Origin: a virus
Length of the DNA stretch: 64,000 nucleotides
Direction: 5' to 3' (one strand)
Virus record (IMG/VR): IMGVR_UViG_3300003267_000287
Span: 8,155 to 72,154 of that record
Shown piece by piece: positions 1-64,000 of the stretch. The notes under the pieces are model-generated. The model was not told where the DNA came from and did not search any database. It saw only the letters and a program-made list of their open reading frames with translations. Numbering within the stretch: the stretch's first letter is position 1; each line of letters begins with the position of its first letter. Position numbers and translations under genes: made by a program.

Positions 1-999
1 CAGTTCGGCGTGATCATGACCGGCAACGACAACAGCGTCTCGGTCGACCTGGCCGTCGACTGGATCAGGTTCGGCTCCGACGTCATCCAGCCCGAGTCGC
101 TCCTCTGGCAGAACGTCGGCGGCCCGACGTCGACGATGTCCGTGCGCCTGAACTACGGCAACTCGTCGACCCCGTCCGACGTCTCCGCTGGGGCCATCAC
201 GGCGAATACGTGGCTCGACCTGTGCTCGAACCAGTCGTTCTCGATCACCGACTCGTCCTCGATCGTCGAGCTCGCGCTCGAATCGATGATGCAGATCAAG
301 CACAACACCGGCGGTGACAAGACGTACGAGGCACGCCTGCTCGTCGACGGCTCGCTCGATTACCACTTCGGTGGTGACGTCCGTCAGGACACGTCCCAGT
401 ACCACGGGTTCGAGCCGAGCGGCTCGGTCAAGCTCACCGGGCTGTCGGCCGGAACGCACACCGTCAAGGCCCAGATCAAGCTGAGCTCCGCGGGCGACTA
501 CTACCTGCGCCCGTCGGCGTCTGGCGGCTTCGAATACCTGCGCATCCAGGTCACCGAGTACGCCCCGGTGGCGACTCCCCTGACGCTCGCGTCGGCCAAG
601 TCGATGGTCTCAGCAGGGGATTACTCGATCTCGTCGACGACGTTCGCGAACGTCGACAACACGAACCTGTCCCACACCATCACGACCGGAGGGCACCGGG
701 TCCTCGTGACCTTCACCGGCATGGTGACTCCGCCTGGGGCCAATGACGGCCTCGCCCTCGACGTCTCGGTCGACGGTGTCCGTCAGGCATCCGCGGCGAC
801 GTTCGGGATCGTCTACGTGTACGCGGCGCTGGGTGCGATCTCCAGCAACATTAGCTTCACGTACATGACCGATGTTCTCTCTCCTGGGTCGCACACGATC
901 GCCCTGATGGCGCGTTCGATCGCAGGTGGGGCAAACATCCTGCGTGCCAGCACCGGGCAGACGGTCGCAGCCTTCTCGGTCGCCGAGCTCGCGACCTAG
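1..999 (+). CDS. Tail fibre/spike-like structural protein (5' truncated)
   Basis: Ser/Thr-rich beta-type protein with two similar domains ending LSAGTHTVK / LSPGSHTIA; lies upstream of hub-like tail genes. Confidence 0.55.
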   Translation, partial: QFGVIMTGNDNSVSVDLAVDWIRFGSDVIQPESLLWQNVGGPTSTMSVRLNYGNSSTPSDVSAGAITANTWLDLCSNQSFSITDSSSIVELALESMMQIKHNTGGDKTYEARLLVDGSLDYHFGGDVRQDTSQYHGFEPSGSVKLTGLSAGTHTVKAQIKLSSAGDYYLRPSASGGFEYLRIQVTEYAPVATPLTLASAKSMVSAGDYSISSTTFANVDNTNLSHTITTGGHRVLVTFTGMVTPPGANDGLALDVSVDGVRQASAATFGIVYVYAALGAISSNISFTYMTDVLSPGSHTIALMARSIAGGANILRASTGQTVAAFSVAELAT

Positions 1000-1002
1000 C
1001 CC

Positions 1003-4000
1003 ATGCCCGGGATCTTCGACCCGGGGATCTTCGATAGCGGAATCTTCGACACCGAGGGTGGCGGTGGCGGAAGCGGCACCTACACGCTCGATGCTGTCCT
1101 CCGTCGGACGTCGTCGGCGAGCTTCACGCTCGATGCCATCCGCCGGACAGGGACGTCGGCGAGCTTCACGTTCGACGCGATCACCATTCTCAATACGACG
1201 CCAGGGATCGCCCAGTACGCGACGGGCAACGTCGGCATCACGATGGCCGGGGCGATCACCCAAGGGCACGGGCTGGGTCTGTTCCTGGGCGCCCGCGCCA
1301 GCGGCTCGATCGGTCCGTACACGGGTTGGACGCAGAGCCCGGACGGGGACGTCACGAACCCGTCCAACGGCGAGCACACGAACTACCACTACAAGACCGC
1401 TGGGGCGAGCGAGTCGACGACCGCGCCGTTCTCATCGTTCGACGCCGGTGGTGCATTCGTCGAATTCGACCAGGCGGTCCAGCTCGACGCCCACAACTTT
1501 GCGACGGGCACAAGCAGCACCCCGTCGGTCACGATCACGGCCTCCCGCAACGCGATCGTCTTTGCGGTCGTCGCCGAGGGCACCGACGGCGGCTGGGGCC
1601 CACAGACCTTCACGCCACCTGCGGGCTGGACCGAGATCTTCGATCAGCGGGTGGCTGGTGACCATCCGAGTGTGTGGGTCGGCTATCGGTCCCTGCCAAA
1701 TGGCGGATCGATCACGGCCAACCCGGTCTGTTCTGGCTCGGGGTTCTACTCGATCCAGATCGTCTCGTTCATCGCGGTCACCCAGACCAAGTTCTACGCG
1801 CTCGACGCGATGCTCCGGCGGAGCACGAGCACCTCGTTCAGCCTCAACGCGATCCTCAAGAAGACGGTCAGCGCGAGCTTCACGCTCAACGCCGTCATCC
1901 TGCGGCCGAACAGCCTGGCCCTCGACTCGATCTTCAAGCGCCTGCCAAGCGCGACGTTCACGTTCAACGCGGTCCTCGGACGGGGTGGCAGCTTCACGCT
2001 CAACTCGGTCCTCTACCGAGGCGGGACGGCGACCTTCACGCTCAACGCGTTCTTCGTCTCGTTCCGGGGCAGCTTCACCCTCAACGCCCTGCTGTTCGGG
2101 ACGACGACGAACGTCTTCTACATGCGGGCCGTCATCTACAACCCAGCCGAGGTCGGCCCGAACCCGGACGGCTCGGCCAAGGTCTTCATCCGGGTCAACG
2201 GCGTCGACATCACCGACGACGTCGTCTTCTCCGACGCGAAGTTCACGACGCTGGTCAACGGCCAGGTCGGCGACTTCACCTGCCGGGTCCGGGACACGAC
2301 CCGGACCAGGAACTTCACCACCGGCGCCGAGATCACGGTCGACATCAACGGGATCCGCCGGTTCGGCGGGTTCCTGACCCAGCCCAAGCGGATGTACGCC
2401 TTCCCGGCGCCGGATACCTCGAACATCAGTCGGGTCGATCGGTTCATCGTTCTGCGTGGCACCGACTACAACATCCTCTTCCAGAAGCGGATCGTCTACG
2501 ACAAGGCGAACCCGAAGAACGTCCGACTCCGCTCGTGGGATCCCGATAGTCGCGACGACGTCGTCATCAAGTACGTCTTCGATCACTACACCGATCTCAA
2601 CGCCGACGGAGTGACCTACGACGGGGTCACCCACGTCGACACCCCGAACCCAGACCGACGCGGCGTCATCGCCTCGGGCGGCCTGACGTTCGGGGACGCG
2701 ATGCGCGAGATCAACCGGCTGATCAACGGCGTCTGGTACATCAACCCGTACAAGGAGCTGTGCTTCGTCGACGTCGACACGCCGACCGCGTCGAAGTCGA
2801 TGTCGGACCGACCGGTCGGACCGAGTGAGGTCGGCTATCGCGACTTCACGATGACCGAGAACGCGGCCAACATGGTCAACGACGCGCTGATCTGGGGCGC
2901 CGGGACGGGCTCCACTCGAGTCGCGTTTGGCCGAGCGACCGACGACGACTCGATCGCCGAGCACGGCCTGTGGCAGTTCGGCGAGTTCACCTCGGCGCTC
3001 TTCCGCCAGGCGTCGGTCAACAAGCGAGCGAACTCGATCGTCTACGGCTCGCCCGCGTCGAAGCGCGGCGGCAAGGATGATCAGGACAGCTGGATCGTGA
3101 CGACGTATGACCAGTCGTTCAACGTCGGCGACAAAGTCACGATTGAGTCCGAGGTCTTCGGGACGAGCGACGTCGTGCCGATCCGGCGGATGACCGTGAG
3201 CTTCCCGACGAAGACGGACCCACGGTTCGATCTGGTACTCAGTCACGAGATCGACCAGCCGTGGAACATGTTCGAGTTCTGGTTCCCGGAGTTCAACGTG
3301 CCGCCGATCGACGACATCGTCGTGGACCCCATCCCGGGTTGCGGACCAACCGACGATTGCATCGCAGAGCCCGCAGAGTGCCCCGAGGTCGAGATCTCAC
3401 ACGACCTATTCACTCGGACGACGACGCCGTTCCGATCATCCAGCTTGCCCGGCTGGGGATCGCCTGGCGACACCGGGAACACGCTCGGGATGTACTGGCG
3501 GCACGTCGGCGGGAAGGAATACTGCGACGGGGCACGGGCTGTGATGTCCGTCTTGGACGTGTCCGAGACGAGCCCTGAGACCTGCAACGAGTACCTCGCG
3601 ACCGCGTCGTTCACGCCGCACTACATCGCGAACATCGGCTCAGGGGACGTGTTCCATTGGCGGATCGAAGACCTCCAGTTGACTGATGTCCAGGGTGGGC
3701 AGAACAGCGGGAACTCCATCTTCGACAGCGGCGGGTGGTGGTGGTTCGTCGGATACGCCAGCCCGACGTCGAATGGCGACGCCTACTACATCCGAGTCCG
3801 AAGCAACGACATCTGGGAGCTCTTCCTGATCCCGTCCGGCGATGGGCTCGGCGAGAACTACTCGACGAACCTGATCACGAGCGGCACCCGCGCTGGGGCT
3901 GACTTCGAGGTCGAGATCACCAACTCCGGCAATACGATGCGGATCGACGGTTCGACCGTCACACTGGCCGTGCCGATCGCCGAGGGCCGAGTCGACTTCT

Positions 4001-5073
4001 CGCTGGTGCCGTACAACGTCACTTTCAACGGGCCCGCGCTCGATGTCGAAATGAGCATGGCCGCGATCTATCGGCTGGAGGCCGCGAGCTTCGACTGCGG
4101 GAGCAGCACCGGCTGTCTCGATCTCGAAGGTCTTCTCGTGCCATGGGGGGACGGCGATGCTCCCGAAGGCTTCTGCACGATCCCAGACTCGGGTCCCGGT
4201 GCCAATTCGTTCTGTGGCAGCGCGGACTCGATCCGGCTGTACAACGCCTGCACCTATCGCATCGAGTACCGGGTCTACTACCCGGGCACCGAGTGGTACT
4301 TCATCGCCGGAATGCCGGTCGGCGGCATGGGCACGCTGGTTATGGGTGGCACCCAGAACAACGAGGGCCTGCCGCCGGTCTACTACGCCTCGTTCCTGGT
4401 GACGACGGGTGGTGGAGCTGGCGGCTTCGGTGAGACGAATGTCGGGCTGTTCGCCCAGCCGCGCAGCCCGGGCTTCAGTGGTGCCTTCGGCGAGATCTTC
4501 GCCCGGGTCTACTACGTCGATGGGCCGGATCCCCGGTTCGACGGCGTTGCGCTGCCGAGCCCCGACAGCTGCCAGACGATCAACGACACCGGCGTGGTCG
4601 CCGCCGGGTATGGCAACACGGTCTTCCGAACGACGTACCCGTATGAGCCGGGCACGCTCCGTGTGTTCATCACGACGAATGGGGTCGAAGCGGAGATCTT
4701 CTTCTTCACCGAGACCGACCCTGCGAACGGGATCTTCACGATCACGGTCGGGCTGAACAACAACCAGACGATCCGGGTGACCTACCTCGCGGCGGGGTCG
4801 TCCCCAACGGCCAACGTGGTCAACACCGGCTGGGTTCGCGAGACCCTGACGAGCGGGCTCACGCGGATCGACTCGACCCACATCCGAACCTCAAGCGCCA
4901 TCGTCCCAGGCACCTCGATCGTGTTCGTGAATGGCGAGTTCCAGCGTCCTGGGATCGCTCGGGAATACACCGAGTCGACCGCCCTCCAGGGGATTCTCCA
5001 GTTCAGCGACGTGGTGGCCGTCGGCGCCGAGGTCGTTGTCTTCTACCAGGCGGACGGCCCCAGAGAGGACTAG
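1003..5073 (+). CDS. Large minor tail protein: 14-aa repeats, baseplate hub-like domain, C-terminal beta domains
   Basis: 1356-aa ORF; SFTLDAVL-type repeats; central domain paralogous to the next gene; two C-terminal GT.VF.NG..YTE..G..F modules. Confidence 0.7.
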   Translation: MPGIFDPGIFDSGIFDTEGGGGGSGTYTLDAVLRRTSSASFTLDAIRRTGTSASFTFDAITILNTTPGIAQYATGNVGITMAGAITQGHGLGLFLGARASGSIGPYTGWTQSPDGDVTNPSNGEHTNYHYKTAGASESTTAPFSSFDAGGAFVEFDQAVQLDAHNFATGTSSTPSVTITASRNAIVFAVVAEGTDGGWGPQTFTPPAGWTEIFDQRVAGDHPSVWVGYRSLPNGGSITANPVCSGSGFYSIQIVSFIAVTQTKFYALDAMLRRSTSTSFSLNAILKKTVSASFTLNAVILRPNSLALDSIFKRLPSATFTFNAVLGRGGSFTLNSVLYRGGTATFTLNAFFVSFRGSFTLNALLFGTTTNVFYMRAVIYNPAEVGPNPDGSAKVFIRVNGVDITDDVVFSDAKFTTLVNGQVGDFTCRVRDTTRTRNFTTGAEITVDINGIRRFGGFLTQPKRMYAFPAPDTSNISRVDRFIVLRGTDYNILFQKRIVYDKANPKNVRLRSWDPDSRDDVVIKYVFDHYTDLNADGVTYDGVTHVDTPNPDRRGVIASGGLTFGDAMREINRLINGVWYINPYKELCFVDVDTPTASKSMSDRPVGPSEVGYRDFTMTENAANMVNDALIWGAGTGSTRVAFGRATDDDSIAEHGLWQFGEFTSALFRQASVNKRANSIVYGSPASKRGGKDDQDSWIVTTYDQSFNVGDKVTIESEVFGTSDVVPIRRMTVSFPTKTDPRFDLVLSHEIDQPWNMFEFWFPEFNVPPIDDIVVDPIPGCGPTDDCIAEPAECPEVEISHDLFTRTTTPFRSSSLPGWGSPGDTGNTLGMYWRHVGGKEYCDGARAVMSVLDVSETSPETCNEYLATASFTPHYIANIGSGDVFHWRIEDLQLTDVQGGQNSGNSIFDSGGWWWFVGYASPTSNGDAYYIRVRSNDIWELFLIPSGDGLGENYSTNLITSGTRAGADFEVEITNSGNTMRIDGSTVTLAVPIAEGRVDFSLVPYNVTFNGPALDVEMSMAAIYRLEAASFDCGSSTGCLDLEGLLVPWGDGDAPEGFCTIPDSGPGANSFCGSADSIRLYNACTYRIEYRVYYPGTEWYFIAGMPVGGMGTLVMGGTQNNEGLPPVYYASFLVTTGGGAGGFGETNVGLFAQPRSPGFSGAFGEIFARVYYVDGPDPRFDGVALPSPDSCQTINDTGVVAAGYGNTVFRTTYPYEPGTLRVFITTNGVEAEIFFFTETDPANGIFTITVGLNNNQTIRVTYLAAGSSPTANVVNTGWVRETLTSGLTRIDSTHIRTSSAIVPGTSIVFVNGEFQRPGIAREYTESTALQGILQFSDVVAVGAEVVVFYQADGPRED

Positions 5074-5076
5074 CGC

Positions 5077-6672
5077 GTGCCCTTCATTCCGGCCTCTTCC
5101 ATCACGATTACGGTCGGCGGAACGGACGTCACGCGCTTCGTCCTCTTCTCATCTGCCCGGTTCGAGTCGCAGCTCGGCGCGGTCCCAGGGACGGCCGAAA
5201 TGCTTCTCAAGGACGTCGATCAGGATCTCGACTTCACCACCGGCGACGAATGGACGGTCGACGTCGACGGCATCCGGCTGTGGGGCGGGTACGTCCTCAA
5301 TGCCGGTCGGACCTTCGCCTTCCCGGCAGTCGACACGACGGTCCCGGGCGATGTGACCGCCCGCCAGTGGCGGCTGGTCGGGGTCGACTACAACATCCTG
5401 TTCGACAAGCGGGTCATCCACAACCCAGCCAACCACACTGCCCACTTCCCGTACTTCGCGCTCAACCTGACGATGGGCGAGCTGCTTCGGGACCAGCTCT
5501 TCGCCGACTACCTCGACATCAGCGGTGACGGACTCGACACGACGACCTACGTCGACGACGGGTTCGCACCGCGCTTCGACGCCGACGGCAACCCAGATCC
5601 CGACGGGACGAAGCAGGGCTCGTGGCCTCAGCAGGGCTCGTACTGGCGGGTCGCGATGGAGGACTTCGCCCAGTTCGGCTTCGTCTACTACATCGACGCC
5701 AGCAAGAACGTTCACTTCCACGAGGCTGAGGAGACGCTCGCGTCGTGGGGCTTCAGCGATGTCCCCAACGAACTGCCGCTGCCGACGTCGGGCGCGACGT
5801 ACGGGATGCGCGAGTTCGAGGAGATCGACGACGCCTCGGCGATGTCCAACGACGCGTTCGTGTGGGGTGGCTCCGAGTGGGCAGGGACCGCAGGCGGAAC
5901 GGTCTTCGCCCGCAAGCAGAACGCGAGCTCGATCTCAGCTCACCGGCGCTGGCAGTACGCCGAGACGCGCTTTGGTGATCTGAAGAGCCAGGGTGAGGTG
6001 ACCGCCCGAGCGAACGTCATCGTGTCGGGCAACACGACGGGTGCGGTCGGTGGCGACACGGCCCGTGGCCTTGCCGTCGACCAGCGTCAGATCCGCTGCG
6101 CCTGGTTCGCCCACGACGTCCCGACCCTGTCGGGCAACAAGGTCCATCTCCATCCGGGCGACGTCGTGACCTTCACGATGTACGTCCTGACGACCGACGG
6201 GATCAACCCGCTCGTCGTGATCCTGCCGCTCCGGAGCGTGTCGATCACGTTCCCGACCCTGCCGTCCGACGGCGCCTCGCCTGAAGAGCCGAAGACCTAC
6301 ATCCGGTTCGATGGGTTCTTCGGGGTCCAGCTGTCGGACCCGTGGTGGCTCTGGAAGCTCCTTCGCGACACGGCCAAGAAGACCAGCCCGACGGTCTTCG
6401 CGGCGGCCGATGGCACGACGACCTCGGTTGTGTACGGGACGTTCGCCTCGCTCCCGTTCAACGAGTCGCCCGACGGCTCGCGGGTGAACTTCTCGATCAA
6501 CTTCGCCTACATCTCGGGCACGACCGCGGTCTACAAGAACAAGCTCCTCCAGTCGCCGGGGGTCCACTACACCGAGTCGGACTCGGGGAACGGCGTCATC
6601 ACGTTCATCACGGCTCCGTCGGGGGGCGATGAGCTGTGGATCACGTGCCGTCTTGCGGGCGGCATTGAGTAG
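5077..6672 (+). CDS. Baseplate hub-like minor tail protein (paralog of the upstream gene's centre)
   Basis: Shares FTTG.E.TVD..GIR..GG, AFPA.DT and G.DYNILF.KR motifs with 1003..5073. Confidence 0.7.
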   Translation: MPFIPASSITITVGGTDVTRFVLFSSARFESQLGAVPGTAEMLLKDVDQDLDFTTGDEWTVDVDGIRLWGGYVLNAGRTFAFPAVDTTVPGDVTARQWRLVGVDYNILFDKRVIHNPANHTAHFPYFALNLTMGELLRDQLFADYLDISGDGLDTTTYVDDGFAPRFDADGNPDPDGTKQGSWPQQGSYWRVAMEDFAQFGFVYYIDASKNVHFHEAEETLASWGFSDVPNELPLPTSGATYGMREFEEIDDASAMSNDAFVWGGSEWAGTAGGTVFARKQNASSISAHRRWQYAETRFGDLKSQGEVTARANVIVSGNTTGAVGGDTARGLAVDQRQIRCAWFAHDVPTLSGNKVHLHPGDVVTFTMYVLTTDGINPLVVILPLRSVSITFPTLPSDGASPEEPKTYIRFDGFFGVQLSDPWWLWKLLRDTAKKTSPTVFAAADGTTTSVVYGTFASLPFNESPDGSRVNFSINFAYISGTTAVYKNKLLQSPGVHYTESDSGNGVITFITAPSGGDELWITCRLAGGIE

Positions 6673-6691
6673 CTCGTAGAGGGAGAAGGGA

Positions 6692-7258
6692 ATGGCCTAC
6701 CGACCCACGTTCCGGAAGCAGGCCGATGGGAGCCGCTGCCAGTGGTACAACTGCAACCCGACCTCGCACGCGATGGCGGCTGACCGCCATCAGCGCGGGA
6801 TCGATCCGCCGGGCACCGCGCTCTGGAAGCCGACCGGCGCCTACATCCGCTCGTTCATCCCGGGCGGCTGTGGTGGAACCACCCTGAACGAGAACGAGAC
6901 GGTGCTGATCAACAAGTACCGGATCGACATGCTCGTTCGGTACAACATCCCGTGGGACACGTTCCGCTCGATGATCATCGCCGGTCGAGGGGCCGTGGTG
7001 AACATCCGCTACAGCGTGATCGCGCCCACCCGGTTCGACGCCTCCCCGGGTTTCACCGGTGGTCATGCCATCTACGTCAACGAGCGCCGCTCGAGCGACG
7101 GGGCCTTCCTCGTCTACGACCCGCTTGCTGACGGACGCCGAACGGGGATCCCGAAGGGCCCACAGTGGTGGCCCGGCGCGCTCCTCAAGGCAGCTGCCGG
7201 TTCCTGGACGGGAACCGGCTTGGTCGACGCATCCCTCACCCGCGACACGGAGGCGTAA
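6692..7258 (+). CDS. Endolysin, C39-like cysteine peptidase
   Basis: Q..C (NCNPTSHAMA), H (GGHAIYV) and D (VYDPL) spacing typical of C39-like peptidases; between tail genes and holin-like gene. Confidence 0.65.
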   Translation: MAYRPTFRKQADGSRCQWYNCNPTSHAMAADRHQRGIDPPGTALWKPTGAYIRSFIPGGCGGTTLNENETVLINKYRIDMLVRYNIPWDTFRSMIIAGRGAVVNIRYSVIAPTRFDASPGFTGGHAIYVNERRSSDGAFLVYDPLADGRRTGIPKGPQWWPGALLKAAAGSWTGTGLVDASLTRDTEA

Positions 7259-7260
7259 TC

Positions 7261-7422
7261 ATGCCCGCCCCCAAGGCGAATGCCCCAATCAACGAGCACC
7301 GCAAGCACGTCGAAGAGTTCCTCAAGCTCAAGGATGACAAGCATCTGAAGGAGCCGAAGGACCGCTACGTGAAGACCGATCGTCCACCCGAGGACGACAA
7401 CTACAAGCCCAAGGAGTGGTAG
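7261..7422 (+). CDS. Small charged hypothetical protein
   Basis: GGAGG RBS then ATG at 7261; MPAPKANAPINEH... Confidence 0.5.
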   Translation: MPAPKANAPINEHRKHVEEFLKLKDDKHLKEPKDRYVKTDRPPEDDNYKPKEW

Positions 7423-7426
7423 AGCT

Positions 7427-7663
7427 ATGGCCGTCACCGATACGCTCACCGACGGGACTGGAGTCAGCGCGATCACCAGCAGCAAGCTGGTCAAGGACAT
7501 CGTCCTCGACTTCCTGCTGGCGCTCCCACCGGCCCTCCTCGCCGTCAATGTCACCGACCTGAGCACCGCCGTCGCCTCGACGGGCGTGGTGATCTTCGCG
7601 GTCGGCGACGTGTTCTTCCGGGTTGGCTACCGGGCCGCGCTGCGCTGGGCGCAGTCGGCCTGA
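7427..7663 (+). CDS. Holin-like membrane protein
   Basis: 78 aa with two hydrophobic segments, downstream of the endolysin; AAGGAG RBS. Confidence 0.55.
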   Translation: MAVTDTLTDGTGVSAITSSKLVKDIVLDFLLALPPALLAVNVTDLSTAVASTGVVIFAVGDVFFRVGYRAALRWAQSA

Positions 7664-7845
7664 TGGCCGCAGAGGGGCGTCTCTGGGTCGACCGTCCCGT
7701 GCGGAAGGCTGAAAACTACGGGGCGCCCCTCAAGTGCCCGAAGTGTCCGCCCAAGCACTACTACGGGATGCTCTGGCTCCCGAACGTGAAGTCTCATCCC
7801 TGTCCGAACTGTGACACGCGGCTCGTGTCAGTGAAGAGACGATGA
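7663..7845 (+). CDS. Small zinc-ribbon protein
   Basis: CPKC...CPNC; overlaps the upstream stop codon. Confidence 0.5.
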   Translation: MAAEGRLWVDRPVRKAENYGAPLKCPKCPPKHYYGMLWLPNVKSHPCPNCDTRLVSVKRR

Positions 7846-7846
7846 C

Positions 7847-8104
7847 ATGCCCAACGACCCGCTCTCGCTCGTCATCACCGGCGGTGCGGCCGGGGCTCTG
7901 TTCTATGTCCTCCGCTTGCTTATCGAGGGTAAACTTCATACGAACAGCGAAGTCGACGGCCTCCGGGCCGACATCGCTGATCTAAAGAAGATCAACGCCT
8001 CGCAGGCGGAGGCACTCAAAGCGTCCAATGAGCAGCAGAACCAGGTGCTTCGCATCCTTCGATCTCTGCCGATTGCTGTCTTCGACCGGCAGGTCGACGA
8101 GTGA
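7847..8104 (+). CDS. Membrane protein with coiled coil (lysis cassette)
   Basis: N-terminal hydrophobic helix followed by a heptad-like region. Confidence 0.5.
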   Translation: MPNDPLSLVITGGAAGALFYVLRLLIEGKLHTNSEVDGLRADIADLKKINASQAEALKASNEQQNQVLRILRSLPIAVFDRQVDE

Positions 8105-8295
8105 ACGCCGGGTTCCCCCAGTGGCTGCGAAGGGGACTGCGGATGTTGCGTCACCCGGTCAAAAGGGATCCTGAAGTCCTTCAGCAGAAGCGGGATGCCG
8201 CCAAGGCCCTCCGCCAGCATGGACGTCTACTAAAAGAAATCGCCGCGATCCAGCGTGAGCTGGAACGGTATGGAGGGACCGCGAAAGGGAATTAG
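8101..8295 (+). CDS. Hypothetical protein
   Basis: GTGA overlap with the upstream gene. Confidence 0.4.
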   Translation: MNAGFPQWLRRGLRMLRHPVKRDPEVLQQKRDAAKALRQHGRLLKEIAAIQRELERYGGTAKGN

Positions 8296-8298
8296 GAA

Positions 8299-8616
8299 GT
8301 GAGCGATCCACTCGCCCACCTCCTCGTCGCCGCTGCCCTCATCCTCACAGGCGTTCAGACCATCTCGCTCATCTGGACCTCGCGGATCGCCAGCGATCTC
8401 GCCGGTCTCGAGGGTGGGGACTTGGCCAAGCTCCTGCGGACGATGGCCCGAGCGGTCTTCGTGGCCCAGATCCTTTCCCTCGCTCGAGCGATCCTCATCG
8501 ACACCGCTCCGGACGACACGCTCGAGCTCCGGGTCGTCCTGTTCATCCTCGAAGAGATCGTGGTCGTCACGGCCTCGATCGTGGTGATGCTGCGGGCCCG
8601 GCGGCTTACCAGCTGA
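8299..8616 (+). CDS. Three-TM membrane protein
   Basis: Three hydrophobic segments; last gene of the + strand block. Confidence 0.5.
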   Translation: MSDPLAHLLVAAALILTGVQTISLIWTSRIASDLAGLEGGDLAKLLRTMARAVFVAQILSLARAILIDTAPDDTLELRVVLFILEEIVVVTASIVVMLRARRLTS

Positions 8617-9349
8617 TCCTGATCTTGTTGCTGGGCAGTCGCGAGTAGGCATCCCAGTAGAGGTCGATCAGCTTCTCGTAGGATCGCCCCTTGTAGCACT
8701 GGCACCAATCGATTAGCTTGATGCGAAGGGTGACCGAGCCCGACCGCACCGTCACCGTCTTGCCGCGCCAGTGGGCGCCCAAGGCGGCGCGGAGTCTCGG
8801 CCCAGCCGCCCCGTAGAGGTCCACGCCGGGCCCATCTGGGTACCGATAGTGGCAGACGCTTCGGCCAGCTCGGCAATACCAGCTGGCCAAGCCAGAGAGG
8901 GAGTGGCGTAGTGGTTGCGCTGACGGTCGGACAGTTCCAGTTGATCCTGGGGCTGGCTGTGCTACTGGGGGTCGGACTGGCGCTGATCGGCGTGGGCCTG
9001 CTGCTCGATCTTCGGGCGGCACGTACAGCTGCGCGGGACGAGCTGCTGAAGCCCGAGGTCGTTCGCGTTCGCCTGGAACAGACGGCACGGGACTAAACGG
9101 AAGATCTAGTACGAGCGGCTCGCTGATCGGAGTCGCTGAGCTGAGTCCAGTCAGGCTGAAGATCGCCCCCACCGCCAGGAGCAATCCGACGCGGTGGGGG
9201 TGTCTTCGTGTTACCCCCCGTTCGCGGTTCGACTGGTCCAGCTGAACCAGGTCGCGATCTTGTCCACTCCGCAGATCAGGAGCATCAGCGCGTCGTCGGT
9301 GGTGTAGCGGTCGGCGTGGCCGTTCCGGATCGATCGGTCGTTGAGCCAT
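8606..9349 (-). CDS. RlpA-like double-psi beta-barrel protein (true start probably near 9184)
   Basis: Hydrophobic N-region, Pro-rich linker, then G.ASWY...AAGP...G.TVTV...I.D.C.C...LIDL..DAY. Confidence 0.65.
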   Translation of the reverse strand: MAQRPIDPERPRRPLHHRRRADAPDLRSGQDRDLVQLDQSNRERGVTRRHPHRVGLLLAVGAIFSLTGLSSATPISEPLVLDLPFSPVPSVPGERERPRASAARPAQLYVPPEDRAAGPRRSAPVRPPVAQPAPGSTGTVRPSAQPLRHSLSGLASWYCRAGRSVCHYRYPDGPGVDLYGAAGPRLRAALGAHWRGKTVTVRSGSVTLRIKLIDWCQCYKGRSYEKLIDLYWDAYSRLPSNKIRISW

Positions 9350-9672
9350 TGGACTGTCTCCTCGAAGGGGATCTTGAGGATGGCCGTCCGGTAGACGACT
9401 TCGTACTCACGGGGGCTCCGCTGCCGTAGCTTGCGGAACGCCCGGGTGGATTTCACCCGGGGCTCAGGGTTCTCCGCCCACTTCCGATCGTCGAACTGAT
9501 CGACGCGTCCGCTGATCCAGCGGTAGAAGTCCCGTCCCCATTCGGGAGTCCCACCTTCACTCACGTCGCGAGAGTGGATCTTCGTGGGCAGCTCGTCCTC
9601 CCAATACGAGGCGAGTTCCCACATCGTGCGAAACGTGTCGCGGAGAACGTCTTGCGGGATCGTGACGGTCAC
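9211..9672 (-). CDS. Hypothetical protein, possible late regulator/antiterminator
   Basis: C-terminal helical pattern (AFRKLRQRSPREYEVVYR...PFEETV); position downstream of RusA/HNH. Confidence 0.4.
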   Translation of the reverse strand: MTVTIPQDVLRDTFRTMWELASYWEDELPTKIHSRDVSEGGTPEWGRDFYRWISGRVDQFDDRKWAENPEPRVKSTRAFRKLRQRSPREYEVVYRTAILKIPFEETVQWLNDRSIRNGHADRYTTDDALMLLICGVDKIATWFSWTSRTANGG

Positions 9673-9708
9673 TTGACTCTGCCCCTTCTCCCGCAGGCAG
9701 GCTGAGTA

Positions 9709-10215
9709 TCACATAGTGTCAAGCTCTCCGACTCGTCGTTTTCGACCAGCGTCGTCGAACGACCACGCCTCGACCGGGATGTTCCGAGCGAGCGCCGCCT
9801 CGACGACGTGGCCGGTCCCGCCTTCCATCACATGATCTTCCGAAAAGTAGGCGATGACTCGATCAGCAGCGGAGACGAGCTCGAAGTCCCGGCGGTAGGT
9901 CTGATCGCGACCACCTGGTTCTGGCTCGAACCAGATCGCCGACAGCCCGCGCTCCTGGAAGGCGGGCCAGTCGAGCATCCCCGCAATCACCCCATCGTGG
10001 AGCGATGCCGGGCCGAGCCGTGGTCGCCGGAGCAGGACGAACGAGTCGAGGGGCAGCTCGTTCAGCGTCGCCGCGATGTCGCTGTAGAGGCGGAGGGTGG
10101 TGATGAGGTGGGAGGCGACGACGGCAAGGTGAACGGGTCGTCCGGCACCGAGCTGATCTCGATCTCCACCCTCGGGTTCGGCTCCAGGGTCGAGACGCTC
10201 TTGGACATCACGCAT
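9709..10215 (-). CDS. SLOG/YspA-like protein (start uncertain)
   Basis: RRD..LV..ADRVIAYF....GGT.HVV..A..RNIPV pattern. Confidence 0.55.
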   Translation of the reverse strand: MRDVQERLDPGAEPEGGDRDQLGAGRPVHLAVVASHLITTLRLYSDIAATLNELPLDSFVLLRRPRLGPASLHDGVIAGMLDWPAFQERGLSAIWFEPEPGGRDQTYRRDFELVSAADRVIAYFSEDHVMEGGTGHVVEAALARNIPVEAWSFDDAGRKRRVGELDTM

Positions 10216-10538
10216 GGCAGGAAGCGCTCATCGTTCACGCCGATCGCGATCGCGATGGCGTCGTTCAGGGCCTTCAGGGCGTTGTCGCAGTCGATCGATC
10301 GCCGCAAGAAGAAGCGATAGCGTAGTCGGATCCACGTGCCGCTCGGTTGCCAGCGCGATGGCTTCGCGACGCGCGCGATCCCAACGACGGCGGTCTGATA
10401 GTCCGCGACGGCGGTCTGTTTGGCGATCCCAATCCGACGGACGATGTTCCCGTCGGTCCCCCGCTTCTTGATCATCACCGGCTTGTAGGAATGGTTGACT
10501 GACGGTGGTTGTCCCGGGATGGTGACGGTCCATGTCAT
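10062..10538 (-). CDS. rusA: RusA-family Holliday junction resolvase
   Basis: PPSVN, D.DN..KAL.DA, ND and PRVEIEI motifs. Confidence 0.8.
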   Translation of the reverse strand: MTWTVTIPGQPPSVNHSYKPVMIKKRGTDGNIVRRIGIAKQTAVADYQTAVVGIARVAKPSRWQPSGTWIRLRYRFFLRRSIDCDNALKALNDAIAIAIGVNDERFLPCVMSKSVSTLEPNPRVEIEISSVPDDPFTLPSSPPTSSPPSASTATSRRR

Positions 10539-10978
10539 TGAGCACCCTGTTCGGCCCGGTGCCATCGGAGGAGCGCTGAACAGCGGCGCGAACAGACCCG
10601 GGCCCGTCCGTTCTCGTACTCCGCCCAGCGAGGCTTGAACTGGTTCCCGCAGCCCGGACGAGCGCAGGTGACCAGCCGATCCCGATGCTCGGCGAGCTGC
10701 TCGGGACTCTTGGTGAACTTCTCGCGGTTGCAGGTCAGGCAGCAGCGGACGATGTTCGAGGCGACGTTGCGACCGCCCCGGTCGAGCGGGATGACGTGGT
10801 CGAACGTCCCCTGGCCGCGCTCGAGGTGGATCCCGCAGTACACGCAGGTCAGGCTCGCGGTTTCGATCCAGGCCAGCTCGATGGCCTGCACCGTGCCGCG
10901 GATGCCGAGGCGGCGGGCCTTGGTGTTGTAGGCCGAGGCGATCCGGACAAGCCGCCGCTGTTCAGCGGTCTGCGTCAC
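10535..10978 (-). CDS. HNH endonuclease with C-terminal zinc finger
   Basis: CVYC...DHVIPL.RGG.N..SNIV.CC..CN..K. Confidence 0.85.
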   Translation of the reverse strand: MTQTAEQRRLVRIASAYNTKARRLGIRGTVQAIELAWIETASLTCVYCGIHLERGQGTFDHVIPLDRGGRNVASNIVRCCLTCNREKFTKSPEQLAEHRDRLVTCARPGCGNQFKPRWAEYENGRARVCSRRCSALLRWHRAEQGAQ

Positions 10979-11144
10979 GCCGACGTCCGAAGTCGCAGTT
11001 GAATCGGGAGCGGAACGTCCCGGTCGAGAACCACGTCTCGATGACCTTCTCGCGCGACAGGCCAGTCGCAGTCATCATCAGCTGGACGAGTCGCTCAGAC
11101 TCCGGAGATACCACCGGAGTAGTGGCCGGTTTGCGGTGTTCCAT
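10962..11144 (-). CDS. Small hypothetical protein
   Basis: GAGGAGG RBS before ATG at 11144. Confidence 0.45.
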   Translation of the reverse strand: MEHRKPATTPVVSPESERLVQLMMTATGLSREKVIETWFSTGTFRSRFNCDFGRRRDADR

Positions 11145-11440
11145 TGGAAACCTCCTCTCATCCCGTCCTCGGTGTGGCCCTGACACAGGCTCACCAGATG
11201 GTCGGGATCACTCGGTGCCCTCACCCCCATCCTTGGATCGTCCTTGATGTGGTCCAAGGTCAATTTGCCCCAGCAGGGTCCCGATGTGTTCGGGGCGAGC
11301 GGCACGGCCATGCACCCGATGATCGACGCGATCATCCCGCGCCGACCCTGGAAGATCGGCTGGCGTGCCTGCCAGTTCTTGATGTCCCGTGTCAGGACCT
11401 GGACCCGGAGTTCCGGGGTGACGGGGTCCTTGTGCGGCAT
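11078..11440 (-). CDS. HNH-like endonuclease
   Basis: LR..VL.RD...C...CWGKLTLDHI...LVSLCQGH. Confidence 0.65.
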   Translation of the reverse strand: MPHKDPVTPELRVQVLTRDIKNWQARQPIFQGRRGMIASIIGCMAVPLAPNTSGPCWGKLTLDHIKDDPRMGVRAPSDPDHLVSLCQGHTEDGMRGGFQWNTANRPLLRWYLRSLSDSSS

Positions 11441-11798
11441 CTGCGCGATCCCGAGCCAACGGCTTGTCATCGGCCCGATCCAGCGCCATCGACTTCGCCG
11501 CTGTCCAGAAGTATCCCATGGGGTTGCGTCGCGAGGAAGAGGCAGCGGTCTGGGCACAGCTGAAGTAGGCGAGGGCACAGTCCTCGGGCGAGTAGGCGCA
11601 GTCCTCAGACGCATACGGGTTCAGCGTGGCGCAATGACGCTGCCTCCAGATCTTCCGAAGATCGCCGAACTTCGGGTGGAAGCCGCGCGACTCCCACTCC
11701 TGCTGGATCCGGGGATCGATCTGTTCGCTGACGAACGCGCTCGCGACGATGCACGGATGGCGTGCAGGACGTCGTCGACGGGTGGTAGATTCCGACAT
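11208..11798 (-). CDS. Hypothetical protein, possible replication initiator
   Basis: Has its own promoter; RNPMGYF motif; long 3' overlap with the HNH gene. Confidence 0.4.
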   Translation of the reverse strand: MSESTTRRRRPARHPCIVASAFVSEQIDPRIQQEWESRGFHPKFGDLRKIWRQRHCATLNPYASEDCAYSPEDCALAYFSCAQTAASSSRRNPMGYFWTAAKSMALDRADDKPLARDRADAAQGPRHPGTPGPGPDTGHQELAGTPADLPGSARDDRVDHRVHGRAARPEHIGTLLGQIDLGPHQGRSKDGGEGTE

Positions 11799-11885
11799 CT
11801 CGTCACCGAAGAGGGGAAGAGGCCGGGCCCCCAGACCCGGCCTCCAACCGACGAACCAGTACTCGCCCTACCGGTCCGGACATAG

Positions 11886-11923
11886 AAGGTACCACACTTG
11901 TCCACAGGTGTGCAACAGGTGTG
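11886..11923 (-). promoter_or_regulatory. Sigma70-type promoter with ACACCTGT operator repeats
   Basis: TTGCAC-18-TACCTT with TG extension; ACAGGTGTG at 11904 and 11915. Confidence 0.55.
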
Positions 11924-12176
11924 GAGAAGCCGCAAGACCCAGGCTAGGGCGGACAGCCCGAAGTGGCGCATCCGGGGGCGGACGGAGCCAGCGAAGTCCG
12001 AGGGGTTGGGCAGGGCTGGACTACCCGACCTAGAGAAACCCGTCAGGGGCTGGTGAAGCCCGGGCGCGGATGACCAGACCGTTACTGCTGACCGGGGCGG
12101 TGTCATCCGAAGCGTGTCCCGACCGTCGACGGTCCACACAACACGCACGCCTTCCGGCAACGGGGGCGTGTGCCCC

Positions 12177-12371
12177 TCACGTCTCTGGTCCTCCAACAGA
12201 TGAAGCGACCATGAGGACGAGGGCAGCCAGGATGATGGCCGCGAGCACGAAGGCGATCAGATCGATCCACCAGGCTGGAGTCCGGGAAGAGGACCGATGA
12301 TCCGCCCGGGCTTGGATCGCGTACTCGTCGATCAGCAGGATCTCGTCGAGGCCGAGGTTGGGGTCAAACAT
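12177..12371 (-). CDS. Small membrane protein
   Basis: C-terminal TM segment (LIAFVLAAIILAALVLMV). Confidence 0.4.
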   Translation of the reverse strand: MFDPNLGLDEILLIDEYAIQARADHRSSSRTPAWWIDLIAFVLAAIILAALVLMVASSVGGPET

Positions 12372-12375
12372 GGGA

Positions 12376-12452
12376 TGGAGGCGACGGCGGGATTCGAACC
12401 CGCGAGTAGAGGTTTTGCAGACCTCCGTGTTGAACCGCTTCACCACGTCGCC
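12376..12452 (-). tRNA. tRNA-Cys(GCA)
   Basis: Cloverleaf with GGCGACG/CGTCGCC stem, anticodon loop CTGCAAA, TTCGAAT, U73 and CCA. Confidence 0.95.
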
Positions 12453-12457
12453 TTGGA

Positions 12458-13012
12458 TCAGGCACGTCGCTCCTTCCGAGAAGCTGTGGGCCCCGTCTGT
12501 CCTTGGTACTTGGAACCGAGTTCATCCTCCCCATACAACCGCCGCGCCGCGCTCGTCATCCGGTAGAAGCTGATCTGGGCGATCCGCATCCCGGCGTACA
12601 GCCGGAGCTTGACCGGGCCGATGTTGCTCAACTCGAGGGTCAGCTGGCCTTCGAAGCCGGGATCGACGTAGCCCGCGGTCGAGTGGATCATCAGGCCCAC
12701 CCGGCCGAGCGAGCTCCGGCCCTCCAGCCGCGCGACCATCCCAGCGCCAATCGAGACGCGCTCGCTGGTCGTGGCAAGGGCGAACTCCCCGGCATCGAGG
12801 AAGAGCTCGTTGTTCTCGTGGTCGACGACCATCAGGTCATCGGGTGGGTCGGTCGGGTCGATGATCCAGTGGCGGTACTTCAGGCGGAACCGGGCGAACC
12901 CGAGCCCGAGGTGGAGATCGACCGACGAGGGCTGTACATCTTCCGGTGAGAACGGATCGATCGAGATCTGGCCCTCCTCGATCGCGGCGAGGATGTCCTG
13001 GTCACTGAGCAC
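12458..13012 (-). CDS. dcd: dCTP deaminase
   Basis: LSD.DI, QPSSVDL, EGRSSLGR.GL.IH.TAG.VDPGF.G.LTLE, RIAQ and KYQGQ motifs. Confidence 0.95.
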   Translation of the reverse strand: MLSDQDILAAIEEGQISIDPFSPEDVQPSSVDLHLGLGFARFRLKYRHWIIDPTDPPDDLMVVDHENNELFLDAGEFALATTSERVSIGAGMVARLEGRSSLGRVGLMIHSTAGYVDPGFEGQLTLELSNIGPVKLRLYAGMRIAQISFYRMTSAARRLYGEDELGSKYQGQTGPTASRKERRA

Positions 13013-13208
13013 GGCGAACCTCTCGGCGGCATTCGGGGCACGTCCATTCGGGATGATCGATCCGATCGAGCGACGCATTGAAACGGCCGAAGTGACCTCT
13101 CAGGTACTCGACCCACATGTAGGCGTCGGCGTAGTCCTTGAACGAGCTGTGGAGGTGACGACTCCCGCGCTGTCGTTCGTCCGGGAAGTCGACGGTCACG
13201 ACGATCAC
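13002..13208 (-). CDS. Small hypothetical protein
   Basis: Fills the gap with coupled overlaps; CPEC motif. Confidence 0.4.
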   Translation of the reverse strand: MIVVTVDFPDERQRGSRHLHSSFKDYADAYMWVEYLRGHFGRFNASLDRIDHPEWTCPECRREVRRAQ

Positions 13209-13705
13209 AACATCCCCTCTGGCATCGTGATCGGGATCGCCCCGCGGTTCGGGACGATCCCCCAACCGTTGCAGCCGATGCACGGCTGCTTCTTGAGAAA
13301 CGGATCCTTGTGGCGCAGCTCCTCGAGACCCTCGTAGAAGTACTTCCGGGTCTTCGCTCGACAGCGGCCGCAGACCGCCACGTTCCCGAACACGATCGGT
13401 GACGGCAGGGTCGTGAACTTCAGGTCCTGTGGGACGTCGACCGGGGCCTCTTCGGTCAGATCACGAAGCGGACTGACCCGCGGGCCCATCGCGTAGCGGT
13501 ACTGCCAGATGTCCCGACGGGGGTCGGGGTGACGGCGTTCTTCGATCTTGTAGCCGGATGCGCGCAGCTCGCGCAGGCGGCGAAGTCCCTCAGACCCCCC
13601 GACCTCTTCGGTCGCGAGCTTGCTCCCATCCACCCAGTTCCCTCTGGCTTGGATCAGGGCGTCCAGGATCTGCTGCTTGCGGGTCCTCTCGCTCAGGTTG
13701 GGCAT
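13205..13705 (-). CDS. Winged-HTH protein with C-terminal zinc finger
   Basis: QQILDAL...GNWV....L.....RRLRELR..GY.IE; CGRC...CIGCNG.G. Confidence 0.6.
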   Translation of the reverse strand: MPNLSERTRKQQILDALIQARGNWVDGSKLATEEVGGSEGLRRLRELRASGYKIEERRHPDPRRDIWQYRYAMGPRVSPLRDLTEEAPVDVPQDLKFTTLPSPIVFGNVAVCGRCRAKTRKYFYEGLEELRHKDPFLKKQPCIGCNGWGIVPNRGAIPITMPEGML

Positions 13706-13922
13706 ACAGCTCCCATCCCTTCTCGTCAGCGAGGCGCTGAAGCTCCTCCCTCGTGGCGTCGATCAGGGCCATGGCCCGGTTGAACCCATGGGTGGCGTCG
13801 GCCTGGCCCTTCCAGCGGAACCGCTCGCGAGATACCCGGGCTCGCTCCTCCCAGAGCAATCGGAAGAGGAGCTTCGCCTGATCTTCGCGGACGCGGATCC
13901 GCCCGTATGGCCAATCAGCCAT
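13590..13922 (-). CDS. Hypothetical protein
   Basis: Coupled to the ERF gene. Confidence 0.4.
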   Translation of the reverse strand: MADWPYGRIRVREDQAKLLFRLLWEERARVSRERFRWKGQADATHGFNRAMALIDATREELQRLADEKGWELYAQPEREDPQAADPGRPDPSQRELGGWEQARDRRGRGV

Positions 13923-14814
13923 ATGGATACCCAGCGGCTTCGGCCTCGTCGCGCCACCGGTCGTTCTTATCGGCGACGTCCTGGAGATCCTCTGCGCTAT
14001 TCCGATCCGTTTGTGGGATCAGGGCAGCCAGAAGCCGACCAGCATCTTCCGATGACAGGTTCTTCACGATCTCGAGAACCGCCTTGCTCCGCTCCGCCTC
14101 ATCGTCGGGGAGAACGAACGGCTGGACCTCGAGCGTCGTCTCGATCAGCTTCACGAACTCGGTCCGGTCCAGGCCAGCGGCCTTCTGGGCCTCGCTGATC
14201 CGCCGGATCTGGATCGGTGATGCCAGGGTGGTGTGTCCGCCTCGCTGGACTCCAGCTCGACTGCCGCTCGTGACGCGGGTGGGACGAGCTGGGCGATCTT
14301 GGGCAGCCACGCGCTCATCAACCCGGGTGTCCGACTCGGGGTCGTCGCCGGTGTCGATCTTGAAGAGCTTCATCAACGCGTACTTCTGGGAGCCGGTGAT
14401 CGCCTTGTACACGCCCTTGTCGCCACGGTCGGCGCCGTAGCCCGGCATCCGGAAGCTGAACGACTCCTTGCCGTCGGTGACCTTGTACTCGATCTCGATC
14501 GTCGTCAGCTCCCCCTCACGGGACACGCTGTAGGCGTCGGGGATGATGATGATCCCAGCCGCAGCAAGGTACTGACGGACGGCCGAGACGAGGTCGCTCT
14601 CGGTCACGTAGTGGTACTTGTGGAAGGCGTTGTAGCCGCGCTTCTGGACCCCGCCGATCATCCCCGTGATCTTGGCGATCTTCTGGAACAGGTTCAGGTT
14701 GTCGAAGTCGGGCTCGAAGACATGGATCGCGGCGTCGACGAGATCGGTCTGGGTCCCGTCAGCGGGCGGGTCATCCGTCGATGGGTTCGGTGGGGTCGTC
14801 CGACGACCGGGCAT
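13915..14814 (-). CDS. ERF-family ssDNA-annealing protein
   Basis: K.GYN.F.KY.Y..E.D and G.D.GDK..YKA.TG..KY.L.K.F.I.TGDDPE. Confidence 0.9.
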   Translation of the reverse strand: MPGRRTTPPNPSTDDPPADGTQTDLVDAAIHVFEPDFDNLNLFQKIAKITGMIGGVQKRGYNAFHKYHYVTESDLVSAVRQYLAAAGIIIIPDAYSVSREGELTTIEIEYKVTDGKESFSFRMPGYGADRGDKGVYKAITGSQKYALMKLFKIDTGDDPESDTRVDERVAAQDRPARPTRVTSGSRAGVQRGGHTTLASPIQIRRISEAQKAAGLDRTEFVKLIETTLEVQPFVLPDDEAERSKAVLEIVKNLSSEDAGRLLAALIPQTDRNSAEDLQDVADKNDRWRDEAEAAGYPYG

Positions 14815-14861
14815 GGTCCTCCTCCTCTACCTGGGCTTTCGGGAACACCTCATCGAAGCGC

Positions 14862-15095
14862 TCACGAAACGATCGGAGCTCCTCCTGGAGCTTCAGGAGC
14901 ATCGTCAAGATTGCCTGCTCCGTCATCCTCCTCCTCGTAGAGATCGTGGTCGTGTGGGTGCCGGTGGAGGCCGACGGGTTCGCCGCCAACCTCCACCGGG
15001 TGCCGGTGTGGCCGTCCCCACTGATGGGCTTCGGGATGGCTGTGCTCGATCGTTCGAGGTCCGCCCTCCCAGTTATGCCGGTGGCGGTGCGTCAC
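14862..15095 (-). CDS. His-rich small protein
   Basis: HRH/HSH/HPH repeats; coupled to the nuclease gene. Confidence 0.35.
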   Translation of the reverse strand: MTHRHRHNWEGGPRTIEHSHPEAHQWGRPHRHPVEVGGEPVGLHRHPHDHDLYEEEDDGAGNLDDAPEAPGGAPIVS

Positions 15096-15877
15096 CGCGC
15101 GTCAGCGTAGGCGTCACAGATGTCCCGGTAGCCGCACCAGCCACAGGCGTGGTTCTGGAGCCCGGTCGGAAGGAAGATTCCCTCCAGGATCGCCCGGTTG
15201 ACCATCTCGAGGACGCCTGCGAAGGCGTCGATCGCTCGATCGGGCACGGGGCCGTCAGAAGCGACCGGCCAGTGGTACGGGTTCTGTGTGCGAACCATGT
15301 AGTCAAGGACGACATCGGCCTCCTTCTCCCCCGTCTCGTGACGGTAGCCGACGGCGTATCCAATCATCGCCAGTCGGTAGTCGCCCGATCCCTGCGGACG
15401 ACGCTTGGTGTACTTGTGGTCCCGGACGCGCCCCGTCGTGTCGACGAGGTCGATCGTGTAGCTGTACGGGATGTCGTTGACGTGGACGAGCCCCTCGTGC
15501 TCGACCCACAACGGCTCGATCTCGGGCGCGACCTTCTCGTGGTAGACGGTCAGCGTCTTGACGCCGGAGTCCTTGGCCTGCCCGCGGGTCTCGGGGCCCT
15601 CCTCCAGATCCTCTTGAGCCTCCCCGACCCCGGCATCGAAGGCGGTGCTGAAGATGTCGAGAACATCGTCGGTCGGAAGATCCTCGTGGGTCTCGATCTT
15701 CTGCTTGTAGTTGACCTCCTCGGCAGCGTGGGCCGAGTTCCCGAGAACCATCCGGAGCGAGGGCGGCCGCTTGAACTCGTAGACGTAGGCGTACTCCCAC
15801 TGCTTGGCGCAGCGCATGAACGTCGCGATCGACGACGCGCTGAACGGCTGGAGGAGCTCAGCCTCGTCGGCTGCCAT
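15092..15877 (-). CDS. PD-(D/E)XK nuclease, RecB/Cas4-like
   Basis: S.S.I..F..C, G...H, VE, IDL, DHKY and terminal C..C.Y...C. Confidence 0.85.
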   Translation of the reverse strand: MAADEAELLQPFSASSIATFMRCAKQWEYAYVYEFKRPPSLRMVLGNSAHAAEEVNYKQKIETHEDLPTDDVLDIFSTAFDAGVGEAQEDLEEGPETRGQAKDSGVKTLTVYHEKVAPEIEPLWVEHEGLVHVNDIPYSYTIDLVDTTGRVRDHKYTKRRPQGSGDYRLAMIGYAVGYRHETGEKEADVVLDYMVRTQNPYHWPVASDGPVPDRAIDAFAGVLEMVNRAILEGIFLPTGLQNHACGWCGYRDICDAYADAR

Positions 15878-16499
15878 GGCCCATCACCATCTCGTCCCAG
15901 TAGCCCATCGGGAAGATCACCCGCTCCCAGATCTGGAAGTTGTTGTCGTGGAACCAGTTGGCCCAGTCGGTCTTCGTGTAGCTCCAGACGTGGCCCGGCT
16001 CGTACGGGGGATCGGGTTCGTTCAGGGGGTGGCCGATCAGGGCCCAGTCGGCATGGGGCATCCAGCGCCTCGTGAGCGTGATCGGGTCGTGGACGTGCTC
16101 CAAGAACTCAGTCATCACGAGCAGGTCGCAGTCGATCGGCTCGAGCTCTTCCACCGGGCTGATGATCGTCTTCATGTTTGGGTAGCGCTTGGCGATCTTC
16201 TCAGCCGCGATCGGAACGACATCGACCCCGATCACTTCGATCCGGCTGGTGTTGATCAGACCGCGGGGTGTGACGTACGTCTCGCCGTCGCTGTACGGGC
16301 CGCTGACGTCACCGGCGCCACAGCCGAGCTCGACGATCCTGACGTTCTTGGCGTGGAGGTCCTTGATCAGGATCTTCTCGATGAACATCCGGGCCAGATC
16401 GACCCGGCCGGGCTGGCCGACATCGAACTCGGGGGCGTCGTTGCGGTTCGTGTGGTAGCCGAGCTGCTGCTCGAGCGTGCGGTTCCCGCGCCGTTCCAT
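15858..16499 (-). CDS. Class I SAM-dependent methyltransferase
   Basis: IVELGCGAG, GVD and DL....EFLEHV.DP motifs. Confidence 0.85.
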   Translation of the reverse strand: MERRGNRTLEQQLGYHTNRNDAPEFDVGQPGRVDLARMFIEKILIKDLHAKNVRIVELGCGAGDVSGPYSDGETYVTPRGLINTSRIEVIGVDVVPIAAEKIAKRYPNMKTIISPVEELEPIDCDLLVMTEFLEHVHDPITLTRRWMPHADWALIGHPLNEPDPPYEPGHVWSYTKTDWANWFHDNNFQIWERVIFPMGYWDEMVMGHGSRRG

Positions 16500-16814
16500 C
16501 TAGCCCTCCAGGTCGTGACGAAGGCCCGGATGCCGCGACGAGCGACGAGTTCCTCGCGGCGAATTGGAAATGGACCCTACGCGCGCGCGCATCGCTGCAC
16601 GCACGGTAGGGTCCGCAGGTTCGACGAGCGCAAGAAGTTGCGCAAGCCGTCGTCGTCCAATGTTGTGGACGACCTTGGTGGACCAGAGCGACCGCGGATT
16701 GTCGGCCGCGAGACGCTCGACCAAGCGCCGACTGACGTACGGACCGTCCAGCAGGAGCCTGACCAAGAGGACAAGCTCCCGCTGGCTGTGCGCGTCAAGT
16801 CGGGCACGGGTCAC
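16500..16814 (-). CDS. Hypothetical protein, probably leaderless
   Basis: GTG lies 7 nt after an extended -10 element TGGTACCAT. Confidence 0.4.
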   Translation of the reverse strand: MTRARLDAHSQRELVLLVRLLLDGPYVSRRLVERLAADNPRSLWSTKVVHNIGRRRLAQLLALVEPADPTVRAAMRARVGSISNSPRGTRRSSRHPGLRHDLEG

Positions 16815-16839
16815 ATGGGTGATGGTACCACGCTGAGGA

Positions 16840-17259
16840 TCACCTGAGCCCCAGTTCTCGGGTGACCGTGTCGTACTTGTCGGTGGTGTGGAGGACGTTG
16901 TCCTCGTCCTTGGTGAGGTACTCCGCTGAGAGGAACGTCTGGATCCGCTCTCGGCCGATCTGGAGACGACCGGCGTCGATCGGATCGTAGGCGTTCGACC
17001 TCTTGTACCCCCGCGGCCGCAAGGCAACCGGGTTGTTCTCCCTGTACAGCGCTCGCTGGCTTTCCCGGCGCCGCTCCGTTCGTCGGATGGCGGCTCCCGG
17101 TGGGACCCGCCGTCCGAGCTCCGTCTTCAGCTCCAGATACGAGATGGACGAGCGACCGTGCAGGATCTCGACAAGCGTCGGGAGATGCCTCGAGCGTGGG
17201 GCGAATCCATCAGGGATCCGTCGGCCTCGGCGATCGACCCTCTCGGTCGTCGTGGTCAT
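16840..17259 (-). CDS. Basic hypothetical protein
   Basis: ATGA overlap with the ParB gene. Confidence 0.5.
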   Translation of the reverse strand: MTTTTERVDRRGRRIPDGFAPRSRHLPTLVEILHGRSSISYLELKTELGRRVPPGAAIRRTERRRESQRALYRENNPVALRPRGYKRSNAYDPIDAGRLQIGRERIQTFLSAEYLTKDEDNVLHTTDKYDTVTRELGLR

Positions 17260-18203
17260 GCCAGCGCCGCCTCCATCGCCTCCAGCCGAGACTTGGCAGC
17301 CCGGAGCCGATCGAGCAGCGCCGTGCGCTCGTCGTCACCGAACAGCGTGCGGTCGACGTCGGCCGGATCGAGTGACTCGGCGTAGGCGATCGCTCGGTTC
17401 AGTCGGAGCATCGAACGAGGCACCGATCGACCCCCGACCGTCAGCTTGATCCGGGCAGCGTAGCGCTCCCGGGCCTCGTCGACGAGGGCCATCTGGGCCG
17501 ACTCGCTCGGCGCGTCGTTGATCTTGGTGATCAGATCCGACAGGTCACCCTGCGAGATCTTCGCCAGGATCGTCAGCTCAGCGAGCGCCTTGAACACGAC
17601 GTCGCTGCGGACGTTGTCGAGGCGCGACCGGTTCGTCCGGTTGAGCTCCGTTCGGCGCTCGACCTCGAGGAGGGCGAGGCGTCGATCGGTTCGGGCGATC
17701 GAGAGCTCGTAGCGGAGCTCCTGCCGGGGCACGTTGAGCATCCGGGCCGCGTCGTTCTGGCTGACACCGGCGGTGTCAACGAGATAGACGGCGTGCGCCT
17801 TGCGCTCTTCGGGCGTGGTCGGCATCCCGTGGCGGGTGTTCGCGTCGAACGTGAGGATGCTCAGCTGACGGTCCGACGCGCCCTTGACGACGTATGCCGA
17901 GATCGTTTCCTTCCCGGCGACCCGGGAGGCAGCGTAACGGTGGTTTCCATCGAGGATGAGGAACCCACCGGGGCCCTTGGCGACGACGATCGGCGGGAAC
18001 TTCGCCCCGCCCTGCATGGCCTCGGCGTAGGTGCCGACGAGATGCTCGTCGAGCGCCTGGAAGCGGGCCTGATTGCGGAGCGAGCGAGCCTCGTTGATGT
18101 CAGCGAGGTCGATCGTCTGGAGCTCGAACTCGGCGCCGTGGCTGGACAGCCACGCCTCGGTCTCGGCGCTCGTCGTGTTGGGCTTGGTGGCAGTAGCGGT
18201 CAT
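17256..18203 (-). CDS. ParB/Srx-domain protein
   Basis: YAEAM..G..FPPIVV....LDGNHR..A and N..HG.P motifs. Confidence 0.85.
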   Translation of the reverse strand: MTATATKPNTTSAETEAWLSSHGAEFELQTIDLADINEARSLRNQARFQALDEHLVGTYAEAMQGGAKFPPIVVAKGPGGFLILDGNHRYAASRVAGKETISAYVVKGASDRQLSILTFDANTRHGMPTTPEERKAHAVYLVDTAGVSQNDAARMLNVPRQELRYELSIARTDRRLALLEVERRTELNRTNRSRLDNVRSDVVFKALAELTILAKISQGDLSDLITKINDAPSESAQMALVDEARERYAARIKLTVGGRSVPRSMLRLNRAIAYAESLDPADVDRTLFGDDERTALLDRLRAAKSRLEAMEAALA

Positions 18204-18811
18204 AGTGACTCTCCGTGCGGGGCTGACTTCGCTCGGTACTCGAGGAAGTCGATGAGTGGAAGGACGGCGACAACGCCGACCAGATCCGGCCGATCGGCCG
18301 GAATGTCGATCTCGGACTCGAACGCGTCGAGCGCCTTGTGCGGATCGAACTTGATGCCGAGACCATCGGCGATCTCGCGCAGCTTCTCGAGCCGCTCGCC
18401 CATCGCCGCCCGGTCGGGACCGAGCGCTCGTGCCTCAGCGACGAGCTTGCGTGCTCGCTCGATCTCTGGCGTCCCATCGACGACACGCTTGGTCTTCGGC
18501 TCGTACTGTGGGAGGGCGCGGGTCGTCAGGTAGTCCAGGGTCCGCCGTAGCGCCTCGTCGTGCGGGACCAGCAGCGTCCAGAGACTCCGTCGTCCGAACC
18601 TCCCATTTGGGTCGAACAGGACGATGGTGCGGCTCAGGACACCGATGGACTCCCACAGTCGGGCGAGTCGAGTTGAGGTGGAGTTCGGGACCGGCAGCGT
18701 CTCTGCATTGAACGAGAACTCCTCTCCGACCTGGTGCTCGGAGTACAGAAACGCTAGCGCCTTGGTCGCGTGCTCCTTGTTCTTGTTGAAGTTATCTTGG
18801 GTGACTGCCAT
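18200..18811 (-). CDS. Hypothetical protein
   Basis: Intact ORF with AGGAG RBS, coupled to ParB. Confidence 0.55.
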   Translation of the reverse strand: MAVTQDNFNKNKEHATKALAFLYSEHQVGEEFSFNAETLPVPNSTSTRLARLWESIGVLSRTIVLFDPNGRFGRRSLWTLLVPHDEALRRTLDYLTTRALPQYEPKTKRVVDGTPEIERARKLVAEARALGPDRAAMGERLEKLREIADGLGIKFDPHKALDAFESEIDIPADRPDLVGVVAVLPLIDFLEYRAKSAPHGESL

Positions 18812-18817
18812 ATAGTT

Positions 18818-19303
18818 TCAGCTCCTGCTTGCCCAGCGCCTCGCGGGTGGTGTGACCTCATCCCCATGTGAAATCAGCCAGCGCGCAACGAGTCTGGACT
18901 CCAGCGTCATCTTTCGGGTAAACCGGACGTGAAAGATCTCTAGGGCCGTCCGCGAAGCCCAGCTGTTCTCGGCGTAGATCTGCATGGCTCGACTCAGTGA
19001 GTCGAAATGGAGGATCCGGTCTCGAGCGACGAGTCGCAGGAAGTTCCGGAGTCCGTGACGAGTCACGCGCCGGGGTGTCCAGTGGACGGTGCCCCGAGCG
19101 ACGACTCCCTTCTCGTGCTCCTCAATCCCGTAGCCGCAACCCTCCTCGGGGCCCGGGCAGAACCGGGCCCCAATGGCGGCGGCAACGTCGGCGTAGGACC
19201 GCACGTAGCCTCCATGGATGAGCCAGTACTGACGGATCTGTGTCAGCCAGTCCTGACGGTGATCAACGAGACGGAGTCCGGGTGAACGGAGCATGTCCGA
19301 CAC
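18818..19303 (-). CDS. Hypothetical protein
   Basis: Intact ORF in the operon; more A/T-ending codons than average. Confidence 0.45.
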   Translation of the reverse strand: MSDMLRSPGLRLVDHRQDWLTQIRQYWLIHGGYVRSYADVAAAIGARFCPGPEEGCGYGIEEHEKGVVARGTVHWTPRRVTRHGLRNFLRLVARDRILHFDSLSRAMQIYAENSWASRTALEIFHVRFTRKMTLESRLVARWLISHGDEVTPPARRWASRS

Positions 19304-19769
19304 TCGTCGCCATCTCAGTCAGTTCCTTGGACGGGACAATCAGCCCGTTCTGTAGGAACGAATAGGTAGTAGCCCCCTCGGCCACGATCAGGCTGTCCTC
19401 GAAGAACAGTCCGGCGGCGTTCGCCGCGTCCATGACCTTGTGGACCATGTCCACGTCGTACATCGTTGGCTGGGCATCACCCGACGGGTGGTTGTGGGCG
19501 ATCTGGAAACGATCAGCTCCTGACAACAGGACCGCAGTCAACAGCGCAGGGATCGGAACCGCTACCTCGTGGTAGCCACCGACGGCGACCTCGGTCACCG
19601 TTCGGATTTGCTCGATCCCGTCATAGGCAACGGCCCACAGCCGTTCCTGGTTGGAGTCGGTCAGGCCCCACTCTCGGAAGAGACAGTCAAGATCCGCAGC
19701 AGTGGGCATCTCCTTCTCGATGCGCAATTGCACGCTGGCAAAGCGATCGACGTTCATCGCAATCTCCAT
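19263..19769 (-). CDS. RadC-type JAB domain protein
   Basis: QE...AHNHPSGDAQPT..D...D.LIV. Confidence 0.85.
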   Translation of the reverse strand: MEIAMNVDRFASVQLRIEKEMPTAADLDCLFREWGLTDSNQERLWAVAYDGIEQIRTVTEVAVGGYHEVAVPIPALLTAVLLSGADRFQIAHNHPSGDAQPTMYDVDMVHKVMDAANAAGLFFEDSLIVAEGATTYSFLQNGLIVPSKELTEMATSVGHAPFTRTPSR

Positions 19770-19820
19770 TTGGTACGTGTCGCCTCACCCACGGTCGTCA
19801 CCCGTGGGTCCTCAGCGATC

Positions 19821-20198
19821 TCAGAATGAGAGGTCGGCGAGATCCGTTACGTCCGCCGGAGCCTCGGGTTGGGTCACTAGATCTTCCGGTCGACGATCGA
19901 GGAACTCGACCGATCGACACTTAACGATCGTCTTGGAACGCTTGGCGCCGGTCTTCTTGTCGTCCCACTTCTCGGTGGCGAGCGATCCCGTCACGAGGAC
20001 CTTGCGGCCCTTACGGGTGTACTCAGCGACCAGCTCGGCGAGCTTCTCCCATGCGACGCAGTCCAGGTACTCGGTCGTGCGCCGCTCCCCGCTCCCCTCG
20101 TTGATGGCGATGGAGAACTGAGTCACGGCCTTCCCGGAGTTCGTGTACCGCATCTCGGGATCTCGGGTGAGGTTGCCCGTCGCGATCACAAGGTTCAC
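19821..20198 (-). CDS. ssb: Single-stranded DNA-binding protein
   Basis: N.V...GNLTRDPEMRYT.SG.AV..F..A, KG.KV.V.G.L....W, acidic tail ending in F. Confidence 0.95.
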   Translation of the reverse strand: MNLVIATGNLTRDPEMRYTNSGKAVTQFSIAINEGSGERRTTEYLDCVAWEKLAELVAEYTRKGRKVLVTGSLATEKWDDKKTGAKRSKTIVKCRSVEFLDRRPEDLVTQPEAPADVTDLADLSF

Positions 20199-20233
20199 AG
20201 GACGCAGGCTCCTGATATGGGTGAGGAGCCACT

Positions 20234-20283
20234 AGTATACACGGGTTGTCAACACGTGGTCAACACCTGTGGATCACAGGTGT
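20234..20283 (-). promoter_or_regulatory. Promoter for the ssb operon with inverted-repeat operator
   Basis: TTGACC-18-TATACT; ACACCTGTG-GAT-CACAGGTGT at 20263-20283. Confidence 0.65.
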
Positions 20284-20485
20284 CGGTCAAGCCGGACGAG
20301 GCGTCCATCGCTGTGCTGGAGAACGCCGCCGGGATGGGGGTCTTCGGCCGGGCAGAACAGGACGCCGCCGATGTCGATCATGGTTCCGAAGCAGAAGGGA
20401 CACTCGCCGGGCTTGGCGATCCGATCGCTCGGAGGGAGACGATCCAGCTTCTCGATCGTGATCGGAGCGCCCGCCTTGCGCGCCA

Positions 20486-20809
20486 TCAGAAGCACACATC
20501 GCACGAACAGTGCGGGTGCTTCCCTGACTCGCACCGGTCGGACGCGAAGTGAGGTGGCGCCATCTGACCTTGGTACTCGTGGCATAACGAGCACTCGTCG
20601 ATCTCGGCCTTGCGGAACTCCGCCTTCAGGTGATCGACGTACTCGTAGAAGCCGTCGATCTTCACGCCGCACGCACAGGTGCGGACAGCCAGGTCTTCAT
20701 ACCCCCAGCCCGGCGGATACTCACGACTGAGCACGTCGTCAGCCATGTAGGCGGCGTCCTCGTCGGTCAGCGATGGGATGTGAGCGTCGATGATCTCGAA
20801 CGGGTTCAT
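20486..20809 (-). CDS. Cys/His-rich hypothetical protein
   Basis: CACG, CSLC and PPH.AS.RCESG..PHCSCD.CF motifs. Confidence 0.55.
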   Translation of the reverse strand: MNPFEIIDAHIPSLTDEDAAYMADDVLSREYPPGWGYEDLAVRTCACGVKIDGFYEYVDHLKAEFRKAEIDECSLCHEYQGQMAPPHFASDRCESGKHPHCSCDVCF

Positions 20810-20985
20810 CGGCGTGATCCGTTCAGCTTGCGGTGCTGGTCCCACTCCGGGATCGTCCCGGCCCAGGCACAGATGCAGACGACTCGATTCTCACTGAACT
20901 TGATCGAGTCGATCAGGTGCGGCTTGCTCAGGCCCCGCTTCGGTGGGTACGTGGGGCGGCTGACAGGCATTGCGATGCCCTCCTT

Positions 20986-21261
20986 TCATTGAGTCCAGTC
21001 GACCTCCGTCTTCTGGGATGATGTGCGAAGTGCCTCGGGCCAACGCTCGAGGTTGGCCCGGACGTTCGGGGTGATGTCCTTGGCCGGGGCAGCTTCGAGC
21101 CGGAACCACAGGATCTGGCCGGTGTTGAGCGCCCGAGTCATCGTCTCCGAGAGCGCGAACGAGCCCGAGTAAGGGGCCTTCGCGAACACTCTGACGAGCT
21201 TGTTGTTGATCGCCGAGCGGTACGTGATTCGGAAGATCCTCGGCGCGAACCGTTCAGCCAC
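20986..21261 (-). CDS. Hypothetical protein
   Basis: Coupled small ORF in the early arm. Confidence 0.5.
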   Translation of the reverse strand: MAERFAPRIFRITYRSAINNKLVRVFAKAPYSGSFALSETMTRALNTGQILWFRLEAAPAKDITPNVRANLERWPEALRTSSQKTEVDWTQ

Positions 21262-21511
21262 CCGCTTCCTCTAGGGCTTGACGGACAGCGGCGCAGGGCC
21301 AATCACCGCCGTCGGTCATGCAGTACCGACCACCGAGTTGAGGGTGTCCCGGCAGGACCACTACCTCCGACGGCTGGTGGCCGACCCACGTCAGCACTTC
21401 GTACCCGTTCCCAACGGGCCGCAGTGATGGACGATCAGCGGTCCGGGTGGCTTCGATCCCCGGACACGGGCCGTGCATGTCGCACGCGGGACAGTGCAGC
21501 GGCTCGTTCAT
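21254..21511 (-). CDS. Hypothetical protein
   Basis: CPAC and YC..DG.DWPC motifs. Confidence 0.5.
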   Translation of the reverse strand: MNEPLHCPACDMHGPCPGIEATRTADRPSLRPVGNGYEVLTWVGHQPSEVVVLPGHPQLGGRYCMTDGGDWPCAAVRQALEEAGG

Positions 21512-21957
21512 CGTGGTCCCTCGGAGCCAGTGGACTCGGAGAGACGGGCGAGGAAGCGGCGACCCCTCGCGACTGCTGTCTCCCACGATGTGTTCGCCTC
21601 GACCTTCCCGGCCTCGATCCAAGCGTCGTAGATCACCTGATCGTCGATCGAGCTCCTGCCCGCGTTGTCAGGGGTGGCGACGCCGTAGAACGGGCCGGTG
21701 AAACCGGTCGGCACGATGATGTCCGGGTGCGCCGCCTTGATCCCGGCCATCGAGTTCTCGTGCGCTCCGTCGAGGCACCCACAGGCGAGGTACAGCGGTT
21801 CGGCTTCCTTGGAGGAAGGAGTGGCGGAGCGGGCGAGCGAGGCGAGGGCGTTGTCGATGTACTCACGGAGCGGCGTGCCGACCCATTCTCGGATGCGCCG
21901 CAGATGGTCCTCCGCCGTCAGCGGTTCACTCCGCAGGTCTACGGGTTCGTCAGCCAC
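21508..21957 (-). CDS. Hypothetical protein
   Basis: GGAGG RBS; coupled to neighbours. Confidence 0.5.
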   Translation of the reverse strand: MADEPVDLRSEPLTAEDHLRRIREWVGTPLREYIDNALASLARSATPSSKEAEPLYLACGCLDGAHENSMAGIKAAHPDIIVPTGFTGPFYGVATPDNAGRSSIDDQVIYDAWIEAGKVEANTSWETAVARGRRFLARLSESTGSEGPR

Positions 21958-22174
21958 TGGTCACCTCCTCGGATGGAGCGAGACGGGCGTAGTCCTTGGC
22001 TTGCTGGATGCGCTGGATCAGGTGATCGCCGTTCTCGGCGACCTCCTCGGGGGTCGTGCCCAGAAAGAGCTCGACCGAGTGGGCCGCGTTCTCGGTGAGG
22101 CGAACGCCTCGACCACGCGGGAGCACCTCGATCCGAGTGTCGTCCCAGACGTGGACCGATACGGTGATGAACAT
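21950..22174 (-). CDS. Hypothetical protein
   Basis: GGAGG RBS downstream of a TTCCAC-17-TACCAT promoter. Confidence 0.5.
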   Translation of the reverse strand: MFITVSVHVWDDTRIEVLPRGRGVRLTENAAHSVELFLGTTPEEVAENGDHLIQRIQQAKDYARLAPSEEVTSG

Positions 22175-22195
22175 CGGTGTTCCTCCAGTGTTGCG

Positions 22196-22224
22196 ATGGT
22201 ACCAGATGAGGGAAGGGTGTGGAA
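22196..22224 (-). promoter_or_regulatory. Promoter
   Basis: TTCCAC-17-TACCAT with extended TG. Confidence 0.45.
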
Positions 22225-22313
22225 CCTTCTCCTGCCCCTTTATGCGTTCCACAGGACCTGCTTCCGACCTCCGAAGAGGCTGACGAGTTTCTCAGGGGCA
22301 CAGGCCCGACGGA

Positions 22314-22958
22314 TCAGAAGTGCCCGTGTCTCGGGCAGTACGACCCAGCGGCGTGGAAGACCCCGCCGAACTGCTCGGTGCCCGAGCACTTGTTGCGCTC
22401 GGCCTCCTCGCGCTCCTCCTCGGCCTGGCGGGCGAGGCGCTCCCGCGTCTCGACGAGTGCGTTGTCCCGAGTCGACGGAAGATCCCGCAACTCCTGCTCC
22501 ATCCTGTCGGGGTCGAACACCCAGCCGTAGCTGTCTTCGTCCCTCGACCAGTTGGCCGCGCGGGTGATCTGGATCAACCGCTTGAGGTTGTGCTCGACGA
22601 CGTCGAACGCTTCGCGGACCTCCTCCTCCTCAGAGTCGGCGTAGTCGCCGAGGAGGTCGTCGAGATCTTCCACCCCGGTGAACGGCGAGTAGAAGTAGCG
22701 GTCCTGCGACTGGGCCGACGTCAGTCGGAGGCCCAGTGCCTCGACGTCCTCCTTGTTGTCGAGTCGGAACTCGACGATCTCGCCGACCTTTCCGACGTGC
22801 TCGCCGTCAGCGTCGATCAGGACGAAGGTGTCCGGCAGCGGTGGTGCTGCGCTCACGAGCATCGACTCACCGGCTGTCGCCGTGCTGGGTGTGCTTTGGG
22901 CGAACAGCGCGTTGATGTCCGCGCTGGTGATCGTGTTGGTGTACTGATCGTCACCCAC
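22314..22958 (-). CDS. Acidic hypothetical protein
   Basis: GAGGAGG RBS; high-GC3 codons. Confidence 0.55.
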   Translation of the reverse strand: MGDDQYTNTITSADINALFAQSTPSTATAGESMLVSAAPPLPDTFVLIDADGEHVGKVGEIVEFRLDNKEDVEALGLRLTSAQSQDRYFYSPFTGVEDLDDLLGDYADSEEEEVREAFDVVEHNLKRLIQITRAANWSRDEDSYGWVFDPDRMEQELRDLPSTRDNALVETRERLARQAEEEREEAERNKCSGTEQFGGVFHAAGSYCPRHGHF

Positions 22959-23265
22959 GAGCGGCCTCCTCGACCTCGAACTCGTAGGCCCAGATCTCGT
23001 CCTGGAGATCGTCGATGAAGATCTCCAGCTCCTGCTTGTCATCACCCGGCGGCAGCTGGGCGTTGATCGCGTTGAGATCGACGAGGATCTTCTGGGCGAG
23101 TTCGTAGTTGTCCGTGTCGACGTAGTCCGGGACCTCGATCTCCTCGATCGGCTGACCGACCGCGAGATGCAGGTCCCCGAACCAGCCTCCACTCACGCGC
23201 ACGAACCGGGGCGCAACCGGGGCGGCGGTCGTCTCAGCGACCGCCGCCGTATCAACAGCGACCAT
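22951..23265 (-). CDS. Acidic hypothetical protein
   Basis: AGGAGG RBS. Confidence 0.55.
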   Translation of the reverse strand: MVAVDTAAVAETTAAPVAPRFVRVSGGWFGDLHLAVGQPIEEIEVPDYVDTDNYELAQKILVDLNAINAQLPPGDDKQELEIFIDDLQDEIWAYEFEVEEAARG

Positions 23266-23282
23266 GTGGTCCTCCTAGAGGC

Positions 23283-24419
23283 TCAGTCGAGCCACTTGAT
23301 GTCAGGGACGTCGAACGCGTCGGGCACGACCGGACGCGCCTCGGGCAGCTCGTCGTCGGCGGGCATGTTCTCGAGTTCGGCGATCGCCTCGTCACCGACG
23401 AACAGCGAGCCGATGTCGACCGGCGTGTCCTCGGCGTCGGCATCGACGACCCCGCCGTGCTGGGCGGCGAACGCCTTGCTGAGCGCCTCCATCGCTGCGT
23501 CGAGGCTGCCGTCACCGGAGCCGGACACGATGAAGCCGCCCGCTCGCTCGTCGGTGCCGGGCATCGCCTCGATCTCGACGTCGTCGACCAGGCTGCGGAT
23601 CGACCGCATCAGCTCCTGGATCTCGGGCGGGACTGAGTCCAGCATCTCCTCGAGATCCTGCTTCCTGCGCTCGGCGTCCATCCGATCGAGGATCGTGTCG
23701 AGCTCACGCTTGACGGCAATCGCTCGTCGGGTGAGTTCGAGGCCCGCCCCGAGCTCGTCGGGATTCGTCGGATCGAACTCGTTGCGCTGACGGATCAGCT
23801 CGATGTACTCCGCCCGCAGCTCGTGGGCTCGGGCGCCATCCTCGGTGTCCGTCGGGACGCGCAGTCGGATCCACGCCCGCTCCTCCGCGGCCTCCAGGAT
23901 CTCCGGGTGACCGTGGATCGGAACGGCCATCCGATCGTCGTCGTCGACCGGCTGACTGGCGTGGCGGTTGACCGCGGCGAATCCGCCGAACCGGCGGTTG
24001 TCGTCGAGCGGGTCGCCTTCCCACGTCGCGAAGTCGATCTCGGCGAGCATCCGGGCGACCATGTGGTCCTTCTCGCTGGCCTGCCAGAAGCCCTCGGGAT
24101 GCTTGTGCATCACGAGATAGGCGTCGGCGCCGTGCTCATCGAGTCGCAGGCCGAGCATCGCGAGCTGGTAGATGTACTCGGTGCCGATCTCGGAGACGCC
24201 GTCGAGGAAGATCTCCTGGCCGACCCGGGCGACGGCATAGTCGACGACTCGCAGCGTCCAGCCGCCATCCTCGTCGTGTGCGACGTCTTTGACCCAGATG
24301 ACGACGTCGACCTCCTCGTCCTCGGGGAACTCGTCGAACACCTCCTCGTAGAGGGCGTCGATCAACTCCTTGGGATGGTTGGTCCTCATGTCGACCTCCA
24401 TCCCGATCAAGCTGCCCAT
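23283..24419 (-). CDS. JAB/JAMM-motif protein with acidic C-terminal extension
   Basis: HKHPEGFWQASEKD matches H-x-H-x7-S-x2-D. Confidence 0.6.
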   Translation of the reverse strand: MGSLIGMEVDMRTNHPKELIDALYEEVFDEFPEDEEVDVVIWVKDVAHDEDGGWTLRVVDYAVARVGQEIFLDGVSEIGTEYIYQLAMLGLRLDEHGADAYLVMHKHPEGFWQASEKDHMVARMLAEIDFATWEGDPLDDNRRFGGFAAVNRHASQPVDDDDRMAVPIHGHPEILEAAEERAWIRLRVPTDTEDGARAHELRAEYIELIRQRNEFDPTNPDELGAGLELTRRAIAVKRELDTILDRMDAERRKQDLEEMLDSVPPEIQELMRSIRSLVDDVEIEAMPGTDERAGGFIVSGSGDGSLDAAMEALSKAFAAQHGGVVDADAEDTPVDIGSLFVGDEAIAELENMPADDELPEARPVVPDAFDVPDIKWLD

Positions 24420-24441
24420 GTGTGGGCCTCCTTTCTGTCCG

Positions 24442-24759
24442 CTACCAGCGGACCTGCAAGTCTCCGATCGTGATCGATCCGTCGTCTTCGGTCGTGACCG
24501 GGACGCTGTAGACGTCGCCCGCGGCGCCCTGAAGTTCTTCGAGCTCGGCGGGCCTCATCAGCACGAGCTGCCCGTTTGCGATCAGCGTGGTGAGGCAGTC
24601 ACCACAGATCCATGACTCGCTGCCTTTGTAGTCGGGGTGGTTGAGGCCAACTCCGTTCGTGGAGTCGTCGCCAAGCCAGCGGAGGACGCTGGCTGGAGCC
24701 GTCTTGCAGCGATAGCAAGTCGCCTCGCCTCTCCGGTACCGACGGTCCGGTTTCTTCAC
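24442..24759 (-). CDS. Zinc-finger protein, DDGS-tail family
   Basis: CYRC/CGDC; ends TEDDGSITIGDLQVRW. Confidence 0.6.
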   Translation of the reverse strand: MKKPDRRYRRGEATCYRCKTAPASVLRWLGDDSTNGVGLNHPDYKGSESWICGDCLTTLIANGQLVLMRPAELEELQGAAGDVYSVPVTTEDDGSITIGDLQVRW

Positions 24760-24769
24760 TGTGTTCTCC

Positions 24770-25144
24770 TTAGTGCCAGACGACCTGCGTCTCGCCGATC
24801 GTCATTGATCCGTCGTCGTCAACCTCGACGACATCGCCGAGGAGGCCAGAGGGCAGCGTGGCCGCGAACTCCTCCATCGTGGCTCGCGGCACGAGCACCA
24901 GCGTGCCGTCGACGATCAGGTCGGCGATGCAAGTCGCGCAGATGTAGACATCTTCCTCCGGGTACTCGTTGTTCAGGAACACGAGATCGGGGTGCTCGCC
25001 TGCGTAGAACTGGAGAACCGGAGGGGGCGATTCGAACAATCGGTTCCCGCCCCGGCAGTGGTAACAGCGCCACCCCGGGTCGTTCTCCGGCGTCGGGCGC
25101 TTGGCGTACTTGTCGAGTTCGTTGACACGCTCAGTGCCAGACAA
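24770..25144 (-). CDS. Zinc-finger protein, DDGS-tail family
   Basis: CYHC/CATC; ends EVDDDGSMTIGETQVVWH. Confidence 0.6.
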   Translation of the reverse strand: MSGTERVNELDKYAKRPTPENDPGWRCYHCRGGNRLFESPPPVLQFYAGEHPDLVFLNNEYPEEDVYICATCIADLIVDGTLVLVPRATMEEFAATLPSGLLGDVVEVDDDGSMTIGETQVVWH

Positions 25145-25520
25145 TCTCCATGTCTCCCATCGTCATCGATCCGTCGTCGTCAACCTCGACGGCGGCGAGA
25201 CCGGGCGTCTCGTACCAGAGTTCGTTCGCGCACTCCCGGCAGTACACGGGTTCCTCGTCCGTGCCGCACTCGTCGCACGCGTTCGGCTGCTCACCCGCCT
25301 GCTCCTCGGCGCAGTGCTCGCAGATCTCCGCCGTGCAGTCGCAGTACTGGCACGACGAGTACTGGTGGTCGTAGCAGACCTGTGCCTGCTCACCACATGA
25401 GTCGCACTCACCACCGAAGCTCAGATAGCCGTCGCTGACGCGAGCGAACAGGCACGATGCACAGAGGTAGCCCTCCGGCGTGTAGACCGTGCTCCTGTCC
25501 CCGCACCGAACGCAGCTCAA
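25131..25520 (-). CDS. Multi-CxxC protein, DDGS-tail family
   Basis: Several CxxC pairs; ends EVDDDGSMTMGDMEIVWH. Confidence 0.6.
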   Translation of the reverse strand: MSCVRCGDRSTVYTPEGYLCASCLFARVSDGYLSFGGECDSCGEQAQVCYDHQYSSCQYCDCTAEICEHCAEEQAGEQPNACDECGTDEEPVYCRECANELWYETPGLAAVEVDDDGSMTMGDMEIVWH

Positions 25521-25729
25521 TGGATGATCCCCTTGGGCGTCGGGGAGATCCGGGCCGACTCGACGTGCTTGACGACGTGCTTGTTGTGGCTGCGGGCCCG
25601 GATGTTCTTGCGGACGGCGCTGATCGCGGCGTCCCGGGTTTCGGCTGGCAGGTGATAGACGAACGGGATCAATCCCGGCTTCCCGTCACTCACCAGCACC
25701 TTGACCATGTAGATCTTCTGATTGGCCAA
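25517..25729 (-). CDS. Hypothetical protein
   Basis: AAGGAGG RBS, TTG start. Confidence 0.5.
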   Translation of the reverse strand: MANQKIYMVKVLVSDGKPGLIPFVYHLPAETRDAAISAVRKNIRARSHNKHVVKHVESARISPTPKGIIH

Positions 25730-25802
25730 CGATGGCCCTCCTTGTTGGCTGCGTCGCGTCGGAGCGGCAAACGTGGTGCCGCTCCGCGCGCACGCGCAGC
25801 CC

Positions 25803-26384
25803 TCAGTCGATAACGATCCTTGCGGGCATGACCAGCGCCAGCGTGATCGCGACTTCCTTGCCGGACAGCGCCACGCGCACGTCTTCGGGCAGGTCGTCGA
25901 CGGTCTGCTGACCGCTCACGACCACCGGCTCACCAGCCGCCGCCATCGCAGGCGCCGACTCGGCCGGGGTCATCAGGTTGACGAGGCCCTCGCCGACCAG
26001 CGCATCGGCGATGTCCCGGGCACCGGCGATGAAGCCTCGGAACCACGCCTCGTCGGCCTCGTCGGCCAACGACTCGACCGTCCGCTGGAGCAGGTCGATC
26101 TGCTCGGCGTCGATCTCCGCCTGGTGGCGGGTGTCGGCGAGCCGGTCGATGTCGGCGTCGGTCAGGCCCTGCTTGCGCAGGTCGTCGAGCGTGAGCTCAC
26201 GCTTCACGATCAAGCGAGCCTGCTCGAGGCAGTCGTCCAGATCCTCGCCCTTGACGGCGTGGGCCGTGCCGGTGGCACGAAGGGTGAAGACGAGTTCAGT
26301 GAACTCATCCTCCTCGGTGATGTCGTCGACGTCGGCGTAGCCGAACAAGCCCTCGACGCTGAGCGTTCCTGCGGTGTGGACCAA
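25803..26384 (-). CDS. Hypothetical protein
   Basis: GAAAGGAGG RBS; acidic coiled coil. Confidence 0.5.
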   Translation of the reverse strand: MVHTAGTLSVEGLFGYADVDDITEEDEFTELVFTLRATGTAHAVKGEDLDDCLEQARLIVKRELTLDDLRKQGLTDADIDRLADTRHQAEIDAEQIDLLQRTVESLADEADEAWFRGFIAGARDIADALVGEGLVNLMTPAESAPAMAAAGEPVVVSGQQTVDDLPEDVRVALSGKEVAITLALVMPARIVID

Positions 26385-26404
26385 GGGAGGCCCTCCTTTC
26401 GTGA

Positions 26405-26797
26405 TCAGCCAGCCCAGGCGAACGAGATGCCGCCCGCCCGGACGCTGCCATCTCCGAGCAGCTCGGTGTTCGTGTCCTCGATGTTGCCGAGGACGTTGTC
26501 GATGTAGACCTGGGTCGGGATCGGGACGATCCGACCATCGCGGATCAGATCCGCGAGGCAGTTGACGCAGACCCACGGCTTGCCGGGCAGCATCGTCAGC
26601 CGGAAGCCACGAGCTGCGGGCAGGAGGTCCTCACGGTGGATCTGGCAGCCGTTCTCGATCTCGAACTCCTCGTTGACGCTGCGACGTGACGCCGCGTCGC
26701 TGTCGTTCTCGTCCCAGAGCGGGAGGAGATCGAGGTCGTGGTCCTCGAAGCCCGCCCGAGACGCGAGGTCCTTGTCGTAGCGCACACGCTGTGCCAT
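26405..26797 (-). CDS. Zinc-finger protein, DDGS-tail family (divergent)
   Basis: CQIH/CVNCLADLIRDGRIV; ends GDGSVRAGGISFAW. Confidence 0.55.
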   Translation of the reverse strand: MAQRVRYDKDLASRAGFEDHDLDLLPLWDENDSDAASRRSVNEEFEIENGCQIHREDLLPAARGFRLTMLPGKPWVCVNCLADLIRDGRIVPIPTQVYIDNVLGNIEDTNTELLGDGSVRAGGISFAWAG

Positions 26798-26946
26798 CAG
26801 AACTTGTTCCTCCAGTAAGGGAAGGTGTGCCAGCGTTCTGGGTACGGATGCACGAACCCGCAGGGCACGCATTCGCGTGCCCCACGGGCGTGCTTCCACC
26901 ACCAGAAGCGCAGGTCACGCCGGATCCGGCGCAGCCTGCGCATGGG

Positions 26947-28557
26947 TCAGTCGAGCTTGGCCTGCGACTGACTGTCCTCCCGGCCACGCCGGGACTTCTC
27001 GTTGCCGCTGGTCGACGGGAGATCGGCGGCACCGGTCTCGGCCAGTGCCTGGCTGTTCCACGCGACGCTGTCCGGATTGTGCGGGCTGGGCTGGTAGGCC
27101 GCGGGCTGGATCGGGAACGCAGCCACGGTCGGGACCGCGCCCAGCTCGGCCGCCTTGACGATCGCGGTGCTGATCGTGTCGGCCGCCTTGACCGTCTCGG
27201 ACCGCCGATCCTCGGGCTTCGGGGTCAGAAGGGCAACGTGGTCCTCCATCTCCTGGACCGTGGCCAGCAGGGCGTCGTCGGTCACCTCCAGCTGCCCCTC
27301 GGGCGGGGTCATGCTGATGGCGTACAGCTTGGACCGCTCGACGATCTCCCGGATCACGGCCGGGATCTTCCCGGCGAGGTGCTCCTTCGACTTCGTGAGC
27401 GGGTTGTCGGCAGCGATCAGGCCCCGACCGTACTGGCGGGCGAGGATCGCGGCCGCCTCGGCATCGGGCGGCGGGATGTGGATGATCGCGTCGAGACGAC
27501 CGGGCCGCAGCAGGGCGGTCGTGATCTTCTCGAGCTCGTTCGTCGTGAGCACGATCATCAGCGCCGTGCCCTTCGACTCCACGCCGTCGATGACGTTCAG
27601 GACGTCGTCGATCTCGGTCGTCCGGTTGTCACCCCGCATGATCCGGTCGATGTCCTCGCAGAAGAGGACGACGCCGTGGTTGCGGTCGCCGTACTGGCGA
27701 GCCAGCCGGACGACCTCGGCGAGCTCGGTGATGTCCTTCGCCTCGACGTACGTCCAGCCGTGGCGGACGGCGAGGTTCGCCGTCTTGGTGGCGATCATCG
27801 TCTTGCCGGTGCCGAACGGACCGGCGAGGAGGACGCCGCGCTTGAGCGGGATGCCGTGGGCGACGACCCGATCGGTCTGCTCGATCGGGGTGAAGATGTT
27901 GGTCTGGACCGAGACGGCGGTGCGCTCGGGCAACACCAGCTCGTTGACCACCGACGGATCGAGATCGAGGAACTCGGGCTCGGGCATCGGCAGCCGGTTG
28001 CCGTGGTTGTCGAAGAGCTTGACCCGGAACGCGGTGTTCCGGTAGATCGAGCGCTCCCGGACGTGCTTCTTGACCAGCTCGACGATCTCGTTGACGACGG
28101 GCTCGTAGAGCCGCTTCACCTTGCCGGTGAGCTGGAACACGATCCGTCCGTCGTCCTTCTCGGTCACGCCGGACTGGAGGTAGCCGTCGCCGATGTTGGG
28201 CAGGGCGAACCGGCCCCACGGGACCTGCACGGTCTTGCCGAGGGCGATCGGCACCGACAGCATCGCGGGCGGCTTCGGGCCGAAGAAGCCCGGCGTCGGG
28301 ACGCTGTTCGCCCAGCCGTACTTCTCGGTCAGCACCTGGTTCAGGGCGTAGGCCGCCTCGAACACGAACGGCGCCTCGATCTCAGCGACCGGCACGAACT
28401 CCTGGTTCTCGTACTCGAGTCGCGCGTGGATGACCTTGTCGACCTGCTCGAGGTTCATGGTCTCGGGGATGATGATCGCTTCCCCGTGCTTGCGAACCTC
28501 GACGACGTCACGAATGGCCTTCTTGGCCTGACCCATCTGGTCGAGCGTCTGTCCCAT
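26947..28557 (-). CDS. AAA+ ATPase (classical AAA clade)
   Basis: RGVLLAGPFGTGKT (Walker A), LFCEDID (Walker B), TTN...ALLRPGRLD (second region of homology). Confidence 0.9.
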   Translation of the reverse strand: MGQTLDQMGQAKKAIRDVVEVRKHGEAIIIPETMNLEQVDKVIHARLEYENQEFVPVAEIEAPFVFEAAYALNQVLTEKYGWANSVPTPGFFGPKPPAMLSVPIALGKTVQVPWGRFALPNIGDGYLQSGVTEKDDGRIVFQLTGKVKRLYEPVVNEIVELVKKHVRERSIYRNTAFRVKLFDNHGNRLPMPEPEFLDLDPSVVNELVLPERTAVSVQTNIFTPIEQTDRVVAHGIPLKRGVLLAGPFGTGKTMIATKTANLAVRHGWTYVEAKDITELAEVVRLARQYGDRNHGVVLFCEDIDRIMRGDNRTTEIDDVLNVIDGVESKGTALMIVLTTNELEKITTALLRPGRLDAIIHIPPPDAEAAAILARQYGRGLIAADNPLTKSKEHLAGKIPAVIREIVERSKLYAISMTPPEGQLEVTDDALLATVQEMEDHVALLTPKPEDRRSETVKAADTISTAIVKAAELGAVPTVAAFPIQPAAYQPSPHNPDSVAWNSQALAETGAADLPSTSGNEKSRRGREDSQSQAKLD

Positions 28558-28775
28558 TCAGAGGACCTCCTGTGTGGTGGTGGAGAGTTGACGGAGCGAT
28601 CGCTGTTTGGGCTGGCCACAGGAACACCTGAGACCCCACCGGTGATAGCCGGGATGGTCGCGATCTCTGAACCATCCCGGCTCATAACGGTGACGAACGT
28701 CGGAGCCGACGACTACGGTCGTCGGCGTGATGCCGTCGTACTCGAACAGGTCCAGACGGACCGGTTCATGTCCGA

Positions 28776-29459
28776 CTAGTCGCGGTCCGGCCGGAACCCG
28801 ACTGGGTTTCTGGGCTGGGACGACAAGCGCTCCGCTCGTGCGGTCAGCGCTGACCCGATCAGCACGCCGCTGGCGATGGCGATCAGCGCGAAGATCAGGA
28901 CCAGCGCTGCGGGTGGCTGCGTTGCGCTGACGGTCTGCCCGGCGGTGTCGGTCGGGGGCGGCGTGGATGACCCGCGTCCCGGCACGGTGGGCGTGTTCGT
29001 GGGGGTGTTGCTCGGCTCGCCGCTTGGCGTGGCGGTGGCTGTGGGCGTGGGTGTGGGTTCCACGGAGCCCGACGGCGAGACGGTGGGAGTGGGAGTGGGT
29101 GTGAACGTGCATCCGTTGTCGTAGACCTCCCTGCCCGCATCGGTCCAGTTCAGTCCATCGAACGTGAAGTCGCCGTACGTGTAGGGCGGGATGATGTCGC
29201 CCCACTTGACGTGCTGGTCCTTCAGCGTCGGATCCCAGAGCGGACCCGTGTGATTGTTGTGACCCGCCTTCAGGAACCCCGAGGACGCGATGTCCACGGT
29301 GATCTGGACGTACGGATTCGTGTCCGAGTTCGTCCGGTGGCAGATCGTCACCTTGTGGTCCGGGTTCGGCTTCGTGGCCGAGACCGGTGGGGCGAAGGCG
29401 ATCGCGATCAACGCCAACAGGGCGAAGATCAGGCCGATCCGAGTGCTGCGATGACCCAT
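28776..29459 (-). CDS. Exported surface protein with PT-rich linker and C-terminal TM
   Basis: Signal peptide, KVTICH...NPY domain, PT repeats, TPPPTDT then TM helix. Confidence 0.75.
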   Translation of the reverse strand: MGHRSTRIGLIFALLALIAIAFAPPVSATKPNPDHKVTICHRTNSDTNPYVQITVDIASSGFLKAGHNNHTGPLWDPTLKDQHVKWGDIIPPYTYGDFTFDGLNWTDAGREVYDNGCTFTPTPTPTVSPSGSVEPTPTPTATATPSGEPSNTPTNTPTVPGRGSSTPPPTDTAGQTVSATQPPAALVLIFALIAIASGVLIGSALTARAERLSSQPRNPVGFRPDRD

Positions 29460-29529
29460 GTGGGCACCTCCTTGCTTCCGAGTGTCGACTTGACACTCAC
29501 CGGTGCGCCGTTTGGCGCACTCGTGAGGA

Positions 29530-29772
29530 TCAGTGTTCGTGTTTCATGTACGCGCTGACATCGACCTTCTTGTTCGAGATCATCCACTGCAGCCGGAAGT
29601 TCCAGATACGCAGAACGAACGTCGCCCAATAGGTTGATGCCCAGAGTCGGAACCACCCACGGTCGATGATTAACGACGATCGCTCTGTGGGCGTTGTGCG
29701 CCGCGGCGGAGTGGCAATCGGCGCAGGCCGATTGGCCGTGCGCCGAACCACCCGCGGCTCGAACCGTGCCAT
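29530..29772 (-). CDS. Hypothetical protein
   Basis: TGATG overlap with the upstream gene. Confidence 0.35.
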   Translation of the reverse strand: MARFEPRVVRRTANRPAPIATPPRRTTPTERSSLIIDRGWFRLWASTYWATFVLRIWNFRLQWMISNKKVDVSAYMKHEH

Positions 29773-30011
29773 CAGCCGTCCGCAGGATCGGTGATGTCGA
29801 AGTTGCCGAGCAGGCCGTAGTTGATCTGGCCCTTCATCGAGAGCGGCTCGAGCGTGACCTCGGCGTGGGCGTCCTCGCCCAGCACGCTGTCCACGAACGC
29901 CTGGATCTCGGGCTCGAGGGCGCGCACGTTCGGCGCCTCGAAGAACCGGCTGTACTCCCCGACCGCGTTCCCGATCTTCGAGAACTGCACAACAAACCGT
30001 CGCATGGCCAT
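29772..30011 (-). CDS. Hypothetical protein
   Basis: AAAGGA RBS. Confidence 0.5.
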   Translation of the reverse strand: MAMRRFVVQFSKIGNAVGEYSRFFEAPNVRALEPEIQAFVDSVLGEDAHAEVTLEPLSMKGQINYGLLGNFDITDPADG

Positions 30012-30154
30012 CTAGATCCACCGTCCTTTCCGGCGCAGGTGCGCCTGCATCCGCCGCTGTTGAGCGCGGCGCTTGTCCAGCTTGTGATTGATGGTTGGGA
30101 CCGACAACGCTCCTCCGATGAACAACACCACGAGGATCAGGCCGAGCGGGTCCA

Positions 30155-30508
30155 TCACTCGTACCCGTAGACGTAGGTGGGATCCTCGCCCGGCTTGAGC
30201 ACGAACGAGGTGGGGTGGAGGCGCTCATCCACACGCCCGTCGAAGTCCCGAATGAACTGACGGGCACCGGGTGTGTCCTGCCACCACAGATAGGTGCGAC
30301 CATCGGCATCCTCGATGCGAGCGCCGATGCCCGCTGCGACCGTGACCTCGGCGGGCTTGATCCCCATCACCCGCTCGATGGCGCGCTCGGTCGCTCGCGC
30401 GATGGGACAGTCACACGCGCTACCCGGCGTGCCCTCCCGAAGATCCCGCGCCGTGATGTGGATCCGCAGGGTCTTGGGGACGATCTTCGCCTTCTTGCGT
30501 TCGGACAC
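30155..30508 (-). CDS. EVT..D..G...CP.A.A family protein
   Basis: IHITARDLREG...CPIARA...FIRDFD...PTSFVL. Confidence 0.6.
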   Translation of the reverse strand: MSERKKAKIVPKTLRIHITARDLREGTPGSACDCPIARATERAIERVMGIKPAEVTVAAGIGARIEDADGRTYLWWQDTPGARQFIRDFDGRVDERLHPTSFVLKPGEDPTYVYGYE

Positions 30509-30740
30509 GATGGATGCCCTCCAGGCGTGCGGTGATGGCCGTCTTGATCTGGCGGTGCTCGAACCAGTGATCGATGTCGATCAGCGCCCAGAACCCCCAG
30601 AACAACACGAAGAAGAACCAGAACAACCAGAGCGCTGAGCCCTTGACCCAGTCCTGGGCCGCGAACATCGCGTTCAGTACGAACAGGACCACGTCGATGG
30701 CGATCGCCAGTCGTGATCCGATCGGAGCAAAGAGCTTCAT
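30420..30740 (-). CDS. Membrane protein
   Basis: Two TM segments; GGAGG RBS. Confidence 0.5.
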   Translation of the reverse strand: MKLFAPIGSRLAIAIDVVLFVLNAMFAAQDWVKGSALWLFWFFFVLFWGFWALIDIDHWFEHRQIKTAITARLEGIHRVRTQEGEDRPQDPADPHHGAGSSGGHAG

Positions 30741-31066
30741 GTCATGGGTACCTCCCGAACCACGCCCTTGTCGACGAGCAACGCGAGCGCGATCAGGCGG
30801 TCCCGCTCGTCATCGGTGATCCGAGGCACGCGCCGAAACAGGCGCTTGCCCTTGTCGTTGACGGGGACCGCGTTCATCTTCACGGTGAGATCGGAGTCGA
30901 GCGAGTCCCAGACGGGGCCATTGTGTTTGCGCATGGCCATGATGTTCGGCAGGCTCAGCAGCCGTACACGCGTGTCGGTGAACGGTGGGTCAACGGGTGG
31001 CGTCGTCCAGCCCTGACCTTCCGGAGCGAAGGGCAACCCCTCCGGATGGGTGTGTTGCTGGTCCAA
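30737..31066 (-). CDS. Hypothetical protein
   Basis: GAAAGGAGG RBS. Confidence 0.5.
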   Translation of the reverse strand: MDQQHTHPEGLPFAPEGQGWTTPPVDPPFTDTRVRLLSLPNIMAMRKHNGPVWDSLDSDLTVKMNAVPVNDKGKRLFRRVPRITDDERDRLIALALLVDKGVVREVPMT

Positions 31067-31081
31067 TCAGAGGACCTCCTT

Positions 31082-31414
31082 TCATGCTGGTCGCAAGCGG
31101 AACTCTCGGGGTGTCACCTCCCGTCCGGTGTCGATGCGCTCGATGTAGTCGCTGAGGCCGTCAGCGGTCCATTGCGCCACCGGCGTGCCGTAGTAGGGCA
31201 GCTCGTCGGCGCGTCGCTGGTAGACCGTGATGATCGAGACCCCCACCAGGATGACGCGATCGCCTCGCTCGAACAGTCGGCGTGCCGCGAGGGCGACCGG
31301 GCACTCGCGACCGTGGAGCTTCTTGCCCTGCTCGAGATCCTGCTGGGTGACCTCGAGCAGCGGCGCGTCCTGCTCGCCTTTGATCAGGCCGAGCAGCTTC
31401 TGGATGACGTTCAC
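31082..31414 (-). CDS. EVT..D..G...CP.A.A family protein
   Basis: LEVTQQDLEQG...CPVALAARR...YIERIDTG.EV.PREF.L. Confidence 0.6.
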   Translation of the reverse strand: MNVIQKLLGLIKGEQDAPLLEVTQQDLEQGKKLHGRECPVALAARRLFERGDRVILVGVSIITVYQRRADELPYYGTPVAQWTADGLSDYIERIDTGREVTPREFRLRPA

Positions 31415-31605
31415 GAGTGAACCTCCTTGAGCATCCGCTCCTGACGGATCTTCATCGCGACGTTCGCGAGATAGCTGTTGTCCGTGATCCGAAGCGGGAT
31501 GTCCGGACGCCGAGTGATCTCACCCAGCGTCCGGACCAGCCGATCGGCATCGTCACGATCCAAGCGGACCGTGACGTTGCCGTTCTTGTGGGCCTGGACC
31601 TTCAT
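31411..31605 (-). CDS. Hypothetical protein
   Basis: ATGA overlap. Confidence 0.5.
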   Translation of the reverse strand: MKVQAHKNGNVTVRLDRDDADRLVRTLGEITRRPDIPLRITDNSYLANVAMKIRQERMLKEVHS

Positions 31606-31886
31606 GTTCGGGGCTGCGAATCGATCCCGATCTTCAGGCCCTTCGAATCGAACCGAACCGACGCGACGTTGTACTCGACGCCAGCGATCTCGACCGTGGC
31701 GGGCAGCTGGTCGTAGTCGAAGTCGGCGTCGGTCATGTTCGAGCCGAGGTCGAGTTCGATCTCGGACGCCTTCGCGTCAACGAAGGCGTCCATCTGCTCA
31801 TCGCTGACCTTCGCGAGCAGATCGGGATCGGCGACGATGTGGGCCGGGGCGCCCATCATCGCGGCGAGGACCTGCATGGCGTTCAT
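31602..31886 (-). CDS. Hypothetical protein
   Basis: ATGA overlap. Confidence 0.5.
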   Translation of the reverse strand: MNAMQVLAAMMGAPAHIVADPDLLAKVSDEQMDAFVDAKASEIELDLGSNMTDADFDYDQLPATVEIAGVEYNVASVRFDSKGLKIGIDSQPRT

Positions 31887-32401
31887 GCGTGATCCCCCTG
31901 CTCCTGCTCGGGCTGCGCCTCGTTCGCGACCGGATCGGGAGCGGTCGGCTCGCGTCCGACACCGCGGAGGATGTCGGCGAGGACCTCGCTCATCGGGCGG
32001 CCACGCTCGAACGTGGCGATGTCGGTGATGACGCGCTGGACGTTGTCGTGGTCCTGCGGTCGCTCGCCCTTCTCGTTGAGCGTGCGCAGGGCGCGAGCGA
32101 CGTCCCGGTACTCGGCCTGCCGAGCCTGGACCATGTCGGCCACGAGTGCGCCGACGCTCTCAGCCTCGACCATCCGGCGAGTCGCCTCGGCCGCGGCTTG
32201 GTGGAGCGGATCGGCGACTGCTGCTTCGATGATCGCGAGCTGTTCGTCAAGGCTGGCGTCCGGATCGGACGTTCGGAAGATCCGGTAGACCTCGTCCTGC
32301 TTCACCCCACCGATCGTGAGGCTGATGCTCACCTCGCAGCCGATGTCCTTGGCTGCGGCCACGAGCGCGGCGTACCGCTGTTCGATGTCCTGTTCGGCCA
32401 C
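31883..32401 (-). CDS. Hypothetical protein
   Basis: GAAAGGAGG RBS. Confidence 0.55.
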   Translation of the reverse strand: MAEQDIEQRYAALVAAAKDIGCEVSISLTIGGVKQDEVYRIFRTSDPDASLDEQLAIIEAAVADPLHQAAAEATRRMVEAESVGALVADMVQARQAEYRDVARALRTLNEKGERPQDHDNVQRVITDIATFERGRPMSEVLADILRGVGREPTAPDPVANEAQPEQEQGDHA

Positions 32402-32414
32402 TGTGGCCCTCCTT

Positions 32415-32609
32415 TCAGATGGACGCGAACGTCTCGACCTTCGGACGTCCGCCCACGATGTCGAGCAGGATGACCGTGCCTTCCTGCCCCTCGCTCACGA
32501 GTGCTTCCGCTTTCTCGAGTTGCTCCTCCTCCTTCATGTATGGACCGTGCAACTGAGACTCGACATCGCCCCAGTTGAAGATGACCCAGTAGACGGTGAC
32601 CCCGATCAC
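32415..32609 (-). CDS. Hypothetical protein
   Basis: GTGA overlap; AAGGAG RBS. Confidence 0.45.
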   Translation of the reverse strand: MIGVTVYWVIFNWGDVESQLHGPYMKEEEQLEKAEALVSEGQEGTVILLDIVGGRPKVETFASI

Positions 32610-32824
32610 GGCTGCAACCCCATCTCCTTCAGCTTCTGGATGGCGATGTCCCGCTCGTTCGGGGACTCGTTCTGGTTGGCCATCGCGCGCAATCCCCGAA
32701 TGCGCGATGACTCAGGTTCTTCCGTCTGAAGCGGAGACAGCACGCCGTACCTCTCGCGGATCCACGTGAGGTACTCGAACGGATCCGATGGGTGGAACCC
32801 ACCGCAGATCTCACACCACCTCAT
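32606..32824 (-). CDS. Small protein with DUF2786-like helical hairpin
   Basis: RIRGLRAMA..N.SPNE..IA..KL. Confidence 0.45.
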   Translation of the reverse strand: MRWCEICGGFHPSDPFEYLTWIRERYGVLSPLQTEEPESSRIRGLRAMANQNESPNERDIAIQKLKEMGLQP

Positions 32825-32918
32825 GGGCGACGCTCCCGACGCCAGACGAGGTAGCCGTTGCTCAGGCCGATGATTGCCACGAGCACGATGATCCCGAGGC
32901 CGAACCAGCAGAACGGCG

Positions 32919-33185
32919 TCACGATGGATCTCGCTTCTGGGCTGAGACCTTCGTGATCTCGGGGATGAAGTTGACCCCGTTCAGCGTGATCCGACTGTCG
33001 GTCGGATCGGTGAGGTACGTGCCGATGGAGCCGACCTCGCCGAACATGCGGTGCGTGATCTGACGAGTTGCGTTGTCGATCGCGACCCCGATCGGGTCAC
33101 GCACTCCATCGGGATTCGTGGAGTTGACGTTGATGGTGGCCCGTGCGATCACATGGATCGCGACCTCGACCTGATCGTGGCTCAT
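32919..33185 (-). CDS. Hypothetical protein
   Basis: AAGGAGG RBS. Confidence 0.5.
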   Translation of the reverse strand: MSHDQVEVAIHVIARATINVNSTNPDGVRDPIGVAIDNATRQITHRMFGEVGSIGTYLTDPTDSRITLNGVNFIPEITKVSAQKRDPS

Positions 33186-33267
33186 ATGTCGCCCTCCTTG
33201 TGCGACGACGAGTGCGTCGTAGGCGCCGTGCGCCGCGGCCAAGTGGCACGCGAACGTGCCACCGGTG

Positions 33268-33471
33268 CTATGCGAGTCGACCCGCAAGCCAGAGCAGCGT
33301 GTCCATCCACCCGAAGATGGACGACACGAACGACCCTGCCCACGTGCGCCGACCCTGCGGGCACTGTGCGGTGAGGTGTTCGTTCTCCGCTCCGCAGGAC
33401 TCACACACCTGCTCGACCACGACGTACACGACGTCCTCCTTGTGTGTTTGTGCGACTGGTGCCGCACTCAC
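33268..33471 (-). CDS. Small zinc-knuckle-like protein
   Basis: CESCG...H....CP. Confidence 0.35.
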   Translation of the reverse strand: MSAAPVAQTHKEDVVYVVVEQVCESCGAENEHLTAQCPQGRRTWAGSFVSSIFGWMDTLLWLAGRLA

Positions 33472-33713
33472 CGACGGGGCCGACGCGGAGGAGGGAAACG
33501 TCAGCCCCGTCGGCGAGAGCGGCGACTCTCGCCTATTCGTAATCGGAAGATGCTGTGCTTACAGCTTCATGGCGCACCGTCCACGAGTGCGGGATGGACA
33601 CAGCCGGGCTCTCACAGCGCCCGGTCTTACGGACCTCGAGGCATGGCCACCCACCACCACCTCCTCTCACATGGGTGGAGAGATCACGTGCGAATGCGCA
33701 CGGATCTCAGAGA

Positions 33714-33989
33714 TCAGGTGATCACGCTCTCGGGCACGAGGAACGTGAAGGAGGTGGGCTCGACCGGCTCGCCCTTGTCGAACTTGCGGACGAAGTCGCC
33801 TGCCTTCTTCGTCATCTGGAAGATGACGGAGTGGTCGAAGACGAGCTCGCGGTAGACGCGCAGCCCGGTGACGATGATGTCGGCACCCAGGCGGCGCTGC
33901 ATCGCGAGAGCCATCGCGCAAGCGGTGGACTTGCGCGGCTCACCACGAGCGATGTCGTTCGCGGTGACCTCGATGACGAGCTTCTTCAT
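33714..33989 (-). CDS. EVT..D..G...C..A.A family protein
   Basis: MKKLVIEVTANDIARG...CAMALA...FDKGEPVEPTSFTFLVPE. Confidence 0.65.
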   Translation of the reverse strand: MKKLVIEVTANDIARGEPRKSTACAMALAMQRRLGADIIVTGLRVYRELVFDHSVIFQMTKKAGDFVRKFDKGEPVEPTSFTFLVPESVIT

Positions 33990-34264
33990 GTGAGCATCGC
34001 CTCGGGGACGAGGAACGTGAACGTGGTGGGCTTGACCGGCTTGTCGTTGTCGACCCGCTCGCGGAACGCCCTCGCCCTCTTGGTCATCGGGACCATGACG
34101 ACGTACGGGTCCTCGTCGAGGTAGCGCGTGATCGTGGTGACGCCAACCGACACCTCCGGACCGATCACCCGGACGATGGCCCGCGCGAGGGGGCAGCGGA
34201 ACGAGTCCCTCGGGACACCGTCGGCGATGTCGTCGGTGGTGACCTCGACGACGATGCGCTTCAT
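33986..34264 (-). CDS. EVT..D..G...CP.A.A family protein
   Basis: MKRIVVEVTTDDIADG...CPLARA...PVKPTTFTFLVPE. Confidence 0.65.
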   Translation of the reverse strand: MKRIVVEVTTDDIADGVPRDSFRCPLARAIVRVIGPEVSVGVTTITRYLDEDPYVVMVPMTKRARAFRERVDNDKPVKPTTFTFLVPEAMLT

Positions 34265-34533
34265 CGCTTGATGCGGTGGTGGCGCATCTTGGCATCCGCC
34301 TCCTCACGGTTCGGGCTGTCGACCCGAACGTGATCGGACGAGGTGGCCACGACGGGCCGAACGAAGGCGATCGGAAGATGTCCGATGCCCGAACCTGCGA
34401 GCGCGCTCAACCGCGTATCGGGAGCGACGGGGATGAAGTCGACACCACGGTGCCGCTTCATCAGCTTCTCGACCGCGTCACTGTCCATGACGTCCCTCAT
34501 CAGACGGGACAGGCGCTTCTTGCGACGAGCCAT
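34261..34533 (-). CDS. Basic hypothetical protein
   Basis: AAGGAGG RBS. Confidence 0.45.
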   Translation of the reverse strand: MARRKKRLSRLMRDVMDSDAVEKLMKRHRGVDFIPVAPDTRLSALAGSGIGHLPIAFVRPVVATSSDHVRVDSPNREEADAKMRHHRIKR

Positions 34534-35095
34534 AACGATGGCCTCCTTCAGATGTACTCGACGACGTCGTCGAACCGATCGACCGTGCGGTCGTAGAAGT
34601 ACTGATCGAGCCGCCACGTCAGATGACGAACGGCCCACTGCATCCGCTCGAGCTCCGTGATGGAGAAGCGGACGATCCCCTGTGGAGCGGGTGGACACCC
34701 GTTCTCAAAGCACCAGATCGACCCACAGTGGACGATCGTGCCGGGGCGCTGACGACCGATGCACAAGTCACCGTTCATGTCCGCGCCGCTCGCAGCATCA
34801 TCCCCATGGACGAGGACGGGCCGCATCACCGCACCGTCCACGGGGTGTGGATGATGACGATGGGCCCGAGGGCCAATCCCCACCAACGGCCCTGCCGCAG
34901 CCAGTCGAACCGACGACCGTGGTTGCGGAAGACGGTGAGGTGACGAAACACAGCGGTCCTCCTTCCGGGCGGCATGGACGACGAGTCCAAACACCGCCGA
35001 TCACCGACGCATGGACGCACAAACGCCCCGACCGACGACGAGTCAGCCGGGGCGTTGTGCGCCGCAACGAATGGGCGCCGCGAGGCGCCCGTGGA

Positions 35096-35497
35096 CTAGC
35101 GGATCTTGCCGGGGCAGGACTCGCCCTTGGGCAGCCCGGCGACGCCGGGGCACGGCACGCCGGACTCCCGCGCGGTGGTGAACCCGTGCAGCGCCGACTC
35201 GACCGTCTCGCCGGTCGCGAGCGTCGCGGTGGTGTCCACCGTGCACGTGAAGCCGGGCGTGCGCGAGATCGCGACGTGCACGCGCTGCGCGTGGCGATCC
35301 TGCGGGTAGAGCCGCTGCGCTTCGGTCGCGATCGTGGCCGGGCGCGCGGCAGTCGCGCGCGTGGCGGCGAACGGCGACGCGATGACCGCGACGGCCGGAG
35401 CGGACACCGCGGGCGCGGCCGCGGGCGTTGACGCGGGCGCCTGCGCCTGTGCGGCGAGCACGGCTGCGACGACCTGCGCGATCTCGGAAGCGTCCAT
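35096..35497 (-). CDS. Ala/Pro/Thr-rich protein, first gene of the leftward arm
   Basis: AGGAGG RBS before ATG at 35497. Confidence 0.55.
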   Translation of the reverse strand: MDASEIAQVVAAVLAAQAQAPASTPAAAPAVSAPAVAVIASPFAATRATAARPATIATEAQRLYPQDRHAQRVHVAISRTPGFTCTVDTTATLATGETVESALHGFTTARESGVPCPGVAGLPKGESCPGKIR

Positions 35498-35641
35498 CGT
35501 GGACCTCCTGCGGGTGGCCCCGTGCCCGCGTGTCTCGTGGGCATAGCGGTGGCCGGGATCAGCATCGGTCCCCCCCCGGTCGTTTGGTCCCAAAGTGGCC
35601 TGATGTGTGGTGAGCGGTGGAGCAAAAATCCCGGCGCACAA

Positions 35642-35670
35642 TTGACACCGTGTCACCATCGTGCTACACT
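35642..35670 (+). promoter_or_regulatory. Sigma70-type promoter with palindromic operator
   Basis: TTGACA-17-TACACT with TG extension; TGACAC-C-GTGTCA palindrome at 35643-35655. Confidence 0.7.
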
Positions 35671-35709
35671 CGGTACACGCTAGACGCACAAACGTACCAC
35701 GAGGGATCC

Positions 35710-35913
35710 ATGCACGAACGACGTGAGCAGCTCACGCTCGAACCACGGCCAGAACTGCCCCTGGGGGCCCAGCTCGCGATCGAACGAGACGTCCTCAAGC
35801 GGGTGCTTCAGATCGCAGAGGCCAGCGCCTATCACCGGGACTACCGGGGAGCGATGGTCGAGATCGTCCAGCTGGTGCTGAAGATCAAGGAGGACCACCG
35901 ATGGAGCGAATGA
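35710..35913 (+). CDS. Hypothetical protein
   Basis: First ORF after the promoter. Confidence 0.5.
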   Translation: MHERREQLTLEPRPELPLGAQLAIERDVLKRVLQIAEASAYHRDYRGAMVEIVQLVLKIKEDHRWSE

Positions 35914-36119
35914 ACGTGCGCGAGTTCCGCGCAGGCTTCTCGACGCTCACCGAGCCGGTCGAGGTGTTGAAGGGGACCCAGACGATCGGGTTCTTCTTCC
36001 CCGGTGACAAGGACCCCAGGATGGGCGTCCCCACGCCGCGGTTCCAGCCTGACCCAGGTGCTCAGGAGCGATTCAATACGAGGCCGTTCACTCCGGTCCC
36101 GAAGGGGAAGGCGAAGTGA
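35901..36119 (+). CDS. Phd/YefM antitoxin-like small protein
   Basis: M..MNVREFR..FS.L.EPV.V.K....IG.F.P resembles the Phd N-terminal fold. Confidence 0.5.
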   Translation: MERMNVREFRAGFSTLTEPVEVLKGTQTIGFFFPGDKDPRMGVPTPRFQPDPGAQERFNTRPFTPVPKGKAK

Positions 36120-36249
36120 TGACCAAGAAGTGTCCCATCTGCCATCGGCCGCTCGCGCAGCGGTCGGAGCTCAACACGAAGCGCAAGAACGAGTGGCTCC
36201 ACATCAGCTGTCTGGTGGACGAGGCCGCTGGTCTGCGGAGGAAGCGCAC

Positions 36250-36573
36250 ATGAAGATCCTGTCCGTCGAAGACACTGAGAAGTGGCTCGCCACCAAGTCC
36301 CATCCCCACGGCGCCATCTACAAGCGCTACACGTTCGTCGATGAGATCGTCGCGCTCCAGGACGGCCGGGCCGTGTTCATCGAGACACCCGACATCCCCG
36401 CGAACAAGCGAATGACCCACGCCGGGCGCGTCCGAGCGCTCCGTCGGCGTCTCAAGCAGCTCGGCATCGAGCACACCACCCGATCGACCACGATGGATGG
36501 TGTTGGTGGTGTGGTTGTCATCCCGCTCCGTCTGGTTGGCGAACACACGTACATCCCGGAGAAGCTCCGGTGA
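36250..36573 (+). CDS. Hypothetical protein
   Basis: GGAGG RBS. Confidence 0.5.
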   Translation: MKILSVEDTEKWLATKSHPHGAIYKRYTFVDEIVALQDGRAVFIETPDIPANKRMTHAGRVRALRRRLKQLGIEHTTRSTTMDGVGGVVVIPLRLVGEHTYIPEKLR

Positions 36574-37058
36574 GAACCCGACTTTCCCAGCGGCCGCACG
36601 AGTTCGCCGGTGATCCGGGTGGCACATGCGCCTGGGTCACTCGCGAGTCGTGGGGTCCCGGCGATAAGCACGAGCAGGAGCACTGCGGGCTACTCGAGGA
36701 CGATCCTGTCCATGCCGGTGACCCGCTGGCTGTCGCGCCGAACGACTTCGCCTGTCGGTGCTCCGACAAGGGCAAGGAACGGATCGCCCGGATCCGAGCT
36801 TGGGCCGAGGAGCGGGAACGCGTGCCGGTGACGGACCCGTTGTTCCTGACCCGCCTGATCCACGACCTGAACTGGAACTACCGCGTCTCGATCGAGGGGA
36901 TCCCGACCGACATGTGGTCGGCGATCATCGCGGAGGGCCCAGAGGAGTTCAAGACGTGGATGCAGTGCGACGAGATCCTCGACGGCCTGATCTTCGTCCT
37001 CCGAGCGGCGTATGATCAGTTCGGGGATAAATACAAAGAGGCCGAAGGGCTTGACTAA
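36570..37058 (+). CDS. Hypothetical protein
   Basis: PHEF...C...CGL..DDPVH motif. Confidence 0.5.
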   Translation: MRTRLSQRPHEFAGDPGGTCAWVTRESWGPGDKHEQEHCGLLEDDPVHAGDPLAVAPNDFACRCSDKGKERIARIRAWAEERERVPVTDPLFLTRLIHDLNWNYRVSIEGIPTDMWSAIIAEGPEEFKTWMQCDEILDGLIFVLRAAYDQFGDKYKEAEGLD

Positions 37059-37079
37059 CTTGCAAGATTGGGGTACAGT
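37051..37079 (+). promoter_or_regulatory. Promoter
   Basis: TTGACT-17-TACAGT. Confidence 0.6.
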
Positions 37080-37107
37080 AAAGGAAACACGCAAGAGGAA
37101 GACTTCC

Positions 37108-37353
37108 ATGAAGTTTCGAGTTGTTCCGGCCGACATGCGGAACGAGGTCATCGCGCCCCCGCGCAGCACCCGTTCCCCGTGGGTCGCTGCCCTGATTGAT
37201 GGGCAGACCATCGTCATCTCCAAGGAGGACCGCCGGAAGATCGGCGGCAACACCAAGACGCTCCGGAACCACGGGCTCCGTCTCCGTTCGGGCAGGATCT
37301 CGGAAAGCGAGGTCGTCGTCTGGGCTGAGCCTCTCGAGCCGGAGAGCAAGTGA
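37108..37353 (+). CDS. Basic small protein
   Basis: Downstream of the promoter; GAGGA RBS. Confidence 0.5.
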   Translation: MKFRVVPADMRNEVIAPPRSTRSPWVAALIDGQTIVISKEDRRKIGGNTKTLRNHGLRLRSGRISESEVVVWAEPLEPESK

Positions 37354-37808
37354 TGGCTGAGGAGCCGTACGAGTGGGGCGCCGAGATCGTCGGCAAGGGT
37401 CGCCCCACCGACGACGGCCCCAGCCAGATCGAACTGAGCCACGATCGCGTGGCCTGCGCCCGTCACAACGAACCCTTCCGCGATGACTGGCCCAACGGCT
37501 ACGGGGTCTTCGCGACCGAGCTCGCCACCGAGGTCCTCAACGATGAGGAGTTCATCGAGGCCGTCGATGGCGAGGTCGAGCAGATCGAGGCGGCGCTCGA
37601 CGAGAAGCCGCTCTGCGAGCGAGTCAGCAAGACAACGCTGATCTACATCTACACCAAGACCGAGATCGGCAGCCTTGACCGCTGCGCGATGTGTCGCGAG
37701 GTTCGCCTGGGCACGCCGTACACGATGCGGATCAGCCCGAGCGACACCCGGCGCGTCCCGCATCTGTGCTTCACCTGCATCGTCTACAACCTCCGCGGCG
37801 CGAACTAA
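37350..37808 (+). CDS. Cys-rich hypothetical protein
   Basis: C..H, PLC, CAMC and HLCFTC motifs. Confidence 0.55.
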   Translation: MMAEEPYEWGAEIVGKGRPTDDGPSQIELSHDRVACARHNEPFRDDWPNGYGVFATELATEVLNDEEFIEAVDGEVEQIEAALDEKPLCERVSKTTLIYIYTKTEIGSLDRCAMCREVRLGTPYTMRISPSDTRRVPHLCFTCIVYNLRGAN

Positions 37809-37891
37809 CCTTCGTGGGCCACTTGTGCCCTACGTGAGGACGTGTTACGGTCGTCGAGTCTGACGCAGCTGGCCCCACCGGGGCGTTCGCC

Positions 37892-38251
37892 ATGAAGTAC
37901 GTCTACTCCGAGGGGGTGATCGCCCGATCCAGGAGGAACCCCAAGGTCCAGAGCGGTGAACTGCCGCTCATCACCCCCACGATCACCAGGGAAGAGTGGA
38001 TCCCCTGGCGATACTGGCTCTACCGAATCGCGAGAGCCTACTTCCACACGGTCATGCGATGGGTACCACCGTTGCGTGGCTGGATCGACCGCCGTTGGTG
38101 TACCGGTCTCGAGATCGCCCTGTATCGGCCGAACGACCATACGACGATCCCCATCGACCCCACGTTCATCCGCCCGGACCGCCGGGCTCGTTACGAGGAG
38201 TGGCTCCGTGACCGAGAAGCACGTTCTCCGGATCCTGGACCGAACGGGTGA
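37892..38251 (+). CDS. Hypothetical protein
   Basis: Intact ORF in the operon. Confidence 0.4.
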   Translation: MKYVYSEGVIARSRRNPKVQSGELPLITPTITREEWIPWRYWLYRIARAYFHTVMRWVPPLRGWIDRRWCTGLEIALYRPNDHTTIPIDPTFIRPDRRARYEEWLRDREARSPDPGPNG

Positions 38252-38441
38252 CACCGCTGTCGCCTGGACCCCCGGGACCAAGACCGAAGAGGACGAGGCT
38301 GAAAAGAAGTTCGACGAGATGGCGAAGCAGGGCTACCTGATGTTCGCCGTCGAAGCCCCGGGCAAGACCCCCGAGCAGGTCCGCAAGTTCGATCCGAAGG
38401 CATTCGAGATCGTCGCGGTCCCGCAGTTCCGTGGTGGCTGA
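38208..38441 (+). CDS. 77-aa protein ending in Gly-Gly
   Basis: GAGGAG RBS with GTG at 38208; ends FDPKAFEIVAVPQFRGG*. Confidence 0.7.
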   Translation: MTEKHVLRILDRTGDTAVAWTPGTKTEEDEAEKKFDEMAKQGYLMFAVEAPGKTPEQVRKFDPKAFEIVAVPQFRGG

Positions 38442-39255
38442 TCGCCTCCGGAAGGCACTCGGGCTCAAGACCGTGGAGGAGAAGTTCGAAGAAGCTCTCC
38501 AGGAGACCCAGCGGCAGGTCGAAGCGCTGGAAACGGCGCTTCGAGAAGCCGAGCTGATCCTCGCCCGCGCCCTGGGAGAAACCACGGACGACCGCGAGGA
38601 TTCCTTCTACGGAGCCGATCGCTGGGAGCGGGCCCGGCTCCGCGCTCGGACGAAGAAGAACGAGCTTGCCAATCTTCGGGCCGAGAAGCTGCTCCGTGAT
38701 CACCTGACCGAGGGTCAGGTCGCGGAGTGGAACCGGAATCGGCGGATCGCCGTGAAGGGCAAGACCATGCTCTACACGATCAAGGAGAACGGCCAGGTCT
38801 TCGCCAATCGGAAGTTCCTCTGCACCTACCCGACGGTCGCGATCCCTCCGGCCGACCAAGTCCTCGCCACCAAGCTCCTGATCGAAGGCAACGAAGAGGA
38901 GTTCCTCGAGAACGCCAACCCCGACAGCTCGTACAGCAAGCGATTGACCGTCGACGGCGAGCTCGTGCGTCGTGAGTACAAATTCCGCGATTCCACCTTG
39001 CTGTTCAACCCCAACGGCTACTTCACCCCGGACATGTACCGCCAGTACGCCAACGATCTGCGCCAGATCTATGGCGTGGGCACCGCCACCACCAACACCA
39101 CCATCAACACCACCACGACCACCACCCCGGGGACTGGCACGCTCTTCGCCACCAACGCCCAGATGACGGGTCTCCGACCCTACCTAGCGCCGACCGTCCG
39201 GACCAACGCGACCACCACCGAGATCGAGTTCACTGCCCGATACGAAGAAACCTAG
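38431..39255 (+). CDS. Coupled partner of the GG protein (coiled coil, Cys-containing domain, Thr-rich tail)
   Basis: Overlaps the GG codons; LCTYP...P..D.VLA.KL.IE.NEEEFLENAN. Confidence 0.65.
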   Translation: MVADRLRKALGLKTVEEKFEEALQETQRQVEALETALREAELILARALGETTDDREDSFYGADRWERARLRARTKKNELANLRAEKLLRDHLTEGQVAEWNRNRRIAVKGKTMLYTIKENGQVFANRKFLCTYPTVAIPPADQVLATKLLIEGNEEEFLENANPDSSYSKRLTVDGELVRREYKFRDSTLLFNPNGYFTPDMYRQYANDLRQIYGVGTATTNTTINTTTTTTPGTGTLFATNAQMTGLRPYLAPTVRTNATTTEIEFTARYEET

Positions 39256-39256
39256 C

Positions 39257-39284
39257 TTGACAGGTGTTCCACACCTGGTACCAT
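39257..39284 (+). promoter_or_regulatory. tRNA-operon promoter with operator
   Basis: TTGACA-16-TACCAT; CAGGTGT-TCC-ACACCTG inverted repeat across the spacer. Confidence 0.65.
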
Positions 39285-39290
39285 CGGAGC

Positions 39291-39372
39291 GCGGCCGGTC
39301 GTAGTCGCGTTGGGAAGCACCCCCCGGGCCTCCCAGCGAGGGGCACGCGCGCTCTCTTGGACTCCCGGCCGC
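39291..39372 (+). ncRNA. Candidate structured small RNA
   Basis: Begins at the expected start site; GCGGCCGG/CCGGCCGC closing stem; inner hairpin with C-rich loop. Confidence 0.4.
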
Positions 39373-39490
39373 ACTTCCTAGAGGATCTTCCGATGAAGAA
39401 GGAGCAACAGATGTTCAAGCGATAGGACGGCCCGCACGACAGGCCGTCTGAAGATGACGGCCCGGAGCCGTCCCGCGAAGGGACATCTGA

Positions 39491-39649
39491 TTGGCGAAGA
39501 AGCCCCGCTCGCCGTACGTTGACGAGCTGCGGGACAAGAACAACATCAGCATCGAAAACCACATCGAGATGACCAATCGGCTGGTCAAGGCCGGTCACCA
39601 GGGGATTCACAATCGCCCGGGCCCGCCGAAGCCGAAGAAGTCGGGGTAG
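39491..39649 (+). CDS. 52-aa basic peptide overlapping the 5' end of tRNA-Val
   Basis: TTG start; MAKKPRSPYVDELRDKNN...KKSG*; high-GC3 codons. Confidence 0.45.
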   Translation: MAKKPRSPYVDELRDKNNISIENHIEMTNRLVKAGHQGIHNRPGPPKPKKSG

Positions 39650-39714
39650 CTCAGCGGAAGAGCATCTGGTCGACATCCAGAAGGTCCCAGGTTCAATCCC
39701 TGGTCCCGACACCA
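39640..39714 (+). tRNA. tRNA-Val(GAC)
   Basis: Cloverleaf, anticodon loop TCGACAT, CCA end. Confidence 0.9.
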
Positions 39715-39717
39715 TCT

Positions 39718-39793
39718 GCCGAAGTAGCTCAGCTGGTAGAGCATCGCTTTCGTAAAGCGGCGGTCGTCGGTTCGAGTCCGACCTTCGGCTCCA
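39718..39793 (+). tRNA. tRNA-Thr(CGT)
   Basis: Cloverleaf, loop TTCGTAA, CCA end. Confidence 0.95.
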
Positions 39794-39795
39794 AG

Positions 39796-39869
39796 TGGGG
39801 AGTGGCCAAGAGGTACGGCGCCACGCTTTGGACGTGGGATCGAAGGTTCGAGTCCTTCCTCCCCAGCCA
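39796..39869 (+). tRNA. tRNA-Gln(TTG)
   Basis: U1-A72 pair, loop CTTTGGA, GCCA end. Confidence 0.95.
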
Positions 39870-39877
39870 CATTAGAA

Positions 39878-39974
39878 CCGGACGGACAAGGCTTTGGCAG
39901 GTGATCACCGAGTGGGACGTGACCATGAACACGGGCAGCTCGGGCCTAGTCCTGGTGGGTAGCGAGTGGTCCGG
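39878..39974 (+). ncRNA. Candidate structured RNA between tRNA-Gln and tRNA-fMet
   Basis: CCGGAC/GTCCGG closure and long irregular stem with G-U pairs. Confidence 0.35.
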
Positions 39975-39979
39975 ATCAT

Positions 39980-40058
39980 CGCAGCGTAGAGGAGTCTGGT
40001 TGTCCTCGTCGGGCTCATAACCCGAAGATCGCGGGTTCGAATCCCGCCGCTGCAACCA
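39980..40058 (+). tRNA. Initiator tRNA-fMet(CAT)
   Basis: C1:A72 mismatch, GGG/CCC anticodon stem, loop CTCATAA. Confidence 0.95.
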
Positions 40059-40060
40059 AC

Positions 40061-40136
40061 CCGCCCGTGGCTCAGTGGATAGAGCATCGGGTTCCGGACC
40101 CGAAGATCGCAGGTTCGAGTCCTGTCGGGCGGGCCA
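40061..40136 (+). tRNA. tRNA-Arg(CCG)
   Basis: Cloverleaf, loop TTCCGGA, GCCA end. Confidence 0.95.
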
Positions 40137-40137
40137 A

Positions 40138-40212
40138 GGGCCGGTAGCTCAACGGTAGAGCAAGGGTCTCTTAAACCCTAGGTTGAGGGTTCGAGCCCCT
40201 CCCGGCTCACCA
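40138..40212 (+). tRNA. tRNA-Lys(CTT)
   Basis: Cloverleaf, loop CTCTTAA, ACCA end. Confidence 0.95.
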
Positions 40213-40292
40213 CATACCCTCCGCATCGGGCCTGATCGGAGGTACGAGACGGTGGTACTTCTTGCGAGGATGTGCCACCGTCTCGGCTCGTT

Positions 40293-40368
40293 CGGGGTGT
40301 AGCTCAGCTGGAAGAGCGTCTGCTTTGGGAGCAGAAGGTCGCCGGTTCGAACCCGGCTTCCCCGACCA
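40293..40368 (+). tRNA. tRNA-Pro(TGG)
   Basis: C1-G72 pair, loop TTTGGGA, ACCA end; one U:U in the acceptor stem. Confidence 0.9.
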
Positions 40369-40376
40369 ACATCTTC

Positions 40377-40425
40377 CGAAAAACCCCCTGTTGCGGACCC
40401 GGGAGGCCGCTTCAGGGGGTTTTCG
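40377..40425 (+). terminator. Terminator after the tRNA array (possibly bidirectional)
   Basis: AAAACCCCCTG...CAGGGGGTTTT. Confidence 0.65.
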
Positions 40426-40569
40426 CACGCTAGCACTTCCACTGGTTGACTGCAAGTGGTACCATGATGTTCGTCATGTGGCCGTCCCCCCGGGCGTGTG
40501 ACATGGGGAGTTCGTCTGGAGGGTCCGGTTCAGGCAGGGGCCGGACCCTTCAGTCTGTCAAGGAGAGAG

Positions 40570-40707
40570 ATGGACAAGACCGCGAAGCCGCCGATCACCA
40601 ACGTTGGCCCAGATCGTCAGGCCGATGCCAAGCAGCTCACTCGGGAGCACGCCGAGAAGACCGCCAAGTGGATCAAGGGAACGGTTCAGCCCACTGAGAA
40701 GAAGTAA
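40570..40707 (+). CDS. Small hypothetical protein
   Basis: AAGGAG RBS. Confidence 0.45.
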   Translation: MDKTAKPPITNVGPDRQADAKQLTREHAEKTAKWIKGTVQPTEKK

Positions 40708-41108
40708 TGGGCGTTTCGCTGTTCTCCGCCCCGGTCTCGGGAACAGCGGACGATCTTCCGGTCTTGATCCTCGGGATCGAGAGCGGGGTCGATCAGAACG
40801 GCACCACATCGTCGTGGTTCTCGAACGCGCTCTGCGTGAACGACGAAGGGCGACTCAAGTTCGTCCGGATGACCCAGATCCAATTGGATTGGCGCTATGA
40901 CTGGAGGACCCACAGCTGGATCGACACCGGAGACATGAATGGCGACACGCAAGACCCTTCCACTGATGGGAGTCCGGGTGTTCCGGGACTCCTTTCCCAA
41001 TCTGACCGAGTCGGTCCGAGTGATCCGTTCGACCCGGAAGGGCGAGAAGCCCCAGGAGATCTTGGGGGTCTGGACACCCGAGAAGAAGGCCCAGGAGAAG
41101 ACCGCTGA
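40707..41108 (+). CDS. Hypothetical protein
   Basis: TAATG overlap with the upstream gene. Confidence 0.5.
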   Translation: MGVSLFSAPVSGTADDLPVLILGIESGVDQNGTTSSWFSNALCVNDEGRLKFVRMTQIQLDWRYDWRTHSWIDTGDMNGDTQDPSTDGSPGVPGLLSQSDRVGPSDPFDPEGREAPGDLGGLDTREEGPGEDR

Positions 41109-41115
41109 TGTCTGA
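40939..41115 (+). CDS. Overlapping 58-aa Phd-like ORF (not in the ORF track)
   Basis: GGAG RBS; MGVRVFRDSFPNLTESVRVIR...ILGVWTP aligns with 35901..36119. Confidence 0.55.
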   Translation: MATRKTLPLMGVRVFRDSFPNLTESVRVIRSTRKGEKPQEILGVWTPEKKAQEKTADV

Positions 41116-41308
41116 AGATGGCGAAGTCGTCGCGTCCTTCCTCGTTCGAGTCAACCTCCGCGCCCAGCCCGGCAAGTCGGTCAAGATCCCGACCAACGCC
41201 CGCCTCGAGGACCTGATCAAGCAGGCGGTCGAGGACGAGAGTCTCGAGGGCGGGATGGGCGACTACACGATCAGCGCCTCGGTCAGCTCGGAGCGCCTCG
41301 ACAAGTGA
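41108..41308 (+). CDS. Hypothetical protein
   Basis: AGGAG RBS. Confidence 0.5.
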   Translation: MSEDGEVVASFLVRVNLRAQPGKSVKIPTNARLEDLIKQAVEDESLEGGMGDYTISASVSSERLDK

Positions 41309-41508
41309 CCGATCGGAAGGTCGTCGTCGGCCGGATCGAGCAGCTCGAGGGCCGACGGGTTCTCATGCCACTCGACAAGAAGGTTGAGGTAACGAACTAC
41401 CAGAAGAAGGTCGCTGCCCTGATTGCCGCGGCGTACGTGTACAAGGCCGAGCACACGGTGGCATCAATTGAGCGCCTGAAGCGGTGCGCCGAGGATCTTC
41501 CAGACTGA
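41305..41508 (+). CDS. Hypothetical protein
   Basis: GTGA overlap. Confidence 0.45.
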   Translation: MTDRKVVVGRIEQLEGRRVLMPLDKKVEVTNYQKKVAALIAAAYVYKAEHTVASIERLKRCAEDLPD

Positions 41509-41515
41509 AATCCTC

Positions 41516-41543
41516 TTGAAACGCACAGTGTGCGTGTTATCGT
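41516..41543 (+). promoter_or_regulatory. Candidate late promoter
   Basis: TTGAAA-16-TATCGT; ACGCAC-AGT-GTGCGT palindrome in the spacer. Confidence 0.45.
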
Positions 41544-41609
41544 TCGGCCGGAACTGAATACGCACCGCACAGTCGGTTTCCACCCGTAGGCCCGACCTGT
41601 GCAATCCCG

Positions 41610-41648
41610 AACGGACGGGACAGCTGAGGGGCTGTCTCGTCCGTTTTT
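41610..41648 (+). terminator. Intrinsic terminator in the late-operon leader
   Basis: 14-bp stem ACGGACGGGACAGC/GCTGTCTCGTCCGT followed by a T run. Confidence 0.75.
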
Positions 41649-41669
41649 GGTGTGTCTGGAGGGTCTATC

Positions 41670-42032
41670 GTGCGACACGCCACCACAGTCCGGACGGCAT
41701 TCGAGGCCGGACACTCGGTGGACGGACATTCGATGTGCGGGTGGGTGGGACATGGTCATCACTGGGAAGTCGAGGTCACCGTTGCGGGGGGCTTGGATCC
41801 CAAGAAGGTCTTGGTGGTGGACCACGGCGAGCTTGCCGAAGCGGTCCGCCGAATCGGTCAGGAACTTGATGGCCACAGCCTCAACGACATGCTCCCCGGA
41901 GTCGTCTCCACGCCCGAAGGCGTGGGACTCTATTTCAAGGAACGACTAATCCTCGACTGGCCGCTCATCAGCGCGATCCGCGTCGCGATGACGCCGAACA
42001 TCAACGTCACGATCACGATGGAGACCAGATGA
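41670..42032 (+). CDS. queD: QueD/PTPS-like T-fold protein
   Basis: F.AGH, C....HGH.W.VEV.V.G, VVD, LD...LND and TPE motifs. Confidence 0.75.
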   Translation: MRHATTVRTAFEAGHSVDGHSMCGWVGHGHHWEVEVTVAGGLDPKKVLVVDHGELAEAVRRIGQELDGHSLNDMLPGVVSTPEGVGLYFKERLILDWPLISAIRVAMTPNINVTITMETR

Positions 42033-42244
42033 GCGTCGTCTTCACCTGTGAATGCGGTCGGCGGACCACCGAGCCGTACATCATCAGGAACGTGAAGATG
42101 TGCGTGATCTGTGCGGACGAGATCCGCCCGGAGGTTGTCGACAGCCGCGAGCGCTACTACCAGAAGCGCTACGGCACCCAGCTCAAGCACTCGCCGGGTT
42201 TCGAGGGAGCGAGCTTTGACCACGGCAAGCGCACTAGTCGTTGA
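42029..42244 (+). CDS. Small zinc-finger protein
   Basis: CECG...CVICA; ATGA overlap. Confidence 0.5.
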   Translation: MSVVFTCECGRRTTEPYIIRNVKMCVICADEIRPEVVDSRERYYQKRYGTQLKHSPGFEGASFDHGKRTSR

Positions 42245-42863
42245 GCCGATCTGGCTGTCGCCAGCGGTCATCAGTCCGAACCCGTGGAACCCGAACGTCA
42301 TGGATCCCGACATGCTCGAGTACGCCCGAGCGTCGATCCAGAAGTTTGGCTTCGTCGATCCGGTCACCTGCCGCCATCTGGGCGAGGACCTCTACCAGAT
42401 CATCGACGGCGAACACCGCTGGCGGATCGCCCAGGAGATGGGGCTCGAGCTCATCCCGGTGATGAACCTCGGGCCGCTCGCCGACTCGATCGCACAGCAG
42501 CTGACCATCGTCCTCAACGAGACTCGAGGGCAGGCCAATCCGGAGAAGCTGGGCCGCCTTCTCCGGGATCTGATGGCCGTCGAGACCAAGGAGTCCTTGC
42601 TCTCGACCCTGCCGTACACGCGAGAGGCGCTCGACCGGCTGACGGGTCTTCCGTCCATGACGTGGGAGGGGTTGGACCGCCCCCAGCGACCCACTCTTCC
42701 GGCCGAGCGCCCCTCCGCGTGGGTCGAGCGGACCTACCGAATGCCAAAGGAGTCGGCCGCCGTGATTGATCAGGCAATCGCCAAGGTCCGCGATGAGGAG
42801 CCCCAGGACGTGTCGGACTGGCAGGCGCTCGAGCTCATCGCGGCGGACTTCCTCGGAGGCTGA
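42216..42863 (+). CDS. ParB/Srx-domain protein
   Basis: PNPWNPN.M.....SI..FGF.DP.....IIDGEHRW...N..RG. Confidence 0.85.
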   Translation: MTTASALVVEPIWLSPAVISPNPWNPNVMDPDMLEYARASIQKFGFVDPVTCRHLGEDLYQIIDGEHRWRIAQEMGLELIPVMNLGPLADSIAQQLTIVLNETRGQANPEKLGRLLRDLMAVETKESLLSTLPYTREALDRLTGLPSMTWEGLDRPQRPTLPAERPSAWVERTYRMPKESAAVIDQAIAKVRDEEPQDVSDWQALELIAADFLGG

Positions 42864-42865
42864 CG

Positions 42866-43306
42866 TTGACCCGTTCGGAGTTCCAGCCGGGCCCTGCCCA
42901 GGATCACTATCACGACACGCTTGGAGTCAACGATTCGATCGGTGATGACGGCCGTCCGCTCTCGGTTGTCGTGGACGACGACGGCATCACCCGCGTGTCC
43001 GTGACCTCCCCAGGAACGCCGGACGACTACCTCGCCTGGCAGAGCGGTGCGGCCCAGTTGTCGATCTACACGAAGGACTGGGACGATGAGGGGAGTGCGT
43101 TCTCGGTCGTCAGCTTCGTCGACACCGGGTCGCCCCACACGGTCGCCGAGATCAGTACCGGTGGGGAGTTTTTCGTCCGCCCGACCGGCGAACACGAGCG
43201 CCCGATCCTGGAGGTCCGGGATCACGACAACAACAAGGTCTTCACCGTCGACGCTGACGGCACGGTCCACATCAAGACCGGCACGAGCATCGTGGCGGAT
43301 CTCTAG
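42866..43306 (+). CDS. Beta-rich protein with shared TRSEFQ.GPAQDHYHDTLGV leader
   Basis: Leader nearly identical to that of 45185..45733. Confidence 0.65.
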   Translation: MTRSEFQPGPAQDHYHDTLGVNDSIGDDGRPLSVVVDDDGITRVSVTSPGTPDDYLAWQSGAAQLSIYTKDWDDEGSAFSVVSFVDTGSPHTVAEISTGGEFFVRPTGEHERPILEVRDHDNNKVFTVDADGTVHIKTGTSIVADL

Positions 43307-43321
43307 GAGTGTGTACCTGCC

Positions 43322-43861
43322 GTGACCGTCCGCAAGCACGACTACCGCAACCTGGAACGCGAGTACATCACGACCGATATCAGCATCCGGGCCCTCTGCC
43401 GCAAGCATGGAATCAAGGGCTACAGCTCGGTCGCCCAGTTCGCTCGGGAGAACGGCTGGGAGGAGAAGCGAGCCCGGATCCAGGGCCGCGCCCAGGACAA
43501 GCTGACGGAACGGGTCTCGGACCAGATCGCGGAGGCTGAAGCCTCGCTCATCGAGACCGTTCGCTCGGAGTGGATCACGGTCATCCGGGCCGCGACCTAC
43601 AAGTTCGCCGAGGATCTGAAGGACCCGTCCTATCGGATCCGCGTCGACGACCTCATCCGCCTGATCGAGAAGGGCCTGGTCCTCCTCGGTGAACCGAGCG
43701 ATCGGACAGAGGAGCGCCATCTTGCACTCACCGGAACCCTCGAGGGACTGGGACCCGACTTCTTCCGACGACTGGCTGAAAGCACTCGACCCGTCAAGTC
43801 TGTCGGACCAGGATCGGGAGATCCTCCACAGCTGGGCGCTGAGAAGCCTCGCCCGAACTGA
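43322..43861 (+). CDS. Terminase small subunit
   Basis: N-terminal HTH (EYIT..ISIR.L..KHG...A..NGW), directly upstream of and overlapping TerL. Confidence 0.7.
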   Translation: MTVRKHDYRNLEREYITTDISIRALCRKHGIKGYSSVAQFARENGWEEKRARIQGRAQDKLTERVSDQIAEAEASLIETVRSEWITVIRAATYKFAEDLKDPSYRIRVDDLIRLIEKGLVLLGEPSDRTEERHLALTGTLEGLGPDFFRRLAESTRPVKSVGPGSGDPPQLGAEKPRPN

Positions 43862-45188
43862 CGTCTTCGCGTTCGGCGAGTACGTCTTCGGCTACGACGC
43901 CGCGGCCCACCATCGCGAGATGGTCGACGCGATCAACGCCGCCATCTCGACGCGGACCAACACGGTCATCCTCGAGCCCCGCGGTGGCGCGAAGACGACC
44001 TGGGGCAACACGATCAACCTCACCAAGCTGATCGCCGACAACCCCGACATCCGGATCGGCCTGGTCTCGAACACCGCCAAGCAGGCCAACGACTTCAGCC
44101 GGGCGATCCGCTGGACGCTCGAGTCGAACCCGAAGATGCACGAGGTCTACGGCAACCTCGTGTCGACCTCGAAGTGGACCGACGTCGAGTGGCTCCGGGC
44201 TGAGAGCCGCTGGCACGGCTCCAAGGACGTCACGCTGTACGCGGCGGGCGCAGGCGGCGCGATCATCTCGAAGCGATTCGACGTGATCCTGTGCGACGAC
44301 ATTCTCGACGAGGAGAACTGCGCCAACATTGAGCAGCGCGAGAAGATCGAGAACTGGTTCTTCAAGACGCTGATCCCGTGTCTCGTCCCAGATGGTGTGG
44401 TGATTGTTCTCGGCACCCGCTGGGCCGAAGAGGATCTGTACGAACGCCTGTCGACCCCGGTCGATCGCGGCGGCAAGGGCTGGCAGCTCCTGACCCGCAA
44501 GGCGCTCATCGAGCACCCCGACGGCGAGCTCGAGAGCTACTGGCCCGAGCACTGGCCGGTCGAGACGCTGCTCCAGAAGAAGATCGAGCTCGGGACGGCG
44601 CTCTTCTCGTGCGCCTACCAGAACGACATCTCGGGCCTGATGGCCGGGAACGTCTTCCGCAAGGAGTACTTCCAGTACTTCGACATGCTCGATCCGGACA
44701 AGAACTACACGATCCGGATGGGCGTCGACCTCGCCTCCTCAGAGAAGGAGCGGGCGGACTACACCGCGCGGGTCACGACGGCTGAGGACGACGAGGGCAA
44801 CTTCTACGTCCTATCGGTCGCGCGCGACAAGCGCGAGACGCACCACGCCGAGTTCGTGAACGACGGCTTCATGGCCTATCCGAACATGAACCTGGTGATC
44901 TGCGAGAGCCAGCAGTTCCAGTCGACCCTGATCCAGGAGGTCATGCGGGACTACCCGCGGATCCCGATCGAGGGCAAGAAGTCGGACGTCGACAAGGTGA
45001 CCCGGGCCCGGGCCGTCGCCGCCAAGTTCGAGGGCCACAAGATCTTCCTCCGCCGAACCCTCAAGGACTCCGACTTCGAGCGGGAGCTGCTGAGCTTCCC
45101 CAAGGGCCACGACGACATGGTCGACGCCCTCGGCTTCTCGATGGACCTTGGAGGCGGCGGCTTCATCTTCGGGAGCCTCCGCCGATGA
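43689..45188 (+). CDS. Terminase large subunit (start may be TTG 43722)
   Basis: PRGGAKTT, ILCDD, GTRW, YQN, GVDLA, DYTA, FPKGHDDMVDA. Confidence 0.92.
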   Translation: MNRAIGQRSAILHSPEPSRDWDPTSSDDWLKALDPSSLSDQDREILHSWALRSLARTDVFAFGEYVFGYDAAAHHREMVDAINAAISTRTNTVILEPRGGAKTTWGNTINLTKLIADNPDIRIGLVSNTAKQANDFSRAIRWTLESNPKMHEVYGNLVSTSKWTDVEWLRAESRWHGSKDVTLYAAGAGGAIISKRFDVILCDDILDEENCANIEQREKIENWFFKTLIPCLVPDGVVIVLGTRWAEEDLYERLSTPVDRGGKGWQLLTRKALIEHPDGELESYWPEHWPVETLLQKKIELGTALFSCAYQNDISGLMAGNVFRKEYFQYFDMLDPDKNYTIRMGVDLASSEKERADYTARVTTAEDDEGNFYVLSVARDKRETHHAEFVNDGFMAYPNMNLVICESQQFQSTLIQEVMRDYPRIPIEGKKSDVDKVTRARAVAAKFEGHKIFLRRTLKDSDFERELLSFPKGHDDMVDALGFSMDLGGGGFIFGSLRR

Positions 45189-45733
45189 CCAGATCCGAGT
45201 TCCAGCGGGGGCCCGCCCAGGATCATTACCACGACACGCTCGGCGTCGACGAGACGACGCCGTCTGGCGGCTTGCCGACGACGTGGGCCGTCGACGACAG
45301 GTCCATCAGCGTCGACGGTCGGGTTGACATCTACGGTTACGACGTCGAGTTTGACAACGGCCAACTGCTCTTCGGTGCTGACTCATACGCTGTCATCTCC
45401 GTTGGCGACACCCAGGTCGAGCTCACCCAGGACCGCCTGGCCTTCACCGCTGGCGAGTCTGGATTCGACCTGAGCCAGGGTGGGGATCGCCAGACCACGC
45501 TGGTCATTTCGCCCGACGTCCCGACCGGACCGTCGAACGGTCGCCTCTGGCTCCAGATCAATCCCGGATCCGGGATCGGTCGGCTGTGGATTCATGGGGA
45601 CGGCGCGTGGCACCGCCTCCTGACCGACAGCCCCGCCTACTGGGGCAACTTGCCCCAGACCGACCCAGCGGTGTTCGGCGAGCTCTGGGTTGATCCGAAC
45701 GCCGACCACGTCGTCAAGGTGAGCCAGGGATGA
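45185..45733 (+). CDS. Beta-rich fibre-like protein with shared leader
   Basis: Shared 21-aa leader; C-terminal LP.TDP...G.LW...KVS.G. Confidence 0.65.
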   Translation: MTRSEFQRGPAQDHYHDTLGVDETTPSGGLPTTWAVDDRSISVDGRVDIYGYDVEFDNGQLLFGADSYAVISVGDTQVELTQDRLAFTAGESGFDLSQGGDRQTTLVISPDVPTGPSNGRLWLQINPGSGIGRLWIHGDGAWHRLLTDSPAYWGNLPQTDPAVFGELWVDPNADHVVKVSQG

Positions 45734-45927
45734 GCGAGGTCGTCTTCCGCGACGGGAAGCGTGAGGTCCCGAACCATCTGGCTGCGTTGATGAGCGAGCT
45801 CGACACCTACAAGCTGACCTACGAGGAGGCGGTCGCCGCCGCCAACAAGAAGCTCGTGTCGGATCACCTGGACAAGACGTTCGGGAAGATCGTCTCCCAG
45901 CACTTCGAGAACTGGCGGAGCCGATGA
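45730..45927 (+). CDS. Hypothetical protein
   Basis: ATGA overlaps on both sides. Confidence 0.55.
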   Translation: MSEVVFRDGKREVPNHLAALMSELDTYKLTYEEAVAAANKKLVSDHLDKTFGKIVSQHFENWRSR

Positions 45928-47261
45928 GTTGGATTGGCGAAGTCTGGAAGGCGGCGACCCGTCAGTCCAGTCCGAAGAACGTCCCGGCCTCGTCCGCGCT
46001 CGTCATGCAGGAGCGTGGCCGGGTCGCCAAAGCGAACGTCCAGCTCTTCCGTCACTGGGCTGAGCATTCGGAGTGGATCCGAGCGGCGATCAACGTCCGC
46101 AAGAACCAGGTCAGCTCGGCCGAGTGGGACATTGTCCCGTTCGATCCCCAGAAGCCGTACAGCGAAACGCTCAAGAACCAGATCAAGCAGATCTTCGACC
46201 GTCCCAACCCGTCAGCCGACAGCTTCCGCTCGTTCGTCGAGCCGGTTCTCGAAGACGTCCTGGTGCTCGATGCGGGCGTGGTCGAGAAGGTCAAGACGCT
46301 CCGCGGACAGGTCGCCCAGCTGTGGCCGGTCGATGGCGGGAAGATCCGCGTCAACTCGCTCTGGGACGGCGGAGAGGAGCCCCGGTACTACTGGTATCCG
46401 GACGGCTTCCTCCGGGCGGCGTTCAAGAACGAGGACATGCTCTACGTGATGGCCAACCCGGCGACGTACCGGGTGGTTGGCCTCGCTCCGCTCGAGACCC
46501 TGAAGCTGACCGTTGACGCGGAGCTGTCGGGGCATTCATACAACCACCGTCAGGTCGTGAACGCGGCCCCGGATGGAATGCTCGATCTCGGCGAGGGGGC
46601 TCGTCCGGAGCAGGTCGAGCAGTTCAAGTCCTATTGGTTCAACGAGGTCGCAGGCAAAGGCGCGATGGCCTTTGTCGGCGGAACGAAGAACGCCAAGTTC
46701 ATCCCGTTCCGCAGCTCGAACCGGGACATGCAGTTCCTCGAGTGGCAGCAGTACCTCGTTCGCAAGATCTGCGCGGTGTTCGGTCTCTCCCCCCAGGACC
46801 TCGGTCTGAGCTTTGATGTCAACCGAGCCAACGGCGAGGTTCTCCAGGAGAACACCGACGACCGCGGTATCCGACCCCTGATGGGCCTCCTCCAGGACTA
46901 TTTCACGCGGGAAATCGTCTGGGACGAGGGCTTCGGCGGATCGGACAACAACCTTGCCTTCCGGTTCACGCGCCTCAACCTGCGCGACTCGTTGGCTCAA
47001 GCCCAGGTCCAGAAGATCCAGCTCGCGGGTCTTCCGACACGCTCGATCAACGAAGTCCGCAAGGAGCAGGGCCTCGAGCCGTGGGGTCCCGAGTTCGACA
47101 TCCCGATGGTCGTGACCCCGACCGGCGCCGTCCGGCTCGACAAGGTTCCGACCGCGCAGGACGTCGTTGATGCAAAGCAGAAGCCGCCCGCCGGTTCGAC
47201 AGGAGCGCCCGCTGAGGGACGAGCTTCCTCCGGGTCGAGCAGCAAGGGCATCGAGGAGTAA
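45924..47261 (+). CDS. Portal protein, HK97 family
   Basis: PNP...F, LWPVD, GL.P, DMQFLE, IC.VFG..P..LG, NEVR...GL.P. Confidence 0.92.
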   Translation: MSWIGEVWKAATRQSSPKNVPASSALVMQERGRVAKANVQLFRHWAEHSEWIRAAINVRKNQVSSAEWDIVPFDPQKPYSETLKNQIKQIFDRPNPSADSFRSFVEPVLEDVLVLDAGVVEKVKTLRGQVAQLWPVDGGKIRVNSLWDGGEEPRYYWYPDGFLRAAFKNEDMLYVMANPATYRVVGLAPLETLKLTVDAELSGHSYNHRQVVNAAPDGMLDLGEGARPEQVEQFKSYWFNEVAGKGAMAFVGGTKNAKFIPFRSSNRDMQFLEWQQYLVRKICAVFGLSPQDLGLSFDVNRANGEVLQENTDDRGIRPLMGLLQDYFTREIVWDEGFGGSDNNLAFRFTRLNLRDSLAQAQVQKIQLAGLPTRSINEVRKEQGLEPWGPEFDIPMVVTPTGAVRLDKVPTAQDVVDAKQKPPAGSTGAPAEGRASSGSSSKGIEE

Positions 47262-47264
47262 CCA

Positions 47265-47750
47265 ATGGCTGCGTCTCTCTCCCTCCGGGTGTACACGAGC
47301 ACCGGCCCGACCGAGTCGAGCTCGGTCTCGGGCGCCGACCTGATCAGCGCGGACAACGCGACCAACTCGCTGGCCAACCGCCAGGCGAACCCGATCACGG
47401 TCGGCACGAACAGCTACGAGAAGTGGCTCAAGCTCAAGATCGACACCGCCCCCGCCAACGCCGTCACCAACTTCAAGATCTGGGGCGACGGCGCGGTGCA
47501 GACCTCGACCACGCTCGTCTTCACCGCCGCGTACGTGACCTATCAGCAGGGCACGACCGCGAGCTCGACGATCGCGAACACCACGTTCACGAACTTCACG
47601 TCGGGCAACAAGGCGACCTGGGACAGCGCGTCCTACAGCGCGACGAACGCCACGACCAAGTTCGTCGTCTTCCAGCTCCAGGTCGACGCGACCGCTCCGG
47701 CGGGCAACTGGACCCAGGAGACCGTCAACTACAGCTACGACGAGACGTAG
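47265..47750 (+). CDS. Virion structural protein (decoration-like)
   Basis: Thr/Ser-rich beta protein; NSYEKW...YSYDE. Confidence 0.55.
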   Translation: MAASLSLRVYTSTGPTESSSVSGADLISADNATNSLANRQANPITVGTNSYEKWLKLKIDTAPANAVTNFKIWGDGAVQTSTTLVFTAAYVTYQQGTTASSTIANTTFTNFTSGNKATWDSASYSATNATTKFVVFQLQVDATAPAGNWTQETVNYSYDET

Positions 47751-47752
47751 AA

Positions 47753-47842
47753 ATGGACTGGCGATGGCTGGCCGTTCTGTTGCTCGTTCTGATCGTGCTG
47801 GTGTTGATCGGCGCGGTCCATTTCAGCTTCTCGGTCGGATAA
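47753..47842 (+). CDS. 29-aa single-TM peptide
   Basis: MDWRWLAVLLLVLIVLVLIGAVHFSFSVG. Confidence 0.45.
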   Translation: MDWRWLAVLLLVLIVLVLIGAVHFSFSVG

Positions 47843-47862
47843 GCCGCTGGCGAGGAGGGAAT

Positions 47863-48543
47863 GTGTCGCTCGCCGTGCTCTGCCCCTCACGGGGTAGACC
47901 GGACAAAGCGGTCGAGTGCTATCGGTCGTTCCTCGATACGAAGCACTCGGCCGACACCGAAATGCTGTTCGTCCTCGATGCCGACGACGACTTCGATTCG
48001 TATGCTGGGCTTCCATCGATCGTCGTGATGCCGACCGGTCGTCGCGGGATGACCGATCCGGTGAACACCGCCATCCGGAGCCTGTGGGATCGCTATGACA
48101 TCGTCGGGTTCGTGGGAGACGACCATCGATTTCGGACCTCCGGCTGGGACCGCGTCTTCGTGGACCAGCTCGGACGGGCCGGTGGGGGCCTCGTTTACGG
48201 TAACGACAAGAACTGGCGGGACGGAGAGATCCCAACCCAGATCTTCGGTTCGGCCGCCATCTGGCGAGCCCTCGGCTGGATGGCGCTTCCAGCTTGTCAG
48301 CACCTCTATCTCGACAACGCCTGGCGTCACATCGGGGAGTCCCTGGAGCGGCTCTATTACTTCCCGGACGTGATCATCGAGCACATGCACCCGGCCTACG
48401 CGAAAGCGGAGTGGGACGAAGGCTATCGAGCTGTGAACAGCTCGGAGATGTACAACCACGATCGCGCGGCGTTCGAAGACTGGGTCGCTGGCTCCGCCTC
48501 GGAGGATCTCGACCGTGTCCGACGCGCCCTCGATCTCGCCTGA
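47863..48543 (+). CDS. Glycosyltransferase, GT-A fold
   Basis: LAVLCPSRGRP, VLD.DD, GDDH, HLY.DN, IEH.HP. Confidence 0.8.
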   Translation: MSLAVLCPSRGRPDKAVECYRSFLDTKHSADTEMLFVLDADDDFDSYAGLPSIVVMPTGRRGMTDPVNTAIRSLWDRYDIVGFVGDDHRFRTSGWDRVFVDQLGRAGGGLVYGNDKNWRDGEIPTQIFGSAAIWRALGWMALPACQHLYLDNAWRHIGESLERLYYFPDVIIEHMHPAYAKAEWDEGYRAVNSSEMYNHDRAAFEDWVAGSASEDLDRVRRALDLA

Positions 48544-49312
48544 TCTGGCGATCATCACCGAGCAATCAGGGATCCCCGTTCCCAACCCCACGCCGTACAG
48601 CACGATCACCGTCGCGCTCGTGGCCTGGAACGAGGAAGCGCGCCTCGAGCCGCTCCTGATCTATCTCCGACCGTGGTTCGAGAAGATCGCGGTCGGCGTC
48701 CAGGCCAGCACCGATCGGACAGCGGAGATCGCGTCGGAGTACGCCGACATCCTGGTCTTCGATGATCACCGGGGCTTTGGCGATGCGACCTTCGGGCCGC
48801 GGCTCCTGCCCCAGGTCCGATCAGAGTGGACCCTCAAGGTGGACTGCGATGAGATCCCCAGTGCTGATCTTCTGGACTCGCTCGGATCTGCGATCTGGCG
48901 AGCCGATCAGATCGGGCTCGACGGCTTCTGGATCCCCTTCCGGAGCGCCGTCGACGGCCAGGAGTACGAGGAGCAGCACAGCCATCTCCGCCTCTTTCGA
49001 ACGCGAATTGGCTGGCCTGGAACGCTCCATTCGCGGCCGATGACCCAGAACACCGAGCTCTGGAACGTCGGGTATTTCCGCCACGATCGGACGCTCGACG
49101 AAATGATGCAGGACTACCTGCGGTACTGGCATGTCGGGCGGGGACACTCGAGCTGGGAAGCTCACAACGCCGCGATGATGTTTCACGCCTGTCGCGGCAC
49201 CGCCGAAGCCAAGGGCTGGGACTACGTTCAGTCGTTCAGCTGGTGGCCCGAGGTGGAGTCCATCGCCTTCACCTCAGAGAAGCCGTGGCTCACGGCAGAA
49301 GGAGTTCACTAA
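48515..49312 (+). CDS. Glycosyltransferase family 2
   Basis: I.V..VA.NEE..L, STDRT.EIA, W.L.VDCDE, RLFR, LH. Confidence 0.85.
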   Translation: MSDAPSISPDLAIITEQSGIPVPNPTPYSTITVALVAWNEEARLEPLLIYLRPWFEKIAVGVQASTDRTAEIASEYADILVFDDHRGFGDATFGPRLLPQVRSEWTLKVDCDEIPSADLLDSLGSAIWRADQIGLDGFWIPFRSAVDGQEYEEQHSHLRLFRTRIGWPGTLHSRPMTQNTELWNVGYFRHDRTLDEMMQDYLRYWHVGRGHSSWEAHNAAMMFHACRGTAEAKGWDYVQSFSWWPEVESIAFTSEKPWLTAEGVH

Positions 49313-49638
49313 TGGCAGCTTCGATCGACATCGTCCCGGCGTCGGGCAGCGTTGTCTCGACGTCCTCGGCGTGCCGCGTGGAAGTGACCGGCGCTGATCA
49401 GAACGACGACAGCGCCTACACGACGGCGGTCTATCCCCAGAGCCCCGAGATGCGCTACTACCTGACGTTCGAGAAGTCCTCGACGATCCTCGGCAAGAGC
49501 TACGTCTTCGGGGTCAACGAGGACGGTGACCACACCTTCAACAACTACATCTTCCCATCCAGCGGGTCGTGGACCATCCGGCTCAACGACGCGTCGGATG
49601 ACTCGTCGGTCGCGACGAAGTCCGTCACCGTTTCCTGA
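49312..49638 (+). CDS. Small Ig-like virion protein
   Basis: Ser/Thr-rich; FP.SG.WTI.L...V.VS. Confidence 0.5.
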   Translation: MAASIDIVPASGSVVSTSSACRVEVTGADQNDDSAYTTAVYPQSPEMRYYLTFEKSSTILGKSYVFGVNEDGDHTFNNYIFPSSGSWTIRLNDASDDSSVATKSVTVS

Positions 49639-49643
49639 CTCGC

Positions 49644-49680
49644 GGGCCCGCTGGGTTCCTCCTGCTCAGCGGGCCCACTT
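49644..49680 (+). terminator. Hairpin/terminator
   Basis: GGGCCCGCTGGG...CTCAGCGGGCCC with a weak U tail. Confidence 0.4.
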
Positions 49681-49718
49681 GATAGGAGGACGGGAGGTCG
49701 GCCGATGAGGGAGGCCGG

Positions 49719-50687
49719 ATGGACGGTCCGATGAGCAACGTCCTGGTGACAGGCGCCGCCGGGTTTCTTGGGCGTTGGTTTGTTCGAGCGCACCTGAAGC
49801 GCGGCGACTTCGTCATTGGCGTCGATGATCTGTCGAACCCGCACTCCTATTGGCCAGACGAGCTTGATCCACTTCGCCGCTACCAACTCGATGCAGCGAC
49901 CTGGTTCGGGCGTGGGATCGGCCTCGCTCCCCAGGACCAGATCGGGCTGGTCAAGTGGGACATCGTCTACCACTTCGCGGCCCCTGTCGGCGGCCGCCTG
50001 AAGATCGAGTACGACCCGCTGTTCAACGCGAACAGCCTGGCCCTCGACTCACTGTTCTTCCGCTGGGCGGTCGAGCGAGCCGCGATCGCGGTCTATCCGT
50101 CATCGTCGGCGGTCTACGGAGTGGCCCTTCAGGAGGGGTCGGGCCAGCTTCTCCGCGAGGGCGACTTCAACCCAGAGGACGCCAGCTGGATGGCGCCTGA
50201 CGAGATCTACGGTCTGACCAAGCTGGTCGGCGAATATCTCGCCTGGAAATCCGCGAAGTACGGCCTGAATACGCTGTGTATTCGCCCGTTCAGTGGATAT
50301 GGACCGGAGCAATCGCTCGAATATCCGATCCCGTCCATCCTGAAGCGCGCCAAGAACCGCGAGGACCCCCTCGTTGTCTGGGGAACCGGTGAACAGCGGC
50401 GCGACTTCATCTACGTCGAGGACCTGGTCAACGCCACGCTCGCTCGACTCGATGCCGGAGTCCGGGGCTACCGGGCGATGAACATCGGCACCGGCAAGGG
50501 CGTCTCGTTCCGCCAGATCGCGCAAGCCGCGGCCAAGATCGCGGGCTACAGCCCGCAGATCCAGGTCGACCTGTCGAAACCGGCTGGGGTCAGTAGCCGA
50601 TATGGCTCACCGGCCCTCATGCACCGCTTCTACACTCCATCTGTTTCCCTGGAAGAGGGCTTGGCCAGGGTGATGGAGGGGCTGTAA
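49719..50687 (+). CDS. NAD-dependent NDP-sugar epimerase/dehydratase
   Basis: VTGAAGFLG, HFAA, SSSAVYG, YGLTK, R.F..YGP, RDFIYV.D, NIGTG. Confidence 0.92.
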   Translation: MDGPMSNVLVTGAAGFLGRWFVRAHLKRGDFVIGVDDLSNPHSYWPDELDPLRRYQLDAATWFGRGIGLAPQDQIGLVKWDIVYHFAAPVGGRLKIEYDPLFNANSLALDSLFFRWAVERAAIAVYPSSSAVYGVALQEGSGQLLREGDFNPEDASWMAPDEIYGLTKLVGEYLAWKSAKYGLNTLCIRPFSGYGPEQSLEYPIPSILKRAKNREDPLVVWGTGEQRRDFIYVEDLVNATLARLDAGVRGYRAMNIGTGKGVSFRQIAQAAAKIAGYSPQIQVDLSKPAGVSSRYGSPALMHRFYTPSVSLEEGLARVMEGL

Positions 50688-51535
50688 TGCCACAGGTTGT
50701 CCGTCTCGAGTCGTCTCCGGGCGGGGATCTTCAGATCCTGACGGGCCGTCGGCCCGGTGAGGCGATCGGAACCATCGCGATCCCGACCCGGGATCACGTC
50801 TCGGCGCCGCTGTTCATCAGCTTGATGAACACCGACTGGTCGTTCCTCGGCCCGAACGAGTGCGTCAACTGGTCGATCGTCCAGGGCTCGATGTTGCCGA
50901 CGCAACGAAACGAGCTCGTCCAGCGGATGATCGGTGACTGGATCCTGTTCATCGACTCCGACATGGTCTTCGGGGTCGACGCCATCAAGCGGATCGTCGC
51001 CGTCCGAGACGAGCACGATCTCGACATGGTCGGCGGGCTGTGCTTCCAGCGGGTTGAGCCCCACCAGCCGACGCTGTACATGCGCGAGCAGCCCACCGAG
51101 GGCGGCTACAGCTTCCTCGAACGCTGGGACAGCGATCTCGTCGAGGTCGACGGGACCGGGATGGCGTTCATGCTCATCCACAAGCGGGTGTTCGAGCGGA
51201 TCGTGCGGGTGTTCGACGAGCGCCCCTCGTTCGTCTGGCCACCCCACGAGGAGCGGATCCGGACCAGGCCACCGGAGTTCTTCCGCTGGATCGGGAATGT
51301 CGGAGAGGATCTTCGGTTCTGCCAGGACGCCAAGGCGTCGGGCAGTCGGATTTTCGTCGACACCCGCATCGAAATTGGCCACGTCGGAACGGAGACGATC
51401 AACCGAACCACCTTCCTTCGGAGTCTCGCGACCCGAAATCGCGAGGCCGAGCGCGCTCGACAGCAACTCAACGATCGGCTGGGATTGCCGACGATGACAG
51501 CGGACGAGGCGCGAGGAGCACTCGGCCTTGAGTGA
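50687..51535 (+). CDS. Glycosyltransferase, GT-A fold
   Basis: IAIPT, RN.LV, LFIDSDM, G..FMLI...VF, GED..FC, IGHVG. Confidence 0.85.
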   Translation: MPQVVRLESSPGGDLQILTGRRPGEAIGTIAIPTRDHVSAPLFISLMNTDWSFLGPNECVNWSIVQGSMLPTQRNELVQRMIGDWILFIDSDMVFGVDAIKRIVAVRDEHDLDMVGGLCFQRVEPHQPTLYMREQPTEGGYSFLERWDSDLVEVDGTGMAFMLIHKRVFERIVRVFDERPSFVWPPHEERIRTRPPEFFRWIGNVGEDLRFCQDAKASGSRIFVDTRIEIGHVGTETINRTTFLRSLATRNREAERARQQLNDRLGLPTMTADEARGALGLE

Positions 51536-51923
51536 GATGGTGTTTCTGGGAACGACGCCGTACTTCCTAGTCCTGAGCGCCGAAGACGACGGGATCCACA
51601 TCGACCTCGACGAGCCCCAGTGGGCGACGACGTACGCCGAGTGGATGCGTCGTCCGTGCGTCTGGTTCCTCGTCCACAAGGAGACCCAGCAGCCGCTGCT
51701 CGCGGTCTGGGTCCATGAGGGCGACCAGCCCTACTACACCGCCCGCCACGTCGGGATTACGAGCTCGGCCGGTGGCAACGAGATCACCGCGTACGGGATC
51801 GGCAAGAAGCGGCCGGACGGCTCGATGGTCCGGCTGTGGGCCATGCCCAACGGCACGATCTGCGGAGGGGATGACGTCGACGATCTCGGCGTCCGGATGG
51901 TGAAAGCCCTCGGACCCAGATAG
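51528..51923 (+). CDS. Hypothetical protein
   Basis: GAGGAG RBS; coupled. Confidence 0.55.
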   Translation: MSEMVFLGTTPYFLVLSAEDDGIHIDLDEPQWATTYAEWMRRPCVWFLVHKETQQPLLAVWVHEGDQPYYTARHVGITSSAGGNEITAYGIGKKRPDGSMVRLWAMPNGTICGGDDVDDLGVRMVKALGPR

Positions 51924-51934
51924 GAGGTGTCGCC

Positions 51935-52783
51935 ATGAGGCGACTCACCGCCGCCCTAAGTGCCGCGATCATCCTCGCGGCACTTTCGATTCAGACGGCA
52001 TTTGCTGCCGACCCTCCGGCCCCGACCACGGGGACGCCGTATGCGGGGCCCTGTCAGCAGGCCGAGTCCCAGGGCTGGTGGCGCAAGGACGGGATCACGA
52101 TCCCCTCCGCCGTCGGCGAGCACATCCACGTCGCGACCTGCATCCCCACGACCAAGGTCGATGGGACGATCACCCTCGCGGTCAAGGTCACCCAGCACAA
52201 CGGGACGGGCGCGATCAAGTGGCTTCGGGCTTGTCGCGAGTCCGACTACTGCCAGCGCTGGAGCACGAACTTCCCAGCCTGCGCTGACTGCTCTCAGACC
52301 TACTACCTGCCGATCAAGGTCGGAGCCTGGCCGACCGGCGTCGGCGAGCTCCGATTGACCGCCAACGTGACTCTCAACGGCGAGGGCAAGCGGCAGTTCC
52401 AGAGCACGGGCTGGCCGATCCCGGTCCGCTCCACCACCTGCTCCACCCGCTGCAACATCTTCTGGGAAGCGCGCGGCTGGTACGAGGGACACGGCTACCA
52501 GAACGCCCGACTGACCTCGGGGCCCGCGAACATCCGCTCCGGCGGTTCGATCAGCGTCCGACTCGACAAGGGGGCGGACGGGCTCACGACCAAGCTGGCT
52601 GGCGTCTACATCGATCCCGACTTCCATCACGGTTCGGCCGGGATCGTGGTGCACCAATGGGCCGCGGGCTACACGGGCTCGGTCACGCTCCCGACGCTCG
52701 CTCCAGGGCCACACAAGCTTGTCCTGATCGCGAGCGACGGACAGGACGCTGGGGTGCTCGCCATCCCGTTCCTCGTCCCATGA
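51935..52783 (+). CDS. Secreted Cys-rich protein
   Basis: Signal peptide ending AFA; multiple Cys; beta-rich. Confidence 0.65.
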   Translation: MRRLTAALSAAIILAALSIQTAFAADPPAPTTGTPYAGPCQQAESQGWWRKDGITIPSAVGEHIHVATCIPTTKVDGTITLAVKVTQHNGTGAIKWLRACRESDYCQRWSTNFPACADCSQTYYLPIKVGAWPTGVGELRLTANVTLNGEGKRQFQSTGWPIPVRSTTCSTRCNIFWEARGWYEGHGYQNARLTSGPANIRSGGSISVRLDKGADGLTTKLAGVYIDPDFHHGSAGIVVHQWAAGYTGSVTLPTLAPGPHKLVLIASDGQDAGVLAIPFLVP

Positions 52784-53100
52784 AGCGCCTGGTGATGGCG
52801 GTCGTCCTGGCCGCCACGCTGCTTGCCGCCAAGGCCCCAGCTCCAGCCTGCTCGATCACCCCGACGGCTGATCCAGCGGTCTGGACGTTGACGGCCTGGA
52901 ACCTTCCGACGAACGACGAGCTCGGGTTCTCGCCGGACCTCTATCCGATCATGGGCGTCTCTGCGCCGACCGGAACGCTCACCCGGGACTGGTGGTACCC
53001 ACAGGTCTACGTCTGGGAACGCGGCGGTGGCAAGAGCCTGATCAAGCCCGGACCGGGCCTGAACGACTACCACGTCATCGCGTTCTGCTCAGCGACATAG
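52780..53100 (+). CDS. Small secreted protein
   Basis: MKRLVMAVVLAATLLAA signal peptide; ATGA overlap. Confidence 0.55.
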   Translation: MKRLVMAVVLAATLLAAKAPAPACSITPTADPAVWTLTAWNLPTNDELGFSPDLYPIMGVSAPTGTLTRDWWYPQVYVWERGGGKSLIKPGPGLNDYHVIAFCSAT

Positions 53101-53182
53101 CATGACCGTTCGCCGCAATCCAATGCGGCAGACATCTGAGGCAATCCCATGCCGACCATGACCTCTCAGCTGAACAGCGTCC

Positions 53183-53210
53183 ACGCCCCGGGTGACCCCC
53201 GGGGCGTTTT
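53183..53210 (+). terminator. Intrinsic terminator
   Basis: ACGCCCCGGG/CCCGGGGCGT stem followed by TTT. Confidence 0.6.
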
Positions 53211-53230
53211 CGTGTGCCCGGTGAACTGAC

Positions 53231-56200
53231 ATGGCCGTCGCGCTTGTTGGGACCATCGGAACCGCGACCCAGGGCACGTCCGGGAACTCAGTTTCCCCGA
53301 CCTTCGGTGCGTCGGAAAACCGGACCGCGGGCAACCTGCTGGTGTGCTTCGTCACGGTCACTGGCACCGCGACGCTCCCAGCGACGCCAGCCGGTTGGGC
53401 GGTGGCCGTCCAGCGCGCGGGTACTTCGTGTAGCACCACGATCTTCATTCGAACGGCCGAGGGATCGGACGCTGCACCGACGATCGGCGGCGTCACCAGC
53501 GGCATCATCGCGGCCCAGCTCGCGGAATACAGCGGCGCCCTGACGACGGTCAATCAGTCAGGCAACAACGTCGGCACCGCGAGCCCGGTGACCGCCACCA
53601 ACGGTGGGGCCGACACGGCCACGGCCTCGTTGATCGTGATGGCGTCGGCCGACCGCCGCAGCACAGGTCGCGCCCCGAGCGATACGTGGACGTCGAACCA
53701 CGTCACGACCGTCACCCAGGCCGGAAACAACAACGCCGCCTCGAGTACCGACCATTACTCGTTCGGCTACGGCACGACGAACAGCAACACCGGCGCCGAC
53801 ACCGTCACGATCACGCTGTCGAACACCCAGAACATCACAGGCATCGCCGTTGTCGATGCGGTCTTTCGACCTGGCAATACGGTCCTTTCAACGAAGACCC
53901 TCGACGCGATCCTCAAGGCCACGCCATCGGCGACGTTCGCCCTTGACGCCGTCCTCAAGAAGACCCAGAGCGCGACCTTCACGCTCAACGCGGTCATCCT
54001 CAAGACTCAGTCGACGTCACTCGCTCTCGACGCGGTGGTTTTCAAGACCACTGCGGCGACGTTCGCCCTTGATGCCGACATCTTCAAGACGACGAGCGCC
54101 ACCTTCACGCTCAACGCGGTCCTCAAGAAGACCCAGAGCGCGACGCTCACCCTCGACGCCGTCCTGTTCAAGACCACGTCCGCGACCTTCACGCTCAACG
54201 CGATCAAGCGCACGACGACGTCCTCGTCGTTCACGTTCAACGCCTGCATCGCAAAGCTCCTGTGGAGCGACGACTGGAACCGAACGACGTCGACCGGCTA
54301 CCTCGGCGGCACCTGGGTCCCGTTCAACGCCTCGGTCATCGACTACAACCTGCCCGACTTCCTGCCCGATGTCTCGGTCAACGGCTCGGTGCTGCGCTTC
54401 ACCCACAACGAACAGATCGAATGGCGCGGTGGACCGAAGATCAACAGCGGCCGGTTCCGGTTCGACCTCCGGACGCCTGACACCGATCCGCCGCATTCAG
54501 GCAGCGCGATCGTCGTGGCGAACGTCGTCCTGAAGTGGCTCCAGTTCCAGGTGATTTGGCGCCACGACGCGGTCAACTCGTTCACCCTCGGGTCGGACGT
54601 TGCTGACCTGACGATGCCGTCGTTCACGGCAGGGACCTGGTACACGTTCGAGGCTGGCTTCGCCCAGTCGAGTGCGGGCAATGGCTACCGCGAAACGCTG
54701 CGGATCTGGGAGCGGGGCAACACCGCGACCACGATCGAGCTCCAAACCACGATCAACGCGTCCAATCCGACTCCGTACTCGGATACGTCGGTTGGCAACC
54801 TGACTCTCGACGGGTTCAGCAACGGGGTTGAATTCCAGCTCGACAACTTCGAGTTGTACAGCTCCGTGACATCGCTGACCGAGTTCAGCGGTCTCGTTCT
54901 CAACTCGATCCTACGGACGATCAACAGCGCCAGCTTCACGTTCGACGCTGTTGTTCTGCGGACAGCCGCGGCCACATTCGCGCTGGACTCGGTGTTGTTC
55001 AAGACCCAGTCCGCGACGTTCGCCCTCGACGCCGTCGTCGCAGGTGGCGCCGCCACCCAGACGGGTAGCTACGCGCTCGACGCTGTCCTGTTCAAGACCC
55101 AGGCCGCGTCGTTTGTCCTCGACTCGGTCCTGCTCAAGACGCAGTCGGCAACGTTCGCGCTCGATGCGATTCGGCTCCGCACGACGAGCGCAACGTTCGC
55201 TCTCGATGCCGTCCTCTTCCGAACGACCAGCGCCAGCACCACGCTGGACGCCATCCTGTTCAAGACCCAGGTCGCGACGTTCAGCCTGGACGCCGTTCTC
55301 AAGCGGACCGCGTCGGCCACGTTCGCTCTCGACGCCATCGTCTTCCGAACAACGACGAGCTCGTTCGCGCTCGACGCGGTCCTGTTCAAGACCGCATCGG
55401 CGAGCTTCACGCTGGACGCGATCCGCCTCCGGACGACCAGCGCCACGTTCACCTTCGACGCCTGGCTGCTGCGTGTCGAAACCCGGACGGCGACGCTCGA
55501 TGCCGTCCTGTTCAAGACGCAGAGCGCGACCTTCTCGCTGAACGCGGTGATCATGCCGCGGGCGACGCTCGACGCGATCGTCCGGCGGATCGAGACGCGC
55601 AGCTACACGATCGACGCGATCGTCATGCCACGGGCGACGCTGGACGCCGTCCTGCGCCGCACAGAGTCGTCAACGTTCACCCTGAGTGCCTTTATCGCTG
55701 GGGTCGGGACGTTCGCGACCAGCCTCGACGCGGTCATTCTCCGGACCCAGTCCGCCACGCGCACGCTGGATGCGGTTCTGCTCCGCACAGAAACACGGTC
55801 GTTCGCGCTCGACTCGGTGATTTCCCGCACACAAACCGGGTCATTCAGCACAGACGCTATTGCCAAGCGCACACAGACCGCTACACTGACGCTCGACGCG
55901 GTCATTCTCCGCGTTGACGCCGCGAGCTTCACGCTCAACGCCGTACAACTGAAGACAGCGATTGCCCAGGCATCACTGGACGCAGTGTTCCGGGCAACCC
56001 GAACGGCCGGGTTCACACTGGACTCGGTCGTTCGTTCGTCTCAGACGGCCAGCGGCACCCTCGACGCGGTTCTCAAGAAGACCCAGTCGGCGAGTTTCTC
56101 GTTCGACGCGCAGATCTTTGCCGCGGGCGTCTTCACGCTCGGCCTCGATGCCGTCCTGAAGGCGACGCAGAGCGCGTCGTACACCCTCAACGCAATCACG

Positions 56201-56743
56201 CGCCGAGCGGGGTCGGCCACCTGGACATTCGACGCCCTCCTGAGCCGGTCTGTCCAGGCGACCACCTCCCTTGATGCCGTCGTTCTACGTTCCGAAACTC
56301 GGTCGCTGTCGCTGAACGCGACGCTGCAAGCGACGCAGAGTCGGACGTTCACGCTCGACGCCACGCTGTCTCAGGGACAGTCGGCGACGTTCACGATCGA
56401 TGCGTGGCTCCGGCGGGTCACCGCCAATAGCTACAGCCTCGATGCGACGCTCAAGCAGGTCGTCGAGCGTCAGCTGACGGTAGCTTCGGTCCTTCGATCG
56501 ACGCATCAGGCGTCCCTCCTATTGGACGCCTTCGTCGCTGAAAGCGTCCTGAACAGCTTCACGGTCGACGCCGTCCTCACCCATACGACGGTGGGGAGTT
56601 TCGTTGCATCGGCATATCTGATCCGAACGATCGAGGAAGTTGAACCCCTCGAAGCTGTCCTGTCCGCCAACACGCTCCGGTCAGACCTCTCAGCGGAATC
56701 GCTGACGGCGATCTGGTCGGCTGACACCTTGAAGGCGATCTGA
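53231..56743 (+). CDS. 1170-aa fibre-like protein built from a 14-aa repeat
   Basis: About 50 units of (K/R)T.SATF.LDAVL interrupted by one globular beta domain. Confidence 0.75.
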   Translation: MAVALVGTIGTATQGTSGNSVSPTFGASENRTAGNLLVCFVTVTGTATLPATPAGWAVAVQRAGTSCSTTIFIRTAEGSDAAPTIGGVTSGIIAAQLAEYSGALTTVNQSGNNVGTASPVTATNGGADTATASLIVMASADRRSTGRAPSDTWTSNHVTTVTQAGNNNAASSTDHYSFGYGTTNSNTGADTVTITLSNTQNITGIAVVDAVFRPGNTVLSTKTLDAILKATPSATFALDAVLKKTQSATFTLNAVILKTQSTSLALDAVVFKTTAATFALDADIFKTTSATFTLNAVLKKTQSATLTLDAVLFKTTSATFTLNAIKRTTTSSSFTFNACIAKLLWSDDWNRTTSTGYLGGTWVPFNASVIDYNLPDFLPDVSVNGSVLRFTHNEQIEWRGGPKINSGRFRFDLRTPDTDPPHSGSAIVVANVVLKWLQFQVIWRHDAVNSFTLGSDVADLTMPSFTAGTWYTFEAGFAQSSAGNGYRETLRIWERGNTATTIELQTTINASNPTPYSDTSVGNLTLDGFSNGVEFQLDNFELYSSVTSLTEFSGLVLNSILRTINSASFTFDAVVLRTAAATFALDSVLFKTQSATFALDAVVAGGAATQTGSYALDAVLFKTQAASFVLDSVLLKTQSATFALDAIRLRTTSATFALDAVLFRTTSASTTLDAILFKTQVATFSLDAVLKRTASATFALDAIVFRTTTSSFALDAVLFKTASASFTLDAIRLRTTSATFTFDAWLLRVETRTATLDAVLFKTQSATFSLNAVIMPRATLDAIVRRIETRSYTIDAIVMPRATLDAVLRRTESSTFTLSAFIAGVGTFATSLDAVILRTQSATRTLDAVLLRTETRSFALDSVISRTQTGSFSTDAIAKRTQTATLTLDAVILRVDAASFTLNAVQLKTAIAQASLDAVFRATRTAGFTLDSVVRSSQTASGTLDAVLKKTQSASFSFDAQIFAAGVFTLGLDAVLKATQSASYTLNAITRRAGSATWTFDALLSRSVQATTSLDAVVLRSETRSLSLNATLQATQSRTFTLDATLSQGQSATFTIDAWLRRVTANSYSLDATLKQVVERQLTVASVLRSTHQASLLLDAFVAESVLNSFTVDAVLTHTTVGSFVASAYLIRTIEEVEPLEAVLSANTLRSDLSAESLTAIWSADTLKAI
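53890..56630 (+). repeat. Degenerate 42-bp coding tandem repeat, two blocks
   Basis: Recurrent ACGTTCGCNCTCGACGC / TTCACGCTCAACGC units. Confidence 0.85.
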
Positions 56744-57054
56744 TGAGCCTGACGTTTGTCCAGGGCGACACCGGTCCGGCCATCCTCGGTCAGATCGTGA
56801 CGGTCGCCGACCAGACCCCCATCAACCTCAGTGGCGCGACCGTCCGCTTCCAGATGCGCAAGCAGGACGACAAGCGCTTCACGGTCAACTCCGTCGCCTC
56901 GATTACGACGGCGGCCGAGGGTCGCGTCAGCTACTCGTGGGCCGCCAACGATCTGGCGACGCCCGGCGAGTACCAGGTGCAGTGGGAAGTCACCTTCCCC
57001 GACACCACGATCATCACGACCGAGATCGGGACGATCACGGTCCGCCGTCAATAA
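56743..57054 (+). CDS. BppU N-terminal-like Ig domain protein
   Basis: QGDT.P, PINLSGATVRF.M, G.V.Y.W...D...PG.Y....EVTF.D. Confidence 0.7.
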   Translation: MSLTFVQGDTGPAILGQIVTVADQTPINLSGATVRFQMRKQDDKRFTVNSVASITTAAEGRVSYSWAANDLATPGEYQVQWEVTFPDTTIITTEIGTITVRRQ

Positions 57055-57076
57055 CCCCGCTGGCTCAGGAGGGACT

Positions 57077-58327
57077 GTGGCCAAGGTCTTGTGGTTCGGC
57101 GATGCCGGATGTCACACCGGGTTCGCCCGGGTCACCCACTCGATCGGCGAGCGGCTCGTCGACGACTACGGACACGATCTTCACGTTGTTGGCTACAACT
57201 ACCGGGGCGACAGCTGGCCGTCGTTGAGCGATCCCAATCGCCAGACCCCGCTGAAGCTGTACCGCCCGAACGCCGTCCAGGGCACCGACATCTTCGGGAT
57301 GAGCCGCCACATCGAGCTGCTCTCGAAGGTCGAGCCCGACGTCGTGGTGATGCTCCACGACGCGAACATCCTGCTCTACCTGCTGTTCGACAACGGCTGG
57401 GACAAGGACCAGATCCTGGCCCGCTACCGGCCGATCGTGTCGTACATCCCGGTCGACGGCTACAACCGGCCGCCGTCCTGGAACCTGCTGACGACGACGA
57501 GCAACGTCGTGGCGATGAGCAAGTTCGGCCAGGACTCGATGCCCGGCAGCAAGCTCGTCTATCACGGCGTCGACAGCACCACATTCCGTCCGGTCAGCCG
57601 GAAGGACCCGCTGACCGTCAGCTCTGGGCTGGTCGTTCGCGACCAGGGAGATTGCAAGGAAGCCTTTGGGTATCCCCGCGATTGCTTCCTGATCGTCCGC
57701 GCCGACAAGAACAGCGGGCGGAAGGACTTCGCCTCCACGATCAAGGCCGTCTGGCCGGTGATGAAGCGCCACAAGGATGTGCGGGTCCACCTGCACACCA
57801 CTGGTGGGAGATCCCAGGACGACGCGCTCGTGATCAACGACATGTTGAGCCGCGAGCCCGATGTCCACGATCGCTTCACCCTCCCGGGACTGCACAACAG
57901 CTGGGTTGGCTGGCCCGAGTCCGATCTCGTCGCGCTCTATAACGCGGCGGACCTGTTCGTCACCACCTCTCGAGGTGAGGGCTTCGGGCTGACGATCGCC
58001 GAGGCGATGGCCTGCGGCACGCCCGTGATCGCGCAGAACGTGTCGGCAATCCCCGAGGTCGTTGGACCTGGCGGGATCCTGCTCGAGCCGCTCGCGCCCA
58101 TCACCGTCCCGAGCGGGGCGGATCTCTGGATGGCGGACCCAGAGCGATTTACCGAGGCCATCGAGCGGCTCTACGAGAGCCGCGGCGCACGACGCGAGCT
58201 GGGCGAACTCGCCCGAGATCACGTCGTCAAGTCGTTTTCGTGGGACTACGCGACCGCGCGGTTCGACGAATACATCCGGGCACTGGCCACGGAGCCTGAC
58301 GCTCCCGTCGCAGTCGCCGCTTCGTAA
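57077..58327 (+). CDS. Glycosyltransferase family 4 (GT-B)
   Basis: TGF.RV, HGVD...F.P, RK, LYNAADLFV..S.GEGFGL.IAEAMACG.PVI. Confidence 0.92.
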   Translation: MAKVLWFGDAGCHTGFARVTHSIGERLVDDYGHDLHVVGYNYRGDSWPSLSDPNRQTPLKLYRPNAVQGTDIFGMSRHIELLSKVEPDVVVMLHDANILLYLLFDNGWDKDQILARYRPIVSYIPVDGYNRPPSWNLLTTTSNVVAMSKFGQDSMPGSKLVYHGVDSTTFRPVSRKDPLTVSSGLVVRDQGDCKEAFGYPRDCFLIVRADKNSGRKDFASTIKAVWPVMKRHKDVRVHLHTTGGRSQDDALVINDMLSREPDVHDRFTLPGLHNSWVGWPESDLVALYNAADLFVTTSRGEGFGLTIAEAMACGTPVIAQNVSAIPEVVGPGGILLEPLAPITVPSGADLWMADPERFTEAIERLYESRGARRELGELARDHVVKSFSWDYATARFDEYIRALATEPDAPVAVAAS

Positions 58328-58371
58328 CCGGAGCTGGAGGCCCCTGGGCCGTCCCAGCGATCGGGGAGGTT

Positions 58372-59751
58372 GTGATGGATCCCATTCAGGCTGCCGTCGA
58401 CACGGTGCTGCCCTCGACCAAGTTCCAGATCTTCTCCGGGATCCTCAAGGCATCCCGGTCGTCGGACGGGAAGATGCGCCTCCACGGCGTTGCCAGTTCG
58501 ACGACGAAGGATCTCCACGGCGACACGATGGTCGCCAGCGCGCTCGAGGACATGGAGCGCGCCGCGAACAACAACCTCACGATCTTCCTGAACCACAGCT
58601 ACGAGGTTCCGGAGGACGTCGCGGGCTCGGTCGAGCTGGCCCGGATGAAGACCCGCGGGGTCGATGGTGCGGGCAACCCGAACTACGACCTCGACATGGA
58701 CATCCTGATCAACGACGCCAACCCGCGCGCCGTCAAGGCATTCGAGGCGATCGAGAAGGGCACCAAGCTCGGCCTCTCGATTGGCGCCCTGATCCCCGAG
58801 GGTGGGGCCCGGAAGGAGAAGGGCGGCAACTACATCATCGATCACGTCGAGCTGCTCGAGACGAGCCTCGTCGGGATCCCGGCGAACCCCCGCAGCTGGG
58901 TGGAGTACGCCGCGAAGTCGCTCCGTGGGATCGAAAAGGATGCCGTCACGATGCCGCTGGGCCAGCCGACGCTGACCCTCGACGGCCAGAACTACCGCAT
59001 CGAAGGCTCGATGGAGGGCCTTCAGCTCAACAGCACCACGACCACGATCGGGGACGTTTCCCAGACCTTCACTCAGATCGGCAAGGCCACGACCTGGATC
59101 GAAACTCGCGACGGCGACAAGATCACGATCGGTGATCCGGCCGAGCCTGCCGACGACAAGGTCGAGAACGACGTCGAGCCCGACATCACCGACGCTGCTT
59201 GCCCGACGTGTGGCAAGAGCAAGAACGGTGGCGGCGATTGCACCGACGCCTACCACAAGTCCATCGAACCGGACGTCACCGACGCCCAGGTCACGATCAT
59301 CCAGATCGATACGAACGACGGCAACTCATCGAGTGACGCCGGTTCGTCCGATGCCCCAGCTTCACAGGAAGGTCCGACGACCGACCCTGAGACGGGAGAT
59401 GGGGGTCTCGCCGCGAGCGGCGAGGACGTTGTCACGAAGGGTGCGCCCGACATCGGCACGTTCAAGCAGATGTCGGAGCTGCTTCTCGAGGTCACCCGCG
59501 AGCTAACCGCCGAGAAGACCCGCACCGCCGAACTGACCGCGTCTCTCACCGAAATCACTCGTGAGCGCGACACCGCGCTGGCTCAGCGGGACCAGGTCCT
59601 GTCTGAGACCGGGCGCGTCCTCAATCGCCTCGCGGCGACTCCGCTGATGCGACGCACCGTCGTCGCGGAGGCGCAGGCCGAGCTTCGCACGAAGTTCGGC
59701 GGGGTCTACGACGAGGGCTTCCTGAAGTTGCTGGAGAACCGAAATGGCTGA
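58372..59751 (+). CDS. Prohead protease (HK97-type) fused to an acidic/coiled-coil scaffold
   Basis: GVAS...DLHGD, FLNH, GLSIG, LLE.SLV.IPANP. Confidence 0.88.
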   Translation: MMDPIQAAVDTVLPSTKFQIFSGILKASRSSDGKMRLHGVASSTTKDLHGDTMVASALEDMERAANNNLTIFLNHSYEVPEDVAGSVELARMKTRGVDGAGNPNYDLDMDILINDANPRAVKAFEAIEKGTKLGLSIGALIPEGGARKEKGGNYIIDHVELLETSLVGIPANPRSWVEYAAKSLRGIEKDAVTMPLGQPTLTLDGQNYRIEGSMEGLQLNSTTTTIGDVSQTFTQIGKATTWIETRDGDKITIGDPAEPADDKVENDVEPDITDAACPTCGKSKNGGGDCTDAYHKSIEPDVTDAQVTIIQIDTNDGNSSSDAGSSDAPASQEGPTTDPETGDGGLAASGEDVVTKGAPDIGTFKQMSELLLEVTRELTAEKTRTAELTASLTEITRERDTALAQRDQVLSETGRVLNRLAATPLMRRTVVAEAQAELRTKFGGVYDEGFLKLLENRNG

Positions 59752-61060
59752 AGAGACCGCGGATTTCGCGAGCGTGATGGACACGCTCGGCGCGATCCAG
59801 CGCTCGCTTGAGTCGCTCAACGCTGCACCGAACGTCGCGACCCCGGCCCCGGCCGTGGACAAGGGCGTCGAGAGCCAGCCGACGACTGAGCCGAGCACGC
59901 GCAAGTTCCTCTCGCTCGAAGAGATGGGCGAGCTCAAAGACGCCATTCGCTACAAGGCCCCGGGTGTCGCTCGGTCGATCCCGGAGCTTCAGCGGATGCT
60001 CACGCTCCAGGCCGCCCGCAAGGACACGGGCATTCCGCTCGACACCTGGGCGAACACGGGCGGGTACGCGACCCAGGTCGCGATGTCCCAGAACCCGATG
60101 ATCCAGAAGGCCCTCGACTCCGCGGGTGGCTCGGCCCTGATCCGTCAGGATCTCGAGCCGGTCCTCCAGGAGCTCTTTATCCGGGAGTTCCCGGCGTACG
60201 AGCGCTTCGGTCGGGTTCCGGCCAACGGCCTCGTCCACGCCTACGACCAGGTGACGAGCTTCGGCGGCGCCGTGTTCATGCCGGAACTCGGCACCGTGAC
60301 GGATGACACCTCGGTGTACACCCGCCAGACCACGAACGTCGCGATCCTCGCCACCCGGCGCGGCGTGTCGTTCAAGGGCCAGTTCGCGGTCCAGCAGTCG
60401 GGCTCGGGCTTCGATCCGGCGGCGCTCGAGATGCAGGGTGGCCTCCGCGCCATCGCGCATGAGCTCCAGAAGGCGATCTTCCAGGGCAACTCGTCCAACT
60501 CGGGCGGGACGGCCAGCACCGAGGACGGCCTGTACGACGCGAACGCGTTCACCGGCCTGCGCTCGATCCTGAACACCGGTCGCGTCAAGAACGTGGATCC
60601 GACGGCGGGCACGCCGGAGGACATGCGGGCTGCGATCGACCGCGCGTGCGAGGAGATCGTCGAGCAGGGTGGCCGCGCCAGCATCATCTGGTGCCATCCG
60701 CACGAGAAGGTCAGCTTCGACCTTCAGCAGGACGCCAACGTCCGGTACATGAACCAGTTCGTCGATGTCGCCGTCGGCGTCCAGACGAACGCGGTCAACA
60801 CGGTCTTCGGCCCGCTGCCGCTGGCCGTTGTGCCGGGTGACTCGATCGGGACGTACACGAACAGCGGCACCCGCCGCGACATGTACATCCTCGACGAGTC
60901 GAGCATCTCGCTGCCGTATCTCGGCTCCGAGGGCCCGACCGTCCTGGAGATCCCGCCGGGTGTCGCTGGCCAGCTGACGCGTCTGTTCATCATCTTCGGG
61001 ATGTGGGGTCTCGCGGTTCGCGCGATCCCGTTCTCGAACAAGGTGCGCGTCAAGCAGTAA
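59744..61060 (+). CDS. Major capsid protein
   Basis: Follows the protease; KAL..GG.AL..QDL, E..IF.G, F.GL motifs; strong codon bias; terminator follows. Confidence 0.85.
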   Translation: MAEETADFASVMDTLGAIQRSLESLNAAPNVATPAPAVDKGVESQPTTEPSTRKFLSLEEMGELKDAIRYKAPGVARSIPELQRMLTLQAARKDTGIPLDTWANTGGYATQVAMSQNPMIQKALDSAGGSALIRQDLEPVLQELFIREFPAYERFGRVPANGLVHAYDQVTSFGGAVFMPELGTVTDDTSVYTRQTTNVAILATRRGVSFKGQFAVQQSGSGFDPAALEMQGGLRAIAHELQKAIFQGNSSNSGGTASTEDGLYDANAFTGLRSILNTGRVKNVDPTAGTPEDMRAAIDRACEEIVEQGGRASIIWCHPHEKVSFDLQQDANVRYMNQFVDVAVGVQTNAVNTVFGPLPLAVVPGDSIGTYTNSGTRRDMYILDESSISLPYLGSEGPTVLEIPPGVAGQLTRLFIIFGMWGLAVRAIPFSNKVRVKQ

Positions 61061-61074
61061 GCCTTCCACTCCTC

Positions 61075-61114
61075 CTCCGGGGGCCCGTGTGGTACGGCGG
61101 GCCCCCGGAGTTTC
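61075..61114 (+). terminator. Terminator after the major capsid gene
   Basis: 13-bp stem CTCCGGGGGCCCG/CGGGCCCCCGGAG followed by TTT. Confidence 0.75.
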
Positions 61115-61135
61115 TGCTGCGCCGAGGAGTGATCC

Positions 61136-62035
61136 GTGTATGTGACCCCAGAGCGATTCCGGACGATGGGTCTGGGGATCGACCTGACGAACATCGACGA
61201 CGTCGAGATCCGATCGGCGCTGGCTCGGGCCTCCGCGACCGTGGAGTCGTACTGCAACGTGCCGCTGATCCCACAGCGTCACGACTTCCGCGGCGGAACG
61301 ATCACCGCCGAGATGCACGAGTGGACGATCGACCAGTACGAGCGGAGCGTTCACCCGCTGCGCTTCTGGCCTTGGCACCAGCCCGTCCGCACGGTCACCT
61401 CATTCCGGATCTACTCGACGCCGAACGTCTACACCGAGATCAGCGACGACGAGGTCTTCATCAACAACTCGGCTGGCTTCATTGAGGCCAGCTCGCTCAA
61501 GCTGACGCAGTACGGGATCTTCGGATCCGGCGTCATCACCGCCCTCGTCGGGCTGTGGAATCCCCAGGCGGTCGTGTCCTACACGTACGGCTATCGGTTC
61601 GCGGTTTCACGTGAAACCCTCGAGCCGACGGACGCTGCGCTGTACCGGGCGCAGAACCAGTGGTGGGACGAGGACGCCACGACCACGGTCTACAAGAACG
61701 GCGTTGAGCAGACGACCGACTTCACGATCGACTACGACGAAGGGACCGTCACCTTCGACGATCCGCTGGCGGCGACCGACGTCGTGACCTGCGACTACAC
61801 CTACAAGCTGCCCTGGCAGATCGCGCACGCGGTCGGGATCATCGCCGCGGACGATCTCGGTGAGACCCAGCTCCGCTCGCGCGGTATGGCTGGCGTCGAC
61901 ACCCTGACCGTCGGCGAGATCACGATCCGCCGATCGGCGGCCCCGGGTCAGCGCGGCGGAACAGCCACGGTCGTGGCGGTCCCCCAGGCGGCCCAGAACC
62001 TGCTCTCTGACTTCCTGTTCCAGACGGTCCGATGA
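61136..62035 (+). CDS. Head-tail adaptor with inserted beta domain
   Basis: Y.T, AS..VESYC, V.YT.GY, LP..I..A, LL..F pattern. Confidence 0.75.
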   Translation: MYVTPERFRTMGLGIDLTNIDDVEIRSALARASATVESYCNVPLIPQRHDFRGGTITAEMHEWTIDQYERSVHPLRFWPWHQPVRTVTSFRIYSTPNVYTEISDDEVFINNSAGFIEASSLKLTQYGIFGSGVITALVGLWNPQAVVSYTYGYRFAVSRETLEPTDAALYRAQNQWWDEDATTTVYKNGVEQTTDFTIDYDEGTVTFDDPLAATDVVTCDYTYKLPWQIAHAVGIIAADDLGETQLRSRGMAGVDTLTVGEITIRRSAAPGQRGGTATVVAVPQAAQNLLSDFLFQTVR

Positions 62036-62412
62036 GCCTGCTGACCGACGCCCAATTGGCTGCGATCCAGAAGGTCGGCGTGCTGGGCATGACGACACGG
62101 GTCCAGATCTTCAGTACAACGTTCAACGCCGGACTCGACGACGAGGACCCGTACGGCTCGAAGCTGACCTACTCGACCACCCCGGTCGCCACCGTCAACG
62201 GCTGGCTCGTCGGGTCCTGGGCGAACGATCGGGACTCGGGCATCGGCGACGTCAACACCACCACCCAGTACAAGCTCCGGCTTCCGGTCGGGACCGAGAT
62301 CGAGCCTGGCTGGACCGTCGAGATCAACGGGGCGAGCTACCTCGTGGAGGACGCCGGAACGGATCAGACCTGGCCCGAGTGGCTGGTCTGCATCCTCAAG
62401 CGGAACAAGTAG
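62032..62412 (+). CDS. Head closure (stopper) protein
   Basis: DPYG...LP.GT.I..G..V.I.G..Y.V; gene position. Confidence 0.65.
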   Translation: MSLLTDAQLAAIQKVGVLGMTTRVQIFSTTFNAGLDDEDPYGSKLTYSTTPVATVNGWLVGSWANDRDSGIGDVNTTTQYKLRLPVGTEIEPGWTVEINGASYLVEDAGTDQTWPEWLVCILKRNK

Positions 62413-63203
62413 TGCCGCGGACGAAGCTGACCGTCATCTTCAATCGGGCCAAGCTCAGCGAGGAGATCCACGCCCGAGCCTTCCGTGGGGTCGATCGGGC
62501 TGCGATCGTCGCCTACGAGAAGGCCGAGGAGCTCGTCCCGGTTCGGAAGGTCTTCAAGTACCGCCGTCGGAACGTCGGCTCGAAGCTCTTCGCCGAACAG
62601 ATCGCTCAGGGTCGCCAGGATGTGCGGACCCTGTCACTCGAAGAGGCCCTCGCCGAGAGCGTTCAGCGCCGCAGGCTCGGGCTTCCCAGTGCGTTTCCAA
62701 CAGACGCCGCGGGCCGTCGTCGCCCCGGAAGTCGGCCCCTTGTCAGGACCGCGCAGCTGACGGACACGTACAACTCACGCAACCGGACCAGCACCGCGAA
62801 CACCAACCGCGATGTCTACCGGGTCAATGGCGAGAACATCCTCGGTCGTCTCGAGGAAATCTTCGATGACCGCGGCCGCTCGATCGGCCACCGAGTCGTT
62901 CGGGATGTTCGCGCTGAAGCGCTTCTGTCCGGTCGAGGGCGGGCCGAACTGCGTCGAGCCAAGCCGGGCCAGACCCTCGGCGGCGCTCTCCGCAAGTCGG
63001 TCAAGAAGATCCCGACCGAAGACACCGGCAAGCAGATCGTCGCGTACGTCGAGGCCGGTGGGAAAGAGGCGCCGTACGCGAAGTACGTCGAGTTCGGCAC
63101 CCGGCGAAGTCGGGCTCAGCCGTTCATGCGACCGGCGCTGGCGGAAGCTCGGGAGAAATTCCCAGGGCTCCTCCGTGATGCGCTCCGCGGCCCCGGGAGG
63201 TAG
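62412..63203 (+). CDS. HK97 gp10-like tail completion protein with a long insertion
   Basis: A..LVPV...G.LR.S...YA.YVEFGT....AQPFMRPA. Confidence 0.8.
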   Translation: MPRTKLTVIFNRAKLSEEIHARAFRGVDRAAIVAYEKAEELVPVRKVFKYRRRNVGSKLFAEQIAQGRQDVRTLSLEEALAESVQRRRLGLPSAFPTDAAGRRRPGSRPLVRTAQLTDTYNSRNRTSTANTNRDVYRVNGENILGRLEEIFDDRGRSIGHRVVRDVRAEALLSGRGRAELRRAKPGQTLGGALRKSVKKIPTEDTGKQIVAYVEAGGKEAPYAKYVEFGTRRSRAQPFMRPALAEAREKFPGLLRDALRGPGR

Positions 63204-63205
63204 CG

Positions 63206-63664
63206 ATGCCGTCAGGCACGTTCTCTGTCGAGGCCACTCTCAAGCGGGTGACCTCGTCAGCCCCGATCAAGAGAGCGCTCGTCCAGAGACTCCGCTCCAA
63301 CGCCACCCTGAAAGCGGCGCTGCCCGGAGGCATCCACGAGGGCTTCTCAGCCGAGAAGACACAGGCGTATCCGTTCCTGACGTATCAGCTGATCTACTCG
63401 CCGATCCGTCGGCACTGGGGATCGCAGATGTACGTCGCCGGGTTCGACATTCGGATCTTCTCGGACGATAGCGTCGAGGCCAGTAACGTCGACGCGCTCG
63501 TACTCAACGTGCTGGACGATGCAGCTCTGGTTGTAGACGGGCAATCCACCCTGCTCTGTCAACGCATCGCGGACATTTCTGTCCCCGATGTGGATGAAGA
63601 AGGGAGAAAGGTCTACATGGTCGGCGGGACCTATGAGGTCTGGACCGACCAACCTCACGGCTGA
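63206..63664 (+). CDS. Tail terminator
   Basis: AL...L....L...L.G.I......YPF..Y; gene position. Confidence 0.7.
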   Translation: MPSGTFSVEATLKRVTSSAPIKRALVQRLRSNATLKAALPGGIHEGFSAEKTQAYPFLTYQLIYSPIRRHWGSQMYVAGFDIRIFSDDSVEASNVDALVLNVLDDAALVVDGQSTLLCQRIADISVPDVDEEGRKVYMVGGTYEVWTDQPHG

Positions 63665-63678
63665 GGAGGTCTTTCTCA

Positions 63679-64000
63679 ATGGCTGCGAACTCTGGCGACA
63701 AGCTTCACGGCAAGAATGGCGCCATCTATCTGAACAACGCGAAGGGCGGCGGCGGCGCTGTCAAGGTCGCGGCGAAGTCGGAGTGGGTCCTGAACCTGGG
63801 CCGCGACTACGTCGATGCCACGACCTTCGGTGACACGAACAAGACCTATCTCGTGGGCCTGAAGGACATTCAGGGCACGTACGCGGGTCTGCTCGACGTG
63901 TCGGGCGACGTGCTGGTCAACAGCTCGAACTCGGACACGATCCAGATCTACCTGTACGCAGATGATCGGAACGGGTTCGAGATCCTCGTCGCCTACGGCC
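63679..64000 (+). CDS. Major tail tube protein (3' truncated)
   Basis: GAGGAGG RBS; HG.NG.IY, W.L....D.VD.T.FGD..K.Y..GLKD..G. Confidence 0.8.
   Translation, partial: MAANSGDKLHGKNGAIYLNNAKGGGGAVKVAAKSEWVLNLGRDYVDATTFGDTNKTYLVGLKDIQGTYAGLLDVSGDVLVNSSNSDTIQIYLYADDRNGFEILVAYG

Follow-up and report, generated by a model that had tools for sequence, protein, structure and literature searches.

A 77-residue protein ending in Gly-Gly and the larger protein encoded directly downstream of it form one module of a previously unnamed family. The two genes overlap in the window (the whole 64,000-nucleotide stretch of viral DNA that was analysed). Throughout the family the small protein keeps its Gly-Gly end, the partner keeps its lone Cys and the genes stay together; this conservation of Gly-Gly, Cys and gene linkage far exceeds chance. 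The core of the partner, about 90 residues long, is a new domain. Structure prediction suggested a ubiquitin-like fold for the small protein and a complex in which its tail touches the Cys loop of the partner. The pair may work as a pared-down device for tagging proteins or relaying sulfur. We assign a probability of roughly 40% to the reading that the small protein is an acyl or sulfur carrier of the ubiquitin-like (Ubl) type that is activated by an E1 of the host and has a dedicated Cys acceptor.

The small protein and its family

The first-pass annotation had singled out a ubiquitin-sized reading frame with the C-terminus EIVAVPQFRGG just before the stop, followed by a partner gene beginning inside its last codons, and both observations were confirmed (Table 1). 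The GTG start at 38208 is supported because the 77-residue homologs open with MTEKH or MNEKH. The codons of the terminal Gly-Gly (38433-38438) directly precede the TGA stop (38439-38441), and the GTG start of the partner at 38431 (alternative 38434) falls within the R-G-G codons. This translational coupling would yield the small protein together with its partner.

Table 1. Positions in the window of the gene pair, its parts and the other genes considered
Feature	Position	Strand	Basis or remark
Ribosome-binding site GAGGAG	38195..38200	+	7 nt 5' of the GTG start of the small gene
Small gene (77-aa protein with Gly-Gly end, predicted beta-grasp/ubiquitin fold)	38208..38441	+	ORF reading, homologs, predicted structure
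Partner gene, 274 aa	38431..39255	+	GTG start overlaps final 11 nt of small gene
Partner N-terminal long helices, about residues 1-90, predicted coiled coil	38431..38700	+	Predicted helices H15-53 and H58-90
Partner conserved core, residues 82-167: helix, four-strand meander, two helices	38674..38931	+	pLDDT 93-98
TGC codon of Cys131, only Cys of the partner, end of strand 4	38821..38823	+	Sequence, model, alignment
Partner C-terminal Thr/Asn-rich, low-confidence region	39079..39255	+	pLDDT <50 for residues 219-252
RadC-like JAB	19263-19769	minus	Pfam; 19 kb from the pair
ORF with HKHPEG..S..D motif	23283-24419		Motif only, no Pfam match
AAA ATPase	26947-28557	minus	Pfam

The family of the small protein comprised 2259 clusters (E<=1e-3; clusters at 50% identity), with sequences 32-65% identical to the protein in the window. 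The expectation that homologs end in Gly-Gly was borne out: the terminus was kept in 25 of 25 close homologs, and among the best 150 of the 2259 family representatives 130 had an exact Gly-Gly end, nine an xG end and 11 a Gly-Gly followed by an extension (1-11 residues in ten of them, long in one). These extensions resemble those of Ubl precursors.

Sequence searches connected the family with nothing described. No Pfam, NCBIfam, PHROG or PADLOC model matched it; the window's protein gave no Pfam match to ThiS/MoaD (PF02597) or ubiquitin family profiles at E<=1, and 80 family members gave none to Pfam and NCBIfam at E<=0.01. A PDB profile search listed no Ubl at E<=10, and the nearest named Atlas cluster was ThiS, at only 0.76. 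At the nucleotide level, megablast with 6 kb found no match in phage records, and a related-locus search of bacterial genomes with one alignment (A1) returned nothing. Two members of the family, used as tblastn queries on 50,697 phage records, matched two uncultured phages only. The literature search, which covered articles apart from their supplements, yielded no paper on such a pair, and the parts of PMC1949818 consulted mention none. The earlier description of the pair as undescribed is consistent with profile, Atlas and defence-model searches, in which neither protein matched a known family.

The fold had been left unestablished by the first-pass annotation. An AlphaFold (AF2) model of the small protein (pLDDT 88.7) displayed the strand-strand-helix-strand-strand-strand order of the beta-grasp superfold, and Foldseek matches to this model were, nearly throughout those listed, ubiquitin-fold domains (RA, PB1, UBX, NEDD8, ubiquitin, SUMO). 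The best E value was 0.015 and the probability reached 0.96, all beta-grasp scores lying below usual significance. Model and matches together point to a beta-grasp-like fold with weak scores. The free C-terminal Gly-Gly past the last strand, the hallmark of Ubls and sulfur carriers, is also present.

The partner protein and the predicted complex

The only Cys of the partner, which had been noted in the motif FLCTYP, proved to be Cys131. It was invariant in 28 of 28 partners, was kept in 88 of 89 cores and was the single most conserved residue among the latter. No His beside it was invariant in either comparison. A His/Tyr-Pro motif follows Cys131 in most partner sequences, with Pro134 found in 67 of the 89 cores.

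The regions flanking the core vary. The N-terminal helical region is not conserved and differs among relatives; in most other phage partners the Thr/Ser/Trp-rich region is N-terminal, not C-terminal, and Chloroflexota partners carry N-terminal hydrophobic segments resembling membrane helices. As read from the sequences, the core is fused at some loci to a P-loop ATPase-like or metallophosphatase-like region. In the present phage, the Thr-rich tail of the partner occurs alongside glycosyltransferase genes.

Relatives of the partner were obtained via the loci of small-protein homologs; word-based homolog searches with the whole partner or the core alone found only the query itself. The partner matched no Pfam family at E<=1, and 31 partner cores gave only six scattered chance-level families at E<=10, MoaE not among them. 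The Pfam searches also revealed no rhodanese, PP-loop or other sulfur-enzyme signature. Foldseek with the partner model gave no match, and a wide structural match list held coiled-coil matches to residues 1-54 plus one weak RWD row. Searches by structure and by sequence gave no E2 match of significance. The partner profile hit only designer propellers among PDB sequences, via one hairpin, and the Atlas search returned hypothetical proteins only.

The core is predicted to bind the small protein. Complex models gave ipSAE values of 0.78, 0.78 and 0.81, whereas the best of three controls scored 0.00. For comparison, 58 of 80 solved complexes and 2 of 110 mismatched pairs attain that mark, counts that are only approximate because our own alignments were used. 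The runs shared at least 95% of contacts, with a partner pLDDT of at least 87. The modelled interface joined the small-protein tail (residues 71-77) to partner loop 131-139, which begins at Cys131, and residue 74 of the small protein contacted partner residues 133-135. The model sets the Gly-Gly tail on the Cys loop, in line with the modifier/ligase pair proposed in the first-pass annotation.

Gene linkage, hosts and genomic context

Phage and bacterial loci were located with a degenerate DNA pattern (FDP-x-A...I...GG-stop). Of 35 phage loci, 27 had the partner core immediately downstream of the small gene in the same orientation, and seven of the remaining eight were cut off less than 1250 bp past the small gene. 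The core adjoined the small gene in 55 of 75 bacterial loci. Thirteen of the 75 offered enough room and showed no partner at E<=1e-3; in two of these the partner ORF proved divergent or broken, and in four a membrane protein took its place. The proposal that homologs sit next to the partner was thereby substantiated. In 25 of 28 cases the first possible partner start was -8 to +6 nt from the stop of the small gene.

The pair is common to many uncultured phages and soil bacteria. It occurred in phages of 40-595 kb and in the chromosomes of Chloroflexota and Actinomycetota, bacterial carriers being mostly Chloroflexota and Acidimicrobiia. At least one cultured strain, an Actinomadura isolate (locus L106), has both genes. 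Bacterial pairs were located on Mb-size contigs among housekeeping and metabolic genes, with no phage genes seen nearby and with mixed Pfam matches among 10 neighbours. Several copies can occur in one assembly: a Chloroflexi assembly had four loci, and two further assemblies had two apiece. In phages, Pfam matches of 94 neighbour ORFs indicated accessory-like, inconsistent and mostly non-structural surroundings. A third conserved gene in the module was considered and rejected, as no neighbour-ORF family beyond the pair recurred in more than 9-10 loci.

The remark that no E1 (ThiF) was visible agrees with our search, in which the PF00899 model had no match at E<=1 across the 72-kb genome. Among the 39 pair-bearing records PF00899 was present in three, and among the 11 complete phage genomes in none. 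It was never adjacent to the pair, lying about 60 kb away in records where both positions are known. Of two JAMM proteins reported earlier in this genome, one stood as a RadC-like JAB by Pfam, while the other consisted of the HKHPEG..S..D motif in a reading frame that Pfam did not match; Prok-JAB and JAB/MPN models had no match in the genome. The AAA+ ATPase reported with them was recovered by Pfam. These JAMM and AAA genes had been cited as functional context, which the 39 records did not bear out by any consistent co-occurrence. AAA was found in eight records, ThiF in three, Prok-JAB in three and RadC in one (below its cut-off), and these counts led us to reject all four as module members. 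Prok-JAB and RadC were absent from all 11 complete phage genomes with the pair. One phage clade has an AAA+ ATPase gene beside the pair.

Possible mechanisms and known systems

According to the carrier-acceptor reading, the small protein would be a divergent ubiquitin-fold protein with a free, flexible Gly-Gly tail. It would dock on the core of the partner, the tail running along the loop that opens with invariant Cys131. An adenylating E1-type enzyme of the MoeB/ThiF class, supplied by the host, would activate the Gly-Gly carboxylate, and Cys131 could then take over the activated end in a thioester or some related acyl-sulfur intermediate. The partner would thus act as a dedicated E2-like acceptor, and its variable ends would set the site of action and so any downstream target: Thr/Trp-rich regions and coiled coil in phages, hydrophobic N-terminal segments in Chloroflexota. 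Against this reading count the missing E1 and JAB genes, the lack of an invariant His near the Cys, the weak beta-grasp scores and the bacterial loci with room but no partner match. A more specific version, which we regard as unlikely, is a minimal Ubl conjugation module with a new E2-type fold, one catalytic Cys and a borrowed housekeeping E1 that tags proteins or envelope lipids and can do without an E1, E3 or protease of its own. In Chloroflexota the hydrophobic N-terminal segment would keep this module at the membrane. Phages would put it to new use for marking components of the host or the phage, with a dedicated AAA+ ATPase alongside in one clade.

The invariant Cys and the Gly-Gly could also serve binding alone. 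The pair would then be an adaptor, chaperone or inhibitor with its partner, possibly toxin-antitoxin-like, in which both features belong to the interface and the variable ends of the partner carry activity or location. We judge this somewhat improbable. It accords with the confident predicted heterodimer, the small upstream gene overlapping a larger downstream one, the multiple copies per assembly, the heterogeneous neighbours in phages and bacteria, the lack of an accompanying E1 or JAB, and the ATPase-like and phosphatase-like fusions of the core. However, a strict terminal Gly-Gly at 32-65% identity and precursor-like extensions are hard to explain by binding alone, and interfaces rarely need a Cys, which is the most conserved residue of the partner. 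The resemblance to type II toxin-antitoxin systems is limited to gene layout, copies per assembly and predicted binding; the pair matched no toxin family in Pfam and PADLOC searches, and four small proteins and four partners from the window, phages and bacteria had no match at E<=0.01 to a known toxin or defence model in PADLOC. A pair that carries sulfur in the manner of MoaD-MoaE or CysO-CysM, in which a host E1 and a sulfurtransferase make a Gly-Gly thiocarboxylate and the partner Cys uses or relays the sulfur (as persulfide or acyl-disulfide), appears unlikely; its product would be a thio-modified small molecule, tRNA or DNA, not a tagged protein. A small Gly-Gly subunit adjoining a larger one with the E1 elsewhere, as for MoaD/MoaE, the nearness to the ThiS cluster, the docked tail and the chromosomal location of bacterial pairs among metabolic genes are in its favour. 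So is the precedent of Urm1, for which part of PMC9574740 describes Ubl conjugation and Cys persulfidation that can be coupled without E2 or E3. Against it stand the missing ThiS/MoaD match of the small protein (E<=1) and of 80 members (E<=0.01), the missing sulfur-enzyme signatures of the partner, several copies in one assembly, and hydrophobic segments, coiled coils and Thr/Trp-rich ends that are unusual for a cofactor enzyme.

Two further explanations concern phages in particular. The pair had been proposed as a decoy for host E1/E2 defences. Worked out further, it would be a decoy or inhibitor directed at host Ubl defences (Bil/Bub operons, CBASS Cap2/Cap3), with a Ubl look-alike and a pseudo-E2 tying up the host E1 or E2. 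The Ubl-like fold, the Gly-Gly, the accessory-like phage neighbourhoods and the existence of bacterial Ubl defence systems, as given in parts of PMC10557695 and PMC10097602, are consistent with this. The proposal is nonetheless weakened because the pair is not phage-specific and also sits in bacterial chromosomes on Mb-size contigs beside housekeeping genes, sometimes in multiple copies. A conserved Cys partner would be superfluous for a decoy, the Chloroflexota partner begins with a hydrophobic segment, and PADLOC showed no similarity to defence Ubls or E2s, leaving the decoy very improbable. It is likewise highly unlikely that the pair is a virion or morphogenesis component (decoration, assembly factor) without enzymology. 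Such a role would suit loci L004/L005, where the pair lies between portal and terminase genes, the window, where it is 5 kb upstream of terminase and portal, the terminase (2) and portal (1) genes among the 94 neighbour ORFs, and the Thr-rich tails beside glycosyltransferase genes in this phage. The inconsistent, mostly non-structural neighbours, the bacterial chromosomal pairs away from any phage genes seen, and the absence of a PHROG structural family match argue against it.

Ubiquitin-like chemistry in bacteria and phages has been tied to immunity only recently, and to our knowledge all such systems are E1-E2-protease operons. Here a very large two-gene family has the two most revealing marks of this chemistry, a Gly-Gly end on one protein and a single invariant Cys on the partner predicted to bind it, without the rest. 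If the link is covalent, the family adds a new fold to the acceptors and a minimal path leading from sulfur carriers to the tagging of proteins; if not, it reveals another use for a conserved Gly-Gly tail. The minimal conjugation module, if true, would bridge the gap from sulfur carriers to ubiquitination proper and would be the first tagging system of such kind that phages themselves encode.

The pair shares with MoaD-MoaE and the ThiS/MoaD carriers a beta-grasp Gly-Gly protein of about 80 residues encoded beside a larger partner, with a tail predicted to dock on that partner and an activating E1 encoded elsewhere. In contrast to MoaD-MoaE, the small protein has no ThiS/MoaD sequence signature, the partner is neither MoaE nor a known sulfur enzyme and has an invariant Cys with variable hydrophobic or coiled-coil ends, and the pair is carried by phages and can occur several times in one assembly. 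Systems of a Ubl and an E2 (UBC/RWD; Bil, Bub, CBASS Cap2) likewise combine a Ubl fold and a terminal Gly-Gly with a partner in which one Cys looks essential. The modelled core, with its order of helix, four-strand meander and helices, its His/Tyr-Pro motif after strand 4 and one weak RWD structural row, may also correspond to that of E2. E2, RWD and Atg3 carry HPN, YPxxxP and HPC motifs that may be comparable. However, no E1, JAB or E3 accompanies the present pair, neither structure nor sequence gave the partner a significant E2 match, and its Cys comes before the His/Tyr-Pro motif, whereas in E2 the Cys comes after the motif.

Urm1, SAMP and TtuB act both as sulfur carriers and as protein modifiers, with an E1 as their sole requirement. 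They too are minimal, Gly-Gly-ended beta-grasp systems without E2 or E3, with chemistry at a target cysteine, as described in part of PMC9574740. They belong to the ThiS/MoaD/Urm1 family and have a dedicated E1, neither of which applies to the present pair, and the present small protein has one fixed, co-encoded Cys partner. A phage-encoded ubiquitin-fold protein also has a precedent, in that Iyer, Burroughs and Aravind reportedly described in 2006 the lambda tail assembly proteins I (ubiquitin-like) and K (JAB plus NlpC). The lambda pair lies in a tail module with a JAB peptidase, whereas the present pair has no JAB, is not part of a tail module and also occurs in bacterial chromosomes.

A coupled two-gene module in phages and bacteria

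The small ORF was found as the first-pass annotation described it, with a 77-residue product ending in EIVAVPQFRGG. The sequence GAGGAG lies 7 nt before its GTG codon, and this start position is shared by the 77-residue homologs. The partner gene overlaps the small gene, likewise starting within its last codons, and the only Cys of its 274-residue product, Cys131, lies in FLCTYP. A word-based search revealed 25 close relatives of the small protein, with identities of 42-99%. The query was aligned with 24 relatives, excluding the 99% cluster of the window itself, and the resulting profile was searched against 1.84 billion representatives, giving 2259 proteins at E<=1e-3, 434 of them with E<=1e-10. 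The GG terminus, a basis of the proposed protein-tagging system, was kept in homologs: it was exact in all 25 aligned sequences and present in 130 of the best 150 of the 2259 proteins. Among these 150, nine ended in AG, RG or KG, ten carried 1-11 extra residues after the GG, one had a 120-residue extension after it, and a few were tandem duplications. Tandem β-grasp duplications (P0055, P0076, P0102 and one in the GenBank phage locus L001) ended in RG, KG, AG or PG, not GG. The family members searched had no match in Pfam, NCBIfam, PHROGs or PADLOC, and the family profile found no Ubl among PDB sequences. The family to which the small protein belongs is thus very large and has no name.

Sequence searches with the partner as query returned nothing but the partner itself. 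It adjoined the small gene wherever flanking sequence was retrieved: in two uncultured GenBank phages (197 kb and 595 kb), on IMG/VR contigs with reversed gene order and the pair between portal and terminase, and on metagenome contigs from close relatives. The conserved end of the small gene was also turned into a DNA pattern, which required GG-stop and is hence uninformative on GG; it located 35 viral loci, all encoding a family member. In 27 of them, the core profile placed the partner next to the small gene, downstream and in the same orientation. Seven of the eight partner-less loci ended less than 1250 bp past the small gene, and only L024 had room yet lacked the partner. The earliest possible partner start lay -8 to +6 nt from the small-gene stop in 25 of 28 cases, under a rule that is biased toward closeness (first start from 45 nt upstream of the stop). 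The same pattern matched 89 stretches in bacterial genome contigs. A family member was encoded in 75 of the 80 examined, with the partner core adjacent in 55 (54 downstream, one upstream), and the gene linkage was thus borne out in both sets. Seven of the 75 loci ended too early to show a partner, and 13 were long enough but showed none at E<=1e-3. The partner ORF proved divergent or broken in two of these 13, and in four (L076, L080, L096 and L104; Chloroflexia or Ktedonobacterales) a conserved multi-pass membrane protein followed the small gene instead of the Cys partner.

Cys131 and Leu88 were invariant in 28 aligned partners, and Pro139, Asp142 and Asn163 were conserved at 90% or more. The Cys singled out in the first-pass annotation was retained in 88 of 89 distinct cores, of which 55 are bacterial and 34 come from the window or from phage and metagenome loci; the lone Cys-less core is a partial ORF at the cut end of L010, where the alignment is doubtful. 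Overall, the two genes were shown to form a conserved, translationally coupled module in which the terminal GG and the Cys are both family-wide.

Predicted structures and complex

The AlphaFold2 model of the small protein, built from the 25-sequence alignment (pLDDT 88.7), consisted of two strands, a helix and three further strands, in that order, followed by a tail. Nearly all Foldseek matches listed were ubiquitin-fold domains (RA, PB1, UBX, NEDD8, ubiquitin, SUMO, DIX, FERM F1), with a best E of 0.015 and TM values of 0.34-0.46. The model and matches support a divergent β-grasp, which the annotation had left unestablished, as a fold class only and not as homology to any one Ubl family.

The partner core (around residues 80-165) was modeled by AlphaFold2 from a 28-row alignment with pLDDT 93-98. 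It comprised a helix (94-103), four strands (105-109, 114-118, 122-125 and 128-131) and two helices (140-153 and 155-161); Cys131 closes the fourth strand. This order of elements, a helix, a four-strand meander, a His/Tyr-Pro motif and helices, is in our view reminiscent of E2, RWD and Atg3. Long helices at 15-90 preceded the core, and a low-confidence Thr-rich tail followed it. Searching 31 cores against Pfam at E<=10 gave scattered chance-level matches only; the partner profile matched only designer propellers in the PDB, via a single hairpin, and the Atlas search returned hypothetical proteins only.

The predicted complex of the two proteins passed its test, with ipSAE values of 0.78, 0.78 and 0.81; three controls were run, and the best of these scored 0.00. 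Among solved complexes, 58 of 80 met the ipSAE mark, as did 2 of 110 mismatched pairs; these counts are a rough guide only, as the present runs used our own alignments. The runs agreed in at least 95% of contacts, with a partner pLDDT of at least 87. The predicted interface involved the first hairpin (8, 10-15), residues 42-57, residue 69 and the tail (71-77) of the small protein, and helix 76-96, the loop 131-139 starting with Cys131, Asp142 and helices 145-164, including Asn163, of the partner. Residue 74 contacted partner residues 133-135. Therefore, the residues conserved in each family fall within the predicted interface, along with a GG tail that is predicted to follow the Cys loop. We know of no similar complex, so a pass from predictor memory is unlikely. 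The modeling thus predicts a specific heterodimer with contact between the tail and the Cys loop.

Genomic surroundings

The window covers bases 8155-72154 of a 72,154-bp virus record, which was rated complete by CheckV, has a G+C content of 64.6%, and comes from a tailed phage, with terminase and portal among its genes. No close phage record was found when 6 kb of the window was compared with phage records. Seven of the eight tRNA genes lie immediately past the pair. Just past the portal region lie genes for an NAD-dependent epimerase/dehydratase and, weakly matched (E 3e-4), a family-2 glycosyltransferase-like protein; they may point to sugar modification of virion or other Thr-rich proteins. 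In the window and close relatives, a Cys-rich protein is encoded at most ~1.1 kb upstream of the pair, with the motifs CP.HGEPFR..WP.G near its N-terminus and C..C...C..C-like near its C-terminus, and matched no Pfam family above threshold. The upstream 119-aa ORF, without a family in Pfam or PHROGs, shares its last 44 nt with the beginning of the small gene.

Positions of features in the window and in homologous loci (L numbers) or GenBank records
Record	Feature	Position	Strand	Remark
Window	tRNA-Cys	12376-12452		Apart from cluster
Window	AAA ATPase	26947-28557	minus
Window	Cys-rich protein	37350-37808
Window	119-aa ORF	37892-38251
Window	Small protein	38208-38441	plus	GTG to TGA
Window	Partner	38431-39255	plus	GTG start
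Window	Partner Thr/Asn-rich region	39079-39255
Window	tRNA cluster	39640-40368		Val, Thr, Gln, Met, Arg, Lys, Pro
Window	QueD/PTPS-like	41652-42032
Window	ParB	42111-42863
Window	Terminase	43689-45188
Window	Portal	45924-47261
Window	Glycosyltransferase-like, epimerase/dehydratase	48515-50687
Window	ERF recombinase		minus
Window	PD-(D/E)XK nuclease		minus
Window	RadC-like JAB		minus
L001	Tandem duplication	3815-4243
L001	Partner	4261-5067
L002	Partner	4497-5273
L006	Cys-rich protein	342-851
L008	Cys-rich protein	1280-1705
L015	AAA ATPase	4413-5921
L016	AAA ATPase	3-1601
L018	AAA ATPase	4473-6200
L019	AAA ATPase	2736-4322
L023	AAA ATPase	8579-10306
KX853510.1	ThiF/Prok-JAB	~177.0-180.3 kb		Adjacent genes
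LR756511.1	ThiF/Prok-JAB	~280.7-282.4 kb		Adjacent genes
L041 contig	ThiF/Prok-JAB	~108.5-109.8 kb		Adjacent genes
L017 (phage)	Core fusion	1283-2638		Phosphoesterase-like
L053	Core fusion	6834-8000		P-loop ATPase-like
L092	Core fusion	1226-2596		P-loop ATPase-like

ThiF, Prok-JAB and JAB/MPN had no match at E<=1 anywhere in the genome, in agreement with the earlier remark that no E1 was visible. Co-occurrence was assessed in 39 pair-carrying records, including near-duplicates such as L004/L005, L018/L023 and L039/L040; 11 were rated at least 90% complete and are called complete genomes here. ThiF occurred in three records, Prok-JAB in the same three, adjoining ThiF, and RadC in one, below the cut-off, with none of these in a complete genome. 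A homolog of this phage's AAA ATPase occurred in eight records and three complete genomes. With these counts, the view that JAB and AAA proteins form the context of the pair did not hold. The two GenBank phages, for which both positions are available, have ~60 kb between the pair and the ThiF and JAB genes, and the ThiF and JAB genes of the three large phage records may belong to a separate Ubl-type operon. Five related loci carry the AAA gene 1.2-3.1 kb from the pair and in the same orientation; in the window the distance is 10 kb, and the AAA gene is on the opposite strand. A functional link is possible in the clade with the nearby AAA gene. The AAA ATPase of pair-carrying records has a conserved N-terminal domain and weakly resembles the IetA and TRIP13 models of PADLOC. 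Pfam matches among 94 phage neighbor ORFs were mixed (AAA 5, DUF6197 3, caspase 2, RecA 2, terminase 2), with single matches to portal, sortase, NUDIX and others.

Most phage partners (L009-L043) have a Thr/Ser-rich N-terminal region of 40-100 residues with repeated W-x-x-W motifs, while the clade of the window has a Thr/Asn-rich C-terminal region instead. An Ala-Ala C-terminus was found in 11 of 28 phage partners (L009, L011, L013, L014, L016, L023, L026, L028, L029, L039 and L041), in both GenBank phage partners, and in only 1 of 55 bacterial ones. Such a terminus is reminiscent of ssrA-type ClpXP degrons, or of other small-residue ends intended for processing.

The pair also occurs outside viruses. 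Its main bacterial carriers were Chloroflexota (Ktedonobacterales, Chloroflexia, Dehalococcoidia) and MAGs of Acidimicrobiia or other Actinomycetota. Several loci lay on Mb-size contigs, and one assembly had up to four. Both genes were present in an Actinomadura isolate, and the small gene in a Tautonia isolate, whose locus ends too early to show the partner. Neighbors included response regulators, dehydrogenases, an ABC ATPase and similar genes. Chloroflexota partners are ~150 aa long, with a hydrophobic N-terminal segment that we read from sequence as a transmembrane helix; the N-terminal region of Acidimicrobiia partners differs. In two Acidimicrobiia loci, the core appears fused to a C-terminal P-loop ATPase-like region with a Walker-A-like GxPGSGK[ST], and that of one phage locus to a region resembling a phosphoesterase.

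Possible mode of action

No description of such a pair was found in full-text literature searches or in passages of the β-grasp survey PMC1949818, though one may exist elsewhere.

The mechanism that we consider most likely, with a probability of about 0.4, is one in which a host MoeB/ThiF-type E1 would activate the GG carboxylate of the small protein, which would then be transferred to Cys131. The partner would be the dedicated acceptor, and its variable ends would set the place of action. Two serious rivals have to be weighed against this transfer to Cys131. The proteins may instead form a purely non-covalent pair, which we consider a substantial minority possibility, or act as a MoaD-type sulfur relay, to which we give slightly less weight. 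The first-pass annotation had also offered a decoy for host E1/E2 defences; this fits poorly with the copies in bacterial chromosomes and seems very improbable. A role as a virion part meets the same difficulty and is just as improbable.
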